Positions 1-64,000 of a stretch of 64,000 nt of DNA are shown here, one piece after another. Position numbers and translations under genes: made by a program. How positions within the stretch are numbered: position 1 is the stretch's first letter; the number at the start of each line of letters is the position of its first letter. The DNA is from an uncultured bacterium. Lineage in GTDB: Bacteria > Krumholzibacteriota > Krumholzibacteriia > LZORAL124-64-63. A model generated the notes under the pieces. It did not search any database and was not told where the DNA came from. It saw only the letters and a program-made list of their open reading frames with translations. The stretch lies in the NCBI GenBank assembly GCA_963727525.1, contig CAVSGO010000007.1, forward strand, positions 1,472,001-1,536,000. Direction: 5' to 3'.

Positions 1-1554
1 GACGCGGTCCCCCGGACCGAGCGTCAATGTCGTGTCCCCCCGGACCGTGCCGATCCCGCGGCCATCGACCGTGAGGCGGCCGGGGCTCGCAGGTGGCAGC
101 GAAATCGCGAGGCGCGCCGTGGCCGGCGGGGGCGGCGGCAGGGCGGCCGCGACGCGGAAGGAATCGACGGTCGACCAGAGCAGGGGTCCGGCGGACAGGG
201 CTTCTGTCCCGACCCGCCAGTAGTAGGTGCCGGCGGACTCCGGTCGCGCCAGGACGTGGGTGGTGCCGGGACACGCGGCCTGGAACAGAGGCGTCACGAG
301 GTCGGCGTTGTCCGCCACGACGAGACGATAACCTCTCGCCGCCGCGGAACCGGTCCAGCGGAAGCTCACGAGCGAATCACCGATCACCTCGCCTCGCGGA
401 GCCAGAACGACGGGCGCCACGGCCCTCGGCTCCGGAGGTTCCGGAGATTTCTGCGGCGTCAGCAGGCGCCACGCGACCACGGCGGCGACCGCGAGCACCG
501 CGACCACGGCGATCCCCACGCGGAGCCGCACGCGTCCGCCGCCCGCGGCATCCGCCGGCGGCGTCGGGATCGTCGGAGGCGGAGGTGGCGTCGGTGCCTT
601 CGGTGGCGGCGGCGGTGCCGTCGGCGGCAGCGTGGCCTGCGGCAGCGGGCTCGGATGCAGCACCGCCGGCCCTGGATCCAGCGCTGCATCGGGGTTCAGC
701 GTTGCCTCGGGATTCAGCACCCCTTGACGGGGCCGGGTCGACGTGCCGGCGCCGGCACGGCCGAGCGCATCGCGCATCGCGGCCGCGGACGGGAAACGTT
801 GCGCAGGATCCCGGGCGATGGCGCGCGACACCGCGGCTTCGACGTCCGGCGGGATCGCCGGGTTCACCGTCGCCAGCGGGATGAATGTGCCCTCGCGCTT
901 GGCCTCGAAGATCTCGTAGGTATCCGCACCCTCGAAAGGATACCTGTGGGCAAGCATGTAATAGAGCATCACCCCGACGGCGTAGATGTCGCAGCGGACC
1001 CAGTCGACCGTCTCCGACGTGCGGAATTGCTCCGGCGCCATGTACCGCGGCGAGCCGACCGATGAGCCCACCTGGGTGAGTTCGGGATCCGTCGCCCCCT
1101 TGGCCACGCCGAAGTCGATGATCTTCACCTGGCCGTCGCGCGCGATCATCACATTGGTCGGCTTGATGTCGCGGTGGATCACGCCCTGCCGATGCGCGTA
1201 GTCCAGGATCGTCAGGACGGACTGGACGAGCGCGAGGCTGCGATCCAGGTCCGGCGGCTGGTCGGAGCGGATGAGATCGTCGAGCGTGGGCCCGTCGATG
1301 TACTCCATCGCGATGTAGAAGCGCCCGTTGGCGTCAAAAAAATCCTTGATCTGGCAGACGCCGCTGGTCCCATCGAGCACCGCGAGCTTCTCGGCCTCCA
1401 GCCGAAAGCGCTCGATCATCTGCGGGTCGCACATCTCCTTCAGGACGACGCGCAGGCTCGGGACGTCGCGATGCGCCGCGAGGAATACGGACGCCATGCC
1501 GCCCGCGCCCAGCTTGTGCAGCACGCGATACTTGCCGATGAACTCTTCCACCAT
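1..1554 (-). CDS. Hanks-type Ser/Thr protein kinase with Pro-rich linker, one TM helix and extracytoplasmic beta domains (3' end runs off window)
   Basis: Not in the ORF track because there is no stop in the window. Manual translation from ATG 1554 gives MVEEFIGKYRVLHKLGAGGMASVF...VVLKE...HRDIKPTNVM...IDFGVAK...GSPRYMAPEQ...DIYAVGVMLY, then a PPPPKAPTPPPP linker, TM GIAVVAVLAVAAVVAW and a GTYYWRV Fn3-like segment. Confidence 0.93.
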   Translation of the reverse strand, partial: MVEEFIGKYRVLHKLGAGGMASVFLAAHRDVPSLRVVLKEMCDPQMIERFRLEAEKLAVLDGTSGVCQIKDFFDANGRFYIAMEYIDGPTLDDLIRSDQPPDLDRSLALVQSVLTILDYAHRQGVIHRDIKPTNVMIARDGQVKIIDFGVAKGATDPELTQVGSSVGSPRYMAPEQFRTSETVDWVRCDIYAVGVMLYYMLAHRYPFEGADTYEIFEAKREGTFIPLATVNPAIPPDVEAAVSRAIARDPAQRFPSAAAMRDALGRAGAGTSTRPRQGVLNPEATLNPDAALDPGPAVLHPSPLPQATLPPTAPPPPPKAPTPPPPPTIPTPPADAAGGGRVRLRVGIAVVAVLAVAAVVAWRLLTPQKSPEPPEPRAVAPVVLAPRGEVIGDSLVSFRWTGSAAARGYRLVVADNADLVTPLFQAACPGTTHVLARPESAGTYYWRVGTEALSAGPLLWSTVDSFRVAAALPPPPPATARLAISLPPASPGRLTVDGRGIGTVRGDTTLTLGPGDRV

Positions 1555-1757
1555 GGGGAGGCTGACTCGATTTCTCGCCGCCAGGGCCGTCAGGGGTGGC
1601 GTATCGTGGTCCGCGCCGGATCCCGGCTACCGGAATGCCGAAGATACCACGACCGTCTGGCAGTGACAACAGGCTCTCGACGACGCGCCCGGCGATGCGT
1701 GGTAGAATGCGACCATCTCACCGGCCCCTCGGGCGCAGGCACAAGAAAGGAACGAGC

Positions 1758-1919
1758 ATGAAACAGGGCCGCCCCAGCCTGTTCCTCGGCGCCGCCGCGG
1801 CGTGGTTCCTCCTCGTCGCGTTCGCCGTCTTCCTGCGCCGGGGCATCTGGCTCGGCGGCCTGATTTTCGTGGCCACCGGAATCTCCTTCGCCATCCTCGC
1901 GCTGCGCAGACGTCGCTAG
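1758..1919 (+). CDS. Small 53-aa two-TM membrane protein
   Basis: AAAGGA RBS upstream of ATG 1758; MKQGRPSLFLGAAAAWFLLVAFAVFLRRGIWLGGLIFVATGISFAILALRRRR has two hydrophobic helices and a basic tail. Confidence 0.6.
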   Translation: MKQGRPSLFLGAAAAWFLLVAFAVFLRRGIWLGGLIFVATGISFAILALRRRR

Positions 1920-1960
1920 CGAGCGCCGGGCGCTTCCCACGGCAGGCTCGCCCCCAGGGC

Positions 1961-4087
1961 TCAATTCTGGATGACCTTCGAACCCTTGATCGCGACATCC
2001 TTACTGGCCTTGATGGCGATCGCGCCCGAGCCCTTGATCGTGATGTCCTTGCCCTCGATCACGATGGTGCCATCCTTCTTCAGCGCGATCGTCGCGTCGC
2101 CCGTCCTGAAGGTGATCGAGTCCTCCGCCTCGATGACCGCGTTCTTACCGACCGTGAGCACGTTGTCCTCGGCCACCGTGATCGTGCGCGCCTCGCCGAC
2201 CTCGATCGTCTGGTTCTTCCCGATCGACTGCGTGTGGTCCTTGCCGACGTTCTCGGCATGGTCGTTGCCGACATTCTCGTTGTGGCTACTTCCAATCGTG
2301 GTGCGCTGATGTGAGCCAACGGTGAGGGACCGCGCCGCGCCCACCGTGACCTCCTGCGCCCCACCGATGCTGACCGCCTCGTTCGCACCGACGTTGTGGA
2401 AACGCGCGAGCGCCACCGACACCGTCTCCGTCTTGCTGACCACCCGCGACCGGTCGCCGCCGACGGAAAGCGACTCGTTGCGCGCGACGGTCTCCGTGCG
2501 GTCGTTGCCGATGGAGACGGACTCGTCGTGTCCAACGCTTTCCGTCTTGTCGTTCTCGACGACGATGGTCTCGTCCTTCTGGGCATGGATCGAGAGTTCC
2601 TCGCTGCCCTTCTGGTCCTCCATCCGGATCTCGTTGAAATCGTCGGTGCCGCCGCCCTTGCTGGACCGGCTCTTGATGCCCGACTGCGTCTTGTTATCCG
2701 GCAGGCCATACGGCGGCATCTGGTCCCCGTTGTACACCTCCCCCGTGATCAGGGGACGATCGGGGTCGCCCTCGAGGAACTCGATCACCACCTCCTGCCC
2801 CATGCGCGGGATATGCACCATGCCCCAGTTCTTGCCGGCCCACGCGTGGGCGACTCGCACCCAGCAAGAACTGGATTCGTCGTTCTTGCCGTAGCGATCC
2901 CAGTGGAACTGCACCTTCACGCGACCATACTTGTCCGTCCAGATCTCCTCACCGGACGGCCCCACCACGACCGCGGTCTGCGGCCCGGCGATCATCGGTT
3001 TCGCTGTCGCGCGCGGCGACCGGTAGGGAACCTGGGCGTTGATGGCGTCGAACGTGCCGCTGTAGGACGTCTCGCCCCCCTGCCCACCGCCCGACTCGTA
3101 CGCGCCGGCCTCGAGCACGTGGTGGGCACCGACGACGAGGTACTCCTGGTTCTGGTCCTGGCGGGGATGGTCGGTCAGCTTGAACAAGCACCCGGCGACC
3201 AGACCCCGGGTCGTTCCCGACGCATGGAACGTCTCGTACGCGGCCATCAGTTCTTCCATGCGATACTTCACATACTCGTTGCCGACACCGGTCGCGACGT
3301 ACTCGCCGGGATAGTCATAGATCTTGAAGTCGGCACCGCTGTGCTTCTTCTGGGCCGTCGCGGTCACGCCAATGTCGCTTCGGGGCGACTCGAAATCGAA
3401 GTCGTCGAGCGCGTAAGCCGTGGCTTGCACCTTCTGGGACATGCGCCAGTCGAGGAACCGATCGAGATCGGCCTTGTCGCTCGATTCGTCGGGGAAGAAC
3501 GGCACGGTCTCGTATCCCGCCACGGCGCCGTGGGAACTGTAGCCATCGGCGAGCACGAGGACGTGGCGCGCGCTCTCGTGCTTGAAGTAGTAGTAGATCC
3601 CCTCCTGCTCCATGAGGCGGCTGACGAAGTTGAAGGCGGTTTCGCGATACTGTACGCAGTAGTCCCAGGCCGCGTACTGGCCGCTCAACGTGTCCTCGAA
3701 ATCGGAGAATCCGAAATCGCGAAACACGGTCTTGATGATGTCCGGAACCGTCATGCCCTGGAAGATCCGGCAATCGGCCGTGCGCGACAGAAACCATAGC
3801 CATGGCTGGAGCTTCACCTCGTAGTGTGCGTAGCGACCGACCGATCCGACCGCGGCGAGCTGGCTCACGATACCATGGAAATGCCGCTGGCTCCCGTCCG
3901 GGAGTTCAGCATGCACGGTCATCCCTTGCCCCAGCAGGGATTCCAGCTTGATCCCGTGATCGTCGCTCAGCAACTCGACGTTGTAATCGAAGAGCCGGCC
4001 GAGCGCTTCCGCCGCCGTCATCCGGAAGAAGAGCAGGACGTCATCACCCAGGGGTGTCGTGACGGAGAATGGTCTATCGGATTGCAT
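1961..4087 (-). CDS. vgrG: T6SS spike protein VgrG (TssI)
   Basis: YCVQYRETAFNFVSRLMEQEGIYYYF, GPQTAVVVGPSGEEIWTDKYGRVKVQFHWDR, SCWVRVAHAWAG, gp5-like C-terminal beta repeats; ATG 4087 with AGGAG RBS. Confidence 0.97.
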   Translation of the reverse strand: MQSDRPFSVTTPLGDDVLLFFRMTAAEALGRLFDYNVELLSDDHGIKLESLLGQGMTVHAELPDGSQRHFHGIVSQLAAVGSVGRYAHYEVKLQPWLWFLSRTADCRIFQGMTVPDIIKTVFRDFGFSDFEDTLSGQYAAWDYCVQYRETAFNFVSRLMEQEGIYYYFKHESARHVLVLADGYSSHGAVAGYETVPFFPDESSDKADLDRFLDWRMSQKVQATAYALDDFDFESPRSDIGVTATAQKKHSGADFKIYDYPGEYVATGVGNEYVKYRMEELMAAYETFHASGTTRGLVAGCLFKLTDHPRQDQNQEYLVVGAHHVLEAGAYESGGGQGGETSYSGTFDAINAQVPYRSPRATAKPMIAGPQTAVVVGPSGEEIWTDKYGRVKVQFHWDRYGKNDESSSCWVRVAHAWAGKNWGMVHIPRMGQEVVIEFLEGDPDRPLITGEVYNGDQMPPYGLPDNKTQSGIKSRSSKGGGTDDFNEIRMEDQKGSEELSIHAQKDETIVVENDKTESVGHDESVSIGNDRTETVARNESLSVGGDRSRVVSKTETVSVALARFHNVGANEAVSIGGAQEVTVGAARSLTVGSHQRTTIGSSHNENVGNDHAENVGKDHTQSIGKNQTIEVGEARTITVAEDNVLTVGKNAVIEAEDSITFRTGDATIALKKDGTIVIEGKDITIKGSGAIAIKASKDVAIKGSKVIQN

Positions 4088-4169
4088 GGTCTCGGCTCCT
4101 TGCAAGAGCAACGGCGATCACGCCGGATGCCGTCCATTGCGAACGATTCCCGAACACCTGCGTGCCGGG

Positions 4170-6896
4170 TCAGGCCTCGTCGTAGAGATACGCGAACGCG
4201 CCGTTCTCCACCTCGATACGGACCCTCGCGATCGGCCGTCCTTCCATCATACGCGTCAGGAGTTCCTCGCTGATCTGCGGCAGGACGCTGTTCGTCAGGA
4301 TCGCGTCGATCATGCGGCCCCCGCTCTCCAGCTCCGTGCACCGACTCACGATGAGATCGATCACGGCGTCATCGTAGGTCAGGTCGACGCCGTAACTCTC
4401 ACGCACGCGCCGTCCGACCCGCGAGAGCTGCAGGCGCGCGATCTTGCCGACAACCTCGTCGCTCAACGGGTAGTACGGGACCACGATGAGACGCCCGAGC
4501 AACGCCGCGGGGAATGTCTTCAGCAGGGGTTCGCGCAGCGTCTTCGCCAGCCCATCGGCATCGGGCATGAGATCCGGGTCCTGGCACATCGACATGATCA
4601 GGTCGGAGCCGACGTTGGAGGTCAGCAGGATCAGCGTGTTCTTGAAGTCGATGAGACGCCCCTCGCCATCCTCCATCATCCCCTTGTCGAAGACCTGGAA
4701 GAAGATCTCGTGGACATCGGGGTGGGCTTTCTCCACCTCGTCGAGCAGGACCACGCTGTAAGGCCGGCGTCGCACGGCCTCCGTGAGCACTCCGCCCTCG
4801 CCATAGCCGACATAGCCCGGCGGCGCCCCCTTCAAGGTGGAGACGGTGTGCGCCTCCTGGAACTCGCTCATGTTGATCGTGATCAGATTCTGTTCGCCGC
4901 CGTAGAGTGTCTCCGCCAGCGCGAGCGCCGTCTCCGTCTTGCCCACGCCCGAGGGGCCGGCCAGCAGGAACACCCCGACCGGCTTGCCGGGATGATCGAG
5001 CCGGGCGCGCGACGTGTGGATTCGGCGGGCGATCATCTGCAGCGCATGATCCTGTCCGATGATGCGCTGGCCGAGCGTGCGGTCGAGCTTGAGGATCATC
5101 TCGATCTCGTTGCGCACCATCCGGCCCACCGGGACACCCGTCCATTCGGCCACGATGGTCGCCACCGCCTGGGCGTCGACACTCGGCAGGATGAGCGGAT
5201 GCTCCCCCTGCTGCTGCGCGAGTTCCCCCTGCAGCTCGCGCAGGCGCGCCAGCCGCTCGGTTCGCTCCTTTGCCGTCAGCTCCGCGGTCACGGCGGCATC
5301 GGCCGCCTTCTCGAGATCGCTCTCGGTGCCCTCCACCGCCTGCGAATCGCCCCTCAGCTCGGCGCGCAGCGCGAGCACCTGCTTCACCAGTTCCTGTTCT
5401 CGAGTCCAGCGCGCCTCGATGCCCGCCAGCCGCGTTTGCTCCTCCTCGAGACGCGCCTTCGCCTCGGCCTCGCGTGCCAGGGTCTCCACGCCGATGGCCT
5501 CCTCGCGGCCGATGATCCCCAGTTCCGTCTCGAGCGCAGCGATCCGCCGGCGCGAGTCGTCCACCTCCGGCGGCACGGAGTACTGGCTGATGGCCACGCG
5601 CGCGCACGCCGTATCGAGCAGGCTGACCGACTTATCGGGGAGCTGGCGGTCGGGGATGTAACGGTGCGAGAGGCGCACGCTCGACTCGAGCGCCTCGTCC
5701 AGCACCTGAATGCGGTGGTGGGCCTCGAGTGTCGACGCCATCGCGCGCATCATGAGGATGGCTTGCTCCTCCGTGGGCTCCTCGACCTTGACCACCTGGA
5801 ATCGCCGCGTCAGCGCCGGATCCTTCTCGATGTGCTTCTTGTACTCGGCCCAGGTCGTGGCGGCGATCGTGCGCAGCGTGCCGCGTGCCAGCGCCGGTTT
5901 GAGCAGGTTGGCCGCATCGCCCGTACCCGCGGCCCCGCCCGCGCCGATGAGGGTGTGCGCCTCGTCGATGAAGAGGATGATCGGCTGCTCGGACGACTGC
6001 ACCTCGTCGATCACTTGCCGCAGACGATTCTCGAACTCACCCTTCATGCTCGCCCCGGCCTGCAGCAGACCGATGTCGAGCGTTCGCAACTGGACATTCG
6101 CGAGCGGCGGCGGCACGTCGCCCGACGCGATCCGCAGGGCGAACCCCTCGACCACCGCCGTTTTGCCCACACCGGCCTCGCCGGTGAGGATCGGGTTGTT
6201 CTGGCGGCGCCGCATGAGGATGTCGACGACCTTACGGATCTCCGGATCGCGGCCCACGATCGGGTCGATCTGGCCGGCCCGCGCCTTCGCCGTGAGATCC
6301 ACGCTGAAGCGCTGCAGCGCGTCCTGCTTGCCCATCTGGGCCGGCGCCATCGCGCCACTGGCCTCGCCGGGCTGGGCGCCCTCGCCAGGGGTGAAACCGT
6401 CCGACGCCCGCAGGCCATCCTCGGGCGAGCCGGCGCAGATCTCCGTAAATCGATCCGTGAGGGCGTCGAGCCGGATCTTGTCGAACTCCGGCGAGATACC
6501 CATCATAACGTTGCGCAACGCGCGGGTGTTGAGGATGCCCACCACGAGATGCCCCGTGCGAACTTGCGACTCGCCGAACAGCAGCGACCCGTAGACCCAG
6601 CCGCGTTCGACCGCGTCCTCGATGTGCGACGAGAGATCGGAGATGGACGTCGATCCCCGCGGGAGCCGCTCGAGGTCGTTCGTGACGTCCCGGGCGAGCC
6701 GCGCAGGTTCGAGTTCGAACTCCTTGATGATCCGGTGCAGATCCGAGTCGCGGAGCTGGAGGATCTGGTGAATCCAGTGGACGAGTTCCACGTAGGGATT
6801 GCCGCGCAGCTTGCAGAATACGGTCGCGCTCTCGATCGCCTTGTAGCCGATCGCGTTGAGCTTGCCGAATAGGGCCGTTCGCTTGATTCCCGACAT
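4170..6896 (-). CDS. tssH: T6SS AAA+ ATPase ClpV (TssH)
   Basis: N-terminal CKLRGNPYVELVHW; two Walker A motifs (GEAGVGKT, GPSGVGKT); RRRQNNPIL; GGAGG RBS before ATG 6896. Confidence 0.97.
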   Translation of the reverse strand: MSGIKRTALFGKLNAIGYKAIESATVFCKLRGNPYVELVHWIHQILQLRDSDLHRIIKEFELEPARLARDVTNDLERLPRGSTSISDLSSHIEDAVERGWVYGSLLFGESQVRTGHLVVGILNTRALRNVMMGISPEFDKIRLDALTDRFTEICAGSPEDGLRASDGFTPGEGAQPGEASGAMAPAQMGKQDALQRFSVDLTAKARAGQIDPIVGRDPEIRKVVDILMRRRQNNPILTGEAGVGKTAVVEGFALRIASGDVPPPLANVQLRTLDIGLLQAGASMKGEFENRLRQVIDEVQSSEQPIILFIDEAHTLIGAGGAAGTGDAANLLKPALARGTLRTIAATTWAEYKKHIEKDPALTRRFQVVKVEEPTEEQAILMMRAMASTLEAHHRIQVLDEALESSVRLSHRYIPDRQLPDKSVSLLDTACARVAISQYSVPPEVDDSRRRIAALETELGIIGREEAIGVETLAREAEAKARLEEEQTRLAGIEARWTREQELVKQVLALRAELRGDSQAVEGTESDLEKAADAAVTAELTAKERTERLARLRELQGELAQQQGEHPLILPSVDAQAVATIVAEWTGVPVGRMVRNEIEMILKLDRTLGQRIIGQDHALQMIARRIHTSRARLDHPGKPVGVFLLAGPSGVGKTETALALAETLYGGEQNLITINMSEFQEAHTVSTLKGAPPGYVGYGEGGVLTEAVRRRPYSVVLLDEVEKAHPDVHEIFFQVFDKGMMEDGEGRLIDFKNTLILLTSNVGSDLIMSMCQDPDLMPDADGLAKTLREPLLKTFPAALLGRLIVVPYYPLSDEVVGKIARLQLSRVGRRVRESYGVDLTYDDAVIDLIVSRCTELESGGRMIDAILTNSVLPQISEELLTRMMEGRPIARVRIEVENGAFAYLYDEA

Positions 6897-6924
6897 ATTC
6901 ACACCTCCCGGTTTTCCGCGACGA

Positions 6925-7971
6925 CTATGCGTGCGTCGACGAGGCTTCCGCTGCTACAGGGTCGAAGACGAGGTCGTCGACGTTTTCGCGGGGCCGCGTC
7001 GACGGCAACCACGCCGTCCGGCCCAGATCTCCGTGCACGCCCAGTTGCAACGGGCGGACATCGTCGCCACGCAGGAGCAATCGCAGATCCCATGCGAACT
7101 CGTCGTGGCTGTAGGTCTTCACGAGTTCGATCAAATCCGCCAGTTCCTCGCCTCCGGGCAGGAAGGCGCGATAACGAACGTACGGGAGCGGCCCCAGCGT
7201 GATGCGAATCTTCATTTGCCGGTTCCAGATCCGACTTCCGAGTACCGTGGTGCGGCCGAGCGCGCACGTGTCGGCGCCGCTGCCGAGGCGGCTGAATGCG
7301 CGCTCCGGCAGATGCAGCCAATCACCGACGAAGTCGGCCACGCGCACACCGGTCTCGAAGTAGCCGGCGAGCATCGCCTCGAGCCCGTCGACATTCCGCG
7401 TCTGCAGCGCCAGCCTGCCGGCGAAGTGGAGCCGGATCTCGTCGGCCACACCGCCGCGCGAACGCATGGCGGGCATCCCGAGGCCGAACAGCGAGCCCAC
7501 GTAGATGGCGAAGCGATCCGATTGCGGCCGGTCATAGCTCACGACCGGCTGCGCATTGGCCCAGGCCCGGTAGAAGAGGGAGAGCATGCGGTGGTGAAAG
7601 ACGTCGGCGAAACTCGCGAACGCGGTGTCGTGCGCGTTGCGAATCCGATCGTGCGCGAAATCGGTGAGGTGCAACGGCAACGGCCCCTGGGGGCCGAACA
7701 GGCCGAAGAAGTACACCGCGAGCCGGTCCGGGCGTCCGGCCGTACCGCGCTGGAACCCGGCGATGGTGGCAGGGGCGAAGGCCGCGGACGGCGTCTGCCC
7801 CAGCCTCACGGGATCCTCGGCCGCCGTGGTCGATTCGCCTAGGCGCGCCTTGTCCCGGAACTCGGCCTCGATCCGGCGAATCGCCTGGAAGAAGCCGTAC
7901 CGGTACGGCTCCGCCGCGAGCGCCGCGAGGAAATCTACAGGACCTGTCGCCGCCCGAGCCTGATCGGCCAT
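6925..7971 (-). CDS. tssG: T6SS baseplate subunit TssG
   Basis: YGFFQAIRRIE, FGLFGPQGPLPLHLT, FADVFHHRMLSLFYRAW; lies after tssF. Confidence 0.95.
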   Translation of the reverse strand: MADQARAATGPVDFLAALAAEPYRYGFFQAIRRIEAEFRDKARLGESTTAAEDPVRLGQTPSAAFAPATIAGFQRGTAGRPDRLAVYFFGLFGPQGPLPLHLTDFAHDRIRNAHDTAFASFADVFHHRMLSLFYRAWANAQPVVSYDRPQSDRFAIYVGSLFGLGMPAMRSRGGVADEIRLHFAGRLALQTRNVDGLEAMLAGYFETGVRVADFVGDWLHLPERAFSRLGSGADTCALGRTTVLGSRIWNRQMKIRITLGPLPYVRYRAFLPGGEELADLIELVKTYSHDEFAWDLRLLLRGDDVRPLQLGVHGDLGRTAWLPSTRPRENVDDLVFDPVAAEASSTHA

Positions 7972-9812
7972 CGGATGATCTCCCCGCGGTCGACCGTGCG
8001 AATCACGGTCTCGGTGAACGAATTGATCGAGGCGTACCGAGCCAGGAAGCGTTCGAGCACCGAACCCAGGAGAAAGGCGCCCGTACCCTCGAAGGCTTCC
8101 TCGGCGAACGTGATCCCCACCTCGACACCGCGGCCCGGCGCACTGGGGCCGTCGCCCGTGAGCAGGCGCGTGACCGAACGCGACGCGACCGACACGACCC
8201 CGTCGATCTGCTTGCGGATCGCCGGCTCGCTGTTCTCGCCGTAGAGCGTCAGGATCTCGCGCAATGCGTCGGCTCCCACCTCCTGGTCGCGATCGACGAG
8301 CGAGAGATAGTTGAGGGTCAGGTGGCTGACGAGGCGCCACGCCGTGTCGCCCTCAGGCTGCGACGGCCGCGGCCGGCTCGGTGGCTGCAGGCAGCGCACG
8401 GTCACCACGGGCGCCCCCGCGACCAGCGAGAAACTGCTCTGGTCATCACTCGTCTGCATGAAGAGAACGAGATCGCGATTCGTGCACAGCGTCTCGACGG
8501 CGAGTTGCTTTACCTCGGGCGCGACCACGCGCTCGTGAGCATCCACGAGCGAGAGGTAGACGTCGCTGCCGATGTAGCTGGATCGCGCCGCGTGACTCGA
8601 GGCCCGTTCGGGTTGCCGGCGCGGCGAGCGCTGGACCGTGTAATACGCACGCTCCTGCGCTCGTCCCTGGCCACGTCCGAGCGAGTAGAACCTGCGGAAC
8701 TCCTGCACATGCTCGTTCTGCGCCCCGTATCCGTTCACGGATTCGACACGATAGACCTCGTAATCGAGTGGCCGCGTGCGATCCGGAATCACCTGGTACG
8801 ACTCCGTCGCGTCGGTCAGGAGAATGCGATCGGTGCGCTTGGGAAAGAGATTGATCGCCGGCGTGACATGCAGCCGGAAGGCCTTGTGATCGATCAGGGT
8901 CTTCAGCTTCGGATCCGCCTGGTTCAGCAGGATGACGATATCGAGCGTCGCACCAGCGCAGCGGCGGACCGCGGGCGCCAGCCCGACGAGTTCGAGGAAC
9001 ATGAACCGCTCCGGCAGCATGAAGTACTCCTGCAGGAGGCGGTATCCCTGAAACGACTGCGGGCCATACGGCAGCATGGCTTGCTCGTCACTGAAGCCGT
9101 ACTGCCGGACACACGTGCGGTCGAGCGAATCGTGCCACGGCGCCGGCCGTTCGCCGGGCTGGATGAGCACGCCCACGGATCTGGCGATGCATAGCTCGTA
9201 GATCCGCATGGCCAGCCCGTGCCGGCCCGCGAGGTGGATCACCAGGCGATCGAGGGCCAGCTCGCTGAACCCGCCGCTCGCGGTGGTTTCCAGGCGCAGG
9301 CGCAGCCCAGCCGCCGCCTGTCGGCCCCGGGCCGCCGCCACCTTGCCGAGGTCACCGAGGTTGTTGATGTACTCGGCCTCGGTCAGCTTGATCGGCCAGA
9401 GGGTGACGTCGTGGGCAGTACGGAACTCGCAGGGCGTGAGGTCGGTCGCCATCATCTTTGCCCGCAGCGCGCTCCCGCGCGGCACCGGGAAGCCCGCGGT
9501 GAGCGAGCCGTCGAGCATATCGGGTTCCAGCTCCACCATCGCCGCCGCGGGCACCGGCGCGAGGCACTGGGGATAGACCATCTCCAGGAGATGCTGCGTG
9601 AAACGGGGATACTCGGCGTCGATCTTCAGCTGCACCCGCGCCGCAAGGAATGCGAAGCCCTCGAGCAGGCGCTCCACGTAGGGATCGGCGCACTCGAGAC
9701 CTTCGAGGCTCAGACGTCCTGCGATCTTGGGATAGGCCTCGGCATACTCCGCCCCCATCTCCCGGACGTGCTGGAGTTCCTGGTTGTAATATTTGAGCAG
9801 GCGCGGATCCAT
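7935..9812 (-). CDS. tssF: T6SS baseplate subunit TssF
   Basis: MDPRLLKYYNQEL..., DPYVERLLEGFAFLAARVQLKID, GYRLLQEYF, C-terminal FLARYASINSF. Confidence 0.97.
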   Translation of the reverse strand: MDPRLLKYYNQELQHVREMGAEYAEAYPKIAGRLSLEGLECADPYVERLLEGFAFLAARVQLKIDAEYPRFTQHLLEMVYPQCLAPVPAAAMVELEPDMLDGSLTAGFPVPRGSALRAKMMATDLTPCEFRTAHDVTLWPIKLTEAEYINNLGDLGKVAAARGRQAAAGLRLRLETTASGGFSELALDRLVIHLAGRHGLAMRIYELCIARSVGVLIQPGERPAPWHDSLDRTCVRQYGFSDEQAMLPYGPQSFQGYRLLQEYFMLPERFMFLELVGLAPAVRRCAGATLDIVILLNQADPKLKTLIDHKAFRLHVTPAINLFPKRTDRILLTDATESYQVIPDRTRPLDYEVYRVESVNGYGAQNEHVQEFRRFYSLGRGQGRAQERAYYTVQRSPRRQPERASSHAARSSYIGSDVYLSLVDAHERVVAPEVKQLAVETLCTNRDLVLFMQTSDDQSSFSLVAGAPVVTVRCLQPPSRPRPSQPEGDTAWRLVSHLTLNYLSLVDRDQEVGADALREILTLYGENSEPAIRKQIDGVVSVASRSVTRLLTGDGPSAPGRGVEVGITFAEEAFEGTGAFLLGSVLERFLARYASINSFTETVIRTVDRGEIIRWPIRLGRRQVL

Positions 9813-10327
9813 CAGGTCTCGTCTCGCTCGTCCTGACCGGTGATCGTGAACGTCCCCAGCTCGAGATCGACCGCCGTCCTCAGGTAGAGATGCCAGGGCA
9901 CCGGCTCGGCCCACAGCATGCCCTCGATATCGAACGTCAGCGCCATCGGCATCCCGGCGGTGTCGTCCCGCGTGAGTCTCACCTGAACCGTATCCCGCAA
10001 GATCCGCGGCTCGAACCGCCAGATCGCCTCACGCAGCCGTATTTCCATCTCCCGCGCTTCCACCCGCGATGGCTGTATCCCGGCGAGATGGGGAATGCCA
10101 TAGTTGAGTGTCGAGGCCGCCACCTCAGGGTAGCGCTCCAGATCCTCCACCGCGTCGAGATTACCCGTGTTGAGCAGCCAGGTCAGATCCCGCAACACGC
10201 ACTGGCGCAGTTCCTGCATCGTCAGGACCTGCCGGTCCGCCGACTCCCGTCGCTGCGTCGGCTCGTCGTCCGTGAGGCGATCGAGGAGGGACGGCTGCAG
10301 TCGATCCTGCGGCTGCAGCCTAGGCAT
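9812..10327 (-). CDS. tssE: T6SS baseplate subunit TssE (gp25-like)
   Basis: LQPSLLDRLTDDEP, RDLTWLLNT, LNYGIP, IWRFEPRI. Confidence 0.95.
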   Translation of the reverse strand: MPRLQPQDRLQPSLLDRLTDDEPTQRRESADRQVLTMQELRQCVLRDLTWLLNTGNLDAVEDLERYPEVAASTLNYGIPHLAGIQPSRVEAREMEIRLREAIWRFEPRILRDTVQVRLTRDDTAGMPMALTFDIEGMLWAEPVPWHLYLRTAVDLELGTFTITGQDERDET

Positions 10328-11153
10328 GGTACGATTCCCGATCCGCGTCGCCGGAGCCGGCCGGGACCGTATCGAGGACGATGAGGCGGGTATCCATGAG
10401 AGGATGATCACCGGCGTCGGTCGCGAACATGCGCTGCCCTAGCCCGCGAAACGCGTCTTCCCCGCACGCGGCCCATTCCGTCCGCCGCGCGAGCTGGAGC
10501 TGACCGTCGCCGCTCGTATCCGTCCCCGGATACCGCGTCGGGATCAGGCCCACCAATTCGCCCCCGTTGGCCCAGGTGAATTGCGCGGGCATCCACACGA
10601 TATCTCGCAGATCGGCGGGCGCCTCGATCTCGACCCGAGCGATACGCTGGAACGGCACCCACGCGTAGCGCCCGTTGATGATGACCTCGAGCATCGGTCC
10701 GAGCCGACTGTCGGCATCGGCGATCCAGGCGCAAGGTGACTCGTCCACCTTGCCACCGGTCGCAGGTGCCTCGGCGAACGCGCGCGCGCGCAGGTCATCC
10801 GCTTCACGCTGGTCGCCTGCCCCGAGGCGTTGGAGCGATTCGAGCAGCAATGCCATCCAGGGATCGGGTTCTCCGAAGACGACCGGCGTGCGCCGGCCGG
10901 CGAAGATCTCGGCCCTGAGCGCCTCGCACTGGATCGCAGGTCGATACGTGCCGACCATGGGCAACGACTCGTGGTCAAGGTTCTCGAGCACGCTGAGCTG
11001 CTTCAGAGCGCGGTCCCACTGGCCCAGCACGACCTGCAACTGGAAGAGGAAGATCCGGTGCTTCGGGTTGGCCGGTTCGCCGCGCACCCGCGACTCGAGC
11101 TGGGCCAGAGTCTCCGCGAGGGCGTCCGGGTGCAGCGAAAGTTCGGACGTCAT
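10320..11153 (-). CDS. tagJ: T6SS accessory protein TagJ (ImpE/SciE family)
   Basis: RIFLFQLQVVLGQWDRA, WIADADSRLGPMLE, DLRDIVWMP, IPTRYPG. Confidence 0.93.
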   Translation of the reverse strand: MTSELSLHPDALAETLAQLESRVRGEPANPKHRIFLFQLQVVLGQWDRALKQLSVLENLDHESLPMVGTYRPAIQCEALRAEIFAGRRTPVVFGEPDPWMALLLESLQRLGAGDQREADDLRARAFAEAPATGGKVDESPCAWIADADSRLGPMLEVIINGRYAWVPFQRIARVEIEAPADLRDIVWMPAQFTWANGGELVGLIPTRYPGTDTSGDGQLQLARRTEWAACGEDAFRGLGQRMFATDAGDHPLMDTRLIVLDTVPAGSGDADRESYHA

Positions 11154-11319
11154 GAGTCATTCCTTCAGTATGCGGAGGCGAGCAGCCCGAAAGCGCTGGC
11201 GTCGCCAGGAACGGCGACTACGCGGCTGCGGCGCCGGCACGGCCAGCCGCAGAGAGCGCGGCGAAGAGAGGATCACCTCTCCTCGCGCGCCTCCACGACA
11301 ATGTTGCCCGACGGCGCGC

Positions 11320-11802
11320 CTAGAGCTCCACGTTGCCGGGAATGTTCCACTTGAATTCCTTCGCCGCCGCGCCCGTGCCATCGGGGTTCTGCGGTGTGTA
11401 GGCGAAATCGAACTCCCCGAAGTTGAGCGTCACGTTCTCCGTCAAGCGATCCTCGCCGCCGCTGCCGCCCGTCGACACCGACGCCACGATGATCTTCCGC
11501 ATCTTCAAGATGATGTACTCGAGCGGCGTGCCGCCCGCCTTGCGCACCGTCAGGGTGCCTTCCTCGATGTGGGTACCCTTGTGGCAATGCTTGAGGAGGA
11601 TGTGCGACGACGAATCCACGTACTTCGTCACCGAGAGGTCCTGTACGGCGACCTTGCCAGCCCCGCCACCGGAACCGAGATGCATCGTACCCGACTGCGA
11701 CGCGCCCCACGACCAGGCGAGCACGTCGATATCTCCGGCATGAACCTCGTCGCTCGACTCACCATCGATGGCTTTCAGATTGAGAAACATGTCAACTGCC
11801 AT
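11320..11802 (-). CDS. hcp: T6SS tube protein Hcp (TssD)
   Basis: MAVDMFLNLKAIDGES..H...IDVLAWSWGASQ, TKYVDSSS, ENVTLNF. Confidence 0.97.
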   Translation of the reverse strand: MAVDMFLNLKAIDGESSDEVHAGDIDVLAWSWGASQSGTMHLGSGGGAGKVAVQDLSVTKYVDSSSHILLKHCHKGTHIEEGTLTVRKAGGTPLEYIILKMRKIIVASVSTGGSGGEDRLTENVTLNFGEFDFAYTPQNPDGTGAAAKEFKWNIPGNVEL

Positions 11803-11902
11803 GACTCGACTCCTTGCTTCTATCACCTAATGACAATCACCTGTCTACTGGCCTCGCTACGCTGTATGAGACTCAACCGGCCGCCTGCAGCCACCGCCAC
11901 CA

Positions 11903-13396
11903 TCAAGCTCCTTTCTCCGCCGGCAACTTCGACACCAGTCGCAGGGAGACGGTAAGCCCCTCGAGCTGGTAGTGAGGGCGCAGAAAGAACGCCGAATTGT
12001 AATAGCCGGGATTCTCGGGATTTTCCTCGACCCGGACCTCCGCCGCCGCCAGCGGCTTCCTTGCCTTCGTCGCCTCCGATGAATTCGCCGGGTCACCGTC
12101 GACGTACTGCGTGATCCAGGTCTGCAGGTACTTCTGTAGCGGCTCGCGCTCCATGTTGGCACCCACCTTGTCGCGCACCATGCACTTGAGGTAGTGCGCA
12201 AAGCGGCACGTCGCGAACAGGTACGGCAACCGCGCACCCAGATTGGCGTTGCTCGTCGCATCCTCATCATCGAAGACGGGCGGCTTGTGCAGCGATTGCG
12301 CGCCGATGAAGGCCGCCGCATCCGAATTCTTCCGGTGCAGGAGGGGCATGAACCCGTTCTTGGCCAGCTCCGCCTCCCGCCGGTCCGCGATCGCGATCTC
12401 CGTCGGGCACTTCATGTCCACGCCGCCGTCGTCCGTCGGGAACGTGTGTGTCGGCAAACTCAGCACCGAACCGCCGGATTCGACGCCGCGGATCCGCGAG
12501 CACCAGCCCCACTCCTTGAACGACCGCGTGACGTTCGCAGCCATCGCGTAAGCCGAGTTCGCCCAGGCGAACTTGCTGTGGTCGCCGCCGGCCGTCTCCT
12601 CCTCGAACGCGAATTCGTCCACGGGCTCGCCCCTGGCGCCGTACGGGAGACGCGAGAGGAACCGCGGCATCGCGAGACCGACGAAGCGCGCGTCGTCCGA
12701 TTCGCGCAATGAGCGCCAGGCCGCGTAATCCGGCGTGGTGAAGATCTTCGTGAGATCGCGCGGGTCGCTCAGCTCCTGCCAGCTATCCATGTTCATGAGC
12801 TTCGGGTCGGCTCCGGCGATGAACGGCGCAAAGCACGACGCAGCGATCTGCGCCATGCCTCCCAGCAGCTCGACGTCGGCGGGGCTGTGGTCGAAGTAAT
12901 AGTCGCCGACGAGGCAGCCATACGGCTCACCGCCGAACATTCCGTACTCTTCCTCGTAGACCTTCTTGAAGATCGGCGACTGATCCCAGGCCGTGCCCTT
13001 GTACTTCTTCAACGTCTTGCCGAGATCCTTCTTCGAGATGTTCATGACGCGGATCTTGAGCATCTCGTCCGTCTCGGTATTGTTGACGAGGTAGTGCAGG
13101 CCGCGCCAGGCCCCCTCGAGCTTCTGGAAATCGGGGTGATGGAGGATCTGGTTGATCTGCTCGGTGAGCTTGCGGTCGAGTTCCGCGACCATCGCCTCGA
13201 TCGTCTCGATCGCGTCGTCGGCAATCAGCGTGCTGGCCGCGACGGCCTGGGCCGCCAGAGTGCCGATGGCATTCTTCACCGCCTGATTCGCCTGGTCCGA
13301 CTTCGGTTTGAATTCCTTCTTGAGCAGGTTCTCGAACTCGCTCATCTCCAGCGTACCCTGATCCGGAGCCCCGGATTCGCGCTTTTCCTCGGCCAT
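11903..13396 (-). CDS. tssC: T6SS sheath large subunit TssC (VipB)
   Basis: ILHHPDFQKLEGAWRGL, YEEEYGMFGGEPYG, KCPTEIAI, LRPHYQLEGLTVSLRLV. Confidence 0.97.
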   Translation of the reverse strand: MAEEKRESGAPDQGTLEMSEFENLLKKEFKPKSDQANQAVKNAIGTLAAQAVAASTLIADDAIETIEAMVAELDRKLTEQINQILHHPDFQKLEGAWRGLHYLVNNTETDEMLKIRVMNISKKDLGKTLKKYKGTAWDQSPIFKKVYEEEYGMFGGEPYGCLVGDYYFDHSPADVELLGGMAQIAASCFAPFIAGADPKLMNMDSWQELSDPRDLTKIFTTPDYAAWRSLRESDDARFVGLAMPRFLSRLPYGARGEPVDEFAFEEETAGGDHSKFAWANSAYAMAANVTRSFKEWGWCSRIRGVESGGSVLSLPTHTFPTDDGGVDMKCPTEIAIADRREAELAKNGFMPLLHRKNSDAAAFIGAQSLHKPPVFDDEDATSNANLGARLPYLFATCRFAHYLKCMVRDKVGANMEREPLQKYLQTWITQYVDGDPANSSEATKARKPLAAAEVRVEENPENPGYYNSAFFLRPHYQLEGLTVSLRLVSKLPAEKGA

Positions 13397-13401
13397 CTCG
13401 A

Positions 13402-13953
13402 TCACTCCTCGCCTGAAGGTTGCTGGGCTCCGTCGCCCGCCTCGGTCGAGCCTTGCGCCGCCGGATTCGGCGTCGACGCCAGCGCCTGCAGCAGACTCGG
13501 ATCCTTGAGCATCCGCTCGATCAGAGGATAGGTGCCACTCTTCCCATCCATGTAGGTCAGCAGGTTGGACAGTTGCTGGCGAGCATCGAGCAGCTCCTTC
13601 AATGCACCCACCCGCCGGGCCACCGCCGCCGGCGAGAAGTCCTCCATGTTCTCGAAGGTGAGATCGATGCTGAGATTGCCCTCGCCCGTGAGCGTATTCG
13701 GCACCGTGAATGCCACCCGCGGCTTCATCGCCTTCAACCGGTCGTCGAAGTTGTCCACGTCGATGGCGAGGAACTTGCGGCCCGCGACGTCGCCCGGTGG
13801 CTCCTTGGAGCTGCCCGAAAGGTCTGCCATGACGCCCATGACGAAGGGCAACTGGACCCTCTTCTCGGCTCCATAGGTCTCGACGTCATATTCGATCTGC
13901 ACCCGGGGGGCACGATTCCTCCCGATAAATTTCTGACTGCTAGGTTTCGCCAC
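13402..13953 (-). CDS. tssB: T6SS sheath small subunit TssB (VipA)
   Basis: SSQKFIGRNRAPRVQIEYDVE, LPFVMGVMADLSG, FENMEDFSP. Confidence 0.97.
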   Translation of the reverse strand: MAKPSSQKFIGRNRAPRVQIEYDVETYGAEKRVQLPFVMGVMADLSGSSKEPPGDVAGRKFLAIDVDNFDDRLKAMKPRVAFTVPNTLTGEGNLSIDLTFENMEDFSPAAVARRVGALKELLDARQQLSNLLTYMDGKSGTYPLIERMLKDPSLLQALASTPNPAAQGSTEAGDGAQQPSGEE

Positions 13954-14026
13954 GGGGCACCTCCTCCGACTACGGCAATGAAAGACGGCACACTCGAATT
14001 GTCACCGCGGCCATTCGCGCGGCCAG

Positions 14027-15037
14027 CTACTCGGATTCGCGACCGATGATCTTCTCTACCTCCTGAACGCCTGCCGGTGCGAGATCTCGGACGATGTCGA
14101 CGAACCCCTTCGAGACGAGCTTCTTGGCCCGGCGCAGGAGCAAAGGCACCGGGCTCGACGGCTCGTGCTTCTGGAAATAGTCGCAGATCTGATCCAGAAG
14201 CCGGATCGCGTCTTCCCGGGATCGGATCTCGCCAGGCGCCGCCGGCACCATGGCCTGTTCGACATCAGTCGTCACCGGACCACCTCCGTGACGCGCCACC
14301 TGGTTCGCCAGCAACTCGCTCAGGTCCTTCAACATGCCCTGCAAGGGTGCGAAGCTCACGGCCTGCGTGGGCCCTACCTTCTCCATGAGGGTCGTCTCGA
14401 TCGATTCGACGAGGCCCGGCGCCTGGCTGCTCGCTTCGGCATTCGCACGGAGCTCGTCGACATCGCCGGCCAGAAACGCCGCCTCGATATGCGAGACCTC
14501 GGGCACCGTTGCTCCATCCTGCGCCGTCGCCGGCATCTTGCCGGTCGCGACGAGGTAGTCCTGGAACGTGTAGTTGCCGATGCCCCGAGCGCTCGCCACC
14601 TGCAAACCCCGCACCGACCGTAGAGTTTCCAGGCTGCACAGATTCAGAAGGGTGTTCACGCGTAGGGTGGGATCGTTGCCGTCGCTCGGATCGAGCGCAG
14701 GATGACAGGTCTCCCAGTAGCGTTCGATCAACCCATGGACCACCGTAAGGCCGTCGCGCAAACCCGGCAGGCCGTGCGTGGCGATCAGCGCGCGCGTGAG
14801 AAAGACGGCCACGCGCAGGTCCCGAGTCCTGGTGAAGAGTTCGCGCGCGTTGCGCTCCACTGCGCGCCAGTCGGCCTCCTCGCCCGGCAGGACCGAGTCG
14901 CCGACCTTCTGTTCTTCCTTGCCGCGGGCCAGCTGCTCCATCGCGACGAAAGCATCGTCATACTCGAGATCGTCACCGCAAGGCGCCTCGGCAGACAAAG
15001 GTTGCAACATCTCGTCGGTATTGAGCACCTGAGCCAT
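14027..15037 (-). CDS. tssA: T6SS protein TssA (ImpA, short TssA1 type)
   Basis: ImpA_N motif PCGDDLEYD...ADW...RTRDLRV; C-terminal SREDA...YFQKHEPSSPVPLLLRRA. Confidence 0.95.
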   Translation of the reverse strand: MAQVLNTDEMLQPLSAEAPCGDDLEYDDAFVAMEQLARGKEEQKVGDSVLPGEEADWRAVERNARELFTRTRDLRVAVFLTRALIATHGLPGLRDGLTVVHGLIERYWETCHPALDPSDGNDPTLRVNTLLNLCSLETLRSVRGLQVASARGIGNYTFQDYLVATGKMPATAQDGATVPEVSHIEAAFLAGDVDELRANAEASSQAPGLVESIETTLMEKVGPTQAVSFAPLQGMLKDLSELLANQVARHGGGPVTTDVEQAMVPAAPGEIRSREDAIRLLDQICDYFQKHEPSSPVPLLLRRAKKLVSKGFVDIVRDLAPAGVQEVEKIIGRESE

Positions 15038-15152
15038 ATTGTGTCACGTCGTTTGAGCGAGCCCGTTCGTTCCGCCGACCGGAGTGACGGCGGCAACTTC
15101 TTGAAAAGCGCGGACTTAAACAACCGGCGCCGACTCCGCGCCCTCCCGCGCC

Positions 15153-15181
15153 AGACTAGTGGAGGGGCGTTGTCCTGTCAA
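15153..15181 (-). promoter_or_regulatory. Candidate sigma70 promoter for tssA-tssB-tssC-hcp...vgrG
   Basis: Minus strand reads TTGACA (15181-15176), a 17-nt spacer, then TAGTCT (15158-15153), about 115 nt upstream of tssA. Confidence 0.65.
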
Positions 15182-15225
15182 TATCGAATAACCTGTAAAC
15201 GCCGTGGCGCGAGGGACATGAGAAC

Positions 15226-16653
15226 TCAGTCGCCTCGCAGAGATACGCCGGTGCCTGCAAGAGTTTGCAAGGTCGCAACCGAGATTGCGGCGCGATCCTT
15301 GTGGCTACATAGCGGGATCAATCCCCGCGAGACGAGTCCCTGGATCGCGCGCTCACTCAACCACACCTCGGCACAAGGCTGCATGATCCTGGTCCCGTCG
15401 TGGTCATGCACGGAGAGCGGAAAGCCGTCGAGCGTGAGTTGATCGCGCGGTGTCGATACAGTCGCCATTGCGTGGCGCCGCACGAGCATGAGCGCACAGA
15501 CGTGCGCCGGATTGCCCCACAGGAATGACGTGTGCACCGGAGCCCCGGGCATCTCGTCGAAGGGAAAGGCATCGATCGGATCGGTGCCCGGACCATACGG
15601 CAACCGAAGCAATGCCCGGGGCCAGGCGAGGCCCACGCCGGCCGCTTCGGGGGCCCGGCGCAGCGATTCCCAGTCGGTCTGGAGCGTGACTTCCGGAGCG
15701 GCCCACAGCGCGTCATCCAGCCGCGCCTCGCGCGGCGAGAAACCCACCACCGCAGGATCGGCGGCCGCCAGGAAGACGCTGCCGACCCGCGCTGCGATGG
15801 CCCCGAGGCCCCGCAGGAGGAATACGTCCTCGTCGCTGTCGCCGAAAGCGTAATCGCCGATCACGAGCGACCAGCCGCGCGCACCATGCACCTCGACCTC
15901 GGGCGCGATGATGCGACGATACAGGTTGGCCTCGTCCAGGTGCCCCGAAACGGCGCGCAGATCGTCGCACAGTTCGGCCTTCGTCACGTCGCAGATCACC
16001 ACCTCGTGCTCGTCCCCGTCGTCCAGGTTCTGCACGAGCCAGGCCAGGCTCCGCCAGGTGGCCTCCACCGCCTGGAACGCGGGGTGATGCAGGATCGCGC
16101 GCATGCGGTCGGCGATCGCGCGGTCGCAGGCGGCGTCGCTGGCGTGCTGTCCGGGATCCGGAGCGGGCGCGACATGCGGTGCCACGATCTCGCGGATCAT
16201 GCGGTCCACGGGCGTGGACGGCGGGTCGTCGCCGGATTCGCGGGGCTCCCCCAGGAGCCGTGCCAGGGTCTCGGCATCGCCCTCGCCGGACACGGACCGA
16301 TCGCGCCCATCGTCGCGGCATCGTTGCAAGGCCGTGAAATCGCCCACCTGGTCGCGGAGTGCGTCGGGGTGGAAATCGTCCATTGCCGCGATGGCGATCG
16401 TGGTCGCGGGTTCGGTGGGATCCGCGGGCTCCAGCCTGATGCGGGGCGCCAGGCGCGCCATCAGCTCGTCGATGCCCAGGACATCCACCGGATGGAGCAT
16501 CGGTACCGTCGGGGCGGCCGCGTTACTGCCCGTGCCACGCCCGCGAAAATCGCCGAGTACGAGGATGCGCCCCGGCGCCTCATCCCGCTGCCGACTCCGC
16601 GCAGCGGGTCCCGGGCGTCCGAACGTGAAGCGAAATTCCGAATCGTCCCTCAT
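15226..16653 (-). CDS. Second sheath-like protein: TssB-like N-terminus fused to a truncated TssC-like domain
   Basis: N-terminal RILVLGDFRG...IDELMARLAP...MDDFHPDAL parallels TssB; ILHHPAFQAVEATWRSL, RALLRLPYG, FLWGNPA and PCAEVWL parallel TssC. Confidence 0.8.
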   Translation of the reverse strand: MRDDSEFRFTFGRPGPAARSRQRDEAPGRILVLGDFRGRGTGSNAAAPTVPMLHPVDVLGIDELMARLAPRIRLEPADPTEPATTIAIAAMDDFHPDALRDQVGDFTALQRCRDDGRDRSVSGEGDAETLARLLGEPRESGDDPPSTPVDRMIREIVAPHVAPAPDPGQHASDAACDRAIADRMRAILHHPAFQAVEATWRSLAWLVQNLDDGDEHEVVICDVTKAELCDDLRAVSGHLDEANLYRRIIAPEVEVHGARGWSLVIGDYAFGDSDEDVFLLRGLGAIAARVGSVFLAAADPAVVGFSPREARLDDALWAAPEVTLQTDWESLRRAPEAAGVGLAWPRALLRLPYGPGTDPIDAFPFDEMPGAPVHTSFLWGNPAHVCALMLVRRHAMATVSTPRDQLTLDGFPLSVHDHDGTRIMQPCAEVWLSERAIQGLVSRGLIPLCSHKDRAAISVATLQTLAGTGVSLRGD

Positions 16654-16664
16654 CGCGTGACCTC

Positions 16665-17651
16665 TCAGGCTCCACTGGCCCAGCGCAGGTAGTCCTCGAG
16701 ACTCGCCGACGGCGACTCGAGCACCGCACGCAGATCGGGCGCCATCCTCGCCTCCGGGGGCTGCGTGCCGTAGGGGCGATCGAGATAGCTTATCGATTCC
16801 AGGCTGGTTTGCGCATCGAGCAGGCTGACCCAGTGACTGCCCAGCGGACGCGACTGGAAGTAGAAATAGTGGCCGCGGTCCGCATCCGCCTCCGACGTCA
16901 TGCGCACACTCCAGATCCGGGACAGCGCGCGGCCAAGGTATCGCTCCGTGAGGTCGAGCCAGAAACAGCTCTCCCGCCCCCCGGCGTCCCCGATCGCGTG
17001 CGCGAGGGGATAGCGAAGTCCGCCCCGGAACGCGCGCGCGTCGCCACGCTTGGCCGGCGCGAGCGTCTCGACGAGAGCCTGGAACACCGTGAACGCCCTG
17101 CTGGCGTCCGCCGCGCCGGCGTCACCGCACAAGGCTGCGGGATCGACCCGCGTGGCCACGTATTGCCGGTAACCGCCAAGGAGCACAGCGTCATCCGGTC
17201 GCGGCAGCGCCGCCAGCGACTGCATGCGCCCACGCAGATCGGCCCGCGTTTCGCTTCCCACGATCGCCGCGAGCGAGCCTGCGATCTGCTCCTGCAGCGC
17301 ACTCATCCGCAGCATGTTCAGCACCGCCGATGACGCCCCGCCGCGCACGCTGGCAAACACCGCGAACGGGTGCTTGCGACCCGCGGCATCGCCGCTCGGA
17401 CAGATCACGCCCGCGAGCCGGCGGTCGTCGCCGACCTCCCACAGAAACCGCAACCACGGGAAGTCCATCAGCCGCCGATCGCAATCCTGGCCGAATCGCG
17501 CCTTCGCCAGCCCGATCCCTTCGCCGATCCACAGGTCGAACTGGGATTCGCCGAACCCCGGGGCATCCTCGACGATGAACTCGCGGCTCAGCGGCAGCTT
17601 GCCGAAGCAACCGAAACCCATGATCTCGTAAGCTGCGCCACCGGGACTCAT
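16665..17651 (-). CDS. tagF: T6SS-associated TagF family protein
   Basis: GCFGKLPLSREFI and GVICPSGDAAGRKHPF match the TagF_N motifs GKLP..GDF and S.D..GR.FP; ATGA overlap with the tssM stop. Confidence 0.85.
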   Translation of the reverse strand: MSPGGAAYEIMGFGCFGKLPLSREFIVEDAPGFGESQFDLWIGEGIGLAKARFGQDCDRRLMDFPWLRFLWEVGDDRRLAGVICPSGDAAGRKHPFAVFASVRGGASSAVLNMLRMSALQEQIAGSLAAIVGSETRADLRGRMQSLAALPRPDDAVLLGGYRQYVATRVDPAALCGDAGAADASRAFTVFQALVETLAPAKRGDARAFRGGLRYPLAHAIGDAGGRESCFWLDLTERYLGRALSRIWSVRMTSEADADRGHYFYFQSRPLGSHWVSLLDAQTSLESISYLDRPYGTQPPEARMAPDLRAVLESPSASLEDYLRWASGA

Positions 17652-20600
17652 TGGGATACCGACTCCTGGATCGAGAACGAGCGAAATATCGAGCCGCGCA
17701 GGAAGAACGGATCCACGTCCTCGAACGGCGTGAGCGTGAACTCGACCGCAACGCCCTGATCGGGGAACGTCCACGTCACCACCCGGACAGCGTTCTGCGC
17801 GTCGATCTGGTCGGCAGCATCGAAGAGCTTGCAGATGTCCCAGACCGACTCCTTGAACTGGAGACTCGCCACCGTTTCCGGCGGGTTCGAGCGCTGTAGC
17901 GCCAGCCCGCACGTCAGATCCGGATCGTCGCTGCGCCAGGTGTAGCTCTTCTCCCTCTTATTCATGTAGTCGACCAGCTCGCCGCCGTTGATCGTCAGCA
18001 CGACCTTGTCGATCTTCCGCCAATTCGCGTCGCCCCGCGGGGTGCCATCGGAGCGAACCCCGCGCGCCATGAGGGTGAAGCGCGCCTGGAATCCGCTGTC
18101 CGTCATCCGGAGGTCTTTCTGGAGGTCCTGCGCCTTCTCGATGACGGCGTTGGCCCGGCGCCCCGGATTGCCGCCGTTGCCGACCATGAAGCTGTGGAAC
18201 GCGGCCATCTTGCCGTTCGGCCCGAGGAGCCCGATCACGTCCATGGGATCGGCGTTCTTGCCGCCGATACGGAAGGGGTAATACGGTGCAAGCTGCTCCG
18301 CGTAGAGACGATACGTGTCGGTCCAGTGCTGTTGCAGGTCGCGTTGCCGGGCGCTGCGCGAGTGCGCCACGATCACACGACTCGCGGTATCCAGCGGCGT
18401 CTCCAGCAACCCGGAGATGGCGGCGGCGAGCTGGCCCTTGCGATCGGCCTCGAAGTTCTCCACCCAATTCTTGGCGTCGAGCACGGCGTTCTGTTTCGGC
18501 GTGGTGCCACCTTCCTTGCAGGCGTAAACCTCGCTCTGCACGTCGGCGAGCAGGTCGCCGTATTTGCCGGCCGGCGTCTGCTCACTGCCCTCGGGGCTCG
18601 CGAACAGCGTCGTCAGCGGTTCGAGCTGCTTGGCGATGCTCTTGATCGCCTCCGGTTGCGTCGCGCCCTTGTCCAGGCCGCCCGCCAGCGGATCGGCCGC
18701 CGACGCCGCCTGGCGCAGCATACGGAAGAGCGGCGACTCGGAGGTCGACTTCAGCTTGCGCAGGTCCTGATCGTAGTCGTCGCAGCTCTCATAGCTCCTC
18801 GCCAGACGCACGGAATCGAGGAAGCGCGTCCACTCCTGGACATAGCCCACCATGTACAGGCTCAGCAGATCGTCTGCGGACGGAACGCGGCCCGTGGGCT
18901 CCCCGCCAGCGAGCGTGATGATCGCGTTGTCCGCGTCGACGGTGTCCTTGACGTTGCGGATCTCCCGCCCCACGTACTCTCGCCACCCGTCGCGCGAGTA
19001 GCCGAAGCGCACGTCCTCGCTCGCCGCGAGGATGTCCTGGCCCGGAACCAGCGCCGACAGCGTGAGGTCGTCCTGCTCCTGGCTCGCCCCGACGATGATG
19101 CCCCGGAAGAACTCCTGCGTCTCGTGGGTGTCGCTGAGTCGACGCGCACCGCGCCCGAGTTCGCGCGACCGTTCGAGACCCGGCAACGGCCGCTCGAGTG
19201 CGAGAAATTCGGCCGCCATGGCCTTCAGCTCCCGATCGATCGCCTTGCTACTCTCCTGACCATTCAGGATGTAGGGTCGCAGGCCGGCGGCCAGGTCGGC
19301 GGCGTCCCAGCCGATCGCGTCGTGCTTCGCGGGCATCAGGAGCATCAGCTCGGTCCGCAGCGCGCTACGCACCTTGCTGGCCGGCAGCCCTCCGGACCCA
19401 TCGAGATCGCTGGCGATCGCGCGCTCCGCCGGTCCGAGGATGCGTTCCGTGATGGCCCGGTAGTAGACGTCCTGTGCCGCGCGATGGACCGCATCCGTCA
19501 CGATCAGGGGGAACGACCGCCATGACCCCTGGATCCGCTCACGCAGGGTATCCAGACGCGTGAGTTCCTCCACGGGTGTCGCCTGCGAGGAGGGCTCCAT
19601 CAACTCCTCGGCGATGTGCTGCGTGCGGTCCATCCGCGTCCGTAGCCGCACGTAGGAGGTGCCGATCCACACGCACCCGAGGAGGCCGAGCGCGAGGAAC
19701 CCCGCCGACACGAACAGAGCGAGCCGCGACCGTTTGCGCGCTGACACGCTGGTCAGCCGCACGAGGTCGCGATCGGTCTTCAGAACCTTGGCAAACAGGT
19801 CGCGGACGAAGTACGCATCGTCCTTCGGCTCCTGCTCGGCGACCGCAGACGCATCCGCCCGGGCGCCCAGCATCTCGTGGATCTTGCGTACGACCAGATC
19901 GAACGGCTTGCCCTCCTGCATGCCGCTCGAGAAGTAGGTGCCCCGGAAGATCGGCACGTCGCGACGATAGGGATTGGCCTCGAACAGGGTCTCGACGAAA
20001 AGGACCAGCCGATCCTTGAGATTGCCGTACTCCTCGGGAAACATGAAGACCCGGCCCCAGTTCTCGCTTCGCGAGACCGCGGACATGCGGCCCGGGCGCA
20101 TGGCCCGCAGATTCGCGATCAGCAGGTCGAACTCGCCGGCAAACCGTACCGCCGCATCCTGATCACCCTCCGGCTTCGGCGTGTAGACCGCGCCCCAGAC
20201 CTGGTAGCGATCGACCGGCGACAGGCGCTCGAAGTATTCCGCGAATCCCGCAACCAGGTCGCACTTGGTGAAGAGCACGTAGACCGGGAAATTCCAGCCG
20301 AGACGGTCGAGGATCTCGTCCATGCGCTGACGCAGGTCGCGCGCGCTGTTGATGAGAGCCATCTCGTCCTTCTCGTACAGATCCTCCATGCTGTAGGCGA
20401 GAATGAGCCCGTCGATCGGCCCGTGCTTACGATATGTCTTCAGCATGTCGAGGAACGCGAACCACTCGGCCTCGGTCTCGCTACGATCCACACCCTCGGC
20501 GTATCGGCCGGCGGTATCGAGCAGGATGGCGTCGGAGGAGAACCACCAGTCGCAGTTGCGCGTCCCACCGGAGCCCCGCATCAGCTTCGCCGTCGTCATG

Positions 20601-21037
20601 CCGGGAAAGTTGAGGCCGGAGTTCTTGATCGCCGTGGTCTTGCCGATGGCCGGCGGACCGATGATCAGGTACCACGGCAGGGTATAGAGCGCCTTCTTGC
20701 CCTGCGGGCCCTGCTTCAGGAGCGCCAGCGCCTCCGCGAGATTGCGCTGCAGAGCTTCCACGTTGGATCGGTTCGCCGGCGCGGCCTGCTCGACGCCCGC
20801 CTGGGCCTGGCCCATGATCCCGTCCTCGATCGCCTTGGCGCGCCGCCGTTCCACCATCCACTTCACACCGAGGAACACGGCCCAGGCCACGATCACGACG
20901 ACGACGGCCAGCACGATGGCCCAGCGCGGGATCACGCGCAGGAAGGGGAACCGCGCCCGCGCCATCATGAGGGCGATGACGATGACCAGGAGCACTCCGA
21001 AGGGAGCGAGGGTCTTCTTGAGGATCGCGAAGAACAT
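17648..21037 (-). CDS. tssM: T6SS membrane complex protein TssM (IcmF)
   Basis: Two N-terminal TMs, LYTLPWYLIIGPPAIGKTT, CDWWFSSDAILLDTAGRY, PVYVLFTKCDLVAGF, FRGTYFSSG, third TM. Confidence 0.95.
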   Translation of the reverse strand: MFFAILKKTLAPFGVLLVIVIALMMARARFPFLRVIPRWAIVLAVVVVIVAWAVFLGVKWMVERRRAKAIEDGIMGQAQAGVEQAAPANRSNVEALQRNLAEALALLKQGPQGKKALYTLPWYLIIGPPAIGKTTAIKNSGLNFPGMTTAKLMRGSGGTRNCDWWFSSDAILLDTAGRYAEGVDRSETEAEWFAFLDMLKTYRKHGPIDGLILAYSMEDLYEKDEMALINSARDLRQRMDEILDRLGWNFPVYVLFTKCDLVAGFAEYFERLSPVDRYQVWGAVYTPKPEGDQDAAVRFAGEFDLLIANLRAMRPGRMSAVSRSENWGRVFMFPEEYGNLKDRLVLFVETLFEANPYRRDVPIFRGTYFSSGMQEGKPFDLVVRKIHEMLGARADASAVAEQEPKDDAYFVRDLFAKVLKTDRDLVRLTSVSARKRSRLALFVSAGFLALGLLGCVWIGTSYVRLRTRMDRTQHIAEELMEPSSQATPVEELTRLDTLRERIQGSWRSFPLIVTDAVHRAAQDVYYRAITERILGPAERAIASDLDGSGGLPASKVRSALRTELMLLMPAKHDAIGWDAADLAAGLRPYILNGQESSKAIDRELKAMAAEFLALERPLPGLERSRELGRGARRLSDTHETQEFFRGIIVGASQEQDDLTLSALVPGQDILAASEDVRFGYSRDGWREYVGREIRNVKDTVDADNAIITLAGGEPTGRVPSADDLLSLYMVGYVQEWTRFLDSVRLARSYESCDDYDQDLRKLKSTSESPLFRMLRQAASAADPLAGGLDKGATQPEAIKSIAKQLEPLTTLFASPEGSEQTPAGKYGDLLADVQSEVYACKEGGTTPKQNAVLDAKNWVENFEADRKGQLAAAISGLLETPLDTASRVIVAHSRSARQRDLQQHWTDTYRLYAEQLAPYYPFRIGGKNADPMDVIGLLGPNGKMAAFHSFMVGNGGNPGRRANAVIEKAQDLQKDLRMTDSGFQARFTLMARGVRSDGTPRGDANWRKIDKVVLTINGGELVDYMNKREKSYTWRSDDPDLTCGLALQRSNPPETVASLQFKESVWDICKLFDAADQIDAQNAVRVVTWTFPDQGVAVEFTLTPFEDVDPFFLRGSIFRSFSIQESVSQ

Positions 21038-21038
21038 C

Positions 21039-21719
21039 CTAATCCCCCCCCAGCGCCCGTACGATGTGCGCCGCGTGCCGGTCCAGCAGGTTCCAGCTCA
21101 GGAGCCAGAGCACGATCGGCACGAGTACGGAAACGAGCACCACCGCGGGCCAGGGAAACCGTTTGATCGGCTGCAGGCGTCCGCCCTCGGGCACTGGCAG
21201 CCCGTCCGGCGCAAGGACGGACATCCGGGTGCCGATCTCGTGGGACAGCTCGTTGACGAGGTCGGCGTGCTCGCGTTCGGATTCGATGAGGCGCCCCCGG
21301 AAACCGGAGATCAGGCAGTAGTAGAACACCTCCACGACCTCGAGACGAGGCGGCACCGCCCGGCGCACTTCCGCGAGCTTGTCGAAGAAGCCGTCGCCGA
21401 CGAACTCGTCGTTGCAGTAGTGCTTGGCCAGAGCATCCGCCTGCCATTCGCCGCGACCGTTCCACGTCGCCGTGAGCAACGTCTCGTCGATGAAGGCCGC
21501 CATGGCGTAGCTTGCGTCGCGGATGTCGTCATCAGCCACACCCTCGTCGCGAGCCTGGCTGCGAAACTCGTGGAACATCCGATCGACGGATCGCCGCAGA
21601 TCGGGGAAGCCGTCGAGATCGTGGCTGCGCTTGAGGACGATCGCCAGGGAGAGGAGCGAGGCCGCACTCCGGGCTAGCCGGCCCTGCCGCTGTACGTCGC
21701 GCTGTGGAGTCGAACTCAT
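21039..21719 (-). CDS. tssL: T6SS TssL (DotU), no OmpA domain
   Basis: ASYAMAAFIDE, GDGFFDKL, EVFYYCLISGFRG, C-terminal TM. Confidence 0.93.
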   Translation of the reverse strand: MSSTPQRDVQRQGRLARSAASLLSLAIVLKRSHDLDGFPDLRRSVDRMFHEFRSQARDEGVADDDIRDASYAMAAFIDETLLTATWNGRGEWQADALAKHYCNDEFVGDGFFDKLAEVRRAVPPRLEVVEVFYYCLISGFRGRLIESEREHADLVNELSHEIGTRMSVLAPDGLPVPEGGRLQPIKRFPWPAVVLVSVLVPIVLWLLSWNLLDRHAAHIVRALGGD

Positions 21720-23104
21720 GCGCCTCCCTCCAGCCCGAGCAGCTCGAACTGCGCTGCCAGGAGATTCCGCGGGATGTCCATCGCCAGCGCTCGGCCCGCC
21801 GCGATGGCTTCCCAGTCCTTCTGCGCCTCGGCCGTGCTGCCGCGGGTGTCGAGCTGATAGTACCACGTGTTCCGGCGGCGCGGGATCGCCGGCGGCGGCA
21901 CCGTCACCAGCTGCAGCGGCAGTCCGCGCAGATTCATGCTGAGCTTCTGCTCGATTCGATCTGGACTCGCCACGATGATGCGCTTCGCGCTCTCCAGGAC
22001 ATCGCGTTCCCCGATGCTCTCGCTAGCGATCGAGAGATAGAGCCCCGCCGTGGGTTGCAGGAGCGCGTCCTTCTCGATCTGCGCCTGGAATCGGCCCTCG
22101 CCCGTCGTCGTGAGCGGGATCACGACATAGCCGTGGCTCGCCCCGCTCTCCAGCAGCTCCACGATCATCCGCTGCAGTTCCGCGAAGACCGGCCCCGCAT
22201 CCTCGTGCACGTACGCGGGCACGTCGCGCGGATGCATGCGGCGCGCATTGAACGTCGCGAGCTGCCCCACGAGGCCGGCGAGCGTCCGGTAGAGCTGCTC
22301 CGGATGGGCGGCCGGCGTCTCCCGCAGATGCGCGAGATGCGGGATGGCGCCGTTGACCACGAGGAACCGCAGGAACTCCCGGAGATTGGCCGGCGTGATG
22401 TCGCGCCCATCGGCGCCACCCTCCGTGAAGCGCTCCGCCAGGCCGGAGGAGCGCACCACCAACCGCTCGAGCAGCGCCCGCGTCAGATGCACCAGATGCG
22501 CCGAGCCTTCGATCGCGAGCAGCGGCGGCACGTAGTCATCGACGAGCTGAAAGCCGCCGGCGGCGCTCTTCGCCACCCGAGCGATGCGCAGGCACTCGAA
22601 ATTGTCGCGCGACTCGACGCCCGTGAGCAGACGGAGGTTCAGCTCCGCGCGCTGGATCGTCCGCTCGTCGCGTCCGGTGTTCTCGTCCTCGATCGCGAAA
22701 GCCTTGGCGAGGTAGCGCACCTCGGCTCGATCCTCGGAGGCATCCTCGGCGAGCCGGCAGTTCGGCCAGCCGGTGCGCCGCAGGGGCAGGCCGAGATACA
22801 CGTCGAGAGAGTCCATCCGTAAATCGAAGGAATCCCGTATGTCGATGCTCGGCGGCGCCGGATCGATGTCTGGAAAGCACACCGAGGTCCCGCCGGGCAT
22901 CACGCCGCGGCACGAGAGCACGCGCAACGTACCCGAGGCCAGGCCCTCGGGATCGATCTCCAGCGAGCGCACGCCCCACGGATGGGGAGAACCCAGCGCC
23001 GCCCGCTCCGCCAGCTCGTATTGCTGGAAGAGCCCGGCCTGCTGGAAGTGATGGGGCGTGAGAAAGAGTCCCTCGCTCCAGAGAATCCGATGGAACCGAG
23101 CCAT
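21716..23104 (-). CDS. tssK: T6SS baseplate subunit TssK
   Basis: ILWSEGLFLTPHHFQQ, DYVPPLL, HPEQLY..L. Confidence 0.95.
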   Translation of the reverse strand: MARFHRILWSEGLFLTPHHFQQAGLFQQYELAERAALGSPHPWGVRSLEIDPEGLASGTLRVLSCRGVMPGGTSVCFPDIDPAPPSIDIRDSFDLRMDSLDVYLGLPLRRTGWPNCRLAEDASEDRAEVRYLAKAFAIEDENTGRDERTIQRAELNLRLLTGVESRDNFECLRIARVAKSAAGGFQLVDDYVPPLLAIEGSAHLVHLTRALLERLVVRSSGLAERFTEGGADGRDITPANLREFLRFLVVNGAIPHLAHLRETPAAHPEQLYRTLAGLVGQLATFNARRMHPRDVPAYVHEDAGPVFAELQRMIVELLESGASHGYVVIPLTTTGEGRFQAQIEKDALLQPTAGLYLSIASESIGERDVLESAKRIIVASPDRIEQKLSMNLRGLPLQLVTVPPPAIPRRRNTWYYQLDTRGSTAEAQKDWEAIAAGRALAMDIPRNLLAAQFELLGLEGGA

Positions 23105-23152
23105 GCCGAGGGCCTCCTGTCCGATGCCGACCGCGTACCGCCGAATCCGTGC

Positions 23153-23614
23153 TCAGTCCTGGGTCACCACGATGCAATCGTCGAGCACCCTCACGCCGAT
23201 CTTCAGCTTGGCGCCGTCCTCGACCGGAATCTTGGTGCGCGCGCAGGGTTTGGCGTCGGCAAAACCCGCGGCGATGACGATCCACCGGATCTGCGGGTCG
23301 TAGTTGCTCATGTCGATCATATGCGCCTGATCACCTGGATAGAGCGGGAACACTTCCTTGTGGACGATGCCCGGCTGCGAGACGCCGTTCGGGTCGGCGA
23401 GCTGGATGTTGTCGATGTTGTTGAGTGCGGATTCCTGGCTGAGGAAATAGGCACCGACCCAGGCCGGCTGGTTCAGATCCGCAGGTCGATCCAGGTTGAT
23501 GCGGATGTAACGGCCGCCACACCCGGCCAGCCCCAGCAGGCAGACGCCAAGCAGGCAGAGTCGAAGCCGACACGCGGCCGCACGACGCCCCTCATTCATA
23601 CTGACTCCCGGCAT
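23153..23614 (-). CDS. Lipoprotein, probable divergent TssJ
   Basis: Lipobox LAGC after a hydrophobic stretch; directly upstream of tssK; size and the DLN...V..Y.L...LYPG...WIVIAAGF pattern resemble TssJ. Confidence 0.65.
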   Translation of the reverse strand: MPGVSMNEGRRAAACRLRLCLLGVCLLGLAGCGGRYIRINLDRPADLNQPAWVGAYFLSQESALNNIDNIQLADPNGVSQPGIVHKEVFPLYPGDQAHMIDMSNYDPQIRWIVIAAGFADAKPCARTKIPVEDGAKLKIGVRVLDDCIVVTQD

Positions 23615-24498
23615 CAAGGCTCCTCCTCCATCTTGTCGCGGTAGGCACGCTCGAACCGACCACGGTAGTAATGGTCGATATTGCGATCGAACTGATTCCA
23701 GAACTCCTCGAAGCGTCGTTCCAGCTCCTTGACCATGGCAGGGTACTTCAGGATGCTCGTCTTCGCCGACTTCGGGTCGAGGTGCTCGAGGACTTCGCGG
23801 GTGCCGCCCTTCCACGACTGCTGCGCTCCGGCCATCAGCGCGCCGGGCAGGATCTGCAGCAACCGTAGCTGCCGCTGCACCGCGTCCATCTCCTGCCGGG
23901 AAAGCGCCTCGCCCGCCGCCAGACGGGGCAAGAGTGTCCCCAGGCTCCGCTGCGCATCGCTCGGCGAGCCCTTCCCGACGGTGTCCTGAACGGACCTCGC
24001 CGTCACCTCCTGGTTGAAGGCGAAGGCGAAGAGGAGCACCGCGACATCGACCAACATGCCCTGCGCGGCCGGCGACAGGTCCCTGGTCCGGGGCGCGCCA
24101 GCGCCATCGCGGGACGGCAACGGACCGGCGGCGGCGCCCGCGAGGCGTGCCATGTGGTCGTCGGCGAGGGCCCCCCGTTGCTGGAGCCGGTCGCGTTGCG
24201 CCGTGAGCTGCGCCACCTGGTCCTCGAGCGCGGCCAGGCGCTCCGTCATGTCCTGGTTCGAGCGATCCGTCTCGAAGACCCGGTCGGGGAACCGGTCGCG
24301 CAGCTTGCGCACCAGCTCGTGGATCTCGTCCCGGGTGAGACCCGCCGCATGCTCGTGGATGGCCAGGCGCAGCACAGCCTTGCGCTGGTCCTCGGTTGCG
24401 AACTCGCTGCTCCCCAGGACGGCACGCAGTTTCTGCGCCAGCGACCTGACGGTGAGACCGCGCTCGGCGGCCGTCCGCATTGCTGTCACCGTCTTCAT
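23614..24498 (-). CDS. Coiled-coil protein ending in a TagH/Fha C-terminal-like domain, lacking FHA
   Basis: C-terminal ALMAGAQQ...EVLEHLDP...RFEEFWNQF...RGRFERAYRDKM resembles the A.MAG...LL.RFDP...F..AYE.Q tail of T6SS Fha; translationally coupled to both neighbours. Confidence 0.65.
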   Translation of the reverse strand: MKTVTAMRTAAERGLTVRSLAQKLRAVLGSSEFATEDQRKAVLRLAIHEHAAGLTRDEIHELVRKLRDRFPDRVFETDRSNQDMTERLAALEDQVAQLTAQRDRLQQRGALADDHMARLAGAAAGPLPSRDGAGAPRTRDLSPAAQGMLVDVAVLLFAFAFNQEVTARSVQDTVGKGSPSDAQRSLGTLLPRLAAGEALSRQEMDAVQRQLRLLQILPGALMAGAQQSWKGGTREVLEHLDPKSAKTSILKYPAMVKELERRFEEFWNQFDRNIDHYYRGRFERAYRDKMEEEP

Positions 24499-26717
24499 CA
24501 CGGCTTGGCCTCCCGGGGTGGGAACACCATCGTCTGGTCGAGATTGTCGGGCATGGTCCGGGTCTGGCCCGACCGGGCGGCTTCCTCGAGGTCGGCGAGG
24601 AAGTCGTCGCACACCGCCTGCACGCTCGCATTTCTACCCGCCGACCCGATCAGCGAACCGCGCGCGCGCTCGGCGAGTTCCTCGAGTTCCTGCACCACCG
24701 TCTGCAACGGTTGCGCCGGGTCGGCCGGATCGAAGTCGTCCTGCGCGCCACAGATGCTCCAGCCCGCCACGTTCGACGCCATGCGCAGGGCGAGCAGGAG
24801 CGCATCATTCCAGAGGCTCGCCGGGATGGCGGCGTCGACGGCGTCGCGATCGATGGCCCGGTACAAGACCTCGCGCGCGCCGGACGCGATCCCGGCCGAC
24901 TGCAGGGCCGCCTGCAGCCGCGCATACTCCGCGCTCACCCCACCGCCGCCCGGGGTGGCCACCGCAACGGCGAGCTCGCCTGCCAGGCGCGTGTCCACCT
25001 GGCTCAGATCCTGACCGTCGTTCGCCAGGAGGACCCGCAGCATCACCAGGCCCAGGCTCATGACGTCGGCCGGCGCCGCGAAGACATGCACCAGGGTCAC
25101 CTCGACGTTGGTCGACGTCGCGAGGTCGGTCGACTTCAACGCGGCGCACGTATCCGCGGACAGGGCGCCCGCCGTGCCGGTGAACCGAAAGCCTCCGGCG
25201 ACCGACGCCGTCTTGCGGCCAGAAAACACGATGCGCTGGTTGGCCGCGGACCCGACCACGAGCACCACGCGCACGAGATCGCGATTTCCATGGTCGGCGG
25301 CGCGATAGAGATCCGGAGCCGTCAGCCGCGCGGTGAACTGCGCGCGCCACTTGCCGGACGTCTCCTTCACATCAAGGTTCTCGAGCGCGAGGCGCATCGA
25401 GAGATGCTCGATCTGCGGCCGCCCCATCGCGGCGGGCAGGTAGGCTTCGGGGCACGGATAGGGAAGCCCGGCGACACCTGGTTCGCCCTCGATGCGATCG
25501 ACATCCAGCTCGAGGGGCCGCGCCGTGGTGAGCAGGTCTGCGATCTCCACCGCCAGCCCCCAGCGCACCGGTACGATGGCCGGACCGGGCAAGAGCCGGG
25601 CGCGCAGACGATCGGGCGTGAGGGCCAGATGCGGGTCGCCCGTCGCCTCCAGCAAGTCCTGCGCGCCGCGCGCGAGATCGGTCATGGCCGCCAGCTTGAG
25701 GTAGAGCGCCTCCAGGGCCGATAGACCGGTGGCGTCGCCCTCGAAGTAGACCTGACGACCGGCCTCCCCGAACGCAGCCAGCGCCTCGCGCCGCAGCGGC
25801 ACGTCGCGCGCGGATTCTCGCGTGGCGTCGTTCAACCCGTCCGGATCGGCACCGCCGAGGAACGCCACCGCCTCGTGGAACCCGAGGGGCGCGGGCTCCA
25901 GGGGAATCCAGTGGAAATCGTAGTAGGCGAGCGGAAAGAGCAGATCCTCCGCCGGCACGCGATCGTCGACGTGACGGTTCGCGGGATAGCACGCCGCCCG
26001 ATGTTCGCACCGGAAGCACGGATGCCGCTCGGCCGCATCCTCGCGCGCCGCCGCTTCGGAACCCGCGATGACGGCACCGAGATCCCGGTACAGCTCCGAT
26101 CGCCGCCGCACCGAGATGCCGTCGGCGATTCGCTCGAACCGCCGCAGCGAGAACGTGTAGAACACGGGCGCGCGGCCCTTCCCCTGGGAGCACGTCGGAC
26201 AGGTCAGGAACCGCACGAGGCCGTTCTCGTACGACGGCAAGCCGCTGCGCCGCAGGAGATTCTCGTCGCGGCAGGTGTGCATGACACCGAGGCACGCCGG
26301 GCAGAGGGGCGTGATGTACGCGCCGGTCTTGCGGCACCACGCCAGCGGCGCATGGCTCGGCAAGTCGCCATCGCTCGCCGAGGCCGGCAAGGCCCGCCTC
26401 TCGAGCTGCGCGACGGAGCGCGATGCGGTGCGCTGGTAGCGGCGGAACCCCTCCCGCCAGATGCGCTCGATGGAGAGGTTTCCGATAGCCGGCGAGCCCG
26501 CGGTACGCGACCCCGGGTACTCGTTCGGCTCCATCAGGATCGTGACGTGCGGCACGAACACCCGACCGTCCACCTCCACCGACGCGAGATAGGCGCGCAG
26601 CGGATGAGCGTCGGCCAGCAGGCGGATGAAGGGATCCGTCGGCATGGACCCATCCGCGGCAGAATCGGCCCGGACGTGCAACCGGATGGGCGAGGGAAAA
26701 TCCTTGTCGGCAGGCAT
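24498..26717 (-). CDS. Cys-rich (Zn-ribbon) protein with degenerate kinase-like C-lobe motifs
   Basis: About 739 aa; WCRKT..LCPAC..TCRD, CPTC, HPCFRCEHRAAC; DPHLALTPDRL and PADVMSLGLVMLRVLL; first gene of the tss operon; alternative start at 26750. Confidence 0.7.
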   Translation of the reverse strand: MPADKDFPSPIRLHVRADSAADGSMPTDPFIRLLADAHPLRAYLASVEVDGRVFVPHVTILMEPNEYPGSRTAGSPAIGNLSIERIWREGFRRYQRTASRSVAQLERRALPASASDGDLPSHAPLAWCRKTGAYITPLCPACLGVMHTCRDENLLRRSGLPSYENGLVRFLTCPTCSQGKGRAPVFYTFSLRRFERIADGISVRRRSELYRDLGAVIAGSEAAAREDAAERHPCFRCEHRAACYPANRHVDDRVPAEDLLFPLAYYDFHWIPLEPAPLGFHEAVAFLGGADPDGLNDATRESARDVPLRREALAAFGEAGRQVYFEGDATGLSALEALYLKLAAMTDLARGAQDLLEATGDPHLALTPDRLRARLLPGPAIVPVRWGLAVEIADLLTTARPLELDVDRIEGEPGVAGLPYPCPEAYLPAAMGRPQIEHLSMRLALENLDVKETSGKWRAQFTARLTAPDLYRAADHGNRDLVRVVLVVGSAANQRIVFSGRKTASVAGGFRFTGTAGALSADTCAALKSTDLATSTNVEVTLVHVFAAPADVMSLGLVMLRVLLANDGQDLSQVDTRLAGELAVAVATPGGGGVSAEYARLQAALQSAGIASGAREVLYRAIDRDAVDAAIPASLWNDALLLALRMASNVAGWSICGAQDDFDPADPAQPLQTVVQELEELAERARGSLIGSAGRNASVQAVCDDFLADLEEAARSGQTRTMPDNLDQTMVFPPREAKP

Positions 26718-26985
26718 GGAGCTCCCGGAGATAACGGCACCAAGGCGCATGCGCGCGCAACCGGAGACGGATAGCGAGATTAGAACAAACGAAGACTGGA
26801 CCCGTCAAGGGGCCAGGCGGATCGATGACGGGCGACCCGAAACGGAGCGTCGCGAAGCCAAGCGCGCCATTTCCTGGGAGTTGCAACCGCTCCATCGTGG
26901 CGATACACTGGGGCGGGGTCGTGTCATGCTCGGGACATCGACGGCATGCACCGCGACGAACGGGTCCACATCAGGGGCGGGTACC

Positions 26986-27609
26986 ATGGACGGTGACGAT
27001 CGCTTCCCCACTCCGCCGTCTCCCCAACGAGACGATCCGGACTCGACCCACGTGAATGCGCCGGGACCGCTGGAACCCGTCGAGCCACCCCAGGCTGCGC
27101 CCGCGGTCCCGCCCGTGCTCGGCGTGGTCGTCATCTATTCCGAAACCCACGAATCGGCGGCCGAGAACGACACGCGGCTCGGCTGCGTGTATCCACTACG
27201 CGAGGGCGAGGTTCTCGCCGTGGGCCGCACTCCGGTCCCGAAGAACGTGACGCGAAGCGACGGCGACACCGTCGCTCCCACCCACCGCCATGTCTTCCCG
27301 CACGGGGAACCATTCCGGTGCGTCTCGCGGTTACACGTCACGATCGAGTTGCAGCCCGGCGGCAAGGCCATCCTGGCGGATCACTCGCGATACGGGATCT
27401 ACCTGGAGAACGCCGAGACCTGGCACCGCCTCCCCGCCACCGAGAAGACGGCCGTGCACACCATCACCGAGCCTGAACATGTGGTGCTCATGGATCTCGA
27501 GGGCAAACCGGCCCGGCCCGACCTCGCCGATCGCCGCAGCCACTACCGCCTCTCGATCCTGCACTTCGCCTGGCTCGGCGCCGGTGCGCGCCAGGAGGCG
27601 CATTCATGA
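26986..27609 (+). CDS. FHA-domain protein with Pro-rich N-terminus
   Basis: YPLREGEVLAVGR, VSRLHVTI and ILADHSRYGIYL correspond to the FHA GR, SxxH and D.S.NG motifs. Confidence 0.75.
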   Translation: MDGDDRFPTPPSPQRDDPDSTHVNAPGPLEPVEPPQAAPAVPPVLGVVVIYSETHESAAENDTRLGCVYPLREGEVLAVGRTPVPKNVTRSDGDTVAPTHRHVFPHGEPFRCVSRLHVTIELQPGGKAILADHSRYGIYLENAETWHRLPATEKTAVHTITEPEHVVLMDLEGKPARPDLADRRSHYRLSILHFAWLGAGARQEAHS

Positions 27610-28148
27610 GATGTTCCGCCTGCTATGCCGAGAATCCCCCGTGGGCCACGATCTGCACGGACTGTGGCAAAGCCGTACTGCGCCTCGAGTTCTGCGCGGG
27701 CGGCCACCTCCTGCCGCCCGGAGCCCAGGAATGCCCCGTCTGCCCGCACCTGTGGCCCGAGGTCACCGCATTCGACGGCGCACCTCTCCTGCGGGGGATC
27801 CTCCTGGTTGAGAAGGGGCGGCTGACGAACGCCGACGACCCGGCCGATTACCTGCCCTACGTCGAGATCCGCGATCGCGAGCAACCGCTCGTACTGACGC
27901 ACGCACCCAATGAGCAGGTCACGATCGCCAATGACGACGCCGCCGGAACCTGCCGCGTCCTGATGCGGCCGGAGGGCGTGCAGGTCTGCGGTGCCGGCTT
28001 CGCGCACGAGCACGCGGGCCCACGCGTCTACAAGGCGCTCGGGCCGGACGACACCTTCGTTCTCGGGACCACCACGTTCCGCCACATCGCGTTCGACCCG
28101 CCCGCCTGGTCGGTGAAACTGGCGGAGAGTCGGCACCCGGACGGCTGA
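27606..28148 (+). CDS. Double zinc-ribbon protein with degenerate FHA-like C-terminus
   Basis: CSAC..N.....CTDCG, C.GGH...CPVC; C-terminal LGPDDTFVLGTTTF resembles the last FHA strands; ATGA overlap with the upstream FHA gene. Confidence 0.65.
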   Translation: MRCSACYAENPPWATICTDCGKAVLRLEFCAGGHLLPPGAQECPVCPHLWPEVTAFDGAPLLRGILLVEKGRLTNADDPADYLPYVEIRDREQPLVLTHAPNEQVTIANDDAAGTCRVLMRPEGVQVCGAGFAHEHAGPRVYKALGPDDTFVLGTTTFRHIAFDPPAWSVKLAESRHPDG

Positions 28149-28164
28149 GCAACCCGTCGCCGGG

Positions 28165-28608
28165 TCATGCCTCGTCGTCGCGCCGCTCAACGAGTGGCAG
28201 CAGCCGCGAATCCTCCAGCGCCGCTTGCCGGTGCCCCATCCCCGCCAGATACGCCTCGTTCGTCGCGAAGGCCAGGAAGTCCTGCGCACTGCGCTGACGC
28301 ACCAGCATCGCCGCGTCCCACCGTTCGGTGTCGGGCCCGATCAACCAGGGTCCGCCGTCGCCGAAAAATACGAGTTCCCCGCCCGACGCCTCCAGGAACG
28401 GCCGCGTGTGCGCCATGTACCGCGCATAGGCCTGCGCCCCGGTGATCGGCTCTGCCGGCGCCAGGTGCGGTGTCGCCGTGTAGTCGGCCACGGCGCGAAA
28501 ACGCAGCAGGTTCAGCATCACCACCTGCCCCTGTAGCCCCCGTGAGAAGAATGCACGCCCGGCCGTCGCGGTCGGTTCGATATAACGTAGCTCGTCATGG
28601 TCAGTCAT
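28165..28608 (-). CDS. DUF1330-like dimeric alpha/beta-barrel protein
   Basis: VVMLNLLRFR, TGAQAYARY, WDAAMLVR, HRQAALEDSRL. Confidence 0.8.
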   Translation of the reverse strand: MTDHDELRYIEPTATAGRAFFSRGLQGQVVMLNLLRFRAVADYTATPHLAPAEPITGAQAYARYMAHTRPFLEASGGELVFFGDGGPWLIGPDTERWDAAMLVRQRSAQDFLAFATNEAYLAGMGHRQAALEDSRLLPLVERRDDEA

Positions 28609-28639
28609 CACGCCTCCTCGATCGTGGTGCCGGCGCCAA

Positions 28640-29242
28640 TCAATCCCTCGCGGTCTCGTTGGCGCCGCACGAGCGCAAACGCATCAGGAACATCGCACTC
28701 AGCCCCACGAACCAGAGCGACCAGCCGGCATGAAAGAACCGCTGTTTCAGACCAGGGTACGCCGGAAACAGGTCCGGCGCGAAGGCCGTCAGCCCCAGTG
28801 CCATGACCACGAGACTGACCACGGCGATGGCCCGCAGCCCCACCAGCAACGGTGCCCGTCGCCACATGACGAGCGCCAGGGGCGGCGACAGCAGCAGCAA
28901 CCCCGACGGCGCGCCCAGCAATCCGTGAAGTCGATGGGGCATGGGGAAGATCGCCGCCCCCGCGATCGAGAACGTGAAGGACAGGATCAACAGCACGGGC
29001 GCCGCATCGATCCGCGCTCGCCGACATTCTCGCCACAGTCCCATGACGAACATCGCGCTCATCACGGCGCACACGAGCAAACCACCGGCGAACAACCACC
29101 GCGTCGGCGTCGCGGCGGCCCCCAGTTCGCTGACGAGGTTGCCGACGTGGCTGTACGTGCCGAACCGCGCCGCGCACATCCCCAACGTCATCCAGAACAC
29201 GATCGGCACGATGAAACCCGTCGCGAGGAGCGGTCTTCGCAT
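28640..29242 (-). CDS. DUF998-like membrane protein
   Basis: YSHVGNLVSELGA, FPM..LH, GLKQR; multiple TMs. Confidence 0.75.
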   Translation of the reverse strand: MRRPLLATGFIVPIVFWMTLGMCAARFGTYSHVGNLVSELGAAATPTRWLFAGGLLVCAVMSAMFVMGLWRECRRARIDAAPVLLILSFTFSIAGAAIFPMPHRLHGLLGAPSGLLLLSPPLALVMWRRAPLLVGLRAIAVVSLVVMALGLTAFAPDLFPAYPGLKQRFFHAGWSLWFVGLSAMFLMRLRSCGANETARD

Positions 29243-29265
29243 CGTGGGAACCTCGTATCCCTTCC

Positions 29266-29928
29266 TCACCACACCCCGGGCATGAGCCGATACGGCACGC
29301 GCGCGGCATACGCGGCATATCCCGGCAGATCCCGCAGCAGGAAACGATCCTCCCGGGCCGTGCGCCACACGAGAAGCCCAGCCGCCGCCACGCCCGGGAT
29401 CAGCGCCAGCCACGAACCCAGCGCCACCGGCGTGAGCAGGTTCACGGCGATCATCGCCGCATAGGCCGGATGCCGCACGGACGCATAGGGCCCGTCTGCC
29501 ACGACCACGTGCCCGCGTTCGGTCTGGATGCGCGCATGGCTCGAGAAGAACGCGTTCACCGCCATCGCCCGGTACGCCAGGAGGATCGCCGGCAACAGCA
29601 GCAAGAAGGCCAGGGCCGACATGCCGTCGGCCACCTTCCGCGCCGCGCCGAACCGGACCTCGAGCCCCGCCAGCACCACCATGGCCGGCGCCGCCAGGTT
29701 GAGCAGCGCCACGACCACGCGGTCCCAGGTCGGTGCCTGCGCGCCGGCGGTACGCCGCTCCTGTGCCAGCCCGTCGAAGCGCTCGACCGCACGGGCCGTG
29801 GCCGCCCCCAGCACGAGCATCACCGCCAGGATCAACCAGCCATTCCACCACGCGAGCGTCCCCGCGGCGCCGAACAGCAGCACCCCCATCCCCATCACGC
29901 CGACGGCGACCTTCAGACTCAGCCGCAT
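29266..29928 (-). CDS. Isoprenylcysteine carboxylmethyltransferase (ICMT/PEMT) family membrane protein
   Basis: NAFFS...HVVVADGPYASVRHPAY, EDRFL...GYAAY..RVPYRLMPGVW. Confidence 0.9.
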   Translation of the reverse strand: MRLSLKVAVGVMGMGVLLFGAAGTLAWWNGWLILAVMLVLGAATARAVERFDGLAQERRTAGAQAPTWDRVVVALLNLAAPAMVVLAGLEVRFGAARKVADGMSALAFLLLLPAILLAYRAMAVNAFFSSHARIQTERGHVVVADGPYASVRHPAYAAMIAVNLLTPVALGSWLALIPGVAAAGLLVWRTAREDRFLLRDLPGYAAYAARVPYRLMPGVW

Positions 29929-29938
29929 GGGCCCTCGC

Positions 29939-30166
29939 TCACATCGTGTAGCCGGGTTTGCGAATCAATGTCTCGGCCTTGCCGACGATCTCGGGCCGGA
30001 ACACCTTCTCCGCCCACTCATCCTTCGGCACCTCCTCGATCGCCACCGTCACGACCTCCTCGCGACACCCGACCACCGCTACGACGTCTTTCACGATCAG
30101 ATCGGCAAGCCGCTCCATGTCTTCCGCGGTCTGCCCCGGCCACATCTTCACGATCACGTGCGGCAT
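29939..30166 (-). CDS. 4-oxalocrotonate tautomerase family protein (PptA-like)
   Basis: N-terminal Pro (MPHVIVKMWPG), VAIEEV...W, C-terminal KPGY. Confidence 0.9.
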   Translation of the reverse strand: MPHVIVKMWPGQTAEDMERLADLIVKDVVAVVGCREEVVTVAIEEVPKDEWAEKVFRPEIVGKAETLIRKPGYTM

Positions 30167-30235
30167 ACTGGTCTCCTTGGTCGCTGAACTGCAGGAACTC
30201 CACCGGCGCCCCGTCATTGCCGCGCTTCATCACAT

Positions 30236-30601
30236 TCATCCCGAGACTGCGGGCTTCACCTGCCCGATCCAGAGCCGATTGCCATCCGGATCGTCGATCC
30301 GAAATTCCACCATGCCGTAGAATGTGGTGTCGAGGTCCGGAACGGCCAGCCCGTTCCCTCGTACTTGCGCATGATACGCCTCAACGTCCTCTGGATACAG
30401 GTACAGGACCGACGAACGCAGCGACCCCGGATGTTGATTGATCGATTGATCCACCATCACCCGACACTCGTCCAGGCAAAGCATGGCCCAGCCCCAGCCG
30501 TCATCGCGCCGCTCCACGTCGAACCCGAGCTTCTGATAGAACTCCACGGCCTGCGGCATGCTCGCCACCGGCAACATGGGTATGAGTCGGTTCATCGTCA
30601 T
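30236..30601 (-). CDS. VOC/glyoxalase/bleomycin-resistance family protein
   Basis: LIPMLPV....AVEFYQKLGF, FYGMVEFRIDDPDGNRLWIG. Confidence 0.9.
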   Translation of the reverse strand: MTMNRLIPMLPVASMPQAVEFYQKLGFDVERRDDGWGWAMLCLDECRVMVDQSINQHPGSLRSSVLYLYPEDVEAYHAQVRGNGLAVPDLDTTFYGMVEFRIDDPDGNRLWIGQVKPAVSG

Positions 30602-30714
30602 CGGAATCCTCTCACCGTTTCGAAGTCCTCACAACGTTGCTGTAAACGTGCTGCGTCTAGCTGCGAACGGAACCGCCCCGGCAGACGACCTGGGAATCCG
30701 TCATCCCAAGCTCT

Positions 30715-30762
30715 TGCCCCACTTGACGACTGCCCCACCTGACGACTGCCCCACTTGACGAC
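30715..30762. repeat. Three tandem 16-bp direct repeats
   Basis: TGCCCCACTTGACGAC / TGCCCCACCTGACGAC / TGCCCCACTTGACGAC, head to tail, no spacers. Confidence 0.95.
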
Positions 30763-30791
30763 TATCGTCCGCTGCCCTCAATCTCAGGGAA

Positions 30792-31082
30792 TCAAAGAGG
30801 ATGCTTGTAGTCGACCTCGAAAGTCTGCTCCGTTGGAGGCGTCGTGAAGCCGCCGGACACGCCCTTCTGCAGCGCGGGCAACAAAGTCGTGTCGCGAAAC
30901 GAATCCCAGTTCTCCTTGGAATCGAAGATGGCGACGACCATCCAGCCGCCGTTCGTCGGCCCGGCAGCATGGAAGACCTGTCCCGCCGGGAGCACATCCT
31001 TGCCAGGGTGCGCGGCCGCGATCGACGCCTCGTACTGCTCCTTGGTACCACCGGCAAAGAAATGGACAATCCCGTATGCCAT
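30792..31082 (-). CDS. Small Dabb/ABM-like barrel protein
   Basis: GGTKEQYEA...GQVFHAAGPTNGGWMVVAIFDSKENWDSF; GAGGAGGA RBS. Confidence 0.75.
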   Translation of the reverse strand: MAYGIVHFFAGGTKEQYEASIAAAHPGKDVLPAGQVFHAAGPTNGGWMVVAIFDSKENWDSFRDTTLLPALQKGVSGGFTTPPTEQTFEVDYKHPL

Positions 31083-31129
31083 GTGAATCCTCCTCGTAGA
31101 CGGATTGAATGCGCAACAGGATCACGCCG

Positions 31130-31899
31130 TCAGACAATGCCGAGATCGCCCACTGGCCCTTCCCAGTCGCGCATCCGCTGTGCAGGAACGCGAGACGGAA
31201 GAATAGCGCCCCATGCCCCGTCCCGCTTCCCCCGCCTTCCCACCATCATCCGCCGAACGAATCGTCGTACAGGCACCGGCGTGGGGTCCGGCCGTCCATA
31301 GCATTGCTCGAAGAGGGACCGTTTCCATTTCTGCTCGTCGGTCATCGCCCCGCTGCGTCGCCGCTCGGCCTCGGCGAAGTGGATGATGAAGCTGGAGGGG
31401 CGATCGACGGTCGCGACGATCTCGTAGGGGAAGTACTGGGAGTGCTCGAAGGTGACGAGCCCGTCGATGGCGATGTCCACGAAGGGTGACGCCTGGGACA
31501 CCAGGTGTCGATGGAAGAGGATACAGTGTCGTCCGAGGCGAGCGAGGAGGTTGTCGACGGTCGTCGGCGAGGTGTCGAGGAACCCGGCGATCTGGCGATT
31601 GGCGGCGCCTGAGACGGCGTGCTTGTGGACCTTGGGCAGGAGATCGGCGCGTTTGAGCCAGTAGGTGGTGCGGAAGGTCTGGTCGGAGCAGGTCCTGCCG
31701 CAGGCCAGGCAGAGGTAGCGTTGGACGGTGTAGGGCGGGGACTTTCGGGAGAAGGTGCCGAAGAGCGCGAAGGGCCAGGGTTGGGGCTGAGGCTTGTGGT
31801 ATTTGCAGTTAGGGTTGGGGCAGCGGGGAGGAAGCGAGGGGCATGAAGTGAGGGTTTTGGTGTTCATGAGGACGGGTCCAGGCAAGCGCTGGACCCGTC
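31130..31899 (-). mobile_element. Truncated IS1-like (Zn-ribbon/HTH/DDE) transposase remnant with upstream hairpin
   Basis: CPNPNC..H, QRYLCLACGRTCS, HTH NRQIAGFL, IAIDGLVTFEHS; apparent similarity stops after YGRPDP (~31285); 11-bp perfect inverted repeat at 31871-31899. Confidence 0.7.
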
Positions 31900-31922
31900 A
31901 ACATTCTTCGTGGCACGTTATA

Positions 31923-33101
31923 TCAAGAGACGCAAACGGCAGCAGCGATACTCGCGATATATTGAGCCTTGTCGACCAACCCGGCCTCGACCACGGCCCG
32001 CTCTTGGTCATCGTAACAATTTTGAAGCTGATTGAGCTTGAAAACGACCGTATCGAGCACCGACGTAAGTGTTGTCATTGGAAACCCCGCGCCACGCAAA
32101 GCATTTTCGAGTTGCGCGATACCGCAAATTTCTCGCAGACTGGGATCACTCCTACATTTCCCCAACAACCTTCTCAACTCGAGGAGTCCGTACTTCGATC
32201 CGATCCCGAGAAAAACTCCATATTGCGACAATATCGCCCCACACACATGCTGGAAGTACGAGCGTAGACTCTGAATGTAGTTGATTGATTTTCCCGCTGT
32301 CCGGGCCGACTCGGCGCATTTCAGATGATGCCACGCGCGCTCTAGATTGTAAGCCGTAACGCGAACGCGAGTAGCGTCGTTGACGAGCCAAGGATGCGGC
32401 GGCCCCACGACGATATCCTCAAGTAGGTATAAAAGAGTCTTGTAGCGGATGCCGTAAACATCAAGCGTCCCAACAAAGCGCACGATCTCATGCGACATCT
32501 TACCGAGATTATAAGAACTGAAAAGGTGAGACAACTCGGATCTTGGATCATCTTCTTGCCCCATTCCCAGGATCCTGCGGAAAAGATGCGGCAAGATCAT
32601 ATTCTCAATATATTCATAGTCCAGATCATATTCGACATCATTGTCGACAACTCTCAAGAACTGCTGGTTCGGGTCACCATAGCGACGAATATATGCGGCA
32701 CACCACCATTCGGCCTCCGGGTGGACACATTCGAGATCGCGAATGACCGCCACCACCGCGACTCTCATGTCCGATGTCGTCAACACGCATTTATCCTCGC
32801 GCTCGTCCAACATCAGCGCGAGCATGTTCACAACCCGAAACGGAATTGCGATAGACACCTTCAATGGAATCCCGATGCGCATAAGGGAAGTCACAAGCAT
32901 TTCCGATGAGTATTCGATCGAACGGGCGCCGCGCACGAGCCTACCTGCTGTATTGAGCTTGGTCGCAAACAGATCGTCCGCGCACCGGAACATATCCGCA
33001 AAGCTACTTTCCGTCACCTGTGTCTTGGACAGATAGATATCCCCGCCGGCCACGATGTTTTGATCCCCGTCGATTCCCAGCTGACGCTTGTCGCCCTTCA
33101 T
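31923..33101 (-). CDS. 392-aa protein: N-terminal GGDI motif, ATP-cone-like region(s), HEPN-like helical C-terminus
   Basis: GAGGTG RBS; visibly AT-richer than flanks; YSSEMLVTSLMRIGIP..VSIAI...LTTSDMRVAV (ATP-cone pattern); LERAWHHLKCAE...YFQHVCGAILSQYG (HEPN N-terminal helix pattern). The ORF is well supported; the domain calls are tentative. Confidence 0.7.
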   Translation of the reverse strand: MKGDKRQLGIDGDQNIVAGGDIYLSKTQVTESSFADMFRCADDLFATKLNTAGRLVRGARSIEYSSEMLVTSLMRIGIPLKVSIAIPFRVVNMLALMLDEREDKCVLTTSDMRVAVVAVIRDLECVHPEAEWWCAAYIRRYGDPNQQFLRVVDNDVEYDLDYEYIENMILPHLFRRILGMGQEDDPRSELSHLFSSYNLGKMSHEIVRFVGTLDVYGIRYKTLLYLLEDIVVGPPHPWLVNDATRVRVTAYNLERAWHHLKCAESARTAGKSINYIQSLRSYFQHVCGAILSQYGVFLGIGSKYGLLELRRLLGKCRSDPSLREICGIAQLENALRGAGFPMTTLTSVLDTVVFKLNQLQNCYDDQERAVVEAGLVDKAQYIASIAAAVCVS

Positions 33102-33109
33102 GCGGCACC

Positions 33110-33265
33110 TCACCTGCGAATGTTTATATCCCCACCGGACATGACGTTATTTCTGCCTCGGATCGACAACGTAGTTCTAATCGAGGAAACCGTTCGAAAT
33201 ACGAGAATTGTGATTACAAGCGACGCAATTGACGCTATTGACCCCACGATCGCCAGAACCTCCAT
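33110..33265 (-). CDS. 51-aa single-TM peptide with C-terminal GRNNVMSGGDINI motif
   Basis: GGAGGAG RBS; MEVLAIVGSIASIASLVITILVFRTVSSIRTTLSIRGRNNVMSGGDINIRR; stop lies 8 nt upstream of the next ATG. Confidence 0.75.
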   Translation of the reverse strand: MEVLAIVGSIASIASLVITILVFRTVSSIRTTLSIRGRNNVMSGGDINIRR

Positions 33266-33577
33266 GACATCTCCTCCATTGTTTATGACATCCCTCACCG
33301 CGAAACACCGGTCGATTGCCAGACAACGTCCAGGTTGAGAAGGAAACAGACCTGGCCGAGCCGACTGCAGAACTCGAAGATGCCACCGGATTCCCGCCCC
33401 GGCAAGCATTTCCCGATATTCTTCTCGCGCGGATCTGGCGCAAGCCAGGTGCGTGACAAGTGGTGTTTTCATTGGAAAGCGCTTGGTCCCCAACGAGGCC
33501 TGTTCCTTCCGCGGCAAGCACGGAGGGCTGGGGTGAGGCGGGTCGCACTCAGATCCAAATGCCAGACCCTGAGCGTC

Positions 33578-35077
33578 TCAATCGAAGTGTCTGAGTGCGG
33601 ACCAGAGGCCGGCAGCCGGCCGCAACAGGCCGCGGCAGTAGGTGATCGGGACCCCGGTGTCCTCGTTCCGGAATCCCATGACGCTCTCGACTTCCCCCAG
33701 GGGCCTCACTTCGGAGTACTGCCGCTGGAGCCAATCACGATCGTACCCGATGACGATGAGAGGGTCGAGGGCGGGCGCCTCCTCCCAGTAGGCGTAGCCG
33801 TTGTGGCCGGAAACCGCCGCCGGCAGGCCATGCGGGCGACCGTAGACATCCACGGCACCGGCAACTCCGTAGTTGTTGGCCAGGATCCTCAGGCCGTCCC
33901 GCTCGTCCGGAGCCAGTTGTTCGTACAGGTTCACCGTCTGCACGGCAAGCTCTTCCCATCCGAACATGTTCTGCCAGTCGTCGTGCGGAAGATGCTCCAC
34001 CAGACTACCTAGCTGCGCCGGGGGAATCACAGGGAGGAAGAACGGCACCATCAATACATGCGAGGCCAGCAACCAGACGACCCCCCGCTTCGCGCCCCGG
34101 ATCGTACTGCGTGCCAGATATCGCTCGACCGCGACGGCACCCCCGGCATACAATAGCGGCAGCGTCGGTCCCACGTAGTAGGGCTTGCCGCCCGTCACGA
34201 GGAAGACAGCCCAGGCCACCACCACGGCCACCCCCAGGCTACGCCAGCGACTGCCGGCACCCCGGCCCACCAGGAACTTGAAACCGCCGACCATCAGCAG
34301 CACACCCATGATCGGTCCGGCCTCCGCGGCAGCCAGCAGCAGGAATGTCCACGGCCTGACGGCTTCACCGTCGCGATTGTGAGCGATGAATTCCAGCAAT
34401 GGCCAGCCACGTTCTGCCTGCCAGACGAGCGTCGGCACCGCCGCGATCGCCGCGAGAAGAGCACCTGCCCAGAGCCAGCCAGACCGCAGCAACGCCCGCT
34501 GCGGCGTCAACAGCAAACCCACCAGCACACCGAGTCCCCAGCCCAGGATCGTCAACTTCGACAGGAGGCCAAGGCCGAGCACCAGGCCGAATAGCAGAAA
34601 AAGTCGCCTATCCCCGCCGCCGATGATGGCAACCAGGACCGCTGCGCTGGCCGCCCACGCCAGTTGATCCAGCGAAACCGTCTGGAGCATCGAATTGGCC
34701 AGCAGGAACAACGGTGAAACCACGACAGCCAGCGAAGCGAGGGTCTGGGCGAGCCGTCCGCCACCGAAGCGCCGTGCCATCCAGCCTGCAAGAACGACCA
34801 GGATCGCGCCCACCATGGCCGGCCAAAGACGTAGCCAGAATGGCGAAAGGCCCGCCAGGCGTTCGGTCACTGCTGCCAACCACGGCACCAGCGGCGGTTG
34901 GTCGGGATAGCCCCAGGCCGGATGTCGACCGCACATGACGTAATACAGCTCGTCCCGGTGCAGCGGATAGTGGGTCGCCGTCACCAGGTGCATCAGCAGC
35001 TTGAGGCCCCCGAGGGCGAAGACGAATCGCGAAAGCGGTGCGGAAGGTGCCTCTTCGATCTCGAGTGCCTGGGACAT
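33578..35077 (-). CDS. Glycosyltransferase family 39 (ArnT/PMT_2-like) membrane protein
   Basis: HRDELYY, WGYPDQPPL, many TMs, GKPYY, NYGVAGA..SGHNGYAYW. Confidence 0.9.
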   Translation of the reverse strand: MSQALEIEEAPSAPLSRFVFALGGLKLLMHLVTATHYPLHRDELYYVMCGRHPAWGYPDQPPLVPWLAAVTERLAGLSPFWLRLWPAMVGAILVVLAGWMARRFGGGRLAQTLASLAVVVSPLFLLANSMLQTVSLDQLAWAASAAVLVAIIGGGDRRLFLLFGLVLGLGLLSKLTILGWGLGVLVGLLLTPQRALLRSGWLWAGALLAAIAAVPTLVWQAERGWPLLEFIAHNRDGEAVRPWTFLLLAAAEAGPIMGVLLMVGGFKFLVGRGAGSRWRSLGVAVVVAWAVFLVTGGKPYYVGPTLPLLYAGGAVAVERYLARSTIRGAKRGVVWLLASHVLMVPFFLPVIPPAQLGSLVEHLPHDDWQNMFGWEELAVQTVNLYEQLAPDERDGLRILANNYGVAGAVDVYGRPHGLPAAVSGHNGYAYWEEAPALDPLIVIGYDRDWLQRQYSEVRPLGEVESVMGFRNEDTGVPITYCRGLLRPAAGLWSALRHFD

Positions 35078-35349
35078 GGAGCATCCTCACGAGCCGGTAG
35101 GTGGTGCAACGGCGCCGAGGGCAACCACACCCTCAGCGACACGTCGCACTGAGACGTATTCCCTCCGCAATAGTTGCTGCTGATCGTCGCCTGGCTCAAA
35201 ATACCAGGCAAGCGCGTTCCGCAGCACAGGCTCGCTCGTGGCCATGGACCGCGCTGGCAACGGGTAGACAAAGGCCTCCCTTGCTATCCTGGCCAGGAAG
35301 TCGGGCTCCGGTCCATGACCGACACTCGCGACAGTCAGCCCGCCAGAAC

Positions 35350-35483
35350 CCCCGCACCTTGTCCCGCAATTCCTTCAACGAGAATGGTTTCTGGATGAAA
35401 TTCTCGCCTTCGTCCAGCACCCCGTGATGGGCAATGATGTTGGCCGTGTAACCGGACATGAATAGGATCTTCAGGCCGGGTCG
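35350..35483 (-). pseudogene. C-terminal fragment of a receiver (REC) domain of a hybrid histidine kinase
   Basis: [45 protein letters not shown]-terminal half absent. Confidence 0.75.
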
Positions 35484-35841
35484 TCACCCTCGCCCGCCAT
35501 CGCCGCCATCAGGGCCATACCGTCGTCCTCGCCGCCGCCAACGACCGCGTCAAGAACCTCCTGCATATCACGTCCCTGGACATCGCCCTGCCGACCTACG
35601 ACTCCCTCGCCGCGGCCACCAGGGCACTGCGCCCCGACCCGCCGACGACGTAGGCATCGTGTCCGGACTCGCGAGCAACGTCTCCGACCTTCGAGCGGGC
35701 CGACACGAGGGCGCCGATCTGCTTCCAGGTCACAGAGCCTGAGCCCTCCAGGATCGTCACCAGATCGGCTAGTCTACTCGCGGGGTGGCGCTTCAAAGGC
35801 GCCATGGTGCTCGCCCACAAACGTGCGACTCTTGATGACAA

Positions 35842-36312
35842 TTAAGGCGTCTGTTCGGACGACAGGTGACGTCCTACTTCACCAGCGGCAGATCGCCTTT
35901 CGATCTCGTCGGCCACCGCTCGCGGCACGCACTTCTTGTTGACTGGGTTAAAAAATGTCCCAAGCGATTTCGCCAGCACAATCGCCAAAGGAATTCCTGC
36001 AATGGTGACAAATAGGCCAGCTATTTGTAATATGCAGATCATGGAGAGAATCAATCCGAAGGGAATGTAGACAACAGTCACGACAAAGGAATACGCTTTC
36101 CATACGTCGTTCTGCTTCTCATTCAACGCACTGCGGCTCACCATGGCCTTCGAAAACGGCGCAAGAAGAAACTTTCCGTATTCCATCAGGCCGCGCCCGA
36201 TCGGTGCAGCAATAACCGTCACGGTGAGAATCAGCCCAAGAAGCCAAGTCAGCGCGGCTTGAACGAAGCCAAAGAACGGGAAATGCCACAAGATGTTGCC
36301 CAGAGTCCTCAT
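35842..36312 (-). CDS. YccF-domain inner membrane protein
   Basis: MRTLGNILW, TVIAAPIG, second repeat TIAGIPLA; GGAGGAG RBS; AT-richer. Confidence 0.88.
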   Translation of the reverse strand: MRTLGNILWHFPFFGFVQAALTWLLGLILTVTVIAAPIGRGLMEYGKFLLAPFSKAMVSRSALNEKQNDVWKAYSFVVTVVYIPFGLILSMICILQIAGLFVTIAGIPLAIVLAKSLGTFFNPVNKKCVPRAVADEIERRSAAGEVGRHLSSEQTP

Positions 36313-36351
36313 ATTCTCCTCCAATCTAGACGGTACAGTATTGTGTTGAAA

Positions 36352-36496
36352 ATCCAACGCTCTCGGCCAGGACAGGGGTACACCTGCACATCCCGCCGCA
36401 ACCATGAATCGCTGTGGCCATCCGCCAAGCGTAAGGAGGCGAAGCTGACTGCAGCGGGGTCGGGATGAGCCGCATGCCAGTCCAACCCTGTTAGAT
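36352..36496 (-). other. Degenerate attC-like site
   Basis: R''-like ATCTAAC just after the (frameshift-corrected) cupin stop and R'-like GTTGGAT upstream of the YccF gene; L boxes pair poorly. Confidence 0.4.
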
Positions 36497-36509
36497 GTCG
36501 GGCCTGAGC

Positions 36510-36853
36510 CTACTCTTGCCTGACTATATCGACCGAGATCTCCACTGCCGGAACCGTTCCTCTGTTCTCAAGCCAGTGCAGGTGTTCCTATCCTCGGGCC
36601 AGCCCACTCCCGGCCCATACTCCGTAGCGACCCCATCTCGATGGTCAGTGATCGTTCCCTGCAATATATAGACGGTGCCCGGCCTGCCTATATGGTCGTG
36701 AATCGGGCCGAAGACACCTCCAGGCTCGATGGTCACCAAACGCATTCGAAGTTGGCGCCCCGTCATGCCCTCGATCTCAGGGCCAAGGTCAACCGTCGCA
36801 GGGGACTTCACCGTAACACCTCTTGTCTCAGGTGCCACCTTTTCGTTGCTCAT
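36510..36853 (-). pseudogene. Cupin-domain protein, 1-nt frameshift near 36580
   Basis: LRMRLVTIEPGG...HDH..RPG.VYILQG; a shifted frame continues HWLENRGTVPAVEISVDIVRQE* ending at 36510. Confidence 0.75.
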
Positions 36854-37299
36854 CTTACCCTCCCTTTTCTACCTCCAGGGCCTGACGCCGGCTTCCGCTG
36901 CAAGCAATTTCGAGGCATAATCCTCAAGAACACCATCAATGCTGCGGGCCGTGCTCGCTTGGGTCGAGCTCGTCGAGCAACCTCACATTGGATTCCCCCT
37001 TGCCGTGTCGACGGCTCCACTGGAAATCACAATTGTGACGAGAACAAGCTATTTCAAGAGATTGGCCTCACCCGTTGTTGAAGAGAGATCGAAGGCGCGC
37101 CCTTGTGTCAACCTTCTACTCATCCGACCTAGACCGGATCAGATGTGAGCGCCAGAGTTTCCTTCCGCGACGACCGCATCCCGATTGCCATGGCTGGGCG
37201 GCTGCGAGACCTCCCGTCGCATCCGCCCTCCTTCCATAGTGCTTGGCGGCGTCGATCGACACGGAGGCTGAGAAGACCTGGTCCTCCTCGAGCGCACCT

Positions 37300-38367
37300 T
37301 TACCAGGGCCCATTTCTCGTCACGTTCACGAATGACGTCCCATCGTAGCGAAAGGCTCCCTTCCAGCCGCCACACCAGATCCGCCCGTCGCGATCCTCGA
37401 AAACGCAAAATACGACTGGAGTCTCGATGCCGTCCGCGTCGTCGAACCTCGTGTACGACGTTCCATCGTAGCGATACACGCCGACGTGCCCGACGGGGAT
37501 CCAGAGATCTCCGTTGCTGGCCTCGCAGAAGGGCCCCACTGCGGTGCCACTCAGCCCTTCCTGCCGGCTGATGCTGGTGAACGTCTCGCCATCGTAGCGG
37601 ATGACTCCCGTGTACCGCGTCGAGAACCAGATATCGCCATTGCGATCCTCGAGGACGGAACTCACACTCGTCTCGACGCCACGATCGGTGACGGACACGC
37701 GTGCAACGGTGTCCCCGTCATATCTGTACACCCCGGACTCCGCCACGAACCACAGGTCGCCCCCGCGATCTTTCGCCAGGGACCAGACGACGTGCGGTCC
37801 CCAGACACCCTTGCGATCGTCCCGCGTGGTCGCCGCGGGAAGCGGAAACGGAACGAACGTGTGTCCGTCCTGACGGCAGGCTCCCGCGAAGCTACCGACC
37901 CAGACCGTTCCCGCGTCGTCGACGAGGACGCTCCAGACATCATTGCTACTCAGACCGTCCTCGACGGTGTAGCGGGTGAAGGACTCCCCGTCATATGCGA
38001 GCAGACCGCCCGTCGTCGCGAACCACAGGTGGCCGTCTCCATCCTCGGTGATGGCCTTGACGGTGAACCCCTTGGCGAATTCATCGCGAATGTCGTAGAA
38101 GACCAGCGAGGTCCCGTCATAGCGCTGCACACCATCCTGCGTGCCGAACCAGAGATCGCCTTTCCGGTCCTGGAAGATCGTGCGCACGACCCCGCTGATC
38201 TGGTTCCCCTCCGATTCCCTCACGTGAGGGTCCGTCTTGAACTCGGGAAGGCCACTGGCCAGCCGGGCCACGTCATCGGCAACCACCCTCGTCGCGGCCG
38301 AGGCGCCATGAGAGAGCAGGAGAAGGCCAATGAAGGACGAGGCGACCACGGACATGACGGATTTCAT
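37300..38367 (-). CDS. Secreted beta-propeller protein (two-component regulator propeller repeats, sensor domain only)
   Basis: Signal peptide; repeated V.SI.ED..G.LWF.T..G..RYDG..F. Confidence 0.88.
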   Translation of the reverse strand: MKSVMSVVASSFIGLLLLSHGASAATRVVADDVARLASGLPEFKTDPHVRESEGNQISGVVRTIFQDRKGDLWFGTQDGVQRYDGTSLVFYDIRDEFAKGFTVKAITEDGDGHLWFATTGGLLAYDGESFTRYTVEDGLSSNDVWSVLVDDAGTVWVGSFAGACRQDGHTFVPFPLPAATTRDDRKGVWGPHVVWSLAKDRGGDLWFVAESGVYRYDGDTVARVSVTDRGVETSVSSVLEDRNGDIWFSTRYTGVIRYDGETFTSISRQEGLSGTAVGPFCEASNGDLWIPVGHVGVYRYDGTSYTRFDDADGIETPVVFCVFEDRDGRIWCGGWKGAFRYDGTSFVNVTRNGPW

Positions 38368-38453
38368 CACGGGCGATCACCAATCGGCTGGGGACTCGTC
38401 GAATAGACCATGGTGGCGGGCGATTCCATCTGCCAGCCGCCACTCGCATGCCG

Positions 38454-38840
38454 TCACGACGCCACCGCACTGATCATGACGTAGTAGCCGTCGGGATCCC
38501 GGAGCGCGAACTCGAGCGTGTCGGTATTCGGATTGCGGTGCGGCTCTTCCGCGAGCCGTGCCACGAGCGACCGCGCATTCGCGAGCACCGCCTCGTAGTC
38601 ATCGACGCGAAAGAACAGGATGAGTCCATTCCCCACGTCGCCGCGATCCGGACTCGTCAGCGTGGGATGCTCATGCGCCCCCCACTGGTGCAGACACAGG
38701 AGCACGGTGCCATCGTCATCGTGGATCTGCGCGAAATAGTCGTGCGCCGGCGCCGCGGCAGGCTGGCCGAAGAGCGTCTGATACCAGCGATAGCTGCGCC
38801 CCACGTCCTCGACACCGATGATCGTCCAGGTGCGTTTCAT
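38454..38840 (-). CDS. VOC/glyoxalase family protein
   Basis: IIGVEDV.RS..WY..LFG, EFALRDPDGY. Confidence 0.88.
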   Translation of the reverse strand: MKRTWTIIGVEDVGRSYRWYQTLFGQPAAAPAHDYFAQIHDDDGTVLLCLHQWGAHEHPTLTSPDRGDVGNGLILFFRVDDYEAVLANARSLVARLAEEPHRNPNTDTLEFALRDPDGYYVMISAVAS

Positions 38841-38926
38841 ACTGGCGAACCTTTTCGCTGGATCGTTCTTCGACAAGCGATCTCAAAACGTAGCGACGCT
38901 TGCCCCCCGGAAAGGTACACGAGAGT

Positions 38927-39166
38927 TCAGCCCACCGTCAGCTCTCCGGCCGTCATTGAACACGGAGCCGCCACGTCGCGCTGGCCATGGGCCGGGACAA
39001 TGTCCAGCAGATCCGCCATCACCGCCGTCGCCGTCGGCCAGCGACCGGCGGGATCGGCCTCGTACAGTCCATCCACATCCTTCACGAGCCGGCACCGCGT
39101 GGCCTGCATTTCGCAGGCGAGGAAGAGCGCCGTCAGGTCTCGACCTTCCCAATGTCCCAACCTCAC
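38927..39166 (-). pseudogene. Fragment of an amino-acid kinase (aspartokinase/UMP kinase) family gene
   Basis: DLTALFLA...ATRCRLVKDVDGLYEADP matches the AAK motif D.TA..LA....DVDG.Y..DP; far too short for a full enzyme. Confidence 0.6.
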
Positions 39167-39660
39167 CGCCGCACCAGCCGACCAAGCTCTTCCCAGTACC
39201 CGCGATCCCAGTATCCATTCGCCGCCCCACTCGTCGACGGCGCCACGAACAACGTCGTCACCCCAACCCTCTCCTCCTGAACACCAAAGCCGATCCGGCG
39301 CCGCCCCAGGAACACCTGCGCCGCCTTCTTCCCATTAAATGCCAGGACGGTCGGCCGCAACTCGATTGCCCGCCCCCTCAACCGCGCCACACTCGCCCGC
39401 CGAAAGTCGATCGCCACATCACTCCCCGACTGCCCCTTCACCAGATCCGTCAGGCCGATACCAAATTGCAGAAGCTCGCGGAACTCGTGAGGCTCGAGTC
39501 GCCGCGGCGTGAGACCGACCTCACCGAGCACCCGCCAGAACTTGTTCCCGGGCCCAGCATAGTATGCCCCTCGCGCCGCCGACACCGCCCCCGCCGCCGC
39601 CCCACAGACGACCAGTCGCAATCCCGGCGCCAGCACATCCTCGAGCACGTCACGAGCCAT
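39163..39660 (-). CDS. mug: Mismatch-specific DNA glycosylase (UDG family 2, Mug-like)
   Basis: LAPGLRLVVCG, YYAGPGNKFW, GIGLTDLVK, AFNGK, PSTSG. Confidence 0.88.
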   Translation of the reverse strand: MARDVLEDVLAPGLRLVVCGAAAGAVSAARGAYYAGPGNKFWRVLGEVGLTPRRLEPHEFRELLQFGIGLTDLVKGQSGSDVAIDFRRASVARLRGRAIELRPTVLAFNGKKAAQVFLGRRRIGFGVQEERVGVTTLFVAPSTSGAANGYWDRGYWEELGRLVRR

Positions 39661-39710
39661 GGCATCTCTCCCGGAATTGATCACATTCGGACCGGAGCAG
39701 AAAGGTCGCG

Positions 39711-41303
39711 CTACTTAAGCAACGTCACCGTTCCGCTGCTCGCGCCCTGCGGACCGAGTACCTGCACGAGGTAGATGCCGCTGGCGAGATCCCGCCCGCG
39801 ATCGTCGCGCCCGTCCCAGGGCACGGTGTGCTCACCGGCCGTGACCACCTCGTCGAACAACGACCGCACGAGCCGGCCGCGCGCATCGCACAGCCGCACC
39901 TGGATGCGCGCCGCTACCGGTGCGCGGAAAGCGAGCGTGGTCCGCGGATTGAACGGATTCGGCGACGCTCTTGTGAAGACCACCCCAGCCGTGCCGCCAG
40001 GCAGCTCCGCCACGCCGGTGAGCTGATCGCTGCCCCGATAGATGCGCACGCGGTCCTGGTACCCACTGCGGATGTGCACGAGCACGTCAGCCCGGCCGTC
40101 GCCGTCGACGTCGCCGGCCCGGCCCACCTGGACCTGATCCCACACCTCGCCTTCATCCGGCCTGATCATCTGGTCCGCCACGGCATCGGGCTGCGCCCCA
40201 CCCTGGAAGATCCAGACCACCTGCAAGCTGTCCACGACCGCGACATCGTCGAACCCGTCGCCGTTGACGTCCCCGAGCCCCGCCACGTCCCGACCGGGAG
40301 CAAGGGCGAGGACCGTATCGGCCGTGAGGTCGGTCGACCCGAAGAGGATGCGACCGGCGTCGATGGACGGCGCCGCCGCGATGACATCGTCGAGACCATC
40401 GCCATTGAAATCGAAGGCGCCGTCAATGCCATCGCCCAGCGCCGCCGTGCCGGTATCGGTCGGCTGGTAGACGTGTCCGGCGGCGAGCCGCAACGAGCCA
40501 CCATGGATCATGAGGGTGGCGCCAACGGCCTCGGCCGGATGGGTCCCCTCGTCGTCGATGAGAAACCCCGCCGTCCACGGCAACCCGTGCACGAGATCCC
40601 CCGCACCATCCCCGTTGGTATCCCCCGCAAACGCCAGGTAGCTGGGGAAACCATCGAGGTAGACGGCATGCACGCGGTGCCACACGGCCTCGCCGGGCGG
40701 CGTCGGACCGCCGGCAAAGACGTACACCGTCGGCGGCGGCCCCCACCCGTAGATGGTGTCGATGGTCACCGCGAGATCGTCGTAGCCGTCGTCATCGAAC
40801 CGCCCGGCCCGCGCCAGTCCCGTCCCGAAGTAGTACCGCGTCCAGGGCCCCGGAATGACCACATCCGCCACCGCATCGATATCCGGCCCCCCGAAATAGA
40901 CGAAGACCGCCCCCGCGTTCTCGTGCCCGTCGATGTCGTAATCGCGAGCACTGATGGCAATGTCGCCGTACCCATCACCATTGAAGTCGAACGGCCCCTT
41001 CACCGCCTTCTGCAGACGCCCCGAAGCATTCTGCTGCAACACGAGATCCGGCACGTCATCGACATCCGGCCCCCCGAAGTACACGTAGGCCCGCCCGGAA
41101 TACCCGGCCCCGGTCTCGAAGGGATCCATGATCAGGACATCATCATACCCGTCGCCATCGACATCCCCGAGCCACGCCATTTCCCGCCCGAATGCCTGAC
41201 CGTCGTGCTCCGGCCCCAATGTCACGATCACATCACCCGACACCGCCAGCCCGGCCCCGAGCTGAACCATCAACCACATCGCCAGCATGACCACCTCCCC
41301 CAT
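39711..41303 (-). CDS. FG-GAP/integrin-alpha repeat protein with C-terminal FlgD-Ig-like domain
   Basis: Repeated GDV(D/N)GDG.DD; C-terminal PNPFNP.T.....GRLVRSL......G.H...WDGRD..G..LASG.Y. Confidence 0.9.
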   Translation of the reverse strand: MGEVVMLAMWLMVQLGAGLAVSGDVIVTLGPEHDGQAFGREMAWLGDVDGDGYDDVLIMDPFETGAGYSGRAYVYFGGPDVDDVPDLVLQQNASGRLQKAVKGPFDFNGDGYGDIAISARDYDIDGHENAGAVFVYFGGPDIDAVADVVIPGPWTRYYFGTGLARAGRFDDDGYDDLAVTIDTIYGWGPPPTVYVFAGGPTPPGEAVWHRVHAVYLDGFPSYLAFAGDTNGDGAGDLVHGLPWTAGFLIDDEGTHPAEAVGATLMIHGGSLRLAAGHVYQPTDTGTAALGDGIDGAFDFNGDGLDDVIAAAPSIDAGRILFGSTDLTADTVLALAPGRDVAGLGDVNGDGFDDVAVVDSLQVVWIFQGGAQPDAVADQMIRPDEGEVWDQVQVGRAGDVDGDGRADVLVHIRSGYQDRVRIYRGSDQLTGVAELPGGTAGVVFTRASPNPFNPRTTLAFRAPVAARIQVRLCDARGRLVRSLFDEVVTAGEHTVPWDGRDDRGRDLASGIYLVQVLGPQGASSGTVTLLK

Positions 41304-41468
41304 GTCAAAGAATGAGAAGAGGATATCACCCGCGCCGGTCCCGGGTCAACGCGATCCCGAAAGACGACGGCCCGGCGGCGCCACGCACGGCCGACCCGGG
41401 ATGGTCAGATCGAGCAGGCGCATCCGCGAATCCATGCTTATAGGTGAGGCTGACAAGGGAGGAGCGCG

Positions 41469-41837
41469 ATGAGACCTGTGATGATGCACTGGCTGGTCAT
41501 GACCGTAGCCCTCGGCCTGACGGCATACCTGATCCCCGGCATCGCGGTGACGTCATTCGGCGCGTTGATCGTGGCCGCCCTCGTCCTCGGCTTCCTCAAC
41601 GCCGTGCTGCGGCCGATCCTGGTGCTGCTGACCCTGCCAGTCACGATCATGACGCTCGGGTTCTTCTACCTCGTCGTCAATGCCATCGTCTTCGCCCTGG
41701 CCGCCGTCCTGGTCCCCGGCTTCGTTGTAGCCGGCTTCGGTCCAGCACTGATCGGCGCGATCCTGGTCAGCCTGGTCTCATGGTTCCTCGGCAGCGCCAT
41801 GAAGCCGCGATCGCAGGACCGCCGGGTACCGCGGTGA
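41469..41837 (+). CDS. 4-TM phage-holin-family (YvlD-like) membrane protein
   Basis: ALVLGFLNAVLRPIL.LLTLP.TI.TLG.F.LVVNA; GGGAGGAG RBS. Confidence 0.9.
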   Translation: MRPVMMHWLVMTVALGLTAYLIPGIAVTSFGALIVAALVLGFLNAVLRPILVLLTLPVTIMTLGFFYLVVNAIVFALAAVLVPGFVVAGFGPALIGAILVSLVSWFLGSAMKPRSQDRRVPR

Positions 41838-41899
41838 GGCCAACCGCGACCCGCCGGACTGGCAAGCTCATTTTCGAGTGCCCAAGTACAGCGTCCGGA

Positions 41900-42069
41900 A
41901 GAGCCATCGGAGCGCCGGCTAGGCGTTCGGAGTGCGCGACACCGACCACTTGTCGGCGCCTGGAACAATGCCAAGGCAACCTGCAGCGTTTGCTAGGATG
42001 ATCGCTGCGCCCCGTCGGGCCGATCATCCCGCTAACGATCCTCTACGAGATTGGCGATATCGATCGGTT
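41900..42069 (+). mobile_element. Scrambled, diverged fragment of the IS110 element at 45517-46402
   Basis: 41900-42013 resembles 45960-46076 (non-coding end); 42015-42069 resembles 45554-45608 (transposase); order is permuted. Confidence 0.85.
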
Positions 42070-42594
42070 AGCCAGCAAGCTCAAGACGCGTTCGGCGGTC
42101 ACGGCGGGCGGTTCAGCCGACGTGTCGAGGAAGCACCCCGACGGGATGGCGCGACCATTGAACTTCGAGTGCAGGGCCGCTACGCGCAGCGCGCCCAATG
42201 AGCCGCTTTCACGACCCGCGTCGCGCGCGATCGCAACCTGCACCCGAGGATGCAGCACGCACAGATGCCACGCGATCTGCGCGCCGGCGAACATCTCACG
42301 ATACTCCGCCAGCGCCTCCGGAGGTGATTCGTGAATGGTGGCGTCGATCACCACGTTGAGCCCAGCGCGCCGAGCCAAGATCACGCTTGCCAGAACCTCT
42401 CGGTGGACGACTTCGCGTTTCTGACGGTGCTCCACTGTCCCGAATGCGCCGCGGTTCTTGCCAAAGCGACGCGGCCAGATATCATCTTCACTGACGCGGC
42501 ACCACCCCCCACGCGACTGAAGTAGGCGCGCGATCGTGCTCTTGCCACTGCCGCAAGTCCCCGTGAGGACCAGGACCTTCAAGCCCTGCGCCAT
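42043..42594 (-). CDS. P-loop kinase (AAA_33-like)
   Basis: VLVLTGTCGSGKST, VSEDD, NVVIDAT, LDTS. Confidence 0.85.
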   Translation of the reverse strand: MAQGLKVLVLTGTCGSGKSTIARLLQSRGGWCRVSEDDIWPRRFGKNRGAFGTVEHRQKREVVHREVLASVILARRAGLNVVIDATIHESPPEALAEYREMFAGAQIAWHLCVLHPRVQVAIARDAGRESGSLGALRVAALHSKFNGRAIPSGCFLDTSAEPPAVTAERVLSLLANRSISPIS

Positions 42595-42692
42595 GGTGCC
42601 TCCGACGAAATGCTGGCTGTCCGTCACGCCGATAAGCTGCGGGCGCCCTGCCCCACGGAAGCAGCATCTTCTCCGATCAATCACGGCTCGAG

Positions 42693-43340
42693 TCAATGAC
42701 GTCTTTTCAGCACGACATGAGTTGCGGCGGCGGTTGGGACATGAGCGGTGCACTCATAGCCCAAAACAGTGAGATCGAGGCCATATAAGAGATGCTCGCC
42801 AGAACCGAGCAGCATCGGTGCGATCGCCACGTGTAGCTCGTCGATGAGTCTCGCTTCGAGATACTGGCGGACCGTCGCCACGCCACCGCTGATCTGCACG
42901 TCCTTGCCCTCCGCGGCCGCCACGGCGTGCTCCATCGCCTCTCGAATACCCTCGGTAACGAAGTGGTAGACTGTACCGCCTTCCATCTCCACCGACGGGC
43001 GAGCATGATGGGTCAGCACGAAAACCGGGCCGTGGTATGGGGGGTTCTTTCCCCACCAGCCGCGCCAGGAGTCATCGGGCCAGGCACCTCGAATCGGACC
43101 GAACATGTTGCGACCCATGATCCACGCGCCAACGCCATCGCCGAATCGCGCAGCGAAATCCTCGTCGACGCCAGTAGTACCGCCGGCCTTCCCAACCATG
43201 CGCTGAAACGTGCGTGTCGGAAAAAGCCACTCGTGCAACTCCTCCCCGCCGGCGCCGAGAGGCTCCTCCCGAGTCTGGCGCGGGCCGGCCCCGAAGCCGT
43301 CGATCGAGATCGCAAAGTTGTGCACGCGTACGCGAGTCAT
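42693..43340 (-). CDS. Dihydrofolate reductase/RibD C-terminal family protein
   Basis: SIDGFGAGP, IMGRNMF, PVFVLTH, GGVATVRQYL...LIDELH. Confidence 0.92.
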   Translation of the reverse strand: MTRVRVHNFAISIDGFGAGPRQTREEPLGAGGEELHEWLFPTRTFQRMVGKAGGTTGVDEDFAARFGDGVGAWIMGRNMFGPIRGAWPDDSWRGWWGKNPPYHGPVFVLTHHARPSVEMEGGTVYHFVTEGIREAMEHAVAAAEGKDVQISGGVATVRQYLEARLIDELHVAIAPMLLGSGEHLLYGLDLTVLGYECTAHVPTAAATHVVLKRRH

Positions 43341-43510
43341 GGTTCCTCCCAGGCAAAGATGCCGTCCGAGTCTAACGGGAACGCAACGTCCGCCGGGACA
43401 AGCCATCAAGAACGAATAGCAGCCCGACACCTTGCATCAACGCGGCGCCACTCCGAGACCGCAGCGCCAATACCACGACTCTCGTCAACCCGGTATGTCT
43501 CGACGATCCC

Positions 43511-44044
43511 TCAGACTGCCGGCAGATCAGAGGTGCGGCCGAGATCGAGACGCATGGGCTGTTGCATGAGTGATGACCCCGGCCGAAGCGGCTGCGGCTC
43601 CCCGGCCGGCCGGAATCCCGCCCGCGCATACAGCCGCCTGGCAGGACTATCGCCGTCCGTCACCTCCAGTGCGACTTCTCGCGCCCCCACGTCCCTCGCC
43701 CAAGTGATGACCGCGTCCAGGAGGCGGCGCCCCACGCCCCGCCCACGATACTCCGGCGCAACCCACACCTGATACAAATGCACCGCCGTCGGCTCGGACG
43801 GGTCGACCCGCCCCCAAGCGAGCGCGATCGCCTCCGCGCCGACCAGCGCGACGAGCGGCAGATCCGTCGGCGAGTGTACACCCGCCGCCAGACGCCGCTC
43901 CCATTCAATATCCGGGCGCGCGATCTCCCGCGCGCGCGTGCTACTGAAGGCGTCCGGCGACTCCTCGAGTGCACGGAGCCTCAGTTCGCGATACATCTGC
44001 CACTCGTGCGCGCGAAGACGCCGGACGAGGGCCGTATCAGTCAT
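43511..44044 (-). CDS. GNAT N-acetyltransferase
   Basis: LRLRALEESPDAF, WVAPEYRGRGVGRRLL, ARRLYARAGF. Confidence 0.92.
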   Translation of the reverse strand: MTDTALVRRLRAHEWQMYRELRLRALEESPDAFSSTRAREIARPDIEWERRLAAGVHSPTDLPLVALVGAEAIALAWGRVDPSEPTAVHLYQVWVAPEYRGRGVGRRLLDAVITWARDVGAREVALEVTDGDSPARRLYARAGFRPAGEPQPLRPGSSLMQQPMRLDLGRTSDLPAV

Positions 44045-44120
44045 ATCTCTGTGATCGTCCTATCACCATGGTCCAAAATCCATAGGTCCACCTGCGTCGC
44101 ATTCGCGGTCGTCTTCGCGC

Positions 44121-44627
44121 CTATCGCTTTCTCTTCCCCACGCCGGGCACGGCGGCGACTTGTTTCATCCACGCCGCGATCTGGCGTTCGTCGAGATCTT
44201 CCACGGATTCGAGTTCCACGCCGCGCGTGGACTTGCCCATCGCCACCGGCGTCACCGGCGGCACCGGCGTGAGCGTCGCGCCGTTCATGAACATGAGCTT
44301 GACGTGATTGGCAAAGCCACCGCAGCAGAAACACCAGCCGTCGCCGACGCCATAGTACGACATGCCCCACTTCACGGACCTCTGCAGGTCCGGAAGCGTC
44401 TCGGCTGCCAGGGCATCGATTCTCTCGGCGATGCCGCGCTGCGGTTGCGGCAAGCCGGCGATATAGGCAAAGACCGGCCTGTCGCCGTCCGCTGCCTTCG
44501 CCGGGCTTGCTTTGCCGGTAATCATGGATTCCGGCAGCGCCGTGTCAGCCCGGCCTTGCACCGGCGCGCGCTTGGCCGTATTCCGTACCGCCGGCTTCGA
44601 GGTCCGGTCTGGGTTGCGGGCGGGCAT
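44121..44627 (-). CDS. DUF1801 (YdhG-like) protein
   Basis: VFAYIAGLP, VKWGMSYYG, HVKLMFMNGATL. Confidence 0.85.
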   Translation of the reverse strand: MPARNPDRTSKPAVRNTAKRAPVQGRADTALPESMITGKASPAKAADGDRPVFAYIAGLPQPQRGIAERIDALAAETLPDLQRSVKWGMSYYGVGDGWCFCCGGFANHVKLMFMNGATLTPVPPVTPVAMGKSTRGVELESVEDLDERQIAAWMKQVAAVPGVGKRKR

Positions 44628-44786
44628 GGTAGTCTCCTGCAGATTCGAAGTCTGTCAACTTGACGACATACATTCAGATCCAGGCGTGAAGATACCCGAC
44701 GAAATTCTACACCAACGCGTCGCCAGACCCCACAAGTACATCAAGACAAGAAGTCGAATTCTTGCCCGATTACTCGTTATCGTTTT

Positions 44787-45383
44787 CTATGCTCTCGCCG
44801 GCTCGTACGTGGCGATGACCACGCCGGCCGATGAAGTCACGCATTCCGTCAATCGGAGCGCCAACTTGGCTTGCTCGGAGAAGAGCCGACGACCGGTGCC
44901 GAGAACCAGAGGGTGGATCATCAGCAAGAATTCGTCGATCAAGTCAGCGGGCAACAATGCCCGAATCAACTCCCCACTGCCCATGATACCCAGCACACCA
45001 TCCGTCCGGGCCTTGAGTGCTCCGACCGCCACCGGGATATCGCCACGCAGCAGCGTCGTGTTCGGCCACGGTAGTGGTTCCCTGAGCGTGGTCGACACGA
45101 CAAACTTCCGCGCCTGATTCAGCCCATCCTTGAATGGCCCACCCTCACGGTTCCAGTGACCCAGCAAGTCGTCGTAGGTCCGCCTTCCGAACAGCCACCC
45201 CGCCAATCCACCCCCAGCCGCGATCCGCTGGCCCATCACCTCTTGCACCTCGTTGCCAGCCGTCGCGGACCGTCGAGCCCACCCCCCTTGCATGAAACCA
45301 CCGCGAGTATCTTCGTCCTGGCGGCCAGGCGCCTGCATGACCCCATCCAGCGTCAGATGGTTCATCACAATGATCCGACCCAC
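44787..45383 (-). CDS. Dihydrofolate reductase/RibD C-terminal family protein
   Basis: TLDGVMQAPG, LFGRRTY, GSGELIRAL...LIDE; GGGAGG RBS before GTG 45383. Confidence 0.9.
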   Translation of the reverse strand: MGRIIVMNHLTLDGVMQAPGRQDEDTRGGFMQGGWARRSATAGNEVQEVMGQRIAAGGGLAGWLFGRRTYDDLLGHWNREGGPFKDGLNQARKFVVSTTLREPLPWPNTTLLRGDIPVAVGALKARTDGVLGIMGSGELIRALLPADLIDEFLLMIHPLVLGTGRRLFSEQAKLALRLTECVTSSAGVVIATYEPARA

Positions 45384-45516
45384 GGAAGCCTCCCTTCGTC
45401 CGATCAACACCGACGTGGTGCCCAGTGGCCGCGGGGCCGCCGACCGCGATGTCGGTCCGCCGCCGCGCTCTGCCGGACTCTCACGTGGTTGCCCGCGCCA
45501 GAATGGCTGCGCGAAA

Positions 45517-46402
45517 CCTCAGGCCCTCTACCGCTTGCGCTCGGTGCCAGGCATCGGGCCGATCATCTCGCTGACGATCCTCTACGAGATTGGCGACATC
45601 GATCGGTTCCCGAGGGTCCAGGATTTCGCTTCCTACGCCCGCCTCGTCAAGTGCGCCAAGGAGTCCGCCGGTAAACGGTACGGCAGCTCCGGTGCCAAGA
45701 TCGGCAGCGCCCACCTCAAGTGGGCCTTCTCCGAAGCCGCGGTCCTCTTCCTGCGCAACAACCCTGACGGAATGAAGCTCAAACGCCGACTCGAGAAGAA
45801 GCACGGCAAGGCGAAGTCGCTTTCGATCCTCGCCCATAAGATCGGCCGTGCCGTCTACTACATGCTCAAGCGTGACCAGGCCTTTGACCTCCAGCGATTC
45901 GTGACGGCATGAAAGGGAGGGGGCGGTCAAGCAACTCGTCTAACTGGAGCCGCAACGGCAGAGCCATCGAAGCGCCAGCTAAGCTATCAGAGTGCGTGTG
46001 ACACCGATCACGTGGCGGCGCATGGAGCAATGCCAAGGCAACCTGCAGCGTTTGATTAGATGATCGCTCCGCTCCCGCAAATTTCACCTGACAAAGGTCG
46101 GACCCAATGCCCTGCCCCTTAACCGAGCCCGGGAACCAACTGGCGAGCGCCGCGCGCTCAGCCCGACTCTTGACTGGGCCGACACAAGGGCACCGATGTG
46201 TTTCTAGGTCGCGGGGCGCGAGCCTCGCAGGCTCATCACCGGTGAGCGAACCTCGATAGGTGTTTGGTGCAGGGCACCGACCTGCGCCAGTACCGAGAAA
46301 CTAAGCCGGGGCAGAAGTGATCCGCGCCGTAGCCCTCTATGCGATTGTCAAAGATCGAGACCGGATCGGATTGCCTACTTGACGGGGTGGGGCCTCATAG
46401 GT
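45517..46402 (+). mobile_element. IS110/IS1111-family remnant: transposase C-terminus (45517-45912) plus ~490-bp non-coding right end
   Basis: LRSVPGIG, EIGDIDRF, ESAGK (catalytic Ser), KIGSAHLKWAFSEAA, ILAHKIGRAVYYML; right end with TTGACG -35 and ...GGCCTCATAGGT; N-terminal DEDD/RuvC domain missing. Confidence 0.88.
45913..46402 (+). ncRNA. Putative IS110 bridge/seek RNA region
   Basis: Long non-coding right end; internal ATAGGTGTT (46256-46264) is identical to the element-end junction (46397-46405); multiple hairpins; boundaries uncertain. Confidence 0.55.
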
Positions 46403-46430
46403 GTTATGAGGTCGCGATACCCTTTTCCCC

Positions 46431-47177
46431 TTATGAAGATACACCCACCGCTGTACGCAAGTATATGTCCGACTCAAGTTGGTTTAGCATGAAGCCAGCA
46501 ACATCCGCCCTGGAAATACTCGTTGTCATAAAGTAGCTGCCCACAGATGGGCCATGTCGCGGCCAGCCCTGCTTCCGCCCGTTGGTCAGTGCGCCAGGCC
46601 GCACGATAACCCACTCCACACTGCTGCGTGCAATTATCTGTTCTTGGCGCGTTTTGTCCCAAAAGTAGAATGCCAAAATTACTGGAATTACAAAAAACGT
46701 GTAGTACGCCCCCAAGCGCCCAGTACTATCCCCGATGCCGAGTGAGGTTTCACAGATGAGGCGCGGAACCTTGTGAGCCTCCATAGCGTGCAGGATATTG
46801 CGAGTGCCTTCTGAGAGTATTCGAGTGGGGCCAAAGAACCGCTTGTGACCGAGGGCTGACAATACCGCGTCCTGACCAGCCATTGCTGCTTCCAACGTGC
46901 CCACATCAAGCACATCACCTTGGACAACGGTCAATTGGGGATTGTCATCTTTGAGCCGTGACCGATCTCGGACAAGAGCTGTGACCTGAAGGCCACGATC
47001 CAACGCCTGCGAGACAAGCATTCGACCAGTTCCACCAGTCGCGCCTACAATTAGCACGCGTGAACAAGAGTTCACAGTGTTCTCATTGGCGAGTGGCACG
47101 TGCGAGCGATGGCCCGCTCGCGCTAACGCGACCGCCAGGAGAATCGCGTACCCGACGTAGCACAGCAAATAGACCAT
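46431..47177 (-). CDS. NAD(P)H-binding (flavin/biliverdin-reductase-B-like) oxidoreductase, cassette-borne
   Basis: VLIVGATGGTG, VTALVRD, GDVLD, WVIVRPG.L, ISRADVA; AT-richer; flanked by GTTATGC and TCATAAC. Confidence 0.9.
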   Translation of the reverse strand: MVYLLCYVGYAILLAVALARAGHRSHVPLANENTVNSCSRVLIVGATGGTGRMLVSQALDRGLQVTALVRDRSRLKDDNPQLTVVQGDVLDVGTLEAAMAGQDAVLSALGHKRFFGPTRILSEGTRNILHAMEAHKVPRLICETSLGIGDSTGRLGAYYTFFVIPVILAFYFWDKTRQEQIIARSSVEWVIVRPGALTNGRKQGWPRHGPSVGSYFMTTSISRADVAGFMLNQLESDIYLRTAVGVSS

Positions 47178-47195
47178 GTTTCTATCCCCTCATCC

Positions 47196-47294
47196 GCATA
47201 ACGTCACGTTGAGCAGCGGGCGGGCTTGGCGCGGCGCTTGCGCACGCAAGCGACGTGACAAGGCCGATCCGTCTGCTCCAACTACTCGTTAGAC
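47196..47294 (-). other. Integron attC recombination site (99 bp)
   Basis: Minus strand: R'' GTCTAAC, 5 nt, L'' GTTGGAGC ... L' GCTCAAC, 5 nt, R' GTTATGC; one extra base in L'', a second bulge at 47272, terminal stem CGCTTGCG/CGCAAGCG. Confidence 0.9.
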
Positions 47295-47316
47295 CCATTC
47301 TCGTCGATACCTAGCG

Positions 47317-47769
47317 CTACTGTGCGGGTACCAGGGCTTCAAGTTTCGACTCAATGTCGCGAAACGCCTGCACATATTGCGATCGAAGATTACTCATTTC
47401 AACTGGCCGGTCCGCCCAGGTCGCCGCCGTCTGTTGCTCTAAGATATACTGCAACGAAACGCGCGTTCCGCCGGGAACGACTCCGACCATCGCCGTCCAC
47501 TGTGCGCGAGTGGTGCCGCCGATTCCCTCCAACTTCTCGGGGAATACCCTCGTCTTGGTGTACACAGTGCCGCTTGCCGAATCTACTAGGGCAATTGTGA
47601 ATCCATAATCGACAAGCAGGGCTGTCACAGCCCCAATCGCCGCGGGGGCACTGCATGAAAACACACGAGAGCGCTCATTAAGCGGCAACTGATAGCTTGC
47701 GACATGGGCGCAACCGCCCACGCCAAGAGCAACCAACGCCGTGACCAAAGCAATCTTCCATCGGACCAA
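47317..47769 (-). CDS. Hypothetical lipoprotein, first cassette gene
   Basis: TTG start after GGGAGG; signal peptide ending VGGC; bounded by GTTAGAC (47808-47802) and the complementary R'' GTCTAAC. Confidence 0.75.
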   Translation of the reverse strand: MVRWKIALVTALVALGVGGCAHVASYQLPLNERSRVFSCSAPAAIGAVTALLVDYGFTIALVDSASGTVYTKTRVFPEKLEGIGGTTRAQWTAMVGVVPGGTRVSLQYILEQQTAATWADRPVEMSNLRSQYVQAFRDIESKLEALVPAQ

Positions 47770-47801
47770 TGTAGCCTCCCAAGTATCTTCGAACTTCGCA
47801 G

Positions 47802-47905
47802 GTCTAACAATTCAGTAGCTTGACCTGGTGTATCCGTTTCCACCTGACCTGGGATATCTGATATCCCGGGTCTTTGGTATCGGGGTGGCTTGGTCTGGGT
47901 ATCTG
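47802..47905 (-). other. Candidate attI-like site with four imperfect direct repeats
   Basis: Core GTTAGAC with no attC stem upstream; plus-strand repeats TGACCTGGTGTATC, TGACCTGGGATATC, GGTCTTTGGTATC, GGTCTGGGTATC at a ~23-nt period; palindrome GGGATATC-T-GATATCCC. Confidence 0.5.
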
Positions 47906-48123
47906 GATAGCGCCACTGACGACGCGAGCGCATGCAAGCGTGCCGCACGCTTGGTGGCGCGGCGCATACTTGGCGTGTTGATGTGGCGTGATGGTATTCC
48001 CCCCTGGCCCCGCCGCGGGTCCCCACCCGTGGCTTCGTTTCGGCTGGTTGGGTGCCGGGCCGGCCCTTTTTGGGGTCGGCCCGGCTGGGGTGGAACGCGC
48101 GTCCTTTCGGTTCCCCCGCTTCG

Positions 48124-51036
<2,913 letters not shown>

Positions 51037-51210
51037 GGGTCCAACGCTCCTTCGTCTATTTCGCCATCTTGCGTCTACGTTGCAATGACACCGGGCCCGT
51101 CGCGACGTTGCTCCTGCCGGGAGAGCCATCTCTCGCCGTGCCGCGACGGGTACCGCGGCCCTTCATGATCGATCGTCGGGAGCGGTCGCGGAACGAATCT
51201 TGAGATAAAT

Positions 51211-51258
51211 CCACAAGATATGGGGGCGAGTTCGCGCGGCCACCACACTCCCTAGGGG
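51211..51258. promoter_or_regulatory. Tandem NrdR boxes
   Basis: CCACAAGATATGGGGG (51211-51226) resembles the NrdR consensus acaCwAtATaTwGtg; a weaker copy CCACACTCCCTAGGGG lies 32 nt away; upstream of nrdJ. Confidence 0.65.
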
Positions 51259-51542
51259 GAGAAGGAGGAGAATATCTCGCACCACAGGCGGGTCGCCAAG
51301 GGGGAATTCCGCGCACCCCACCGCGCTGGCCCCTCACCCCTTCGCGTTCGAGGCCAAGCCAAGGAATTTGCACGGATTTCCCCCGCTGGCAGCCCCGAAA
51401 AAAATTTACGAGATCTTCACGCATCCCCGCGGCGCAACCCTCCGGGGACCGGCCGGAGCGAGGCGTCGTCCCCGAATCAAGAAAATAAGTTATTGTTACA
51501 GAACAGGTTAAGAGCGCAGGCGACGAGCCTCGAAATGCGGAC

Positions 51543-51962
51543 TCAGGCGTCGTCTCCCTCACCGGCCACGACCGCACTCACGATCTTCTCGATCGTGTCG
51601 CGGCCGGTGCGGAACGCAGCCCGCACCTCGTCGGGTGGGCCGGTGGCGCCCATGGGATCGGTCACGGGGTGCGCGAGGTGGCGCTGCCCGGGGCCCAGCG
51701 CGGGCAGGTAGCGGCCGGCCTCCTCACTGAGGGTGACCACGAGGTCGAAACCGCCCAGTTCCACCTCCTCGATCGTCTTGGAGTGCTGCCCCGCCATGTC
51801 GATCCCCACCTCGGCCATGACGGCGCGCGCGCGTCGGCTGACGGGGTAGGTGAGCAGGCCGGCGCTCGCCACGGTCCAGCCCTCCGGAAAGAGGCGGTGG
51901 GCCCAGGCCTCGGCCATCTGGCTGCGGCAGGCATTGGCGGTGCAGACGAAGAGGACGTTCAC
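51543..51962 (-). CDS. ArsC / low-molecular-weight protein tyrosine phosphatase family protein
   Basis: VLFVCTANACRSQMAE P-loop, SAG, DP motif. Confidence 0.9.
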   Translation of the reverse strand: MNVLFVCTANACRSQMAEAWAHRLFPEGWTVASAGLLTYPVSRRARAVMAEVGIDMAGQHSKTIEEVELGGFDLVVTLSEEAGRYLPALGPGQRHLAHPVTDPMGATGPPDEVRAAFRTGRDTIEKIVSAVVAGEGDDA

Positions 51963-52801
51963 GGTGCCTCACCCAGGACGGTCAGCATACCTTCGAGATC
52001 GCGGCAAACCTCGGCGGCCAGCGTCGGGACGTCCACCGCCGTGGCGCCGGCGTGCGCGATGGCGGCCGCCACCTCGTCATCGTCGACGAGATCGGCACCG
52101 GCCGGAAAGCCCGCGCGGTTCGCCAGCAGATTCGCGGCCGCCACCACCCGGACCACGGCCGGCGCGTCGGCGGCCGGCGCATGATGGTGGCCGATGGAAG
52201 CGGCGAGATCGACAGGGAAGCTCCAGGCCTCCGCCAGCGCGGCGCCGGCCATGGTATGGTCGAAGCCGAGGATGTGGAGCTCCGCGTTCAGCAGCTCGTG
52301 GGCGCGCGCGTGCGGCGGCACCACCTCGACCTGCCCCTGCAGCGGCTTGTCGAGCAGGAGCTTGCCGATGTCGTGCACGAGTCCGGCCGTGAAGGCGCGG
52401 TCGCGGTCCTGACGGCTACCGTCGGCGGCGAGCCGGGCGGCGGCGATGGCAGAGCTCAGGGAGTGGTGCCAGAGCTGGCGCCGCCGCAGGCGATACCCCG
52501 CCAGGGGCCCGCGCATGATCTCGCCCATGCTCGCGGCGAATGCGAGCGTGAGGACGGCGCGGTTGCCCAGCATGACGAGCGCCTCGCGCACCGTGCCTAC
52601 GTTGCGCCGCAGGCCGTAGTATGCGGAGTTGCTCAGCTTCAGCAGATTGGCGGTGAGGCTCGGATCCTTCTCGATGACCTCGAGCACGGCGTCGGCACCC
52701 ACATCGGGTTCGTCGAGCAGGTCGAGCAGGCGCACCGTCGTCGACGGCAGCGAAGCGAGTTCCGTGGTTGCGGTGATCAGCTCGGCGAGTGTGCGGGTCA
52801 C
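51959..52801 (-). CDS. HDOD-domain protein
   Basis: LASLP, DPSLTANLLKLSNSAYYG, WHHS, AGLVHDIGK, W.FP...HH. Confidence 0.92.
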   Translation of the reverse strand: MTRTLAELITATTELASLPSTTVRLLDLLDEPDVGADAVLEVIEKDPSLTANLLKLSNSAYYGLRRNVGTVREALVMLGNRAVLTLAFAASMGEIMRGPLAGYRLRRRQLWHHSLSSAIAAARLAADGSRQDRDRAFTAGLVHDIGKLLLDKPLQGQVEVVPPHARAHELLNAELHILGFDHTMAGAALAEAWSFPVDLAASIGHHHAPAADAPAVVRVVAAANLLANRAGFPAGADLVDDDEVAAAIAHAGATAVDVPTLAAEVCRDLEGMLTVLGEAP

Positions 52802-52984
52802 GTCTCCCTCCTTCTTGTCGTCGCCCCCCAAGGCGTCGTCGCATATAGAAACACAGGCCACTACGAACGTAAAGTCCAGGCGTCGGCGGCCGTCAGCTCG
52901 ACGTCCTTGCATCCCGAGCGATCTGCGGTACGATGGCCGCCGTGTTCGTGGCACCTGGCCCCGCGGCATGCAAGTCGAGGTCGC

Positions 52985-54370
52985 ATGCGCTCTCCCCGCG
53001 CCGCTCTGGCGGTCGTCAGCTTCAATCTGACCCTCGTGATGGCCGTGAACCTGGCGCGCACGAGCCTCGCCGAGCGCCCCTTCGCCGCCCCTTTCCCGTT
53101 GCCGGCCGCGTGGTGGCCACCAGTGGTGGCCGCGCTCGCCGCGGTGGCCGCCGTCGTCGTGGCGATGGCGGTGCGCGATGCCCGGGCGCACAGGCGTGGG
53201 ACATGGCTCCTCGACGTGCTGCTCGTACCGGGCGTGGCGGTGGCCTGGATCGCCGCGCGACCGGCCGCGACGGGTCCCGCGGCGACGGACGGCGTGGCGC
53301 TGGTGGTGGTCGGCGCCCTGGTACTCGTGATCGCCCGCCGCACGCCGCCGCGTCCGGACTCCCTTGCGTCCCGGCGCGGCCTCGCCGCGCTGACGGCCGG
53401 CCGCGCCTGGCGCGTCGCCCATGGGGTCGCGCTGGTCGTGCTGCTGGGAGCCGCCGTGGCCACCCACGCGCATCCCGACGGGAAGGCGTTGCTCGTATCG
53501 CTGGCGACGTATCCGTGGTACGCGCTGGTGCAGCTCGCGCTGGTGCTGGCCCTGCCGTGGTCGCGCCTGAGCGCGCTGGCGGGTCCGCGCGCCGCCGTCG
53601 TCACCTGCGTCGTACTCTTCGCGCTCATGCACTGGCCGAATCCGGCGCTCATGGGACTCACCGCGCTGGGCATGGCGCTGTGGGCGCTGGAATACCGGCG
53701 CGGGCGGCCGCTGTGGGCGCTGGCGTTGTCGATGAGCCTGCTGGCCACGATCTGGGCCCAGCTCCTGCCCCACGACTGGACACAGCACATGCGCGTGGGA
53801 TCGGGTTACACGCGCGTGCGCGCCGTGCCGGCAGTGACCGCTCGAGCCGCCACGCAGGCCACGACGGATGGTACGTCGACGGGCACCGGCTGGTCGACCC
53901 TTACCTTCGTGGCCGCGCTGTACCCGCCCGTGGTGGGCCGGCCGGCGACCGCCCCGGAACTGGATCGCTGGCTCGCCGTGATCCGCGCCGCCACCCACGG
54001 GACCCTGGCCTGGCGCTTCTTCATCAGCCGGGAGTACCGGATCAAGTTCGCCGGTCCGCGCGGCGAGGCGCCGCTCTCGCCCGACGTGCACTGGACCACC
54101 CTCGATCCGGCCTGGCGCGCGCGGATCCTGCGATTCGCGAGCCCCGCCTACGCCGACTCGACCGGGGGCACCTGGGACGGCTTCCTCGCGGGGCTCTACC
54201 GCGACATCCTGCACCGCCGTGCCTCGCCCCAGGAGATCGCCCGGTGGCCGCGCACGCCCCCGGTGCCGTTGCAACGGCAGGTGACCGTGACGCTCTTCGA
54301 GCGGAGGGACGCGCTGCGGTCGGCGCCCTTCGACACCCTCACCGCCGGGCAGCTCCTACGGCACGACTGA
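52985..54370 (+). CDS. CPBP/Abi-like membrane protein with C-terminal DUF4214-like repeats
   Basis: Multiple TMs, LFALMHWPNP; two repeats FVAALY..VVGR.A...EL..W and FLAGLYRDILHR.A...EI..W. Confidence 0.6.
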   Translation: MRSPRAALAVVSFNLTLVMAVNLARTSLAERPFAAPFPLPAAWWPPVVAALAAVAAVVVAMAVRDARAHRRGTWLLDVLLVPGVAVAWIAARPAATGPAATDGVALVVVGALVLVIARRTPPRPDSLASRRGLAALTAGRAWRVAHGVALVVLLGAAVATHAHPDGKALLVSLATYPWYALVQLALVLALPWSRLSALAGPRAAVVTCVVLFALMHWPNPALMGLTALGMALWALEYRRGRPLWALALSMSLLATIWAQLLPHDWTQHMRVGSGYTRVRAVPAVTARAATQATTDGTSTGTGWSTLTFVAALYPPVVGRPATAPELDRWLAVIRAATHGTLAWRFFISREYRIKFAGPRGEAPLSPDVHWTTLDPAWRARILRFASPAYADSTGGTWDGFLAGLYRDILHRRASPQEIARWPRTPPVPLQRQVTVTLFERRDALRSAPFDTLTAGQLLRHD

Positions 54371-55831
54371 CGACTTCGCGGGGAAATGGCGCTGGCTGAG
54401 GAACGTCCAGTCGCCGGCGCGCACCGCGACCGGGCCAACGTCAATCGTGCCCAGCGCGCGATCGCTGCCGTCGGTGAGCGCCAGGTGCAGGGTGTGCTCG
54501 CCCGCGGGCAGCACCATCCGCACCAGGTAGATCGCATGAGGCAGCGTGAGCCACTCGCGCGTGTCGGCCGTCTCGGTGGCCGCGCCGAAGAGGTTGGCCA
54601 GCACCCCGGCCACCTTGCCGGCCTTCTCGGCCTGGCGCGTGGTGAGGTACTTGGTGAGCGCACGCGCCGCGGTCTTGAGGAGAATCTTGCCAGACTCGGC
54701 GTCGAACGTGAGCCGCGCCAGCGCATCGAGATCCTGCGTCCGGTACCCGCGCGCGTGCCAGCCGGTATCGGCGGTCACGCGCACGCCGCCCACGCGCGGC
54801 GGATTGGGCGGCAGCGTGGGCACGGCGAAGGAGAGCCAGTAGGCGATCTTGGCCCTTCTCGGCACCACGTAGTGCGCGCCGTAGCGCGATGTCACCACCA
54901 TCGCGAGGCTGTTGACGTCGTCGTCCTTCTCGGACTCGAGGATCGGGACATCGGCCCGCACCTGCTCCTTGGCGGACACGAACCCGGTCTCCACGAAGAG
55001 CACCACCTGGCCGGTGCCGGACGGCCAGTCTCCGGTCGCCACCGCATCCGGCGAACCGCCATCCCGCGCCGTGTCGCCCGCGGCCGCGAAGACGGCGGGA
55101 TAGTTGCGCCGCGCCTCGGCGAGTTCACTACCGAAGCCGAGCCAGCGCGCCGTGCGCACGAGATCGCCGGCCAGCGACGGTGGGATCTGCAGACCGAGCC
55201 GTGCCGCGTTGTCCTGATAGGCGGCGGCCGCGTTGCGGTAGGCGATGAAGGCGTCGTTCACCTCGTCGTCCCACTCGTAGAGCATGCCGCTGAGGTGCAG
55301 GAGGAAGGCGTCGTTCTTCGTGCTCGCGAAGTCGTCGCGCTTTTCGTCGTCCAGCTCGTCGAGGGTGGCGTCCACGTACTTCGCCATCAGCAGGCTGGCC
55401 TTGCGGCCCTCCACGACGGCGTCGGTACGCTGGCCGAGGTCGACGTAGTTGAGCGCGCGGAAGTACGGGATCATCGCCAGCTCGTACGGGCGTGCGCGAT
55501 AGCTGATGTTGGTGTCGTTGGTCAGGAGCGACAGGGCGCCCTCGCTGATGCTCTTGGTATAGAGATCGTCGGCCGTGCGCTCGGCCGCCTCGAAGGCCTC
55601 GTTGCTCTCGGCCCAGCGGTCGGCGTAGTGCAGCACGGTACCTCGCTCGAGCCACGTGAGCAGGACGTCCTTGCCATCGTCGTGCTTGTCGAGGGCCTCG
55701 AGGGCGGCCTGGTAGTCGCCGCCGGCGAGCTGCGGGCGCAGCTCGCCCATCTGCGATGTGTACGTGGAACAGCCGGTGGTCAGGAGCCAGGTCCCGACCG
55801 CCAGCCAGGCGAGGATGCGCCGCATCGGCAT
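54356..55831 (-). CDS. COG3014-like TPR lipoprotein
   Basis: Lipobox TTGC; SNEAF..AE, Y.ARPYE, ADTREW.TLP; adjacent to lpoB. Confidence 0.8.
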   Translation of the reverse strand: MPMRRILAWLAVGTWLLTTGCSTYTSQMGELRPQLAGGDYQAALEALDKHDDGKDVLLTWLERGTVLHYADRWAESNEAFEAAERTADDLYTKSISEGALSLLTNDTNISYRARPYELAMIPYFRALNYVDLGQRTDAVVEGRKASLLMAKYVDATLDELDDEKRDDFASTKNDAFLLHLSGMLYEWDDEVNDAFIAYRNAAAAYQDNAARLGLQIPPSLAGDLVRTARWLGFGSELAEARRNYPAVFAAAGDTARDGGSPDAVATGDWPSGTGQVVLFVETGFVSAKEQVRADVPILESEKDDDVNSLAMVVTSRYGAHYVVPRRAKIAYWLSFAVPTLPPNPPRVGGVRVTADTGWHARGYRTQDLDALARLTFDAESGKILLKTAARALTKYLTTRQAEKAGKVAGVLANLFGAATETADTREWLTLPHAIYLVRMVLPAGEHTLHLALTDGSDRALGTIDVGPVAVRAGDWTFLSQRHFPAKSSVVP

Positions 55832-55853
55832 CGCAGGACTCCCGCGCCGTCGC

Positions 55854-56474
55854 CTAGCCCTTGTACCGCGACTTGCCGATGAATTTCTTGATCTTGCTGA
55901 AGCCCGACCAGACCTTCACGTTGGTCTCGAGATCGGCCAGGTAGCAGTCGACCTGGTAGTACTTCACTTCCTTGCCTCCCTCGCTGTCGACGATGGAGTT
56001 GATCTCACCGATCAGCATGTAGTCGGCGCCCAGCTCGCGACCCCATTTCTTGATCGTCTCGGGCGCCGCGTAATCCTGCTGGTCGGCACGCTCGTCGCGC
56101 AGTTGCTCCCGCTCCTCTGGCGACGCCACCACGGACACGCGGCCGTTATTGATGAAGGCCCGCTCGAGATCACCGTAGAGCGTCTTGGTGGGGATGTGGT
56201 CGGTGGTCTTGTTGCGGGGCTCGCCGAGGATGAGCACGGGCTTCTTGCCGACACGCTGGCTGAAGTCCGAGATCCAGCCGGCGGACGTGATCTGGTCGAC
56301 GAGGTCGTCGGCCACGATCCGGCTATCCACATCGTTCCAGCGACCGGACAGGTCGATCTGCTCCCCCACGTCGACCCTGGTCACCTGCTTGCCGCTGCTG
56401 CAACTGCCCAGCAGGGCGAGGGCGACCACGCCGAGGATGAGAGTCGCCAGCGTGAACATTCGAGATCTCGTCAT
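55854..56474 (-). CDS. lpoB: Penicillin-binding protein activator LpoB family lipoprotein
   Basis: Lipobox LGSC; DLSGRWNDVD, NKT.DHI, GADYML.G.I. Confidence 0.85.
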   Translation of the reverse strand: MTRSRMFTLATLILGVVALALLGSCSSGKQVTRVDVGEQIDLSGRWNDVDSRIVADDLVDQITSAGWISDFSQRVGKKPVLILGEPRNKTTDHIPTKTLYGDLERAFINNGRVSVVASPEEREQLRDERADQQDYAAPETIKKWGRELGADYMLIGEINSIVDSEGGKEVKYYQVDCYLADLETNVKVWSGFSKIKKFIGKSRYKG

Positions 56475-56617
56475 GAGCAAGGCCTCCTGTGATCCACAGG
56501 CTCCGCGGCCAGGCGCGCCCGGGCCGCCGTGCTGGTGAGGTGTTCGGGCCCATCCTCGCCGACGGGACCTGAACGATCAAGGTCTAAAGAGCCGGTCGGG
56601 GGCGCAACCGTGAGCGC

Positions 56618-57004
56618 TCAGGTGTCGCCCTCGGGCAGCGCCGGGCGCACGACGAGCACCGTCTCGCGGCGAATCGTCACCGTGCCGGTGGGAGCGCCGC
56701 GCGGCTTGGAGACGAAGCGGGCGCGGGTGCACGACACACCCACCTGCCGCGCCTCCCGTTTCTTGCTGTGCCAGGCGGCGATGGCGGCCGCGGCCTTGAG
56801 CGTGTCGCGGTCGGGTTCCTCGGGCCCCGGCACCTGCAGCACCACGTGGCTGCCCGGCAGGCCCCGCACGTGAAACCAGAAGTCGTTGCCGCGGGCCATC
56901 TTGAGGCTGAGGTACTCGTTGTCGCGGTCGGTGCGGCCAGCCAGCACGACCCAGCCGCCGGGCAGGGTGTACTCATGGTACTGGTTGCCGCGTGCCGCGT
57001 CCAA
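56618..57004 (-). CDS. NFACT-R (DUF814) RNA-binding domain protein
   Basis: GRTDRDNEYL, DFWFHVRGLPGSHVVL, AAAIAAWHSK, V.KPRGAP.G.V. Confidence 0.9.
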   Translation of the reverse strand: MDAARGNQYHEYTLPGGWVVLAGRTDRDNEYLSLKMARGNDFWFHVRGLPGSHVVLQVPGPEEPDRDTLKAAAAIAAWHSKKREARQVGVSCTRARFVSKPRGAPTGTVTIRRETVLVVRPALPEGDT

Positions 57005-57191
57005 GGGGGTCCTTTCGGGCTCGATTTTCGTCGAATGAGCTTGGAACTCTCACGCGAGCGGGTTGTATAGTGCGCGTTTCGCGCCTCGCCCGTCCCGCCG
57101 GATTTCGCCGCGTCGCCTCGCTGCGCGGTTTCCAGCGCGCGGGTATGCAGTGTCATTTTTTTATCACCGTCCTGCAAGGAGAGCTTCGCCG

Positions 57192-58154
57192 ATGATCGAA
57201 GTCCGCGACGTCACGAAGCGCTTCGGGACGACGGTCGCGCTGAGCAAGGTGTCGTTCGAGGTTGCCCGCGGCAAGATCCTGGGATTCCTCGGCCCCAACG
57301 GCGCCGGCAAGAGCACGACCATGAAGATCATCACCACCTTCCTAGCCGCTGACGCGGGTTCGGTGAAGGTGGACGGGATCGACGTCCTGGAGCAGCCCCT
57401 GTCCGTGCGGCACAAGATCGGCTACATGCCCGAGAATGTGCCCCTCTACCATGACATGACCGTCGACGAGTACCTGCGCTTCGTCGGCCGCGCCCGCGGC
57501 CTCGACGGGGCTCGGCTGCGCGATCGGCTCGACTGGTGCACCGAGGCCTGCGGTCTCAAGACGGAGTTCAAGCGCAAGATCCAGGAGCTGTCGAAGGGTT
57601 ACCGGCAGCGTACCGGCCTGGCGCAAGCCCTGATCCACGATCCGGACATCCTGATCCTCGACGAGCCCACGAGCGGACTCGACCCCCTGCAGATCATCGG
57701 GATCCGCGATCTGATCAAGAGCCTCGCCGGACACAAGACGATCATCTTCTCCACCCACATCCTGCAGGAGGTGGGGCCGGTCACCGATCGGGTGGTGATC
57801 ATCAACCAGGGCACGGTGGTCGCCGACGGGCGCATCTCCGAGCTGACCGAACGCGCCATGGGTACCAACCGCATCTACCTCGGGGTGCGCGGCGCGGCCG
57901 CCGACGTGCAGCCGGCGCTGGTGGGCCTGCCCTACGTCACCGACCTGCGTCCCCTGCCCGACGCGGCTCCCGGCACCTGCCGCTTCGAGCTGCGCGGCGC
58001 CTTCGCGGACGACCTGGTGGGCGTGGTCACCCGCACGGTGACCGAACGCGGCTGGTCCCTGCTCGAGCTCCACGAATCGCGATACTCGCTCGAGGACACG
58101 TTCATCGCGCTGACGCGGCAATCGTCGGCGCGGCCCCAGCAGGAGGTGGCGTGA
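57192..58154 (+). CDS. ABC transporter ATP-binding protein (GldA-like)
   Basis: GPNGAGKST, LSKGYRQR, LILDEPT, STH. Confidence 0.95.
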   Translation: MIEVRDVTKRFGTTVALSKVSFEVARGKILGFLGPNGAGKSTTMKIITTFLAADAGSVKVDGIDVLEQPLSVRHKIGYMPENVPLYHDMTVDEYLRFVGRARGLDGARLRDRLDWCTEACGLKTEFKRKIQELSKGYRQRTGLAQALIHDPDILILDEPTSGLDPLQIIGIRDLIKSLAGHKTIIFSTHILQEVGPVTDRVVIINQGTVVADGRISELTERAMGTNRIYLGVRGAAADVQPALVGLPYVTDLRPLPDAAPGTCRFELRGAFADDLVGVVTRTVTERGWSLLELHESRYSLEDTFIALTRQSSARPQQEVA

Positions 58155-58879
58155 TGCGCAACGTCGGCGTCGTCTTCGGACGCGAGTTCGCCAGCTACTT
58201 CAACAGCCCGATCGCCTACATCTTCATCATCGTGTTCCTGCTCTTCAACTGCGGCCTCTACATGCTGGGATTCTTTCTCGGCGGCCAGGCCGACATGCGC
58301 GCGTTCTTCGGCAGCCTGCCGCTGATGCTGTGCATCTTCATCCCGGCCGTGAGCATGCGGCTGTGGGCGGAAGATCACCGGCGCGGCACCTTCGAGCTGC
58401 TGATGACGCTGCCGATGAAGGCCAGCGAGGTGATGCTGGGCAAGTACCTGGCCGCACTCGCCTTCTTCCTGGTGGCGCTGGCGGCCACCTTCCCCATCCC
58501 CATCATGCTGAACGCCCTGGCCAACCCGGACAACGGCACCATCGTGGCCGGCTACCTGGGCTCGCTCCTGCTCGGTGCGCTGTACCTGAGTGTGGGCATC
58601 TTCACCAGCGGCCTGATGCGTGACCAGATCTCCGCCTTCATCCTGGGCGTGATGGCCTGCCTGGCCATGTTCTTCCTGGGCAACGCGGCCGTTGCGTCGG
58701 TCTTCGACGGCTGGCTGCCCGGCTTCGGCAGCATGTTGCAGCGTTTCCTGGGCCTGATGTCGCACTTCGAGCCCATGCTGCGCGGGGTGATCTCGCTCGG
58801 AGATGTCGTCTACTTCCTGGCCCTGTCGTCCCTCTTCCTGGCGCTCAACTCCCTCTGGCTGGAAGGGAGGAAGTACTGA
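58154..58879 (+). CDS. ABC-2 permease (GldF-like)
   Basis: RE..SYF.SPIAYI, IPAVSMRLWAED...GT.ELL.TLP, GKYLA. Confidence 0.93.
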   Translation: MRNVGVVFGREFASYFNSPIAYIFIIVFLLFNCGLYMLGFFLGGQADMRAFFGSLPLMLCIFIPAVSMRLWAEDHRRGTFELLMTLPMKASEVMLGKYLAALAFFLVALAATFPIPIMLNALANPDNGTIVAGYLGSLLLGALYLSVGIFTSGLMRDQISAFILGVMACLAMFFLGNAAVASVFDGWLPGFGSMLQRFLGLMSHFEPMLRGVISLGDVVYFLALSSLFLALNSLWLEGRKY

Positions 58880-60657
58880 TGGCAACCGCCAAGCGACGCA
58901 ACTTCCGCGCCACCTTCACGGTGGCGACCCTGGTGATGGTGGCGATCGTCGTGCTCCTGATCTCCGTGCTGAGCAACATGACCGGCGCGCGGGTCGACAT
59001 GACGAGCGACAAGCTGTTCACCCTCTCGCCCGCGGCCGTGAAGATCCTGAAGGATCTCAAGGTGCCGGTGCAGGTGAAGCTGTACATCACGCCTGCCGAC
59101 AAGATGCCCACATCGTACAAGACGCTCGAGCGCGACATCGGCGAGCAGTTGCACAACTACGAGCGCGTGTCCGACGGCAAGCTCCAGTTCTCGGTGTACA
59201 ATCCGCAGGACAACGAGGACATGCAGAAGGAGCTGACGAGCAAGGGCATCCGGCCATTCCAGGTGCAGTCGGTGGACAAGGACGAGATCGGCCTCAAGCT
59301 GATCTGGAGCGCCATGACCATCGCCTACAAGGACCATCCCGCCGAGGTGGTGCCGCAGATCCTGCCGGAGACGCTGCCCAACCTCGAGACCATGGTCATC
59401 GTGCCGGTGTACCGCCTCACGCGCGACAAGCAACCCAAGGTCGCGGTGTTCGCGCCGAAGAAGGAAGTCGATCCGCAGCTCGCGATGATGTACCTCCAGC
59501 AGGGCATGCAGCCGCCGCAGCCTGAGGATCAGTACAAGTCGATCGGCCAGCTCCTCGACCAGGAGCACTACGAGTCGGTGAAGGTGGATCTCACGAAGGA
59601 CTCGCCGATCCCGGCCGACGCCGATCTGCTCATCGTGATGGCTCCGGTGAACCTGAACGAGCGGCAGGCTTTCGCGATCAACCGCGCCCTGAGCAACGGC
59701 ATGCCGGTGCTGATGGCGGTGCAGGCGCACGAGTACAACTACTCCCCCGCGCCCACCGGCGGCTGGCAGATCTCCGGACGCGAGAACAAGAGCGGTCTGG
59801 AGAAGGTGCTCGGCGCCTTCGGCCTCAGCGTGGGCACCGATCACTTCCTGGACGCCAACCTGCAGGTGCTCGACCTGCCGCGCGAGGTCAACCTGGGCGG
59901 CCTGCGCATGCAGACCCGCGAACCGGTGAAGACGCCGATCCAGATCAAGGTGACCGAGGACCAGATGAACCCGCAGGAGGCGATCACCAATCGCATCAGC
60001 CAGCTGCTGTACCTGTGGGGCACGCCCATCGACGAGGACACGGCCAAGCTGTCGCAGGACAACCTCCAGGCCACCACCCTCATGTCGAGCAGCGACCGCT
60101 GCTGGACCGTACCGTTCAACGGCGGTTCCCTGTCCACGAGCGACATGGATCCCCGCGGCAAGACCATGCTCGGGGCCCAACCGCTGGCCGTGAGCGTGGA
60201 GGGCATCTTCCCCGACGCGTACGCCGGACAGGACCCGCCCGCGTGGCCGGCGGCGAAGGATGCGAACGGCGACGAGGCCAGCGCTCCCGCCGCCGACGCT
60301 CCTCCCACACCGCTCACGCCGGCGCCGTCGCGCCTGGTCCTGGTGGGTTGCGCGAAGATGTTCGACGACAACATCATCCAGGGCGGCCAGAATTCGTTGC
60401 TGCTCATGAACGCCATCGACGCGATGGGCGGCAGCTCCGCGCTGCTTTCGATCCGTGCGAAGACGCTCACCGAGCGGACGATCCGCCCCGTGTCGGCGGG
60501 GTCCAAGGCCATGTGGCGCTTCGCCACCGTGGCGCTCATCCCCGTCCTGTTCGCGGTCTTCGGGTTCGCGCGCATGGCGCGGCGCCGCCGCGAGGCAGTC
60601 CGGTACCGTCGCGAGCTGACCAATCACCCGAACGCCGGTCACGGAAGCGTGCAGTAA
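58879..60657 (+). CDS. GldG-like ABC auxiliary component
   Basis: RVDMT..KLFTLS, IPADADLLIV, N..LLMNAID, C-terminal TM. Confidence 0.9.
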   Translation: MATAKRRNFRATFTVATLVMVAIVVLLISVLSNMTGARVDMTSDKLFTLSPAAVKILKDLKVPVQVKLYITPADKMPTSYKTLERDIGEQLHNYERVSDGKLQFSVYNPQDNEDMQKELTSKGIRPFQVQSVDKDEIGLKLIWSAMTIAYKDHPAEVVPQILPETLPNLETMVIVPVYRLTRDKQPKVAVFAPKKEVDPQLAMMYLQQGMQPPQPEDQYKSIGQLLDQEHYESVKVDLTKDSPIPADADLLIVMAPVNLNERQAFAINRALSNGMPVLMAVQAHEYNYSPAPTGGWQISGRENKSGLEKVLGAFGLSVGTDHFLDANLQVLDLPREVNLGGLRMQTREPVKTPIQIKVTEDQMNPQEAITNRISQLLYLWGTPIDEDTAKLSQDNLQATTLMSSSDRCWTVPFNGGSLSTSDMDPRGKTMLGAQPLAVSVEGIFPDAYAGQDPPAWPAAKDANGDEASAPAADAPPTPLTPAPSRLVLVGCAKMFDDNIIQGGQNSLLLMNAIDAMGGSSALLSIRAKTLTERTIRPVSAGSKAMWRFATVALIPVLFAVFGFARMARRRREAVRYRRELTNHPNAGHGSVQ

Positions 60658-60670
60658 GGAGGATCACGGG

Positions 60671-61714
60671 ATGCTGAACCGGAAGAACATGATCGCCCTG
60701 ATCGCCGTTCTCGCGGTGCTCCTGCTCGTGAGCCTCGTGCAGCAGCGCCGCCACGAGCAGGTCACCAGCCGGTCGAGCAGTGATCAGCTGCTCGCCGGGC
60801 CCTTCACCAGCGCCGACCTCGGCCGCATCGAGATCGGCTATGGCGCCTCACCCGACGCCGTGGTGCTGACGCAAGGTCCGTCGGGCTGGGTGGTGACGAC
60901 GAGCCACGACGCCAAGGCCAGCACGCAGAAGATCGACTCGCTGCTGGGCACGCTGAGCGAACTGCGCGGAGAGTACCGCAGCGAGACCGCCGACGTGCTG
61001 CCCGACTACGGCTTCACCGACTCCACGACAGTGCACCTCGTGGGCCTCGACAAGTCGGGCCAGCAGGTCTTCGCACTGGAGGTAGGCGACAAGCCGAGCC
61101 AGGGCACGGGCAACTTCGTGCGCCTGCCGGATGACGCGAAGGTGTACCTCACGTCGGCCGGCATTCTCGGCAACCTCGGTCTGTACAGCGGGCCGGCGCT
61201 GCCGACGGGCCGGCAATTCCTCGATCTGCAGGTGGTCACGTGCGACCGCAAGGACGTCGACGCGATCACGCTGCAGGACGGGAAACAGACGGTCCACCTG
61301 GAGAAGCAGTTCACGACGGTGCAGCCGGCGGCGGACGACACGACGGGCGCCGGACCCACGACCGACCGTGCCAATTGGGAATGGCAGATTACCAGGCCGA
61401 AGAAAAGCGCCGTGGCCAAGACCAAGGCCGACGCGGTGCTCAACAGCCTGTGCAACCTGCGCGCCCAAGACGTGGCCGATCCGTCGCAACCCCTGGACAC
61501 TTATGGTCTGCAGTCGCCGGCAAAGGTCGCCACGCTGACCAAGCAGGACGGCTCCACCGTGACCGTGGCCTTCGGCGCCACGCGCGCGGCGGAGGGCGGC
61601 ACGCCCGGCGGCGTGTACGCCCAGGTCGCGGGCGAGGCGACGGTGTGGATCGTGGCGGAGTACCAGCTCAAGTCGATCTTCAAGTCCCCGGACGATCTCA
61701 AACCGGCGTCGTGA
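60671..61714 (+). CDS. DUF4340-domain protein
   Basis: N-terminal TM; duplicated L..L..L......L..YG(L/F) repeats; typical position after gldG-like genes. Confidence 0.85.
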   Translation: MLNRKNMIALIAVLAVLLLVSLVQQRRHEQVTSRSSSDQLLAGPFTSADLGRIEIGYGASPDAVVLTQGPSGWVVTTSHDAKASTQKIDSLLGTLSELRGEYRSETADVLPDYGFTDSTTVHLVGLDKSGQQVFALEVGDKPSQGTGNFVRLPDDAKVYLTSAGILGNLGLYSGPALPTGRQFLDLQVVTCDRKDVDAITLQDGKQTVHLEKQFTTVQPAADDTTGAGPTTDRANWEWQITRPKKSAVAKTKADAVLNSLCNLRAQDVADPSQPLDTYGLQSPAKVATLTKQDGSTVTVAFGATRAAEGGTPGGVYAQVAGEATVWIVAEYQLKSIFKSPDDLKPAS

Positions 61715-61873
61715 TCGCGCGACATCCGTCATGGCCGGCCATCTCCCGCGGAGGTGGCCGGCCGTGTCATGTCGTCACCGTTCTTGTCGCGAACCTGGGC
61801 GCGGCGTAGTATTGAGCCATCCTCCCGGCGCGGGCGCCCGGCCCGCGCCGCACGTCACGGCAAAGGAGAGACC

Positions 61874-63280
61874 GTGGGCACCGAATCTCGGCGTTCCCCG
61901 CAGCAGACCACCCGCGCTCGCACCCCCAGGGACGGCGGCTGCCGGCAGTCGCGCGTCCTGCTCAGGGGTGGCCGGATCCTCGACTACTTCCCCGAGCCGC
62001 TGGACGCCGACGCGCAGCCACTGGTCGAGGATGTCGACCTGCGCGTGGCCGACTGCCGCATCGTCGAGCGCGGCGCGAACCTGTCGCCGCAGGACGGCGA
62101 CACGGTGATCGAGCTGGACGGCGCCACCGTCCTGCCGGGAAACGTCAATGCCCACATGCACCTCTACACGTCGCTCACTGCCGGCGCACCGTCGCCGCCA
62201 CGCACCCTCTCCACGTTCAAGGAGGTGATGAGCGAGGTGTTCTGGGCGTTCGACCGCGCCCTCGACAAGGACGCGATCTACCTGAGCGCCGTCGCCGGCG
62301 CCTGGGACGCGGTGCGCAGCGGCACCACGCTCATCTTCGACCTGCACTCGAGCATGAGTGCGATCGACGGCGCCCTCGATCTGGTGGAGGACGGCGTGCG
62401 CGCGGTGGGTCTGCGCGCCAGCCTCGGCTACGAGGTGACCGATCGCGCCGGCCAGGGCGTGCGCGACACCGCGATGGAGGAGACGGCCCGTTACCTGGCG
62501 AAGGTGCGCGAGGGCGACGCCGGCTGCGTGCGCCAGTTCCACGGGGTGGTGGGCGCCCACGCCAGCTTCACGCTGGAGCCGCGCGCGCTGCAGCTCCTGG
62601 GCGAGCTGGCCGAGCGGTACGCGGCGCCGATCCACATGCACGTCGGCGAAGGCCCCACCGACCGCGAGATCAGCAAGCAACGCGGCTGGCCCGATCCCCT
62701 GCAACGCCTGCGGGACGGCGGCCTGCTGCGCCGCGGTTCGATCTTCGTGCACGGCGTCGACCTCACGCCGCTGGAGGCCCTGGAGATCGACCGCAGCGGC
62801 GGCTGGCTCGTGCACTGCGGGCGTTCGAACATGAACAACGGCGTCGGCCGTGCCGACCTGCGGCGCTGGCCCTGGCGCGCGGCCCTGGGCACCAACGGCC
62901 TCGACCAGAACATGTGGGGCGAGCTGCGCGCCACCTACTTCCGCGGCCACGAGAACCCCGAACCCGACCTGCCGCGGGACGCGGCCGAACGACTGTGGCT
63001 CGGCGGTTACCGTCTCGCGCGCGAAGCCTTCGGCGAGGCATTCGGCAGTCTGCGACCGGGCGCCCCGGCCGACTTCATCATCCTCGACAACTTCCAGAAG
63101 ACGCCGTTGACCACCGATACCTGGTTCAACCACCTGCTCTTCGATTTCCACCCGTGGGACATCGGTTCGGTGTACGTGGGCGGCTGCCCCGTCTACCGCA
63201 GCGGCGACGGGCCGCCGGTCGCCCCCCGGGAACTCCAGGCGACCGCAACGCGCATCTGGCAGGCGATGGGCTGGCGCTGA
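61874..63280 (+). CDS. SsnA/Atz-like metal-dependent amidohydrolase
   Basis: LPGNVNAHMHLY, GTT.IFD.H, HASFT, HMHVGEG, FVHGV, SNMNNGVG, G.PADF; AAGGAG RBS before GTG 61874. Confidence 0.88.
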   Translation: MGTESRRSPQQTTRARTPRDGGCRQSRVLLRGGRILDYFPEPLDADAQPLVEDVDLRVADCRIVERGANLSPQDGDTVIELDGATVLPGNVNAHMHLYTSLTAGAPSPPRTLSTFKEVMSEVFWAFDRALDKDAIYLSAVAGAWDAVRSGTTLIFDLHSSMSAIDGALDLVEDGVRAVGLRASLGYEVTDRAGQGVRDTAMEETARYLAKVREGDAGCVRQFHGVVGAHASFTLEPRALQLLGELAERYAAPIHMHVGEGPTDREISKQRGWPDPLQRLRDGGLLRRGSIFVHGVDLTPLEALEIDRSGGWLVHCGRSNMNNGVGRADLRRWPWRAALGTNGLDQNMWGELRATYFRGHENPEPDLPRDAAERLWLGGYRLAREAFGEAFGSLRPGAPADFIILDNFQKTPLTTDTWFNHLLFDFHPWDIGSVYVGGCPVYRSGDGPPVAPRELQATATRIWQAMGWR

Positions 63281-63302
63281 GAGGCGCCAGCCCCCCGCCG
63301 CA

Positions 63303-64000
63303 TCAGTGCACGATCGTCACCGGCGCAGTGGACTCGCCGCCGGCCGTGTGCAGGCGGCAGACATAGGTGCCGCTGGCCACGCGTCGGCCGGTGGCATCGC
63401 GCAGATTCCAGCCGATCTCCTGATCCCCGGCCGGGTAGACGTCGTCGCCGAGCCGCGCGATGAAGCGCCCCCGCAGGTCGTAGATCGTCACCCACGCCCG
63501 ACCGGCTGCCGGCAGCGTGAACTGCAGGTACGCGGTGGCGGGACCGCCCGGATTGGGCGCGAGGCCGTGCAGCACCGCGCGCGGCGACAGTGGCGGTTGC
63601 GTGGTCCCGAAGGCGAGGATCGCGACGTCGTCGATGTTCCAGCCGCACGACTGCACGGTGCCGTTCGTGGGCCCCAGCGACCAGCGCACCATGACGCCGG
63701 CCTCGTCGTCGGCCACGGCGCTGATGTCGTAGGCCACCTCGGTCCAGGCGGTGTCGGCCACCGGGTCGATGTTCGTCCACACCGTGGCGTAGTGCACGCC
63801 GTCGGCGCTCACGGCGACCGTGGCGTGGTCGTGCGGCGAGGCCTCCACGCCGAGCCAGCGCCAGAACCTCAGCTGCACGTCACGCAACCCCCGGCAATCG
63901 AAAGGGCCGGCCGTGAGCGACGAGGCCGCCGTGAGGTCGGGCGGGTAGTCGCCCGCGAGGTTGTTGCCGAAGACGTTGCTGCCGGTGTGACCCGACGAGG
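63303..64000 (-). CDS. C-terminus of a secreted protein with a jelly-roll module and FlgD-Ig-like C-terminal domain (5' end beyond window)
   Basis: L.FWRWLGVE...DHA.V.VS, GWNIDDV, APNP...IYDLRGR....WNLRD..GRRVASGTY. Confidence 0.85.
   Translation of the reverse strand, partial: SSGHTGSNVFGNNLAGDYPPDLTAASSLTAGPFDCRGLRDVQLRFWRWLGVEASPHDHATVAVSADGVHYATVWTNIDPVADTAWTEVAYDISAVADDEAGVMVRWSLGPTNGTVQSCGWNIDDVAILAFGTTQPPLSPRAVLHGLAPNPGGPATAYLQFTLPAAGRAWVTIYDLRGRFIARLGDDVYPAGDQEIGWNLRDATGRRVASGTYVCRLHTAGGESTAPVTIVH

Follow-up and report, generated by a model that had tools for sequence, protein, structure and literature searches.

A predicted pseudokinase with cysteine-rich and beta-barrel insertions heads a T6SS cluster and may act with its TagH/FHA module

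A T6SS operon headed by a kinase-like protein that seems to have lost its catalytic residues raises the question of whether this protein has a kinase fold at all and, if so, what a dead kinase would do among the genes of a secretion machine. The window, i.e. the whole stretch of DNA analysed (64,000 nucleotides), carries such a gene on its reverse strand. The first-pass annotation had it heading the T6SS operon from a start at position 26717, and both statements are borne out: it is a real gene coding for 739 residues and the first of an 18-gene T6SS cluster. Counted from its first ATG, the open reading frame spans 24498..26750 (-) and 750 residues; the start at 26717 is preferred because GGGAG lies 5 nt upstream of it and because the database form of the protein has 739 residues. 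The GC3 of the gene is 0.86, similar to that of the neighbouring T6SS genes. Its stop codon TGA (24498-24500) shares one base with the ATG of the next gene, referred to here as geneA, in the sequence TGATG, which confirms the stop/start coupling noticed earlier at 24498; in the four close relatives examined (4/4) the two genes overlap by 4 nt (ATGA, GTGA or TTGA). A scan for sigma-70 promoters and terminators in the divergent intergenic region 26650-27050 returned 0 sites, and a sigma-54-like pattern, no commoner in the window (64 times) than in shuffles (mean 61.4), is absent from the same region. Pfam, NCBIfam and PDB sequence searches with the protein gave no match. The gene and its parts are the following:

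24498..26717, reverse strand: the head gene, 739 aa, coding for a predicted kinase-fold pseudokinase with Cys-rich and beta-barrel insertions
26334..26636, reverse strand: N-lobe, aa 28-128 (hhalign to a Hanks kinase; DSSP)
25989..26336, reverse strand: Cys-rich insertion, aa 128-243 (nine Cys conserved, two putative metal sites)
25524..25724, reverse strand: helix E, degenerate catalytic loop and DFG-equivalent (hhalign of alignment A2 against A3; PDB profile matches)
25077..25436, reverse strand: six-stranded beta-barrel insertion, aa 428-547 (120 aa), between C-P-E424 and helix F
24570..25076, reverse strand: C-lobe helices F to I, aa 548-716 (DSSP; profile alignment to ULK3)

The protein is predicted to adopt a complete bilobal Hanks-type kinase fold, C-lobe included, according to its AlphaFold2 model (pLDDT 81.8, pTM 0.85) and to profile alignments. 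In a wide VIA-align search with this model (range 1 to about 685), all 50 best rows were protein kinases or pseudokinases (Z 13.3-16.1); among the matches listed, 223-283 residues were aligned per kinase domain, with 9-16% sequence identity. The best row was the IRAK3 pseudokinase (6ruu_A, Z 16.1, rmsd 3.4 A, 268/285 residues). The family profile (A2) aligned by hhalign to seven Hanks kinases of the same genome (A3) at 93.2% (E 3e-7) over 49 columns spanning helix E, HRD and DFG (..HRDxKPxN..DFG..), and its N-lobe, with Gly-loop and VAIK, to one Hanks kinase (E 2.5e-4, 42.7%). Structural and profile matches of this size place the kinase likeness beyond chance. Weaker PDB profile matches of the family were kinases in 9 of 19 cases and were located at the catalytic loop or helix F; twitchin and ULK3 match at the catalytic loop, and helix F aligns to DLWSxG of ULK3. 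An ESM Atlas feature search lists Pkinase clusters with scores of 0.92-0.95, which is a lead only.

Three distant relatives, which read HLDLKPENIM, have sub-threshold Pfam Pkinase matches (best E 6.8e-6). The protein itself has no match at all to Pfam PF00069 Pkinase (gathering cut-off 31.7 bits) and is absent from the 25 Pkinase matches of its genome; the best relatives reach 26.1 bits. The first-pass annotation proposed comparing an AlphaFold model with kinase folds and would have been refuted by a model devoid of a kinase C-lobe; the C-lobe is there, and VIA-align recovered kinases from the AlphaFold2 model. Whole-model Foldseek against the PDB found nothing at E <= 0.001 and no kinase (best E 8.5e-3). 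Since Foldseek, Pfam and NCBIfam give no kinase match, the assignment of the fold rests on VIA-align, hhalign and the colinearity of motifs.

Judging from the aligned residues, the protein is predicted to be catalytically dead, the beta3 Lys, HRD Asp, loop Lys, Asn and Gly-loop glycines being lost. The degenerate Gly-rich loop (residues 32-45, aligned stretch LLADAHPLRAYLA) contains no Gly, and GxGxxG occurs nowhere in the protein. L61 replaces the VAIK Lys of beta3, where the protein reads VTIL against VALK/AIK in relatives, and helix C (residues 80-96) carries an invariant W87. PHLALTPDRL (residues 362-371, 25605-25634 of the window) had been read as a catalytic loop devoid of Asp and Lys, and the profile alignment supports this reading: within P-H363-L-A365-L-T367-P-D-R370-L, A365 stands at the HRD Asp, T367 at the loop Lys and R370 at the catalytic Asn, and the losses extend to the beta3 Lys and the Asn. 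GxGxxG and DFG, both said to be missing, are indeed literally absent, but the DFG Asp is kept at the aligned A-D394-L-L-T-T398, where D394 as well as T398, just past the DFG-equivalent, are nearly invariant in the close clade. Distant relatives read PHLDLKPENIM at the catalytic loop and IDLAS/IDLGS at the DFG position. E336 and K341 are nearly invariant without explanation and, because D394 is also kept, there may be room for residual ligand or metal binding. Further on, an APE-like C-P-E424 precedes the barrel insertion, and ADVMSLGLVMLRVL (residues 550-563, 25029-25070 of the window) holds the subdomain-IX-like motif A-D551-V-M-S-L-G556, with D551 in 131/136 and G556 in 132/136 family members. 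The K, D, N and D are all kept together in only 10 of the 136 family members. Fixation of the LARD pattern, that of the protein's own clade, in 16 members suggests that selection has long acted in the absence of catalysis.

The several Cys clusters noticed at first reading amount to 13 Cys, nine of which (C128, C139, C142, C149, C173, C176, C234, C237 and C243) are invariant in 21/21 relatives. Their pattern fits two structural metal sites, inserted within and behind the N-lobe; such CxxC pairs usually represent structural Zn sites. Site A would be formed by C139/C142/C173/C176 as two CxxC knuckles of the Zn-ribbon type. Site B, a putative metal site made of C128/C149/C234/C237/C243, would tie strand beta4 to the region after beta5. 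All nine Cys are present in 68/136 family members; C142, C173 and C176, often with C139, are lost together while the five Cys of site B stay, so that some 40 of the 136 members do without site A, and most keep the five Cys of site B. No Pfam Zn-ribbon match was obtained with the protein.

The beta-rich insertion previously noticed between PHLALTPDRL and ADVMSLGLVMLRVL is present as well, with DSSP strands at residues 436-543. Folded alone, this barrel reaches a pLDDT of 89.6, and its D480 is invariant. Searches with the barrel alone gave a best Foldseek E of 0.013 (FNR-type FAD-binding barrels, Upf1/Sen1 1B) and a best VIA-align Z of 7.3, in a mixed list of uL3-like ribosomal, efflux-adaptor, FNR and PilZ barrels. 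Since the matches are mixed at Foldseek E >= 0.013 and VIA-align Z <= 7.3, the insertion is regarded as a generic six-stranded barrel without specific assignment. PilZ is a c-di-GMP-binding barrel with the motifs RxxxR and D/NxSxxG; a PilZ reading is unsupported here, PilZ chains reaching only Z 5.7-5.8 amid many unrelated barrels and neither motif being seen in the barrel alignment. The inserted barrel also accounts for the best rows of the whole-model Foldseek search, which were Sen1/Upf1 helicases and FNR-type barrels.

The function of the protein has to be considered together with its neighbours:

23614..24498, reverse strand: geneA, 294 aa, TagH C-terminal-like module without FHA (hhalign; synteny)
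26986..27609, forward strand: up1, divergent gene for a small FHA-like protein (putative start at 26986; Pfam FHA sub-threshold)
27606..28148, forward strand: up2, double zinc-ribbon protein (Pfam DZR and Zn_Ribbon_1, both sub-threshold)
1961..23650, reverse strand: rest of the T6SS cluster (Pfam)
1..1554, reverse strand: canonical Hanks Ser/Thr kinase (Pfam Pkinase E 2.1e-41), truncated here at the edge of the window and 642 aa long in the genome

GeneA has no Pfam match, and pairwise BLASTP and phmmer comparisons with the long relatives of the pseudokinase found nothing; the signal arises by profile-profile comparison only. A 5-sequence alignment of geneA matched the C-termini of the FHA-bearing long forms with hhalign at 77% (E 2e-5, 211 columns; reversed control 0.7%; 88% in an earlier run). 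The C-termini of FHA-less long forms were matched at 76% (E 2.3e-5; control 0.3%) and a bona fide TagH, that of locus L019, at 57% (E 1e-4). The coupled downstream gene had been called TagH-C-like, and these comparisons uphold that description. GeneA sits in the place of TagH, ahead of TssJ-TssK: the gene order in L019 is a homologue of the pseudokinase, TagH (FHA and T6SS_FHA_C), TssJ and TssK. On the other side, up1 scores 18.8 bits with Pfam FHA, under the cut-off of 20.7, and its orthologues exceed this cut-off in 3/4 loci; at E <= 0.01 the genome gives no other FHA-like match, and up1 is conserved beside the pseudokinase gene in L001, L003, L004 and L005, with up2 co-conserved. Downstream of geneA the order is TssJ-like, TssK, TssL, TssM, TagF, a sheath-like TssB/C paralogue, TssA, TssB, TssC, Hcp, ImpE/TagJ, TssE, TssF, TssG, ClpV and VgrG. 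The Hanks kinase directly downstream of VgrG, which shows HRDIKPTN, DFG and APE in alignment A3, is a candidate PpkA-like kinase. The T6SS cluster showed no gene for a redox partner or for metal homeostasis, and a genome search for PP2C_2 phosphatases, the one phosphatase family covered, found none.

The association with T6SS extends to the family, which comprises 1195 clusters at 50% identity. T6SS genes flank 28/31 examined relatives, namely 8/8 genome loci, 2/3 metagenome loci with a family member (scanned with the narrower family alignment A4) and 18/20 stretches from another phylum; homologues are mostly within T6SS loci, whereas a majority outside them would have refuted the first-pass annotation. 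The three relatives with no T6SS gene in their flank are L018 (a 10.5-kb contig), L059 and L060, a fused FHA form adjoining an ECF sigma factor. Of 208 genomes of the window's phylum, 21 have TssK and only 3 have the family, so that T6SS does not generally require it. FHA follows the kinase-like part in 12/31 sampled relatives, 9 of which also have T6SS_FHA_C; long forms of the family carry, as a fusion, either FHA together with the TagH C-domain or just the TagH-C-like module. Family members are usually either fused to TagH, the FHA scaffold protein of T6SS, or encoded beside it.

These gene fusions and gene orders suggest a scaffold role, as proposed in the first-pass annotation alongside a sensor role, and the protein probably scaffolds or regulates the TagH/FHA assembly module of one T6SS lineage without catalysis. 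As a cytoplasmic pseudokinase and accessory subunit of that lineage, it would work with the TagH/Fha module as a single unit, split here into three genes: the pseudokinase, the coupled TagH-C-like geneA and the divergent small FHA gene up1. The dead kinase domain would provide a platform, for docking or allostery, that holds or releases the TagH-C and FHA proteins, and may gate the assembly of the TssJLM/TssK complex. Such gating could be independent of phosphorylation, as described for T7SSb YukC with YukB FHA domains, or could come about once a real Hanks kinase, such as the one past VgrG, has phosphorylated the protein in trans. The pseudokinase would physically bind the TagH/FHA module. 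A complex prediction with residues 11-716 of the pseudokinase and 8-294 of geneA passes weakly, with an ipSAE of 0.37 (runs 0.38, 0.37, 0.33) against 0.00 for the best of 3 controls, contacts agreeing in at least 84% and a partner pLDDT of at least 71. The ipSAE mark is reached by 116/157 solved complexes and 2/215 mismatches, and among those reaching it only 18 of the 157 solved complexes, along with both mismatches, have an ipSAE <= 0.60.

The scaffold could be more specific, the Hanks kinase phosphorylating the pseudokinase, e.g. at T398, and the phospho-Thr recruiting the small FHA protein. This sub-version is rather unlikely. A canonical kinase does stand at the end of the T6SS cluster, the genome has a single FHA-like gene, the divergent neighbour up1, T398 is nearly invariant in the clade, and the Rv3910 kinase-homology domain (3uqc_A, Z 14.1) is among the structural matches; a phospho-Thr of the mycobacterial MviN pseudokinase reportedly recruits FhaA. 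Against it, PP2C_2 phosphatases, the one family searched, were not found in the genome, and the T7SSb precedent is reported as phospho-independent (bioRxiv 10.1101/2020.05.09.085852). The scaffold model is also compatible with the metal or redox sensor suggested in the first-pass annotation: the Cys clusters, especially site B, would bind Zn or Fe-S, and oxidation or metal loss would alter the conformation of the pseudokinase and switch T6SS assembly as an additional input. The close clade keeps all nine Cys without exception, the two groups are conserved separately, and site B has five Cys in most members, one above the need of a simple tetrahedral Zn; such a sensor is nonetheless unlikely, as CxxC pairs are mostly structural Zn sites, about 40 of 136 members dispense with site A, and the cluster offers no redox partner or metal-homeostasis gene.

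It is very improbable that the protein is an atypical active kinase that binds ATP and phosphorylates TagH-C, the FHA protein or TssL via non-canonical residues. Some kinases without the canonical Lys remain active, D394 is nearly invariant in the clade, and the 10/136 members with K, D, N and D all retained may be real kinases; but here the beta3 Lys, HRD Asp, loop Lys and Asn are lost at once, the Gly-rich loop is without Gly, and the LARD pattern is fixed in 16 members. A wider scheme is tentative but conceivable: a widespread, previously unrecognised T6SS module would be a TagH-bound kinase-fold switch, with a kinase-derived domain that is docked onto TagH or part of it; a minority retaining K, D, N and D would autophosphorylate and capture its own FHA in cis, whereas in most lineages, including the present one, it would be a dead allosteric switch whose Cys sites and barrel sense a cue (metal, redox, small ligand) and license T6SS assembly, replacing the PpkA/PppA pathway.

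Post-translational control of T6SS is known mainly from the PpkA/PppA/Fha and TagF pathways of few Proteobacteria. No curated family and no description were found for the family of the pseudokinase: among the papers listed by literature searches, none dealt with a T6SS pseudokinase by title or abstract and nothing was relevant to Planctomycetes T6SS accessory FHA proteins, and nothing relevant was found in the T6SS literature on TagH-linked kinase-like proteins or Fha-linked atypical kinases. The present protein would add a large, mostly dead kinase-fold family that is physically wired to TagH in Planctomycetota-labelled and Eisenbacteria-labelled lineages as well as further uncultured ones. 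The family's predicted-active and predicted-dead members share the same architecture and would thus offer a natural series for the transition from kinase to scaffold, and the split, adjacent and fused forms of the genes provide ready hypotheses on which parts touch.

Among known T6SS proteins, PpkA is a membrane kinase that is active, phosphorylates Fha or TssL and also has a domain in the periplasm. The present protein resembles it in its kinase fold, in its place in T6SS clusters and in its link to Fha/TagH, but differs in that its catalytic residues are gone and no domain beyond the kinase-like core is recognised by Pfam. Its cluster has a separate canonical kinase, the Hanks kinase after VgrG. 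PpkA is placed in a T6SS threonine-phosphorylation pathway and tied functionally to Fha/TagH (PMC3953482). With TagH/Fha1 the protein shares the place ahead of TssJ-TssK, and its long relatives have the pseudokinase N-terminal to TagH; unlike TagH/Fha1 it has no Pfam FHA or T6SS_FHA_C domain, for which geneA and up1 stand in here. IRAK3 (6ruu_A, Z 16.1), JAK2 JH2 (5i4n_A, Z 13.4) and Rv3910/MviN (3uqc_A, Z 14.1) are likewise kinase folds with a non-catalytic, regulatory use, but none has a Zn-type N-lobe insertion or a barrel placed between APE and helix F. EssB/YukC is also a dead kinase fold that is dedicated to a secretion machine, as one of its components, and paired with FHA domains, the YukC pseudokinase domain co-purifying with YukB FHA domains in T7SSb according to the same preprint (bioRxiv 10.1101/2020.05.09.085852). 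EssB/YukC belongs to the Gram-positive T7SSb and sits in the membrane, having an extracellular domain besides its transmembrane segment, which follows the pseudokinase domain; the present protein, from T6SS with TagH as its FHA partner, carries Cys-rich and beta-barrel insertions. No sequence relation between the two was detected (no Pfam match of any kind), and EssB/YukC is not among the VIA-align matches listed (best 50 rows). After T7SSb EssB/YukC with EssC, T6SS would be a second, independent secretion machine that pairs a pseudokinase with FHA, which suggests a recurring design principle.

The gene heading the T6SS cluster, which codes for a pseudokinase-like protein, is followed on the same strand by a complete T6SS gene set identified by Pfam. 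Two divergent genes, up1 and up2, lie upstream. The arrangement is as follows.

24498..26750, reverse strand: open frame of the pseudokinase-like gene, 750 aa
23614-24498, reverse strand: geneA, 294 aa, without Pfam match, first after the pseudokinase-like gene
After geneA, reverse strand: TssJ-like gene, weak T6SS-SciN match
Next, in order, reverse strand: TssK, TssL/DotU, TssM, TagF (Pfam)
15226-16653, reverse strand: sheath-like paralogue, 475 aa, between TagF and TssA
Next, in order, reverse strand: TssA, TssB, TssC, Hcp, ImpE/TagJ (Pfam)
Next, in order, reverse strand: TssE, TssF, TssG, ClpV, VgrG (Pfam)
1-1554, continued at L022:5626-7554, reverse strand: canonical Hanks kinase, 642 aa in the genome, after VgrG and cut by the window edge
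26986-27609, forward strand: up1, FHA-like protein, divergent, upstream of the pseudokinase-like gene
27606-28148, forward strand: up2, double zinc-ribbon protein, divergent, upstream of the pseudokinase-like gene

For the pseudokinase-like gene, 26717 (739 aa) is taken as the better start because GGGAG stands 5 nt upstream and a 739-aa form with 100% identity exists in the public database (P0002). Its GC3 of 0.86 is similar to that of the adjoining genes. As described in the first-pass annotation, it is coupled to geneA, its TGA (24498-24500) sharing one base with the ATG of the latter, and this overlap is retained at four loci with relatives (L001, L002, L003 and L005). The motifs quoted there were found at aa 362-371 (PHLALTPDRL) and aa 550-563 (ADVMSLGLVMLRVL), and a sequence check confirmed that GxGxxG and a literal DFG are absent.

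At E <= 0.01, up1 alone of all genes in the genome (96.7% complete) gives an FHA-like match. It scores 19 bits, below the 20.7 cut-off, and its orthologues exceed the cut-off in three of four loci. The C-terminal 130 aa of up2 are without assignment. The 475-aa sheath-like protein matches VipB (E 1.5e-50) and weakly VipA within one protein, and reads as a TssB/TssC-like fusion paralogue, present in addition to the ordinary TssB and TssC; relatives were found by tblastn in L001 and several other loci. A possible role for the Hanks kinase after VgrG is that of a PpkA-like input to this T6SS; PMC3953482 deals with the PpkA/Fha background. In the alignment of the genome's Hanks kinases it has SLRVV at the VAIK position, which may mean that the beta3 Lys has moved or been replaced. 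A CsgG-like protein and a TPR/CsgG-like protein come after it. The genome (G000) carries about 22 full Hanks kinases, and a search for the PP2C_2 family found no such phosphatase in it. The G+C content drops to 0.55-0.59 at 32001-34000, 36001-38000 and 46001-48000, against a background of 0.63-0.73; these stretches could be foreign or non-coding DNA.

Searches of the 739-aa protein against Pfam, NCBIfam and PDB sequences gave no match. Its structure was modelled with AlphaFold2 on an alignment of 21 of the 24 database proteins found by a word-based search, the fragments P0012, P0013 and P0016 being left out (mean pLDDT 81.8, pTM 0.85). Foldseek against the PDB returned nothing at E <= 0.001. 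VIA-align against 48,161 representative chains returned 254 chains at Z >= 8. The best 50 of them are without exception domains of protein kinases or pseudokinases, at Z 13.3-16.1 and rmsd 3.0-5.8 A, with 223-283 residues aligned between model residues 1 and about 685. IRAK3, a pseudokinase, ranks first (6ruu_A: Z 16.1, rmsd 3.4 A, 268/285 residues), and the best 50 include bacterial PknB and PknE as well as the kinase-homology domain of Rv3910. Profile comparisons agree with a kinase fold. The 74-sequence family profile matched seven Hanks kinases of the same genome in the stretch from helix E through the catalytic loop to the DFG region (93.2% probability, E 3e-7), and its N-lobe (Gly-rich loop and VAIK strand) matched one kinase at E 2.5e-4 and 42.7% probability. 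A profile search of PDB sequences gave 19 weak matches (E 0.016 to 1.2). Kinases account for nine of these, with helix F or the catalytic loop as the matched part: ULK3, PERK, one LAMMER kinase, one LRR kinase, twitchin (three entries) and Sky1/SRPK (two entries). The remaining ten were aldolases, Rpb9, a miniprotein and CutA. An ESM Atlas feature search also returned Pkinase clusters, as a lead only (scores 0.92-0.95).

Catalytic residues were located through hhalign columns and a MAFFT alignment of the 136 members of at least 600 aa among 169 retrieved. The positions in the 739-aa protein are the following.

L61: beta3 Lys position
H363-L-A365: HRD position, Asp lost
T367: catalytic-loop Lys position
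R370: catalytic Asn position
LLADAHPLRAYLA: Gly-rich loop position, no Gly
D394: DFG Asp position, kept and nearly invariant in the close clade

The claimed loss of the catalytic Asp and Lys is thus borne out by A365 and T367 at the aligned positions. The DFG-equivalent is followed by an APE-like C-P-E424, an inserted barrel and helix F, in which D551 and G556 are conserved in 131/136 and 132/136 members. Distant members carry VALK, PHLDLKPENIM and IDLAS or IDLGS, and three of them give sub-threshold Pfam Pkinase matches, the best having E 6.8e-6 and 26.1 bits where the cut-off is 31.7. The beta3 Lys, HRD Asp, catalytic Asn and DFG Asp (K/D/N/D) are all kept in only 10/136 members; the pattern at these positions is LARD in 16 of 136, including the protein studied here, and KGND, that of the FHA-fused forms, in 18 of 136. 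By these residues the family is kinase-derived and for the most part non-catalytic, with the clade of the 739-aa protein among its most degenerate. A kinase fold without catalytic residues is fixed in a clade.

Two insertions elaborate the fold. Nine Cys at aa 128-243 are invariant in the close clade and all present in 68/136 members. C142, C173 and C176 disappear as a group, often along with C139, while C128, C149, C234, C237 and C243 stay, which argues for two separate sites. Site A would be two CxxC knuckles paired as in a zinc ribbon, and site B five Cys that staple beta4 to the part of the chain behind beta5. The barrel (aa 428-547), folded alone on an 11-sequence alignment, was predicted with confidence to have six strands and one helix (pLDDT 89.6). 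Its best Foldseek matches (E 0.013) were FNR-type FAD-binding barrels and Upf1/Sen1 1B domains, and VIA gave a mixed list with a best Z of 7.3 and PilZ domains at Z 5.7-5.8. These matches of the predicted barrel are generic and give no specific function.

At E <= 1e-3, an exhaustive profile search retrieved 1195 cluster representatives; 994 remain with the limit set at 1e-10 and 483 with it at 1e-30. Among 31 chosen relatives scanned with Pfam, 12 have an FHA domain behind the kinase-like part and nine of these 12 also have T6SS_FHA_C, making them pseudokinase-TagH fusions of ~1100 aa; the rest gave three weak Pkinase matches, two unrelated weak matches and 14 without match. The alignment of geneA and four orthologues matched the C-terminal 330 aa of twelve forms fused to FHA (77%, E 2e-5, 211 columns; 88% in an earlier alignment with untrimmed ORFs) and the C-terminal 340 aa of four long forms without FHA, all K/D/N/D, namely P0085, P0093, P0096 and P0128 (76%, E 2.3e-5). 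Controls gave 0.7% (reversed) and 0.3% (kinase). With a further match to one bona fide TagH (57%, E 1e-4), the description of geneA as TagH-C-like holds. Since geneA matches the C-termini of the long forms, it and the pseudokinase are one protein in other lineages. Four gene orders were found: fused pseudokinase-FHA-TagH-C, fused pseudokinase-TagH-C, a pseudokinase adjoining TagH (L019) or an FHA protein (L020), and the split order of the window with FHA encoded separately.

Relatives were found overwhelmingly beside T6SS genes. This was the case at all eight loci of the genome collection, labelled Eisenbacteria, uncultured Fibrobacteraceae MAG, Planctomycetales/Planctomycetota or unclassified. 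Four have the order pseudokinase-geneA-TssJ-TssK-TssL-TssM-TagF; three have the pseudokinase, a gap and TssK-TssL, two of them reaching TssM and TagF within the fetched flank; in one the contig ends inside the gene and the T6SS genes lie on the other side. Both up1 and up2 accompany the homologue in 4/8. A metagenome scan gave four loci, L019 and L020 being T6SS-linked and L021, a 95-residue weak match, being left out of the count. On the 10.5-kb contig L018 no T6SS gene was seen, and its family member of 1141 aa adjoins, divergently, a canonical kinase of 1569 aa that has an FGE-sulfatase-like domain at its C-terminus (L018:624-5333, reverse strand). In the phylum of L007, 29/401 sampled genomes have a family member, and 20 stretches of up to 20 kb were fetched (leaving out G208 itself, one contig-end match and weaker or partial matches). 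T6SS core genes occur in 18/20, with TssK in 17 and ClpV together with VgrG in the remaining one, and were not seen in L059 and L060. At L060:11422-15471 (reverse strand) an ECF-type sigma factor comes after a fused pseudokinase-FHA form of 1080 aa, and no T6SS gene was seen on that stretch of 19 kb; the pseudokinase-FHA module may have been recruited to other pathways. In the window's own phylum the family occurs in 3/208 genomes and TssK in 21/208, which makes it accessory to a single T6SS lineage and no part of the core. Most TssK proteins in the phylum (up to 415 bits) outscore that of G000 (344 bits), which is similar to the TssK of the other pseudokinase carrier, G115; this may mark a separately acquired T6SS lineage. 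In L019 (4053-8615), a Rhs-repeat protein (1384 aa) and a DUF7674 protein, likely an effector/immunity pair in front of regulatory genes, lie after a VgrG and directly upstream of the pseudokinase homologue.

The observation is thus upheld, and fold, residue losses and T6SS linkage together support the earlier interpretation of a catalytically dead kinase-like protein of the T6SS; a metal or redox sensor, the other role put forward there, is a possible one. Fusion and adjacency to the TagH/FHA module are recurrent. The pseudokinase is thus probably a non-catalytic docking or allosteric platform for the TagH-C and FHA proteins, a platform that would gate assembly of the membrane complex and baseplate. 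Complex prediction of pseudokinase residues 11-716 with geneA residues 8-294 gave an ipSAE of 0.37 (runs 0.38, 0.37, 0.33; best of three controls 0.00), with contacts agreeing at least 84% and a partner pLDDT of at least 71; the mark for such predictions is reached by 116/157 solved complexes and 2/215 mismatches, scores of 0.60 or under including only 18 of the 157 solved complexes and both passing mismatches. The predicted binding is counted as mild support because the fusion already gave a high prior. A phospho-dependent variant is possible, in which an FHA domain would bind the pseudokinase once a real kinase has phosphorylated it. Candidate parts are present, namely the canonical kinase after VgrG and up1, and the near-invariant T398 after the DFG-equivalent is a candidate site. 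Such a scheme is reportedly used by mycobacterial MviN and FhaA, the pseudokinase being phosphorylated by a real kinase and bound by an FHA domain.

No curated family of Pfam or NCBIfam matches the pseudokinase, and in the open-access literature searched no description was found of a T6SS pseudokinase or a kinase-like N-terminal TagH domain. What is new here is the machine and the insertions of this proposed bacterial pseudokinase scaffold. The closest precedent for the pseudokinase-FHA pairing proposed here is YukC/YukB of the T7SSb, for which a preprint describes a stable complex of the YukC pseudokinase domain with the YukB FHA domains, argued by its authors to be phospho-independent (bioRxiv 10.1101/2020.05.09.085852).

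Follow-up and report, generated by a model that had tools for sequence, protein, structure and literature searches.

Positions 45517-46403 (plus strand) of the window, by which we mean the whole 64-kb (64,000-nucleotide) stretch of DNA that was analysed, very probably hold what is left of the right-hand side of an IS110-family element with IS1111 layout, located at the R″ box of an attC and carrying, in its 3′ non-coding end, the gene for a bridge/seek RNA of about 390 nt with a target loop, a donor loop and a third module. That this non-coding right end encodes a bridge or seek RNA had been proposed in a preliminary description of the region, and the proposal is now supported by helices and guide covariation among relatives, from which the RNA and its loops are predicted. 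The parts, in order along the DNA, are these:

45517 to 45912, plus strand: remnant of the transposase gene, last ~131 codons (C-terminal Tnp domain), with the stop codon TGA at 45910-45912.
45920 to 46070, plus strand: unit 1, the predicted target-binding loop module, with basal helix 45920-45929/46061-46070 and an inner helix that opens with GG 45946-45947 paired to CC 46042-46043.
45938 to 45944, plus strand: right-target guide GTCTAAC on the 5′ side of unit 1, reverse complement of the core G and the first 6 flank bases.
46045 to 46056, plus strand: left-target guide GCAGCGTT, core-like TG (46053-46054) and AT, on the 3′ side of unit 1; the IS left end of relatives starts with the same AT.
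46108 to 46313, plus strand: second RNA domain, which holds unit 2 and the donor loop; closing helix 46108-46114/46307-46313.
46116 to 46120 with 46186 to 46190, plus strand: CCCUU/AAGGG helix enclosing unit 2, part of the second domain.
46123 to 46182, plus strand: unit 2, the third loop module, of target-loop format, with basal helix 46123-46125/46180-46182 and 46128-46130/46176-46178, 5′ loop GGGAACCAACU, an inner hairpin and 3′ loop CGACUCUUGACU.
46195 to 46204, plus strand: right-donor guide GATGTGTTTC, reverse complement of the core G and IS left-end bases 1-9 of relatives.
46206 to 46253, plus strand: helix between the donor guides, AGGUCG (46206-46211) with CGAACCU (46247-46253), enclosing variable hairpins; five of its seven named pairs are double-changed.
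46256 to 46264, plus strand: left-donor guide ATAGG, core-like TG (46261-46262) and TT, the latter being the first two target bases.
46266 to 46288, plus strand: hairpin GGUGCAGG...CCUGCGCC after the left-donor guide, from RNAalifold and a reading of the alignment.
46379 to 46384, plus strand: -35-like TTGACG; in relatives, TTGACN would face a GATACT-like hexamer after end joining.
46384 to 46396, plus strand: right subterminal inverted repeat GGGGTGGGGCCTC; relatives carry its mirror copy at their left end.
46397 to 46403, plus strand: last five IS bases ATAGG and core TG (46402-46403), with ends taken from multi-copy genomes and 33 two-ended elements.
46403 to 46409, plus strand: target flank GTTATGA, complementary to the R″ box of the cassette attC; the cassette gene ends at 46431 on the minus strand.
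47178 to 47300, minus strand: neighbouring intact attC, whose R″ box GTCTAAC on the minus strand is 47288-47294.

The open reading frame of the window carries PF02371 as its sole domain (E 3.1e-19) and matches positions 220-342 of the 343 of profile NF033542 at 89.1 bits, under the cut-off of 140. The full-length relative L005 carries both PF01548 and PF02371 and reaches 211 bits against the same cut-off for NF033542, “IS110 family RNA-guided transposase”. When compared with the L005 protein (347 aa) by tblastn, the window frame aligns over aa 247-375 with 87.6% identity, and DNA similarity to full-length relatives starts at 45517, the equivalent of aa 247 of L005. The DEDD (RuvC-like) N-terminal catalytic domain is absent from the window copy in the domain search, which detected PF02371 alone, and the frame is thus a remnant of an IS1111-group member rather than a complete one. 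Upstream of 45517 there is no left-end remnant (best local score 23, shuffled mean 21.5), so the element is truncated at its 5′ side. Having neither catalytic domain nor left end nor junction promoter, the window copy is, as judged from its sequence, dead and unable to move. Its non-coding stretch after the transposase gene spans 491 nt from the stop codon (45912) to the core (46402-46403), while the left side of L005 has about 70 nt. A sequence scan of the remnant found no promoter-like or terminator-like site, and a plasmid DNA search with the locus returned four weak partial matches only.

On the minus strand, the neighbouring genes are small and unrelated (encoding a RibD_C protein, an NAD(P)H-binding protein and a DUF1801 protein), and attC-like repeats separate them, which places the remnant in a cassette array, with no integrase nearby. 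One of these repeats (47178-47300) shares 89% identity with a repeat that lies about 1 kb from the integron integrase gene of the same genome, on contig C3. It had been pointed out that GTCTAAC in the RNA region is identical to the R″ box at 47288-47294, and this is so: the plus strand reads GTTAGAC there, the reverse complement, inside the attC-like repeat. Within this array the remnant appears, from its flank, to be inserted directly at an R″ box, in the orientation opposite to that of the cassettes. The R″ box at the insertion site is a weak one; in the orientation of the IS the target reads ...CT-TG-TTAG..., and in that of the cassettes CTAA-CA-AG.

Since the window copy lacks its left end and left flank, and its right flank matches its own right-target guide at only four of seven positions, the assignment of guides rests on the relatives. 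The clade is large and mostly uncultured: a scan of one genome per species gave 597 candidates among the matches listed, 545 of them confirmed to encode a relative (80 loci were retained), and at least 120 metagenome contigs match the consensus pattern. Over its full length the non-coding region is 75% identical to that of the closest relative among the matches listed, with blocks at ~46108-46312 and 46371-46406 conserved family-wide. Units 1 and 2 are kept in all aligned members, and the relatives that conserve both number about 200. Copies in the same genome with different flanks define the left end, TG-AT(A/T/C)CTCAT..AGGCC..., and the right end, TTGAC.[..GGCCT]NATAxG-TG (the junctions being at the TG), and the recurrence of TG, sometimes GG, at both junctions identifies TG as the core. 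In 33 elements a subterminal inverted repeat is mirrored at both ends (e.g., GAGGCCTCTCCCT and AGGGAGAGGCCTC), with a length within the 7-17 bp of the IS1111 group; the window keeps the right copy only (46384-46396). Upon joining of the ends, TTGACN and the GATACT-like hexamer would come to lie 18 nt apart in 39 and 17 nt apart in 8 of 47 distinct end pairs, a predicted junction promoter like that of ISEc11, a seekRNA-bearing element of the IS1111 family, which likewise forms its promoter by end joining and carries its non-coding region downstream of the transposase gene (PMC11187229).

The empty sites rebuilt from these ends read GCCTAA-CA-AGGCGCTGCAGCTGAC...GTTAGNN in cassette orientation and are mostly attC sites with R″ and R′ boxes, which bears out the earlier suggestion that the element targets attC. 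Insertion into attC occurs in a single orientation, with a right flank (GTTAG, GTTGG, GTTCG or GTTAT in relatives) that is the complement of R″; exceptions are found at non-attC sites in L009, L019 and L059.

Two similar units had been recognised in the RNA region, and their landmark words are found where they had been placed (GTCTAACTGG at 45938-45947 with TTTGATTAGAT at 46051-46061, and AACCAACTGG at 46134-46143 with CTTGACTGGGC at 46169-46179). The word common to both, YYAACTGG, has four matches in the window where 3.36 are expected, which is at chance level, so that support for the units comes from their family-wide conservation. Unit 1 consists of a 10-bp basal helix, an internal loop and an inner helix, and 15 of its 16 pairs predicted by RNAalifold show compensatory changes. 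Across its 20 named pairs, 87.9% of cells are paired as against 70.3% after shuffling (none of 500 shuffles was as high), 19 of the 20 have changed on both sides, and sliding the partner strand gave at most 45.5% paired. In the second domain, 91.1% of cells are paired as against 83.3% after shuffling, again with none of 500 shuffles as high, and 16 of 27 pairs are double-changed, including five of the seven in the closing helix. The helix between the donor guides contains pair 46209/46250, with compensatory changes in 19 sequences, while its seventh pair, 46212/46246, is unsupported, being unpaired in 32 of 46. RNAalifold offers one alternative, in which GUUUC pairs with GAAAC and part of the right-donor guide would be sequestered. 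Taking both domains together, compensatory double changes are seen in 35 of 47 named pairs (41-46 diverse relatives), and shuffled and slid controls fall far below this. The three modules of the RNA share a single format, in which a 5′ guide is followed by C-U-(A)GG and a 3′ guide by UG-NU-NGG.

What the modules read was examined through natural covariation, by setting each RNA segment against its expected DNA partner in 199 elements (anchor copies of the left-donor guide from the kept loci, the metagenome contigs and the window), counting distinct pairs and shuffling the DNA among elements. Such shuffles score matches, not mere association, and ignore the relatedness of the elements; unit 2, of the same phylogeny, serves as null control. 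The right-target guide on the 5′ side of unit 1 follows the right flank (70 distinct pairs; 353 identities vs 336.3 +/- 5.3; z=3.1; 15 of 10000 shuffles as high), and the left-target guide on its 3′ side follows positions -8 to -1 of the left flank (55 distinct pairs; 184 identities vs 145.8 +/- 8.6; z=4.4; 0 of 10000). Individual cases are instructive. L012, L061 and L071 have the unusual flanks TTATAC, TTGTGC and TTCGGC, and their unit 1 guides are exactly complementary over 7 nt; among copies about 93% alike, the guide reads CCAAC in L024 and CTAAC in L037 and L059, and the flanks TTGG and TTAG change in step. About one third of elements mismatch their own flank at one guide position. The preliminary description had allowed that the complementary TCTAA and TTAGA parts might form a plain stem; L012 and L071 speak against this, since in both the 3′ side stays uncompensated when the 5′ letters change, and it is the right flank that changes with them.

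The donor side behaves in the same way. The right-donor guide matches the left IS end (45 distinct pairs; 290 identities vs 262.8 +/- 5.4; z=5.1; 0 of 10000 shuffles as high), save for a fixed U opposite left-end base 2, where none of the 45 match, and the left-donor guide ATAGGTG matches the right IS end and core (52 distinct pairs; 331 identities vs 305.0 +/- 4.1; z=6.3; 0 of 10000). The latter supports 46256-46264 as the donor-matching guide that had been suspected from a repeat between the interior and the end of the region, where CCTCGATAGGTGTT (46251-46264) mirrors CCTCATAGGTGTT (46393-46405). Both words are present, and their shared part ATAGGTGTT occurs exactly twice in the window (46256-46264 and 46397-46405; 0.02 expected; 0 of 100 shuffles reached two). 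The CCTC portion of the mirror, by contrast, is no guide: its CCU lies in the inter-guide helix (A46206:U46253, G:C, G:C, U:A), and the extra G of CCTCG is the first loop letter. Only part of the donor loop 46195-46264 had been seen before. Smaller initial tests of guide against DNA gave the same picture, and an exact 6-mer concordance scan picked up the left-donor guide and a weak donor signal at 46184-46189 (11 of 27) only. Read through this covariation, unit 1 is the predicted target loop, and 46195-46264 the predicted donor loop for the left and right IS ends.

Unit 2 poses a different problem. By its format it reads as a conserved paralogue of the target loop. It shares the basal GAGCC/GGAC motif with unit 1, its pair 46130/46176 shows compensatory changes in 14 sequences (MI 0.64), and a strict pattern recovers it in 162 of 184 relatives, while at least five of the misses (L018, L020, L048, L052 and L055) carry a variant unit 2. 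It is present from 62% to 100% transposase identity, cultured Vreelandella included, and reaches the most distant members, such as L066 from Vreelandella olivaria TC10. Other cultured hosts of intact elements among the relatives are Nitrincola tibetensis xg18 (L074), Halomonas sp. SpR8 (L079) and Marinobacterium sedimentorum OS208 (L080). Most likely, unit 2 acts as a protein-binding or scaffold arm. A rare variant, CTCAC, co-occurs in units 1 and 2 (8 concordant vs 5 discordant cases, n=131) while the flanks of these elements still read TT, and a change common to both units at unchanged flanks points to a shared protein partner.

It is conceivable, though improbable, that unit 2 is instead a working third nucleic-acid-binding loop, which would make this a three-loop guide RNA, either as a fixed docking module for the attC core or as a second target loop used at low frequency. 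The first form of this idea, itself rather doubtful, holds that a third DNA-binding loop of fixed specificity senses the invariant attC core (G-TTAG and T-TG) and docks the complex before the programmable loop checks the site, or else holds a further transposase dimer on the DNA. The near-universal conservation of CUAAC and UUUGA in unit 2, its sharing of a format with the two proven loops and its wide span within the clade are all in keeping with this, and the joint CTCAC variant also suggests the same partner for both loops. However, the TT flanks kept by the CTCAC lineages speak for co-evolution with protein and not with DNA, and when unit 2 columns were scanned for mutual information with those of the RNA, the flanks and the ends, the basal-stem pair alone stood out and no DNA partner appeared up to 16 nt from the junctions. 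A search for a second site in the right flanks of 107 elements found one with three or fewer mismatches in the window only, the distribution equalling that of the control. The invariant letters of unit 2 cannot covary and so give no positive sign of DNA pairing.

Still less plausible is the proposal with which the units were introduced, namely that both are programmable target loops and that one RNA is naturally multiplexed to recognise two attC variants (YTAAC and CCAAC). Unit 2 does possess the full target-loop format (basal GAGCC/GGAC, 5′ CUAAC-U-GG, 3′ UU-UG-A), and the N of C-N-AAC, which varies in natural R boxes, is also the letter that varies most in its loop and the only difference there among L067, L072 and L077 (CCAAC, CTAAC, CGAAC); one copy of L034 is at GTTGTAC, which fits unit 2 (ACAAC) and not unit 1. 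Yet the letters of unit 2 agree with the flanks at chance level. For its 5′ side against the right flank, 111 distinct pairs gave 480 identities vs 480.1 +/- 7.0 (z=0.0; 5289 of 10000 shuffles as high), and for its 3′ side against the left flank, 58 pairs gave z=-0.8 (7964 of 10000), the agreement being confined to position -1 (44 of 58, as against 13 of 58 at -2). At the N of C-N-AAC, unit 1 and unit 2 disagree in 30 distinct cases; the flank then agrees with unit 1 in 21, with unit 2 in 5 and with neither in 4, and among 50 listed mismatches between unit 1 and flank, unit 2 matches the flank in 2. Hence, although both units are kept as internal loops, as the proposal demanded, and one of the two supposed target loops is borne out by the covariation of unit 1 with its insertion sites, unit 2 tracks neither flank; its letters do not follow the insertion site, and the multiplexed two-target reading fails by the very covariation that had been put forward to decide it.

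Other partners were considered for unit 2. Its predicted site has two matches with two or fewer mismatches in its own genome, compared with 1.0 in shuffled-guide controls, and the predicted site of unit 1 has none at that threshold. A reading in which unit 2 recognises the R′ box of the same attC was dropped, since the agreements seen by eye in about 6 of 19 rebuilt sites are all due to the common CTAAC. Pairing of the 3′ part of unit 2 with GTC.G, which is conserved at the target's far left, was set aside as well, as the two do not covary.

Finally, it is scarcely credible that the region holds no functional RNA but only chance or leftover repeats, or codes for a small protein (open reading frames at 46107-46259, plus strand, and 45866-46087, minus strand): such frames are present, folding of the single sequence does not outdo shuffles (z=-0.96) and Rfam 15, scanned over 44000-48500 at E up to 10, gave five weak matches of microRNA, snoRNA or rRNA type with none in 45913-46402, but the double-changed pairs of the two domains and the matches of the guides to IS ends and flanks argue against it.

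Beyond the anatomy, ends, targets, helices and guide covariation observed above, we infer how the RNA is produced and in which order strands are exchanged, as well as the role of unit 2. In intact relatives, the RNA would be transcribed as the 3′ part of the transposase transcript, from the junction promoter in the excised circle. The 3′ side of unit 1, having the sense of left flank and core, would base-pair with the target's bottom strand, and the donor loop would act on the left and right IS ends as unit 1 does on the target. Both bottom-strand guides would extend two letters beyond the core into the partner DNA (AT and TT); ending in TG-AT and TG-TT, they would spell the two product junctions. 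By analogy, these extensions may mirror the handshake guides of IS621, in which case the order of strand exchange may be mirrored too. The handshake-like letters are invariant and hence lie outside the reach of the covariation test, and it is for this reason that we infer the role of the AT extension of the left-target guide.

Several known systems resemble the present clade in part. ISKpn4, ISPst6 and ISPa25 are described as attC-targeting elements of IS1111 type whose seekRNA is encoded after the transposase gene and which have no promoter other than the one at the junction (Siddiquee et al., 2024; PMC11187229). The clade shares with them the targeting of attC, the IS1111 type, the position of the guide RNA and, by prediction, the junction promoter, and its guide order, with the top-strand match 5′ of the bottom-strand match, is that given for IS1111 seekRNAs (PMC11187229). 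However, ISKpn4 and ISPst6 insert between GAA and CG, 11-12 nt left of GTTAG (GAA followed by CGAATTGTTAG; Table 1 of PMC13604230), whereas the present clade inserts at TG-TTAG, directly at the R″ box. Moreover, the RNA predicted here has about 390 nt and three modules, whereas the seekRNAs of ISKpn4, ISPst6 and ISPa25, compared by length alone, are given as 82-86 nt in the short and 148-154 nt in the long form (PMC11187229). With the IS1111-attC group (ISKpn4, ISPst6, ISPa21, ISPa25) the clade has in common that it enters attC in one orientation; the position within attC is different.

The bridge RNA of IS621 has a target loop and a donor loop, each with a top-strand and a bottom-strand guide that overlap at the core dinucleotide (Durrant et al., 2024, PMC11208160; Hiraizumi et al., 2024, PMC11208158). 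The two loops and the covariation of guides with target and donor across orthologues are common to IS621, as described there, and the clade. The accounts of IS621 also bring out differences: its RNA lies at the 5′ end and its core is CT, as against the 3′ end and TG here, and inside each loop its top- and bottom-strand guides come in the opposite order (PMC11208160). Relative to the organisation laid out in PMC11208160, the clade adds long subterminal inverted repeats and the extra third loop, and the two-letter extensions, which we place on the bottom-strand guides, belong to the top-strand handshake guides in IS621 (PMC11208158).

That IS110/IS1111 elements, attC-targeting ones among them, recombine under RNA guidance was published in 2024 (PMC11187229; PMC11208160), and the principle is therefore not new. 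The present case differs in belonging to a clade of its own, in inserting directly at the R″ box and in its conserved third loop; a literature search brought up no title or abstract that describes a third loop or an R″-box insertion point. The guide code of the clade can be fully read from natural variation alone. For integron biology, the clade adds one more lineage whose insertions split attC at a recombination box. To recombinase engineers it brings a new family of orthologues, in which the donor guides are long, the guide order is mirrored and the RNA has an extra module. Should unit 2 turn out to bind nucleic acid, bridge recombinases could carry more than two DNA-reading loops per RNA.

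Among more distant relatives, the transposase is 27.1% identical to an IS621-family match and about 24.5% identical to that of ISEc11, whose target, unlike that of the clade, is linear and non-attC. The nearest named family among plasmid records is ISGsu4 (NCBI naming), with 32.0% identity over 96% of the protein. The target and ends of the ISGsu4 family differ from those of the present clade, but a Paraburkholderia copy belonging to it carries the similar words TTGACTGGGCC and TTGAATGGGAT, as well as TTGAC near its right end.

Within one sub-lineage of the relatives, the CTAAC that usually occupies the 5′ loops of unit 1 (the target-binding loop of the guide RNA) and unit 2 (the third loop module, of the same format) is replaced in both units by CTCAC (loci L121, L135, L151, L167, L173, L192 and L201), and in another member, L013, CTCAC stands in unit 1 only. 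Where a right junction was found in this sub-lineage, the core dinucleotide is often GG rather than TG, with flanks that still start with TT. In several copies (L015, L035, L009, L013, L030, L032 and L044) the two junctions differ in their core, one having GG and the other TG, which is the outcome expected if a mismatched core were resolved either way. The copies at L009, L019 and L059, considered here by their left and right flanks, lie outside attC sites. They resemble natural events of off-target insertion or retargeting; the unusual left flank of both L009 and L019 is matched by the left guide of unit 1 (GGT-TG).

The source genome holds further wrecks of the same insertion sequence (IS) type, which are listed here together with its integron integrase gene:

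Window 41896-42013: piece of a second IS copy, unit 1 interior, 83% against 45956-46075
Window 42015-42069: piece of the second IS copy, tnp gene, 95% against 45554-45608
C8:96821-96913, minus strand: third IS fragment (L003), 83% identity to window 46283-46375
C3:513106-514047: integron integrase gene (L206), TIGR02249, 472.8 bits against a cut-off of 265

The pieces of the second copy are scrambled and adjoin each other (window 41896-42075). An attC-like repeat on contig C8 (95635-95719) is about 1.1 kb away from the third fragment, so IS wrecks occur in at least two of the genome's cassette clusters. The integrase gene is on a different contig (C3) from the window and has an attC of the same family 1 kb away; the window cassettes are without an integrase nearby, and may represent either an attC cluster lacking one or an assembly break.

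In the region equivalent to window 46321-46378, which separates the RNA domains from the -35-like box, relatives such as L019 and L022 have a hairpin and then a T-rich run, which together may mark the end of the RNA. The window copy of this region has two small hairpins without a T run, and a terminator scan of it found nothing.

The unit 2 loops of the window copy predict a site with which a 16-mer at window 46469-46484 agrees at 14 of 16 positions. This 16-mer has the same orientation and lies 66 nt beyond the right end of the IS, within the 3′ end of a NAD(P)H-binding gene; nothing similar was found among 106 relatives searched for a counterpart. Genome-wide, the predicted site has two matches with at most two mismatches against 1.0 expected, which is not remarkable, although the nearness of this match to the IS end is odd. 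An intergenic 16-mer at C7:1025253-1025268 has a single mismatch to the predicted site, and its right side (TATGAGGCC) is similar to the window's own right flank (TATGAGGTC).

Finally, the loop format may predate the clade that targets attC sites. In an ISGsu4-family element with 32% identity (Paraburkholderia plasmid AP028203.1; L205:2209-2620), the 3′ non-coding region is long and contains comparable words (TTGACTGGGCC and TTGAATGGGAT), and TTGAC stands ahead of the element's right inverted repeat.
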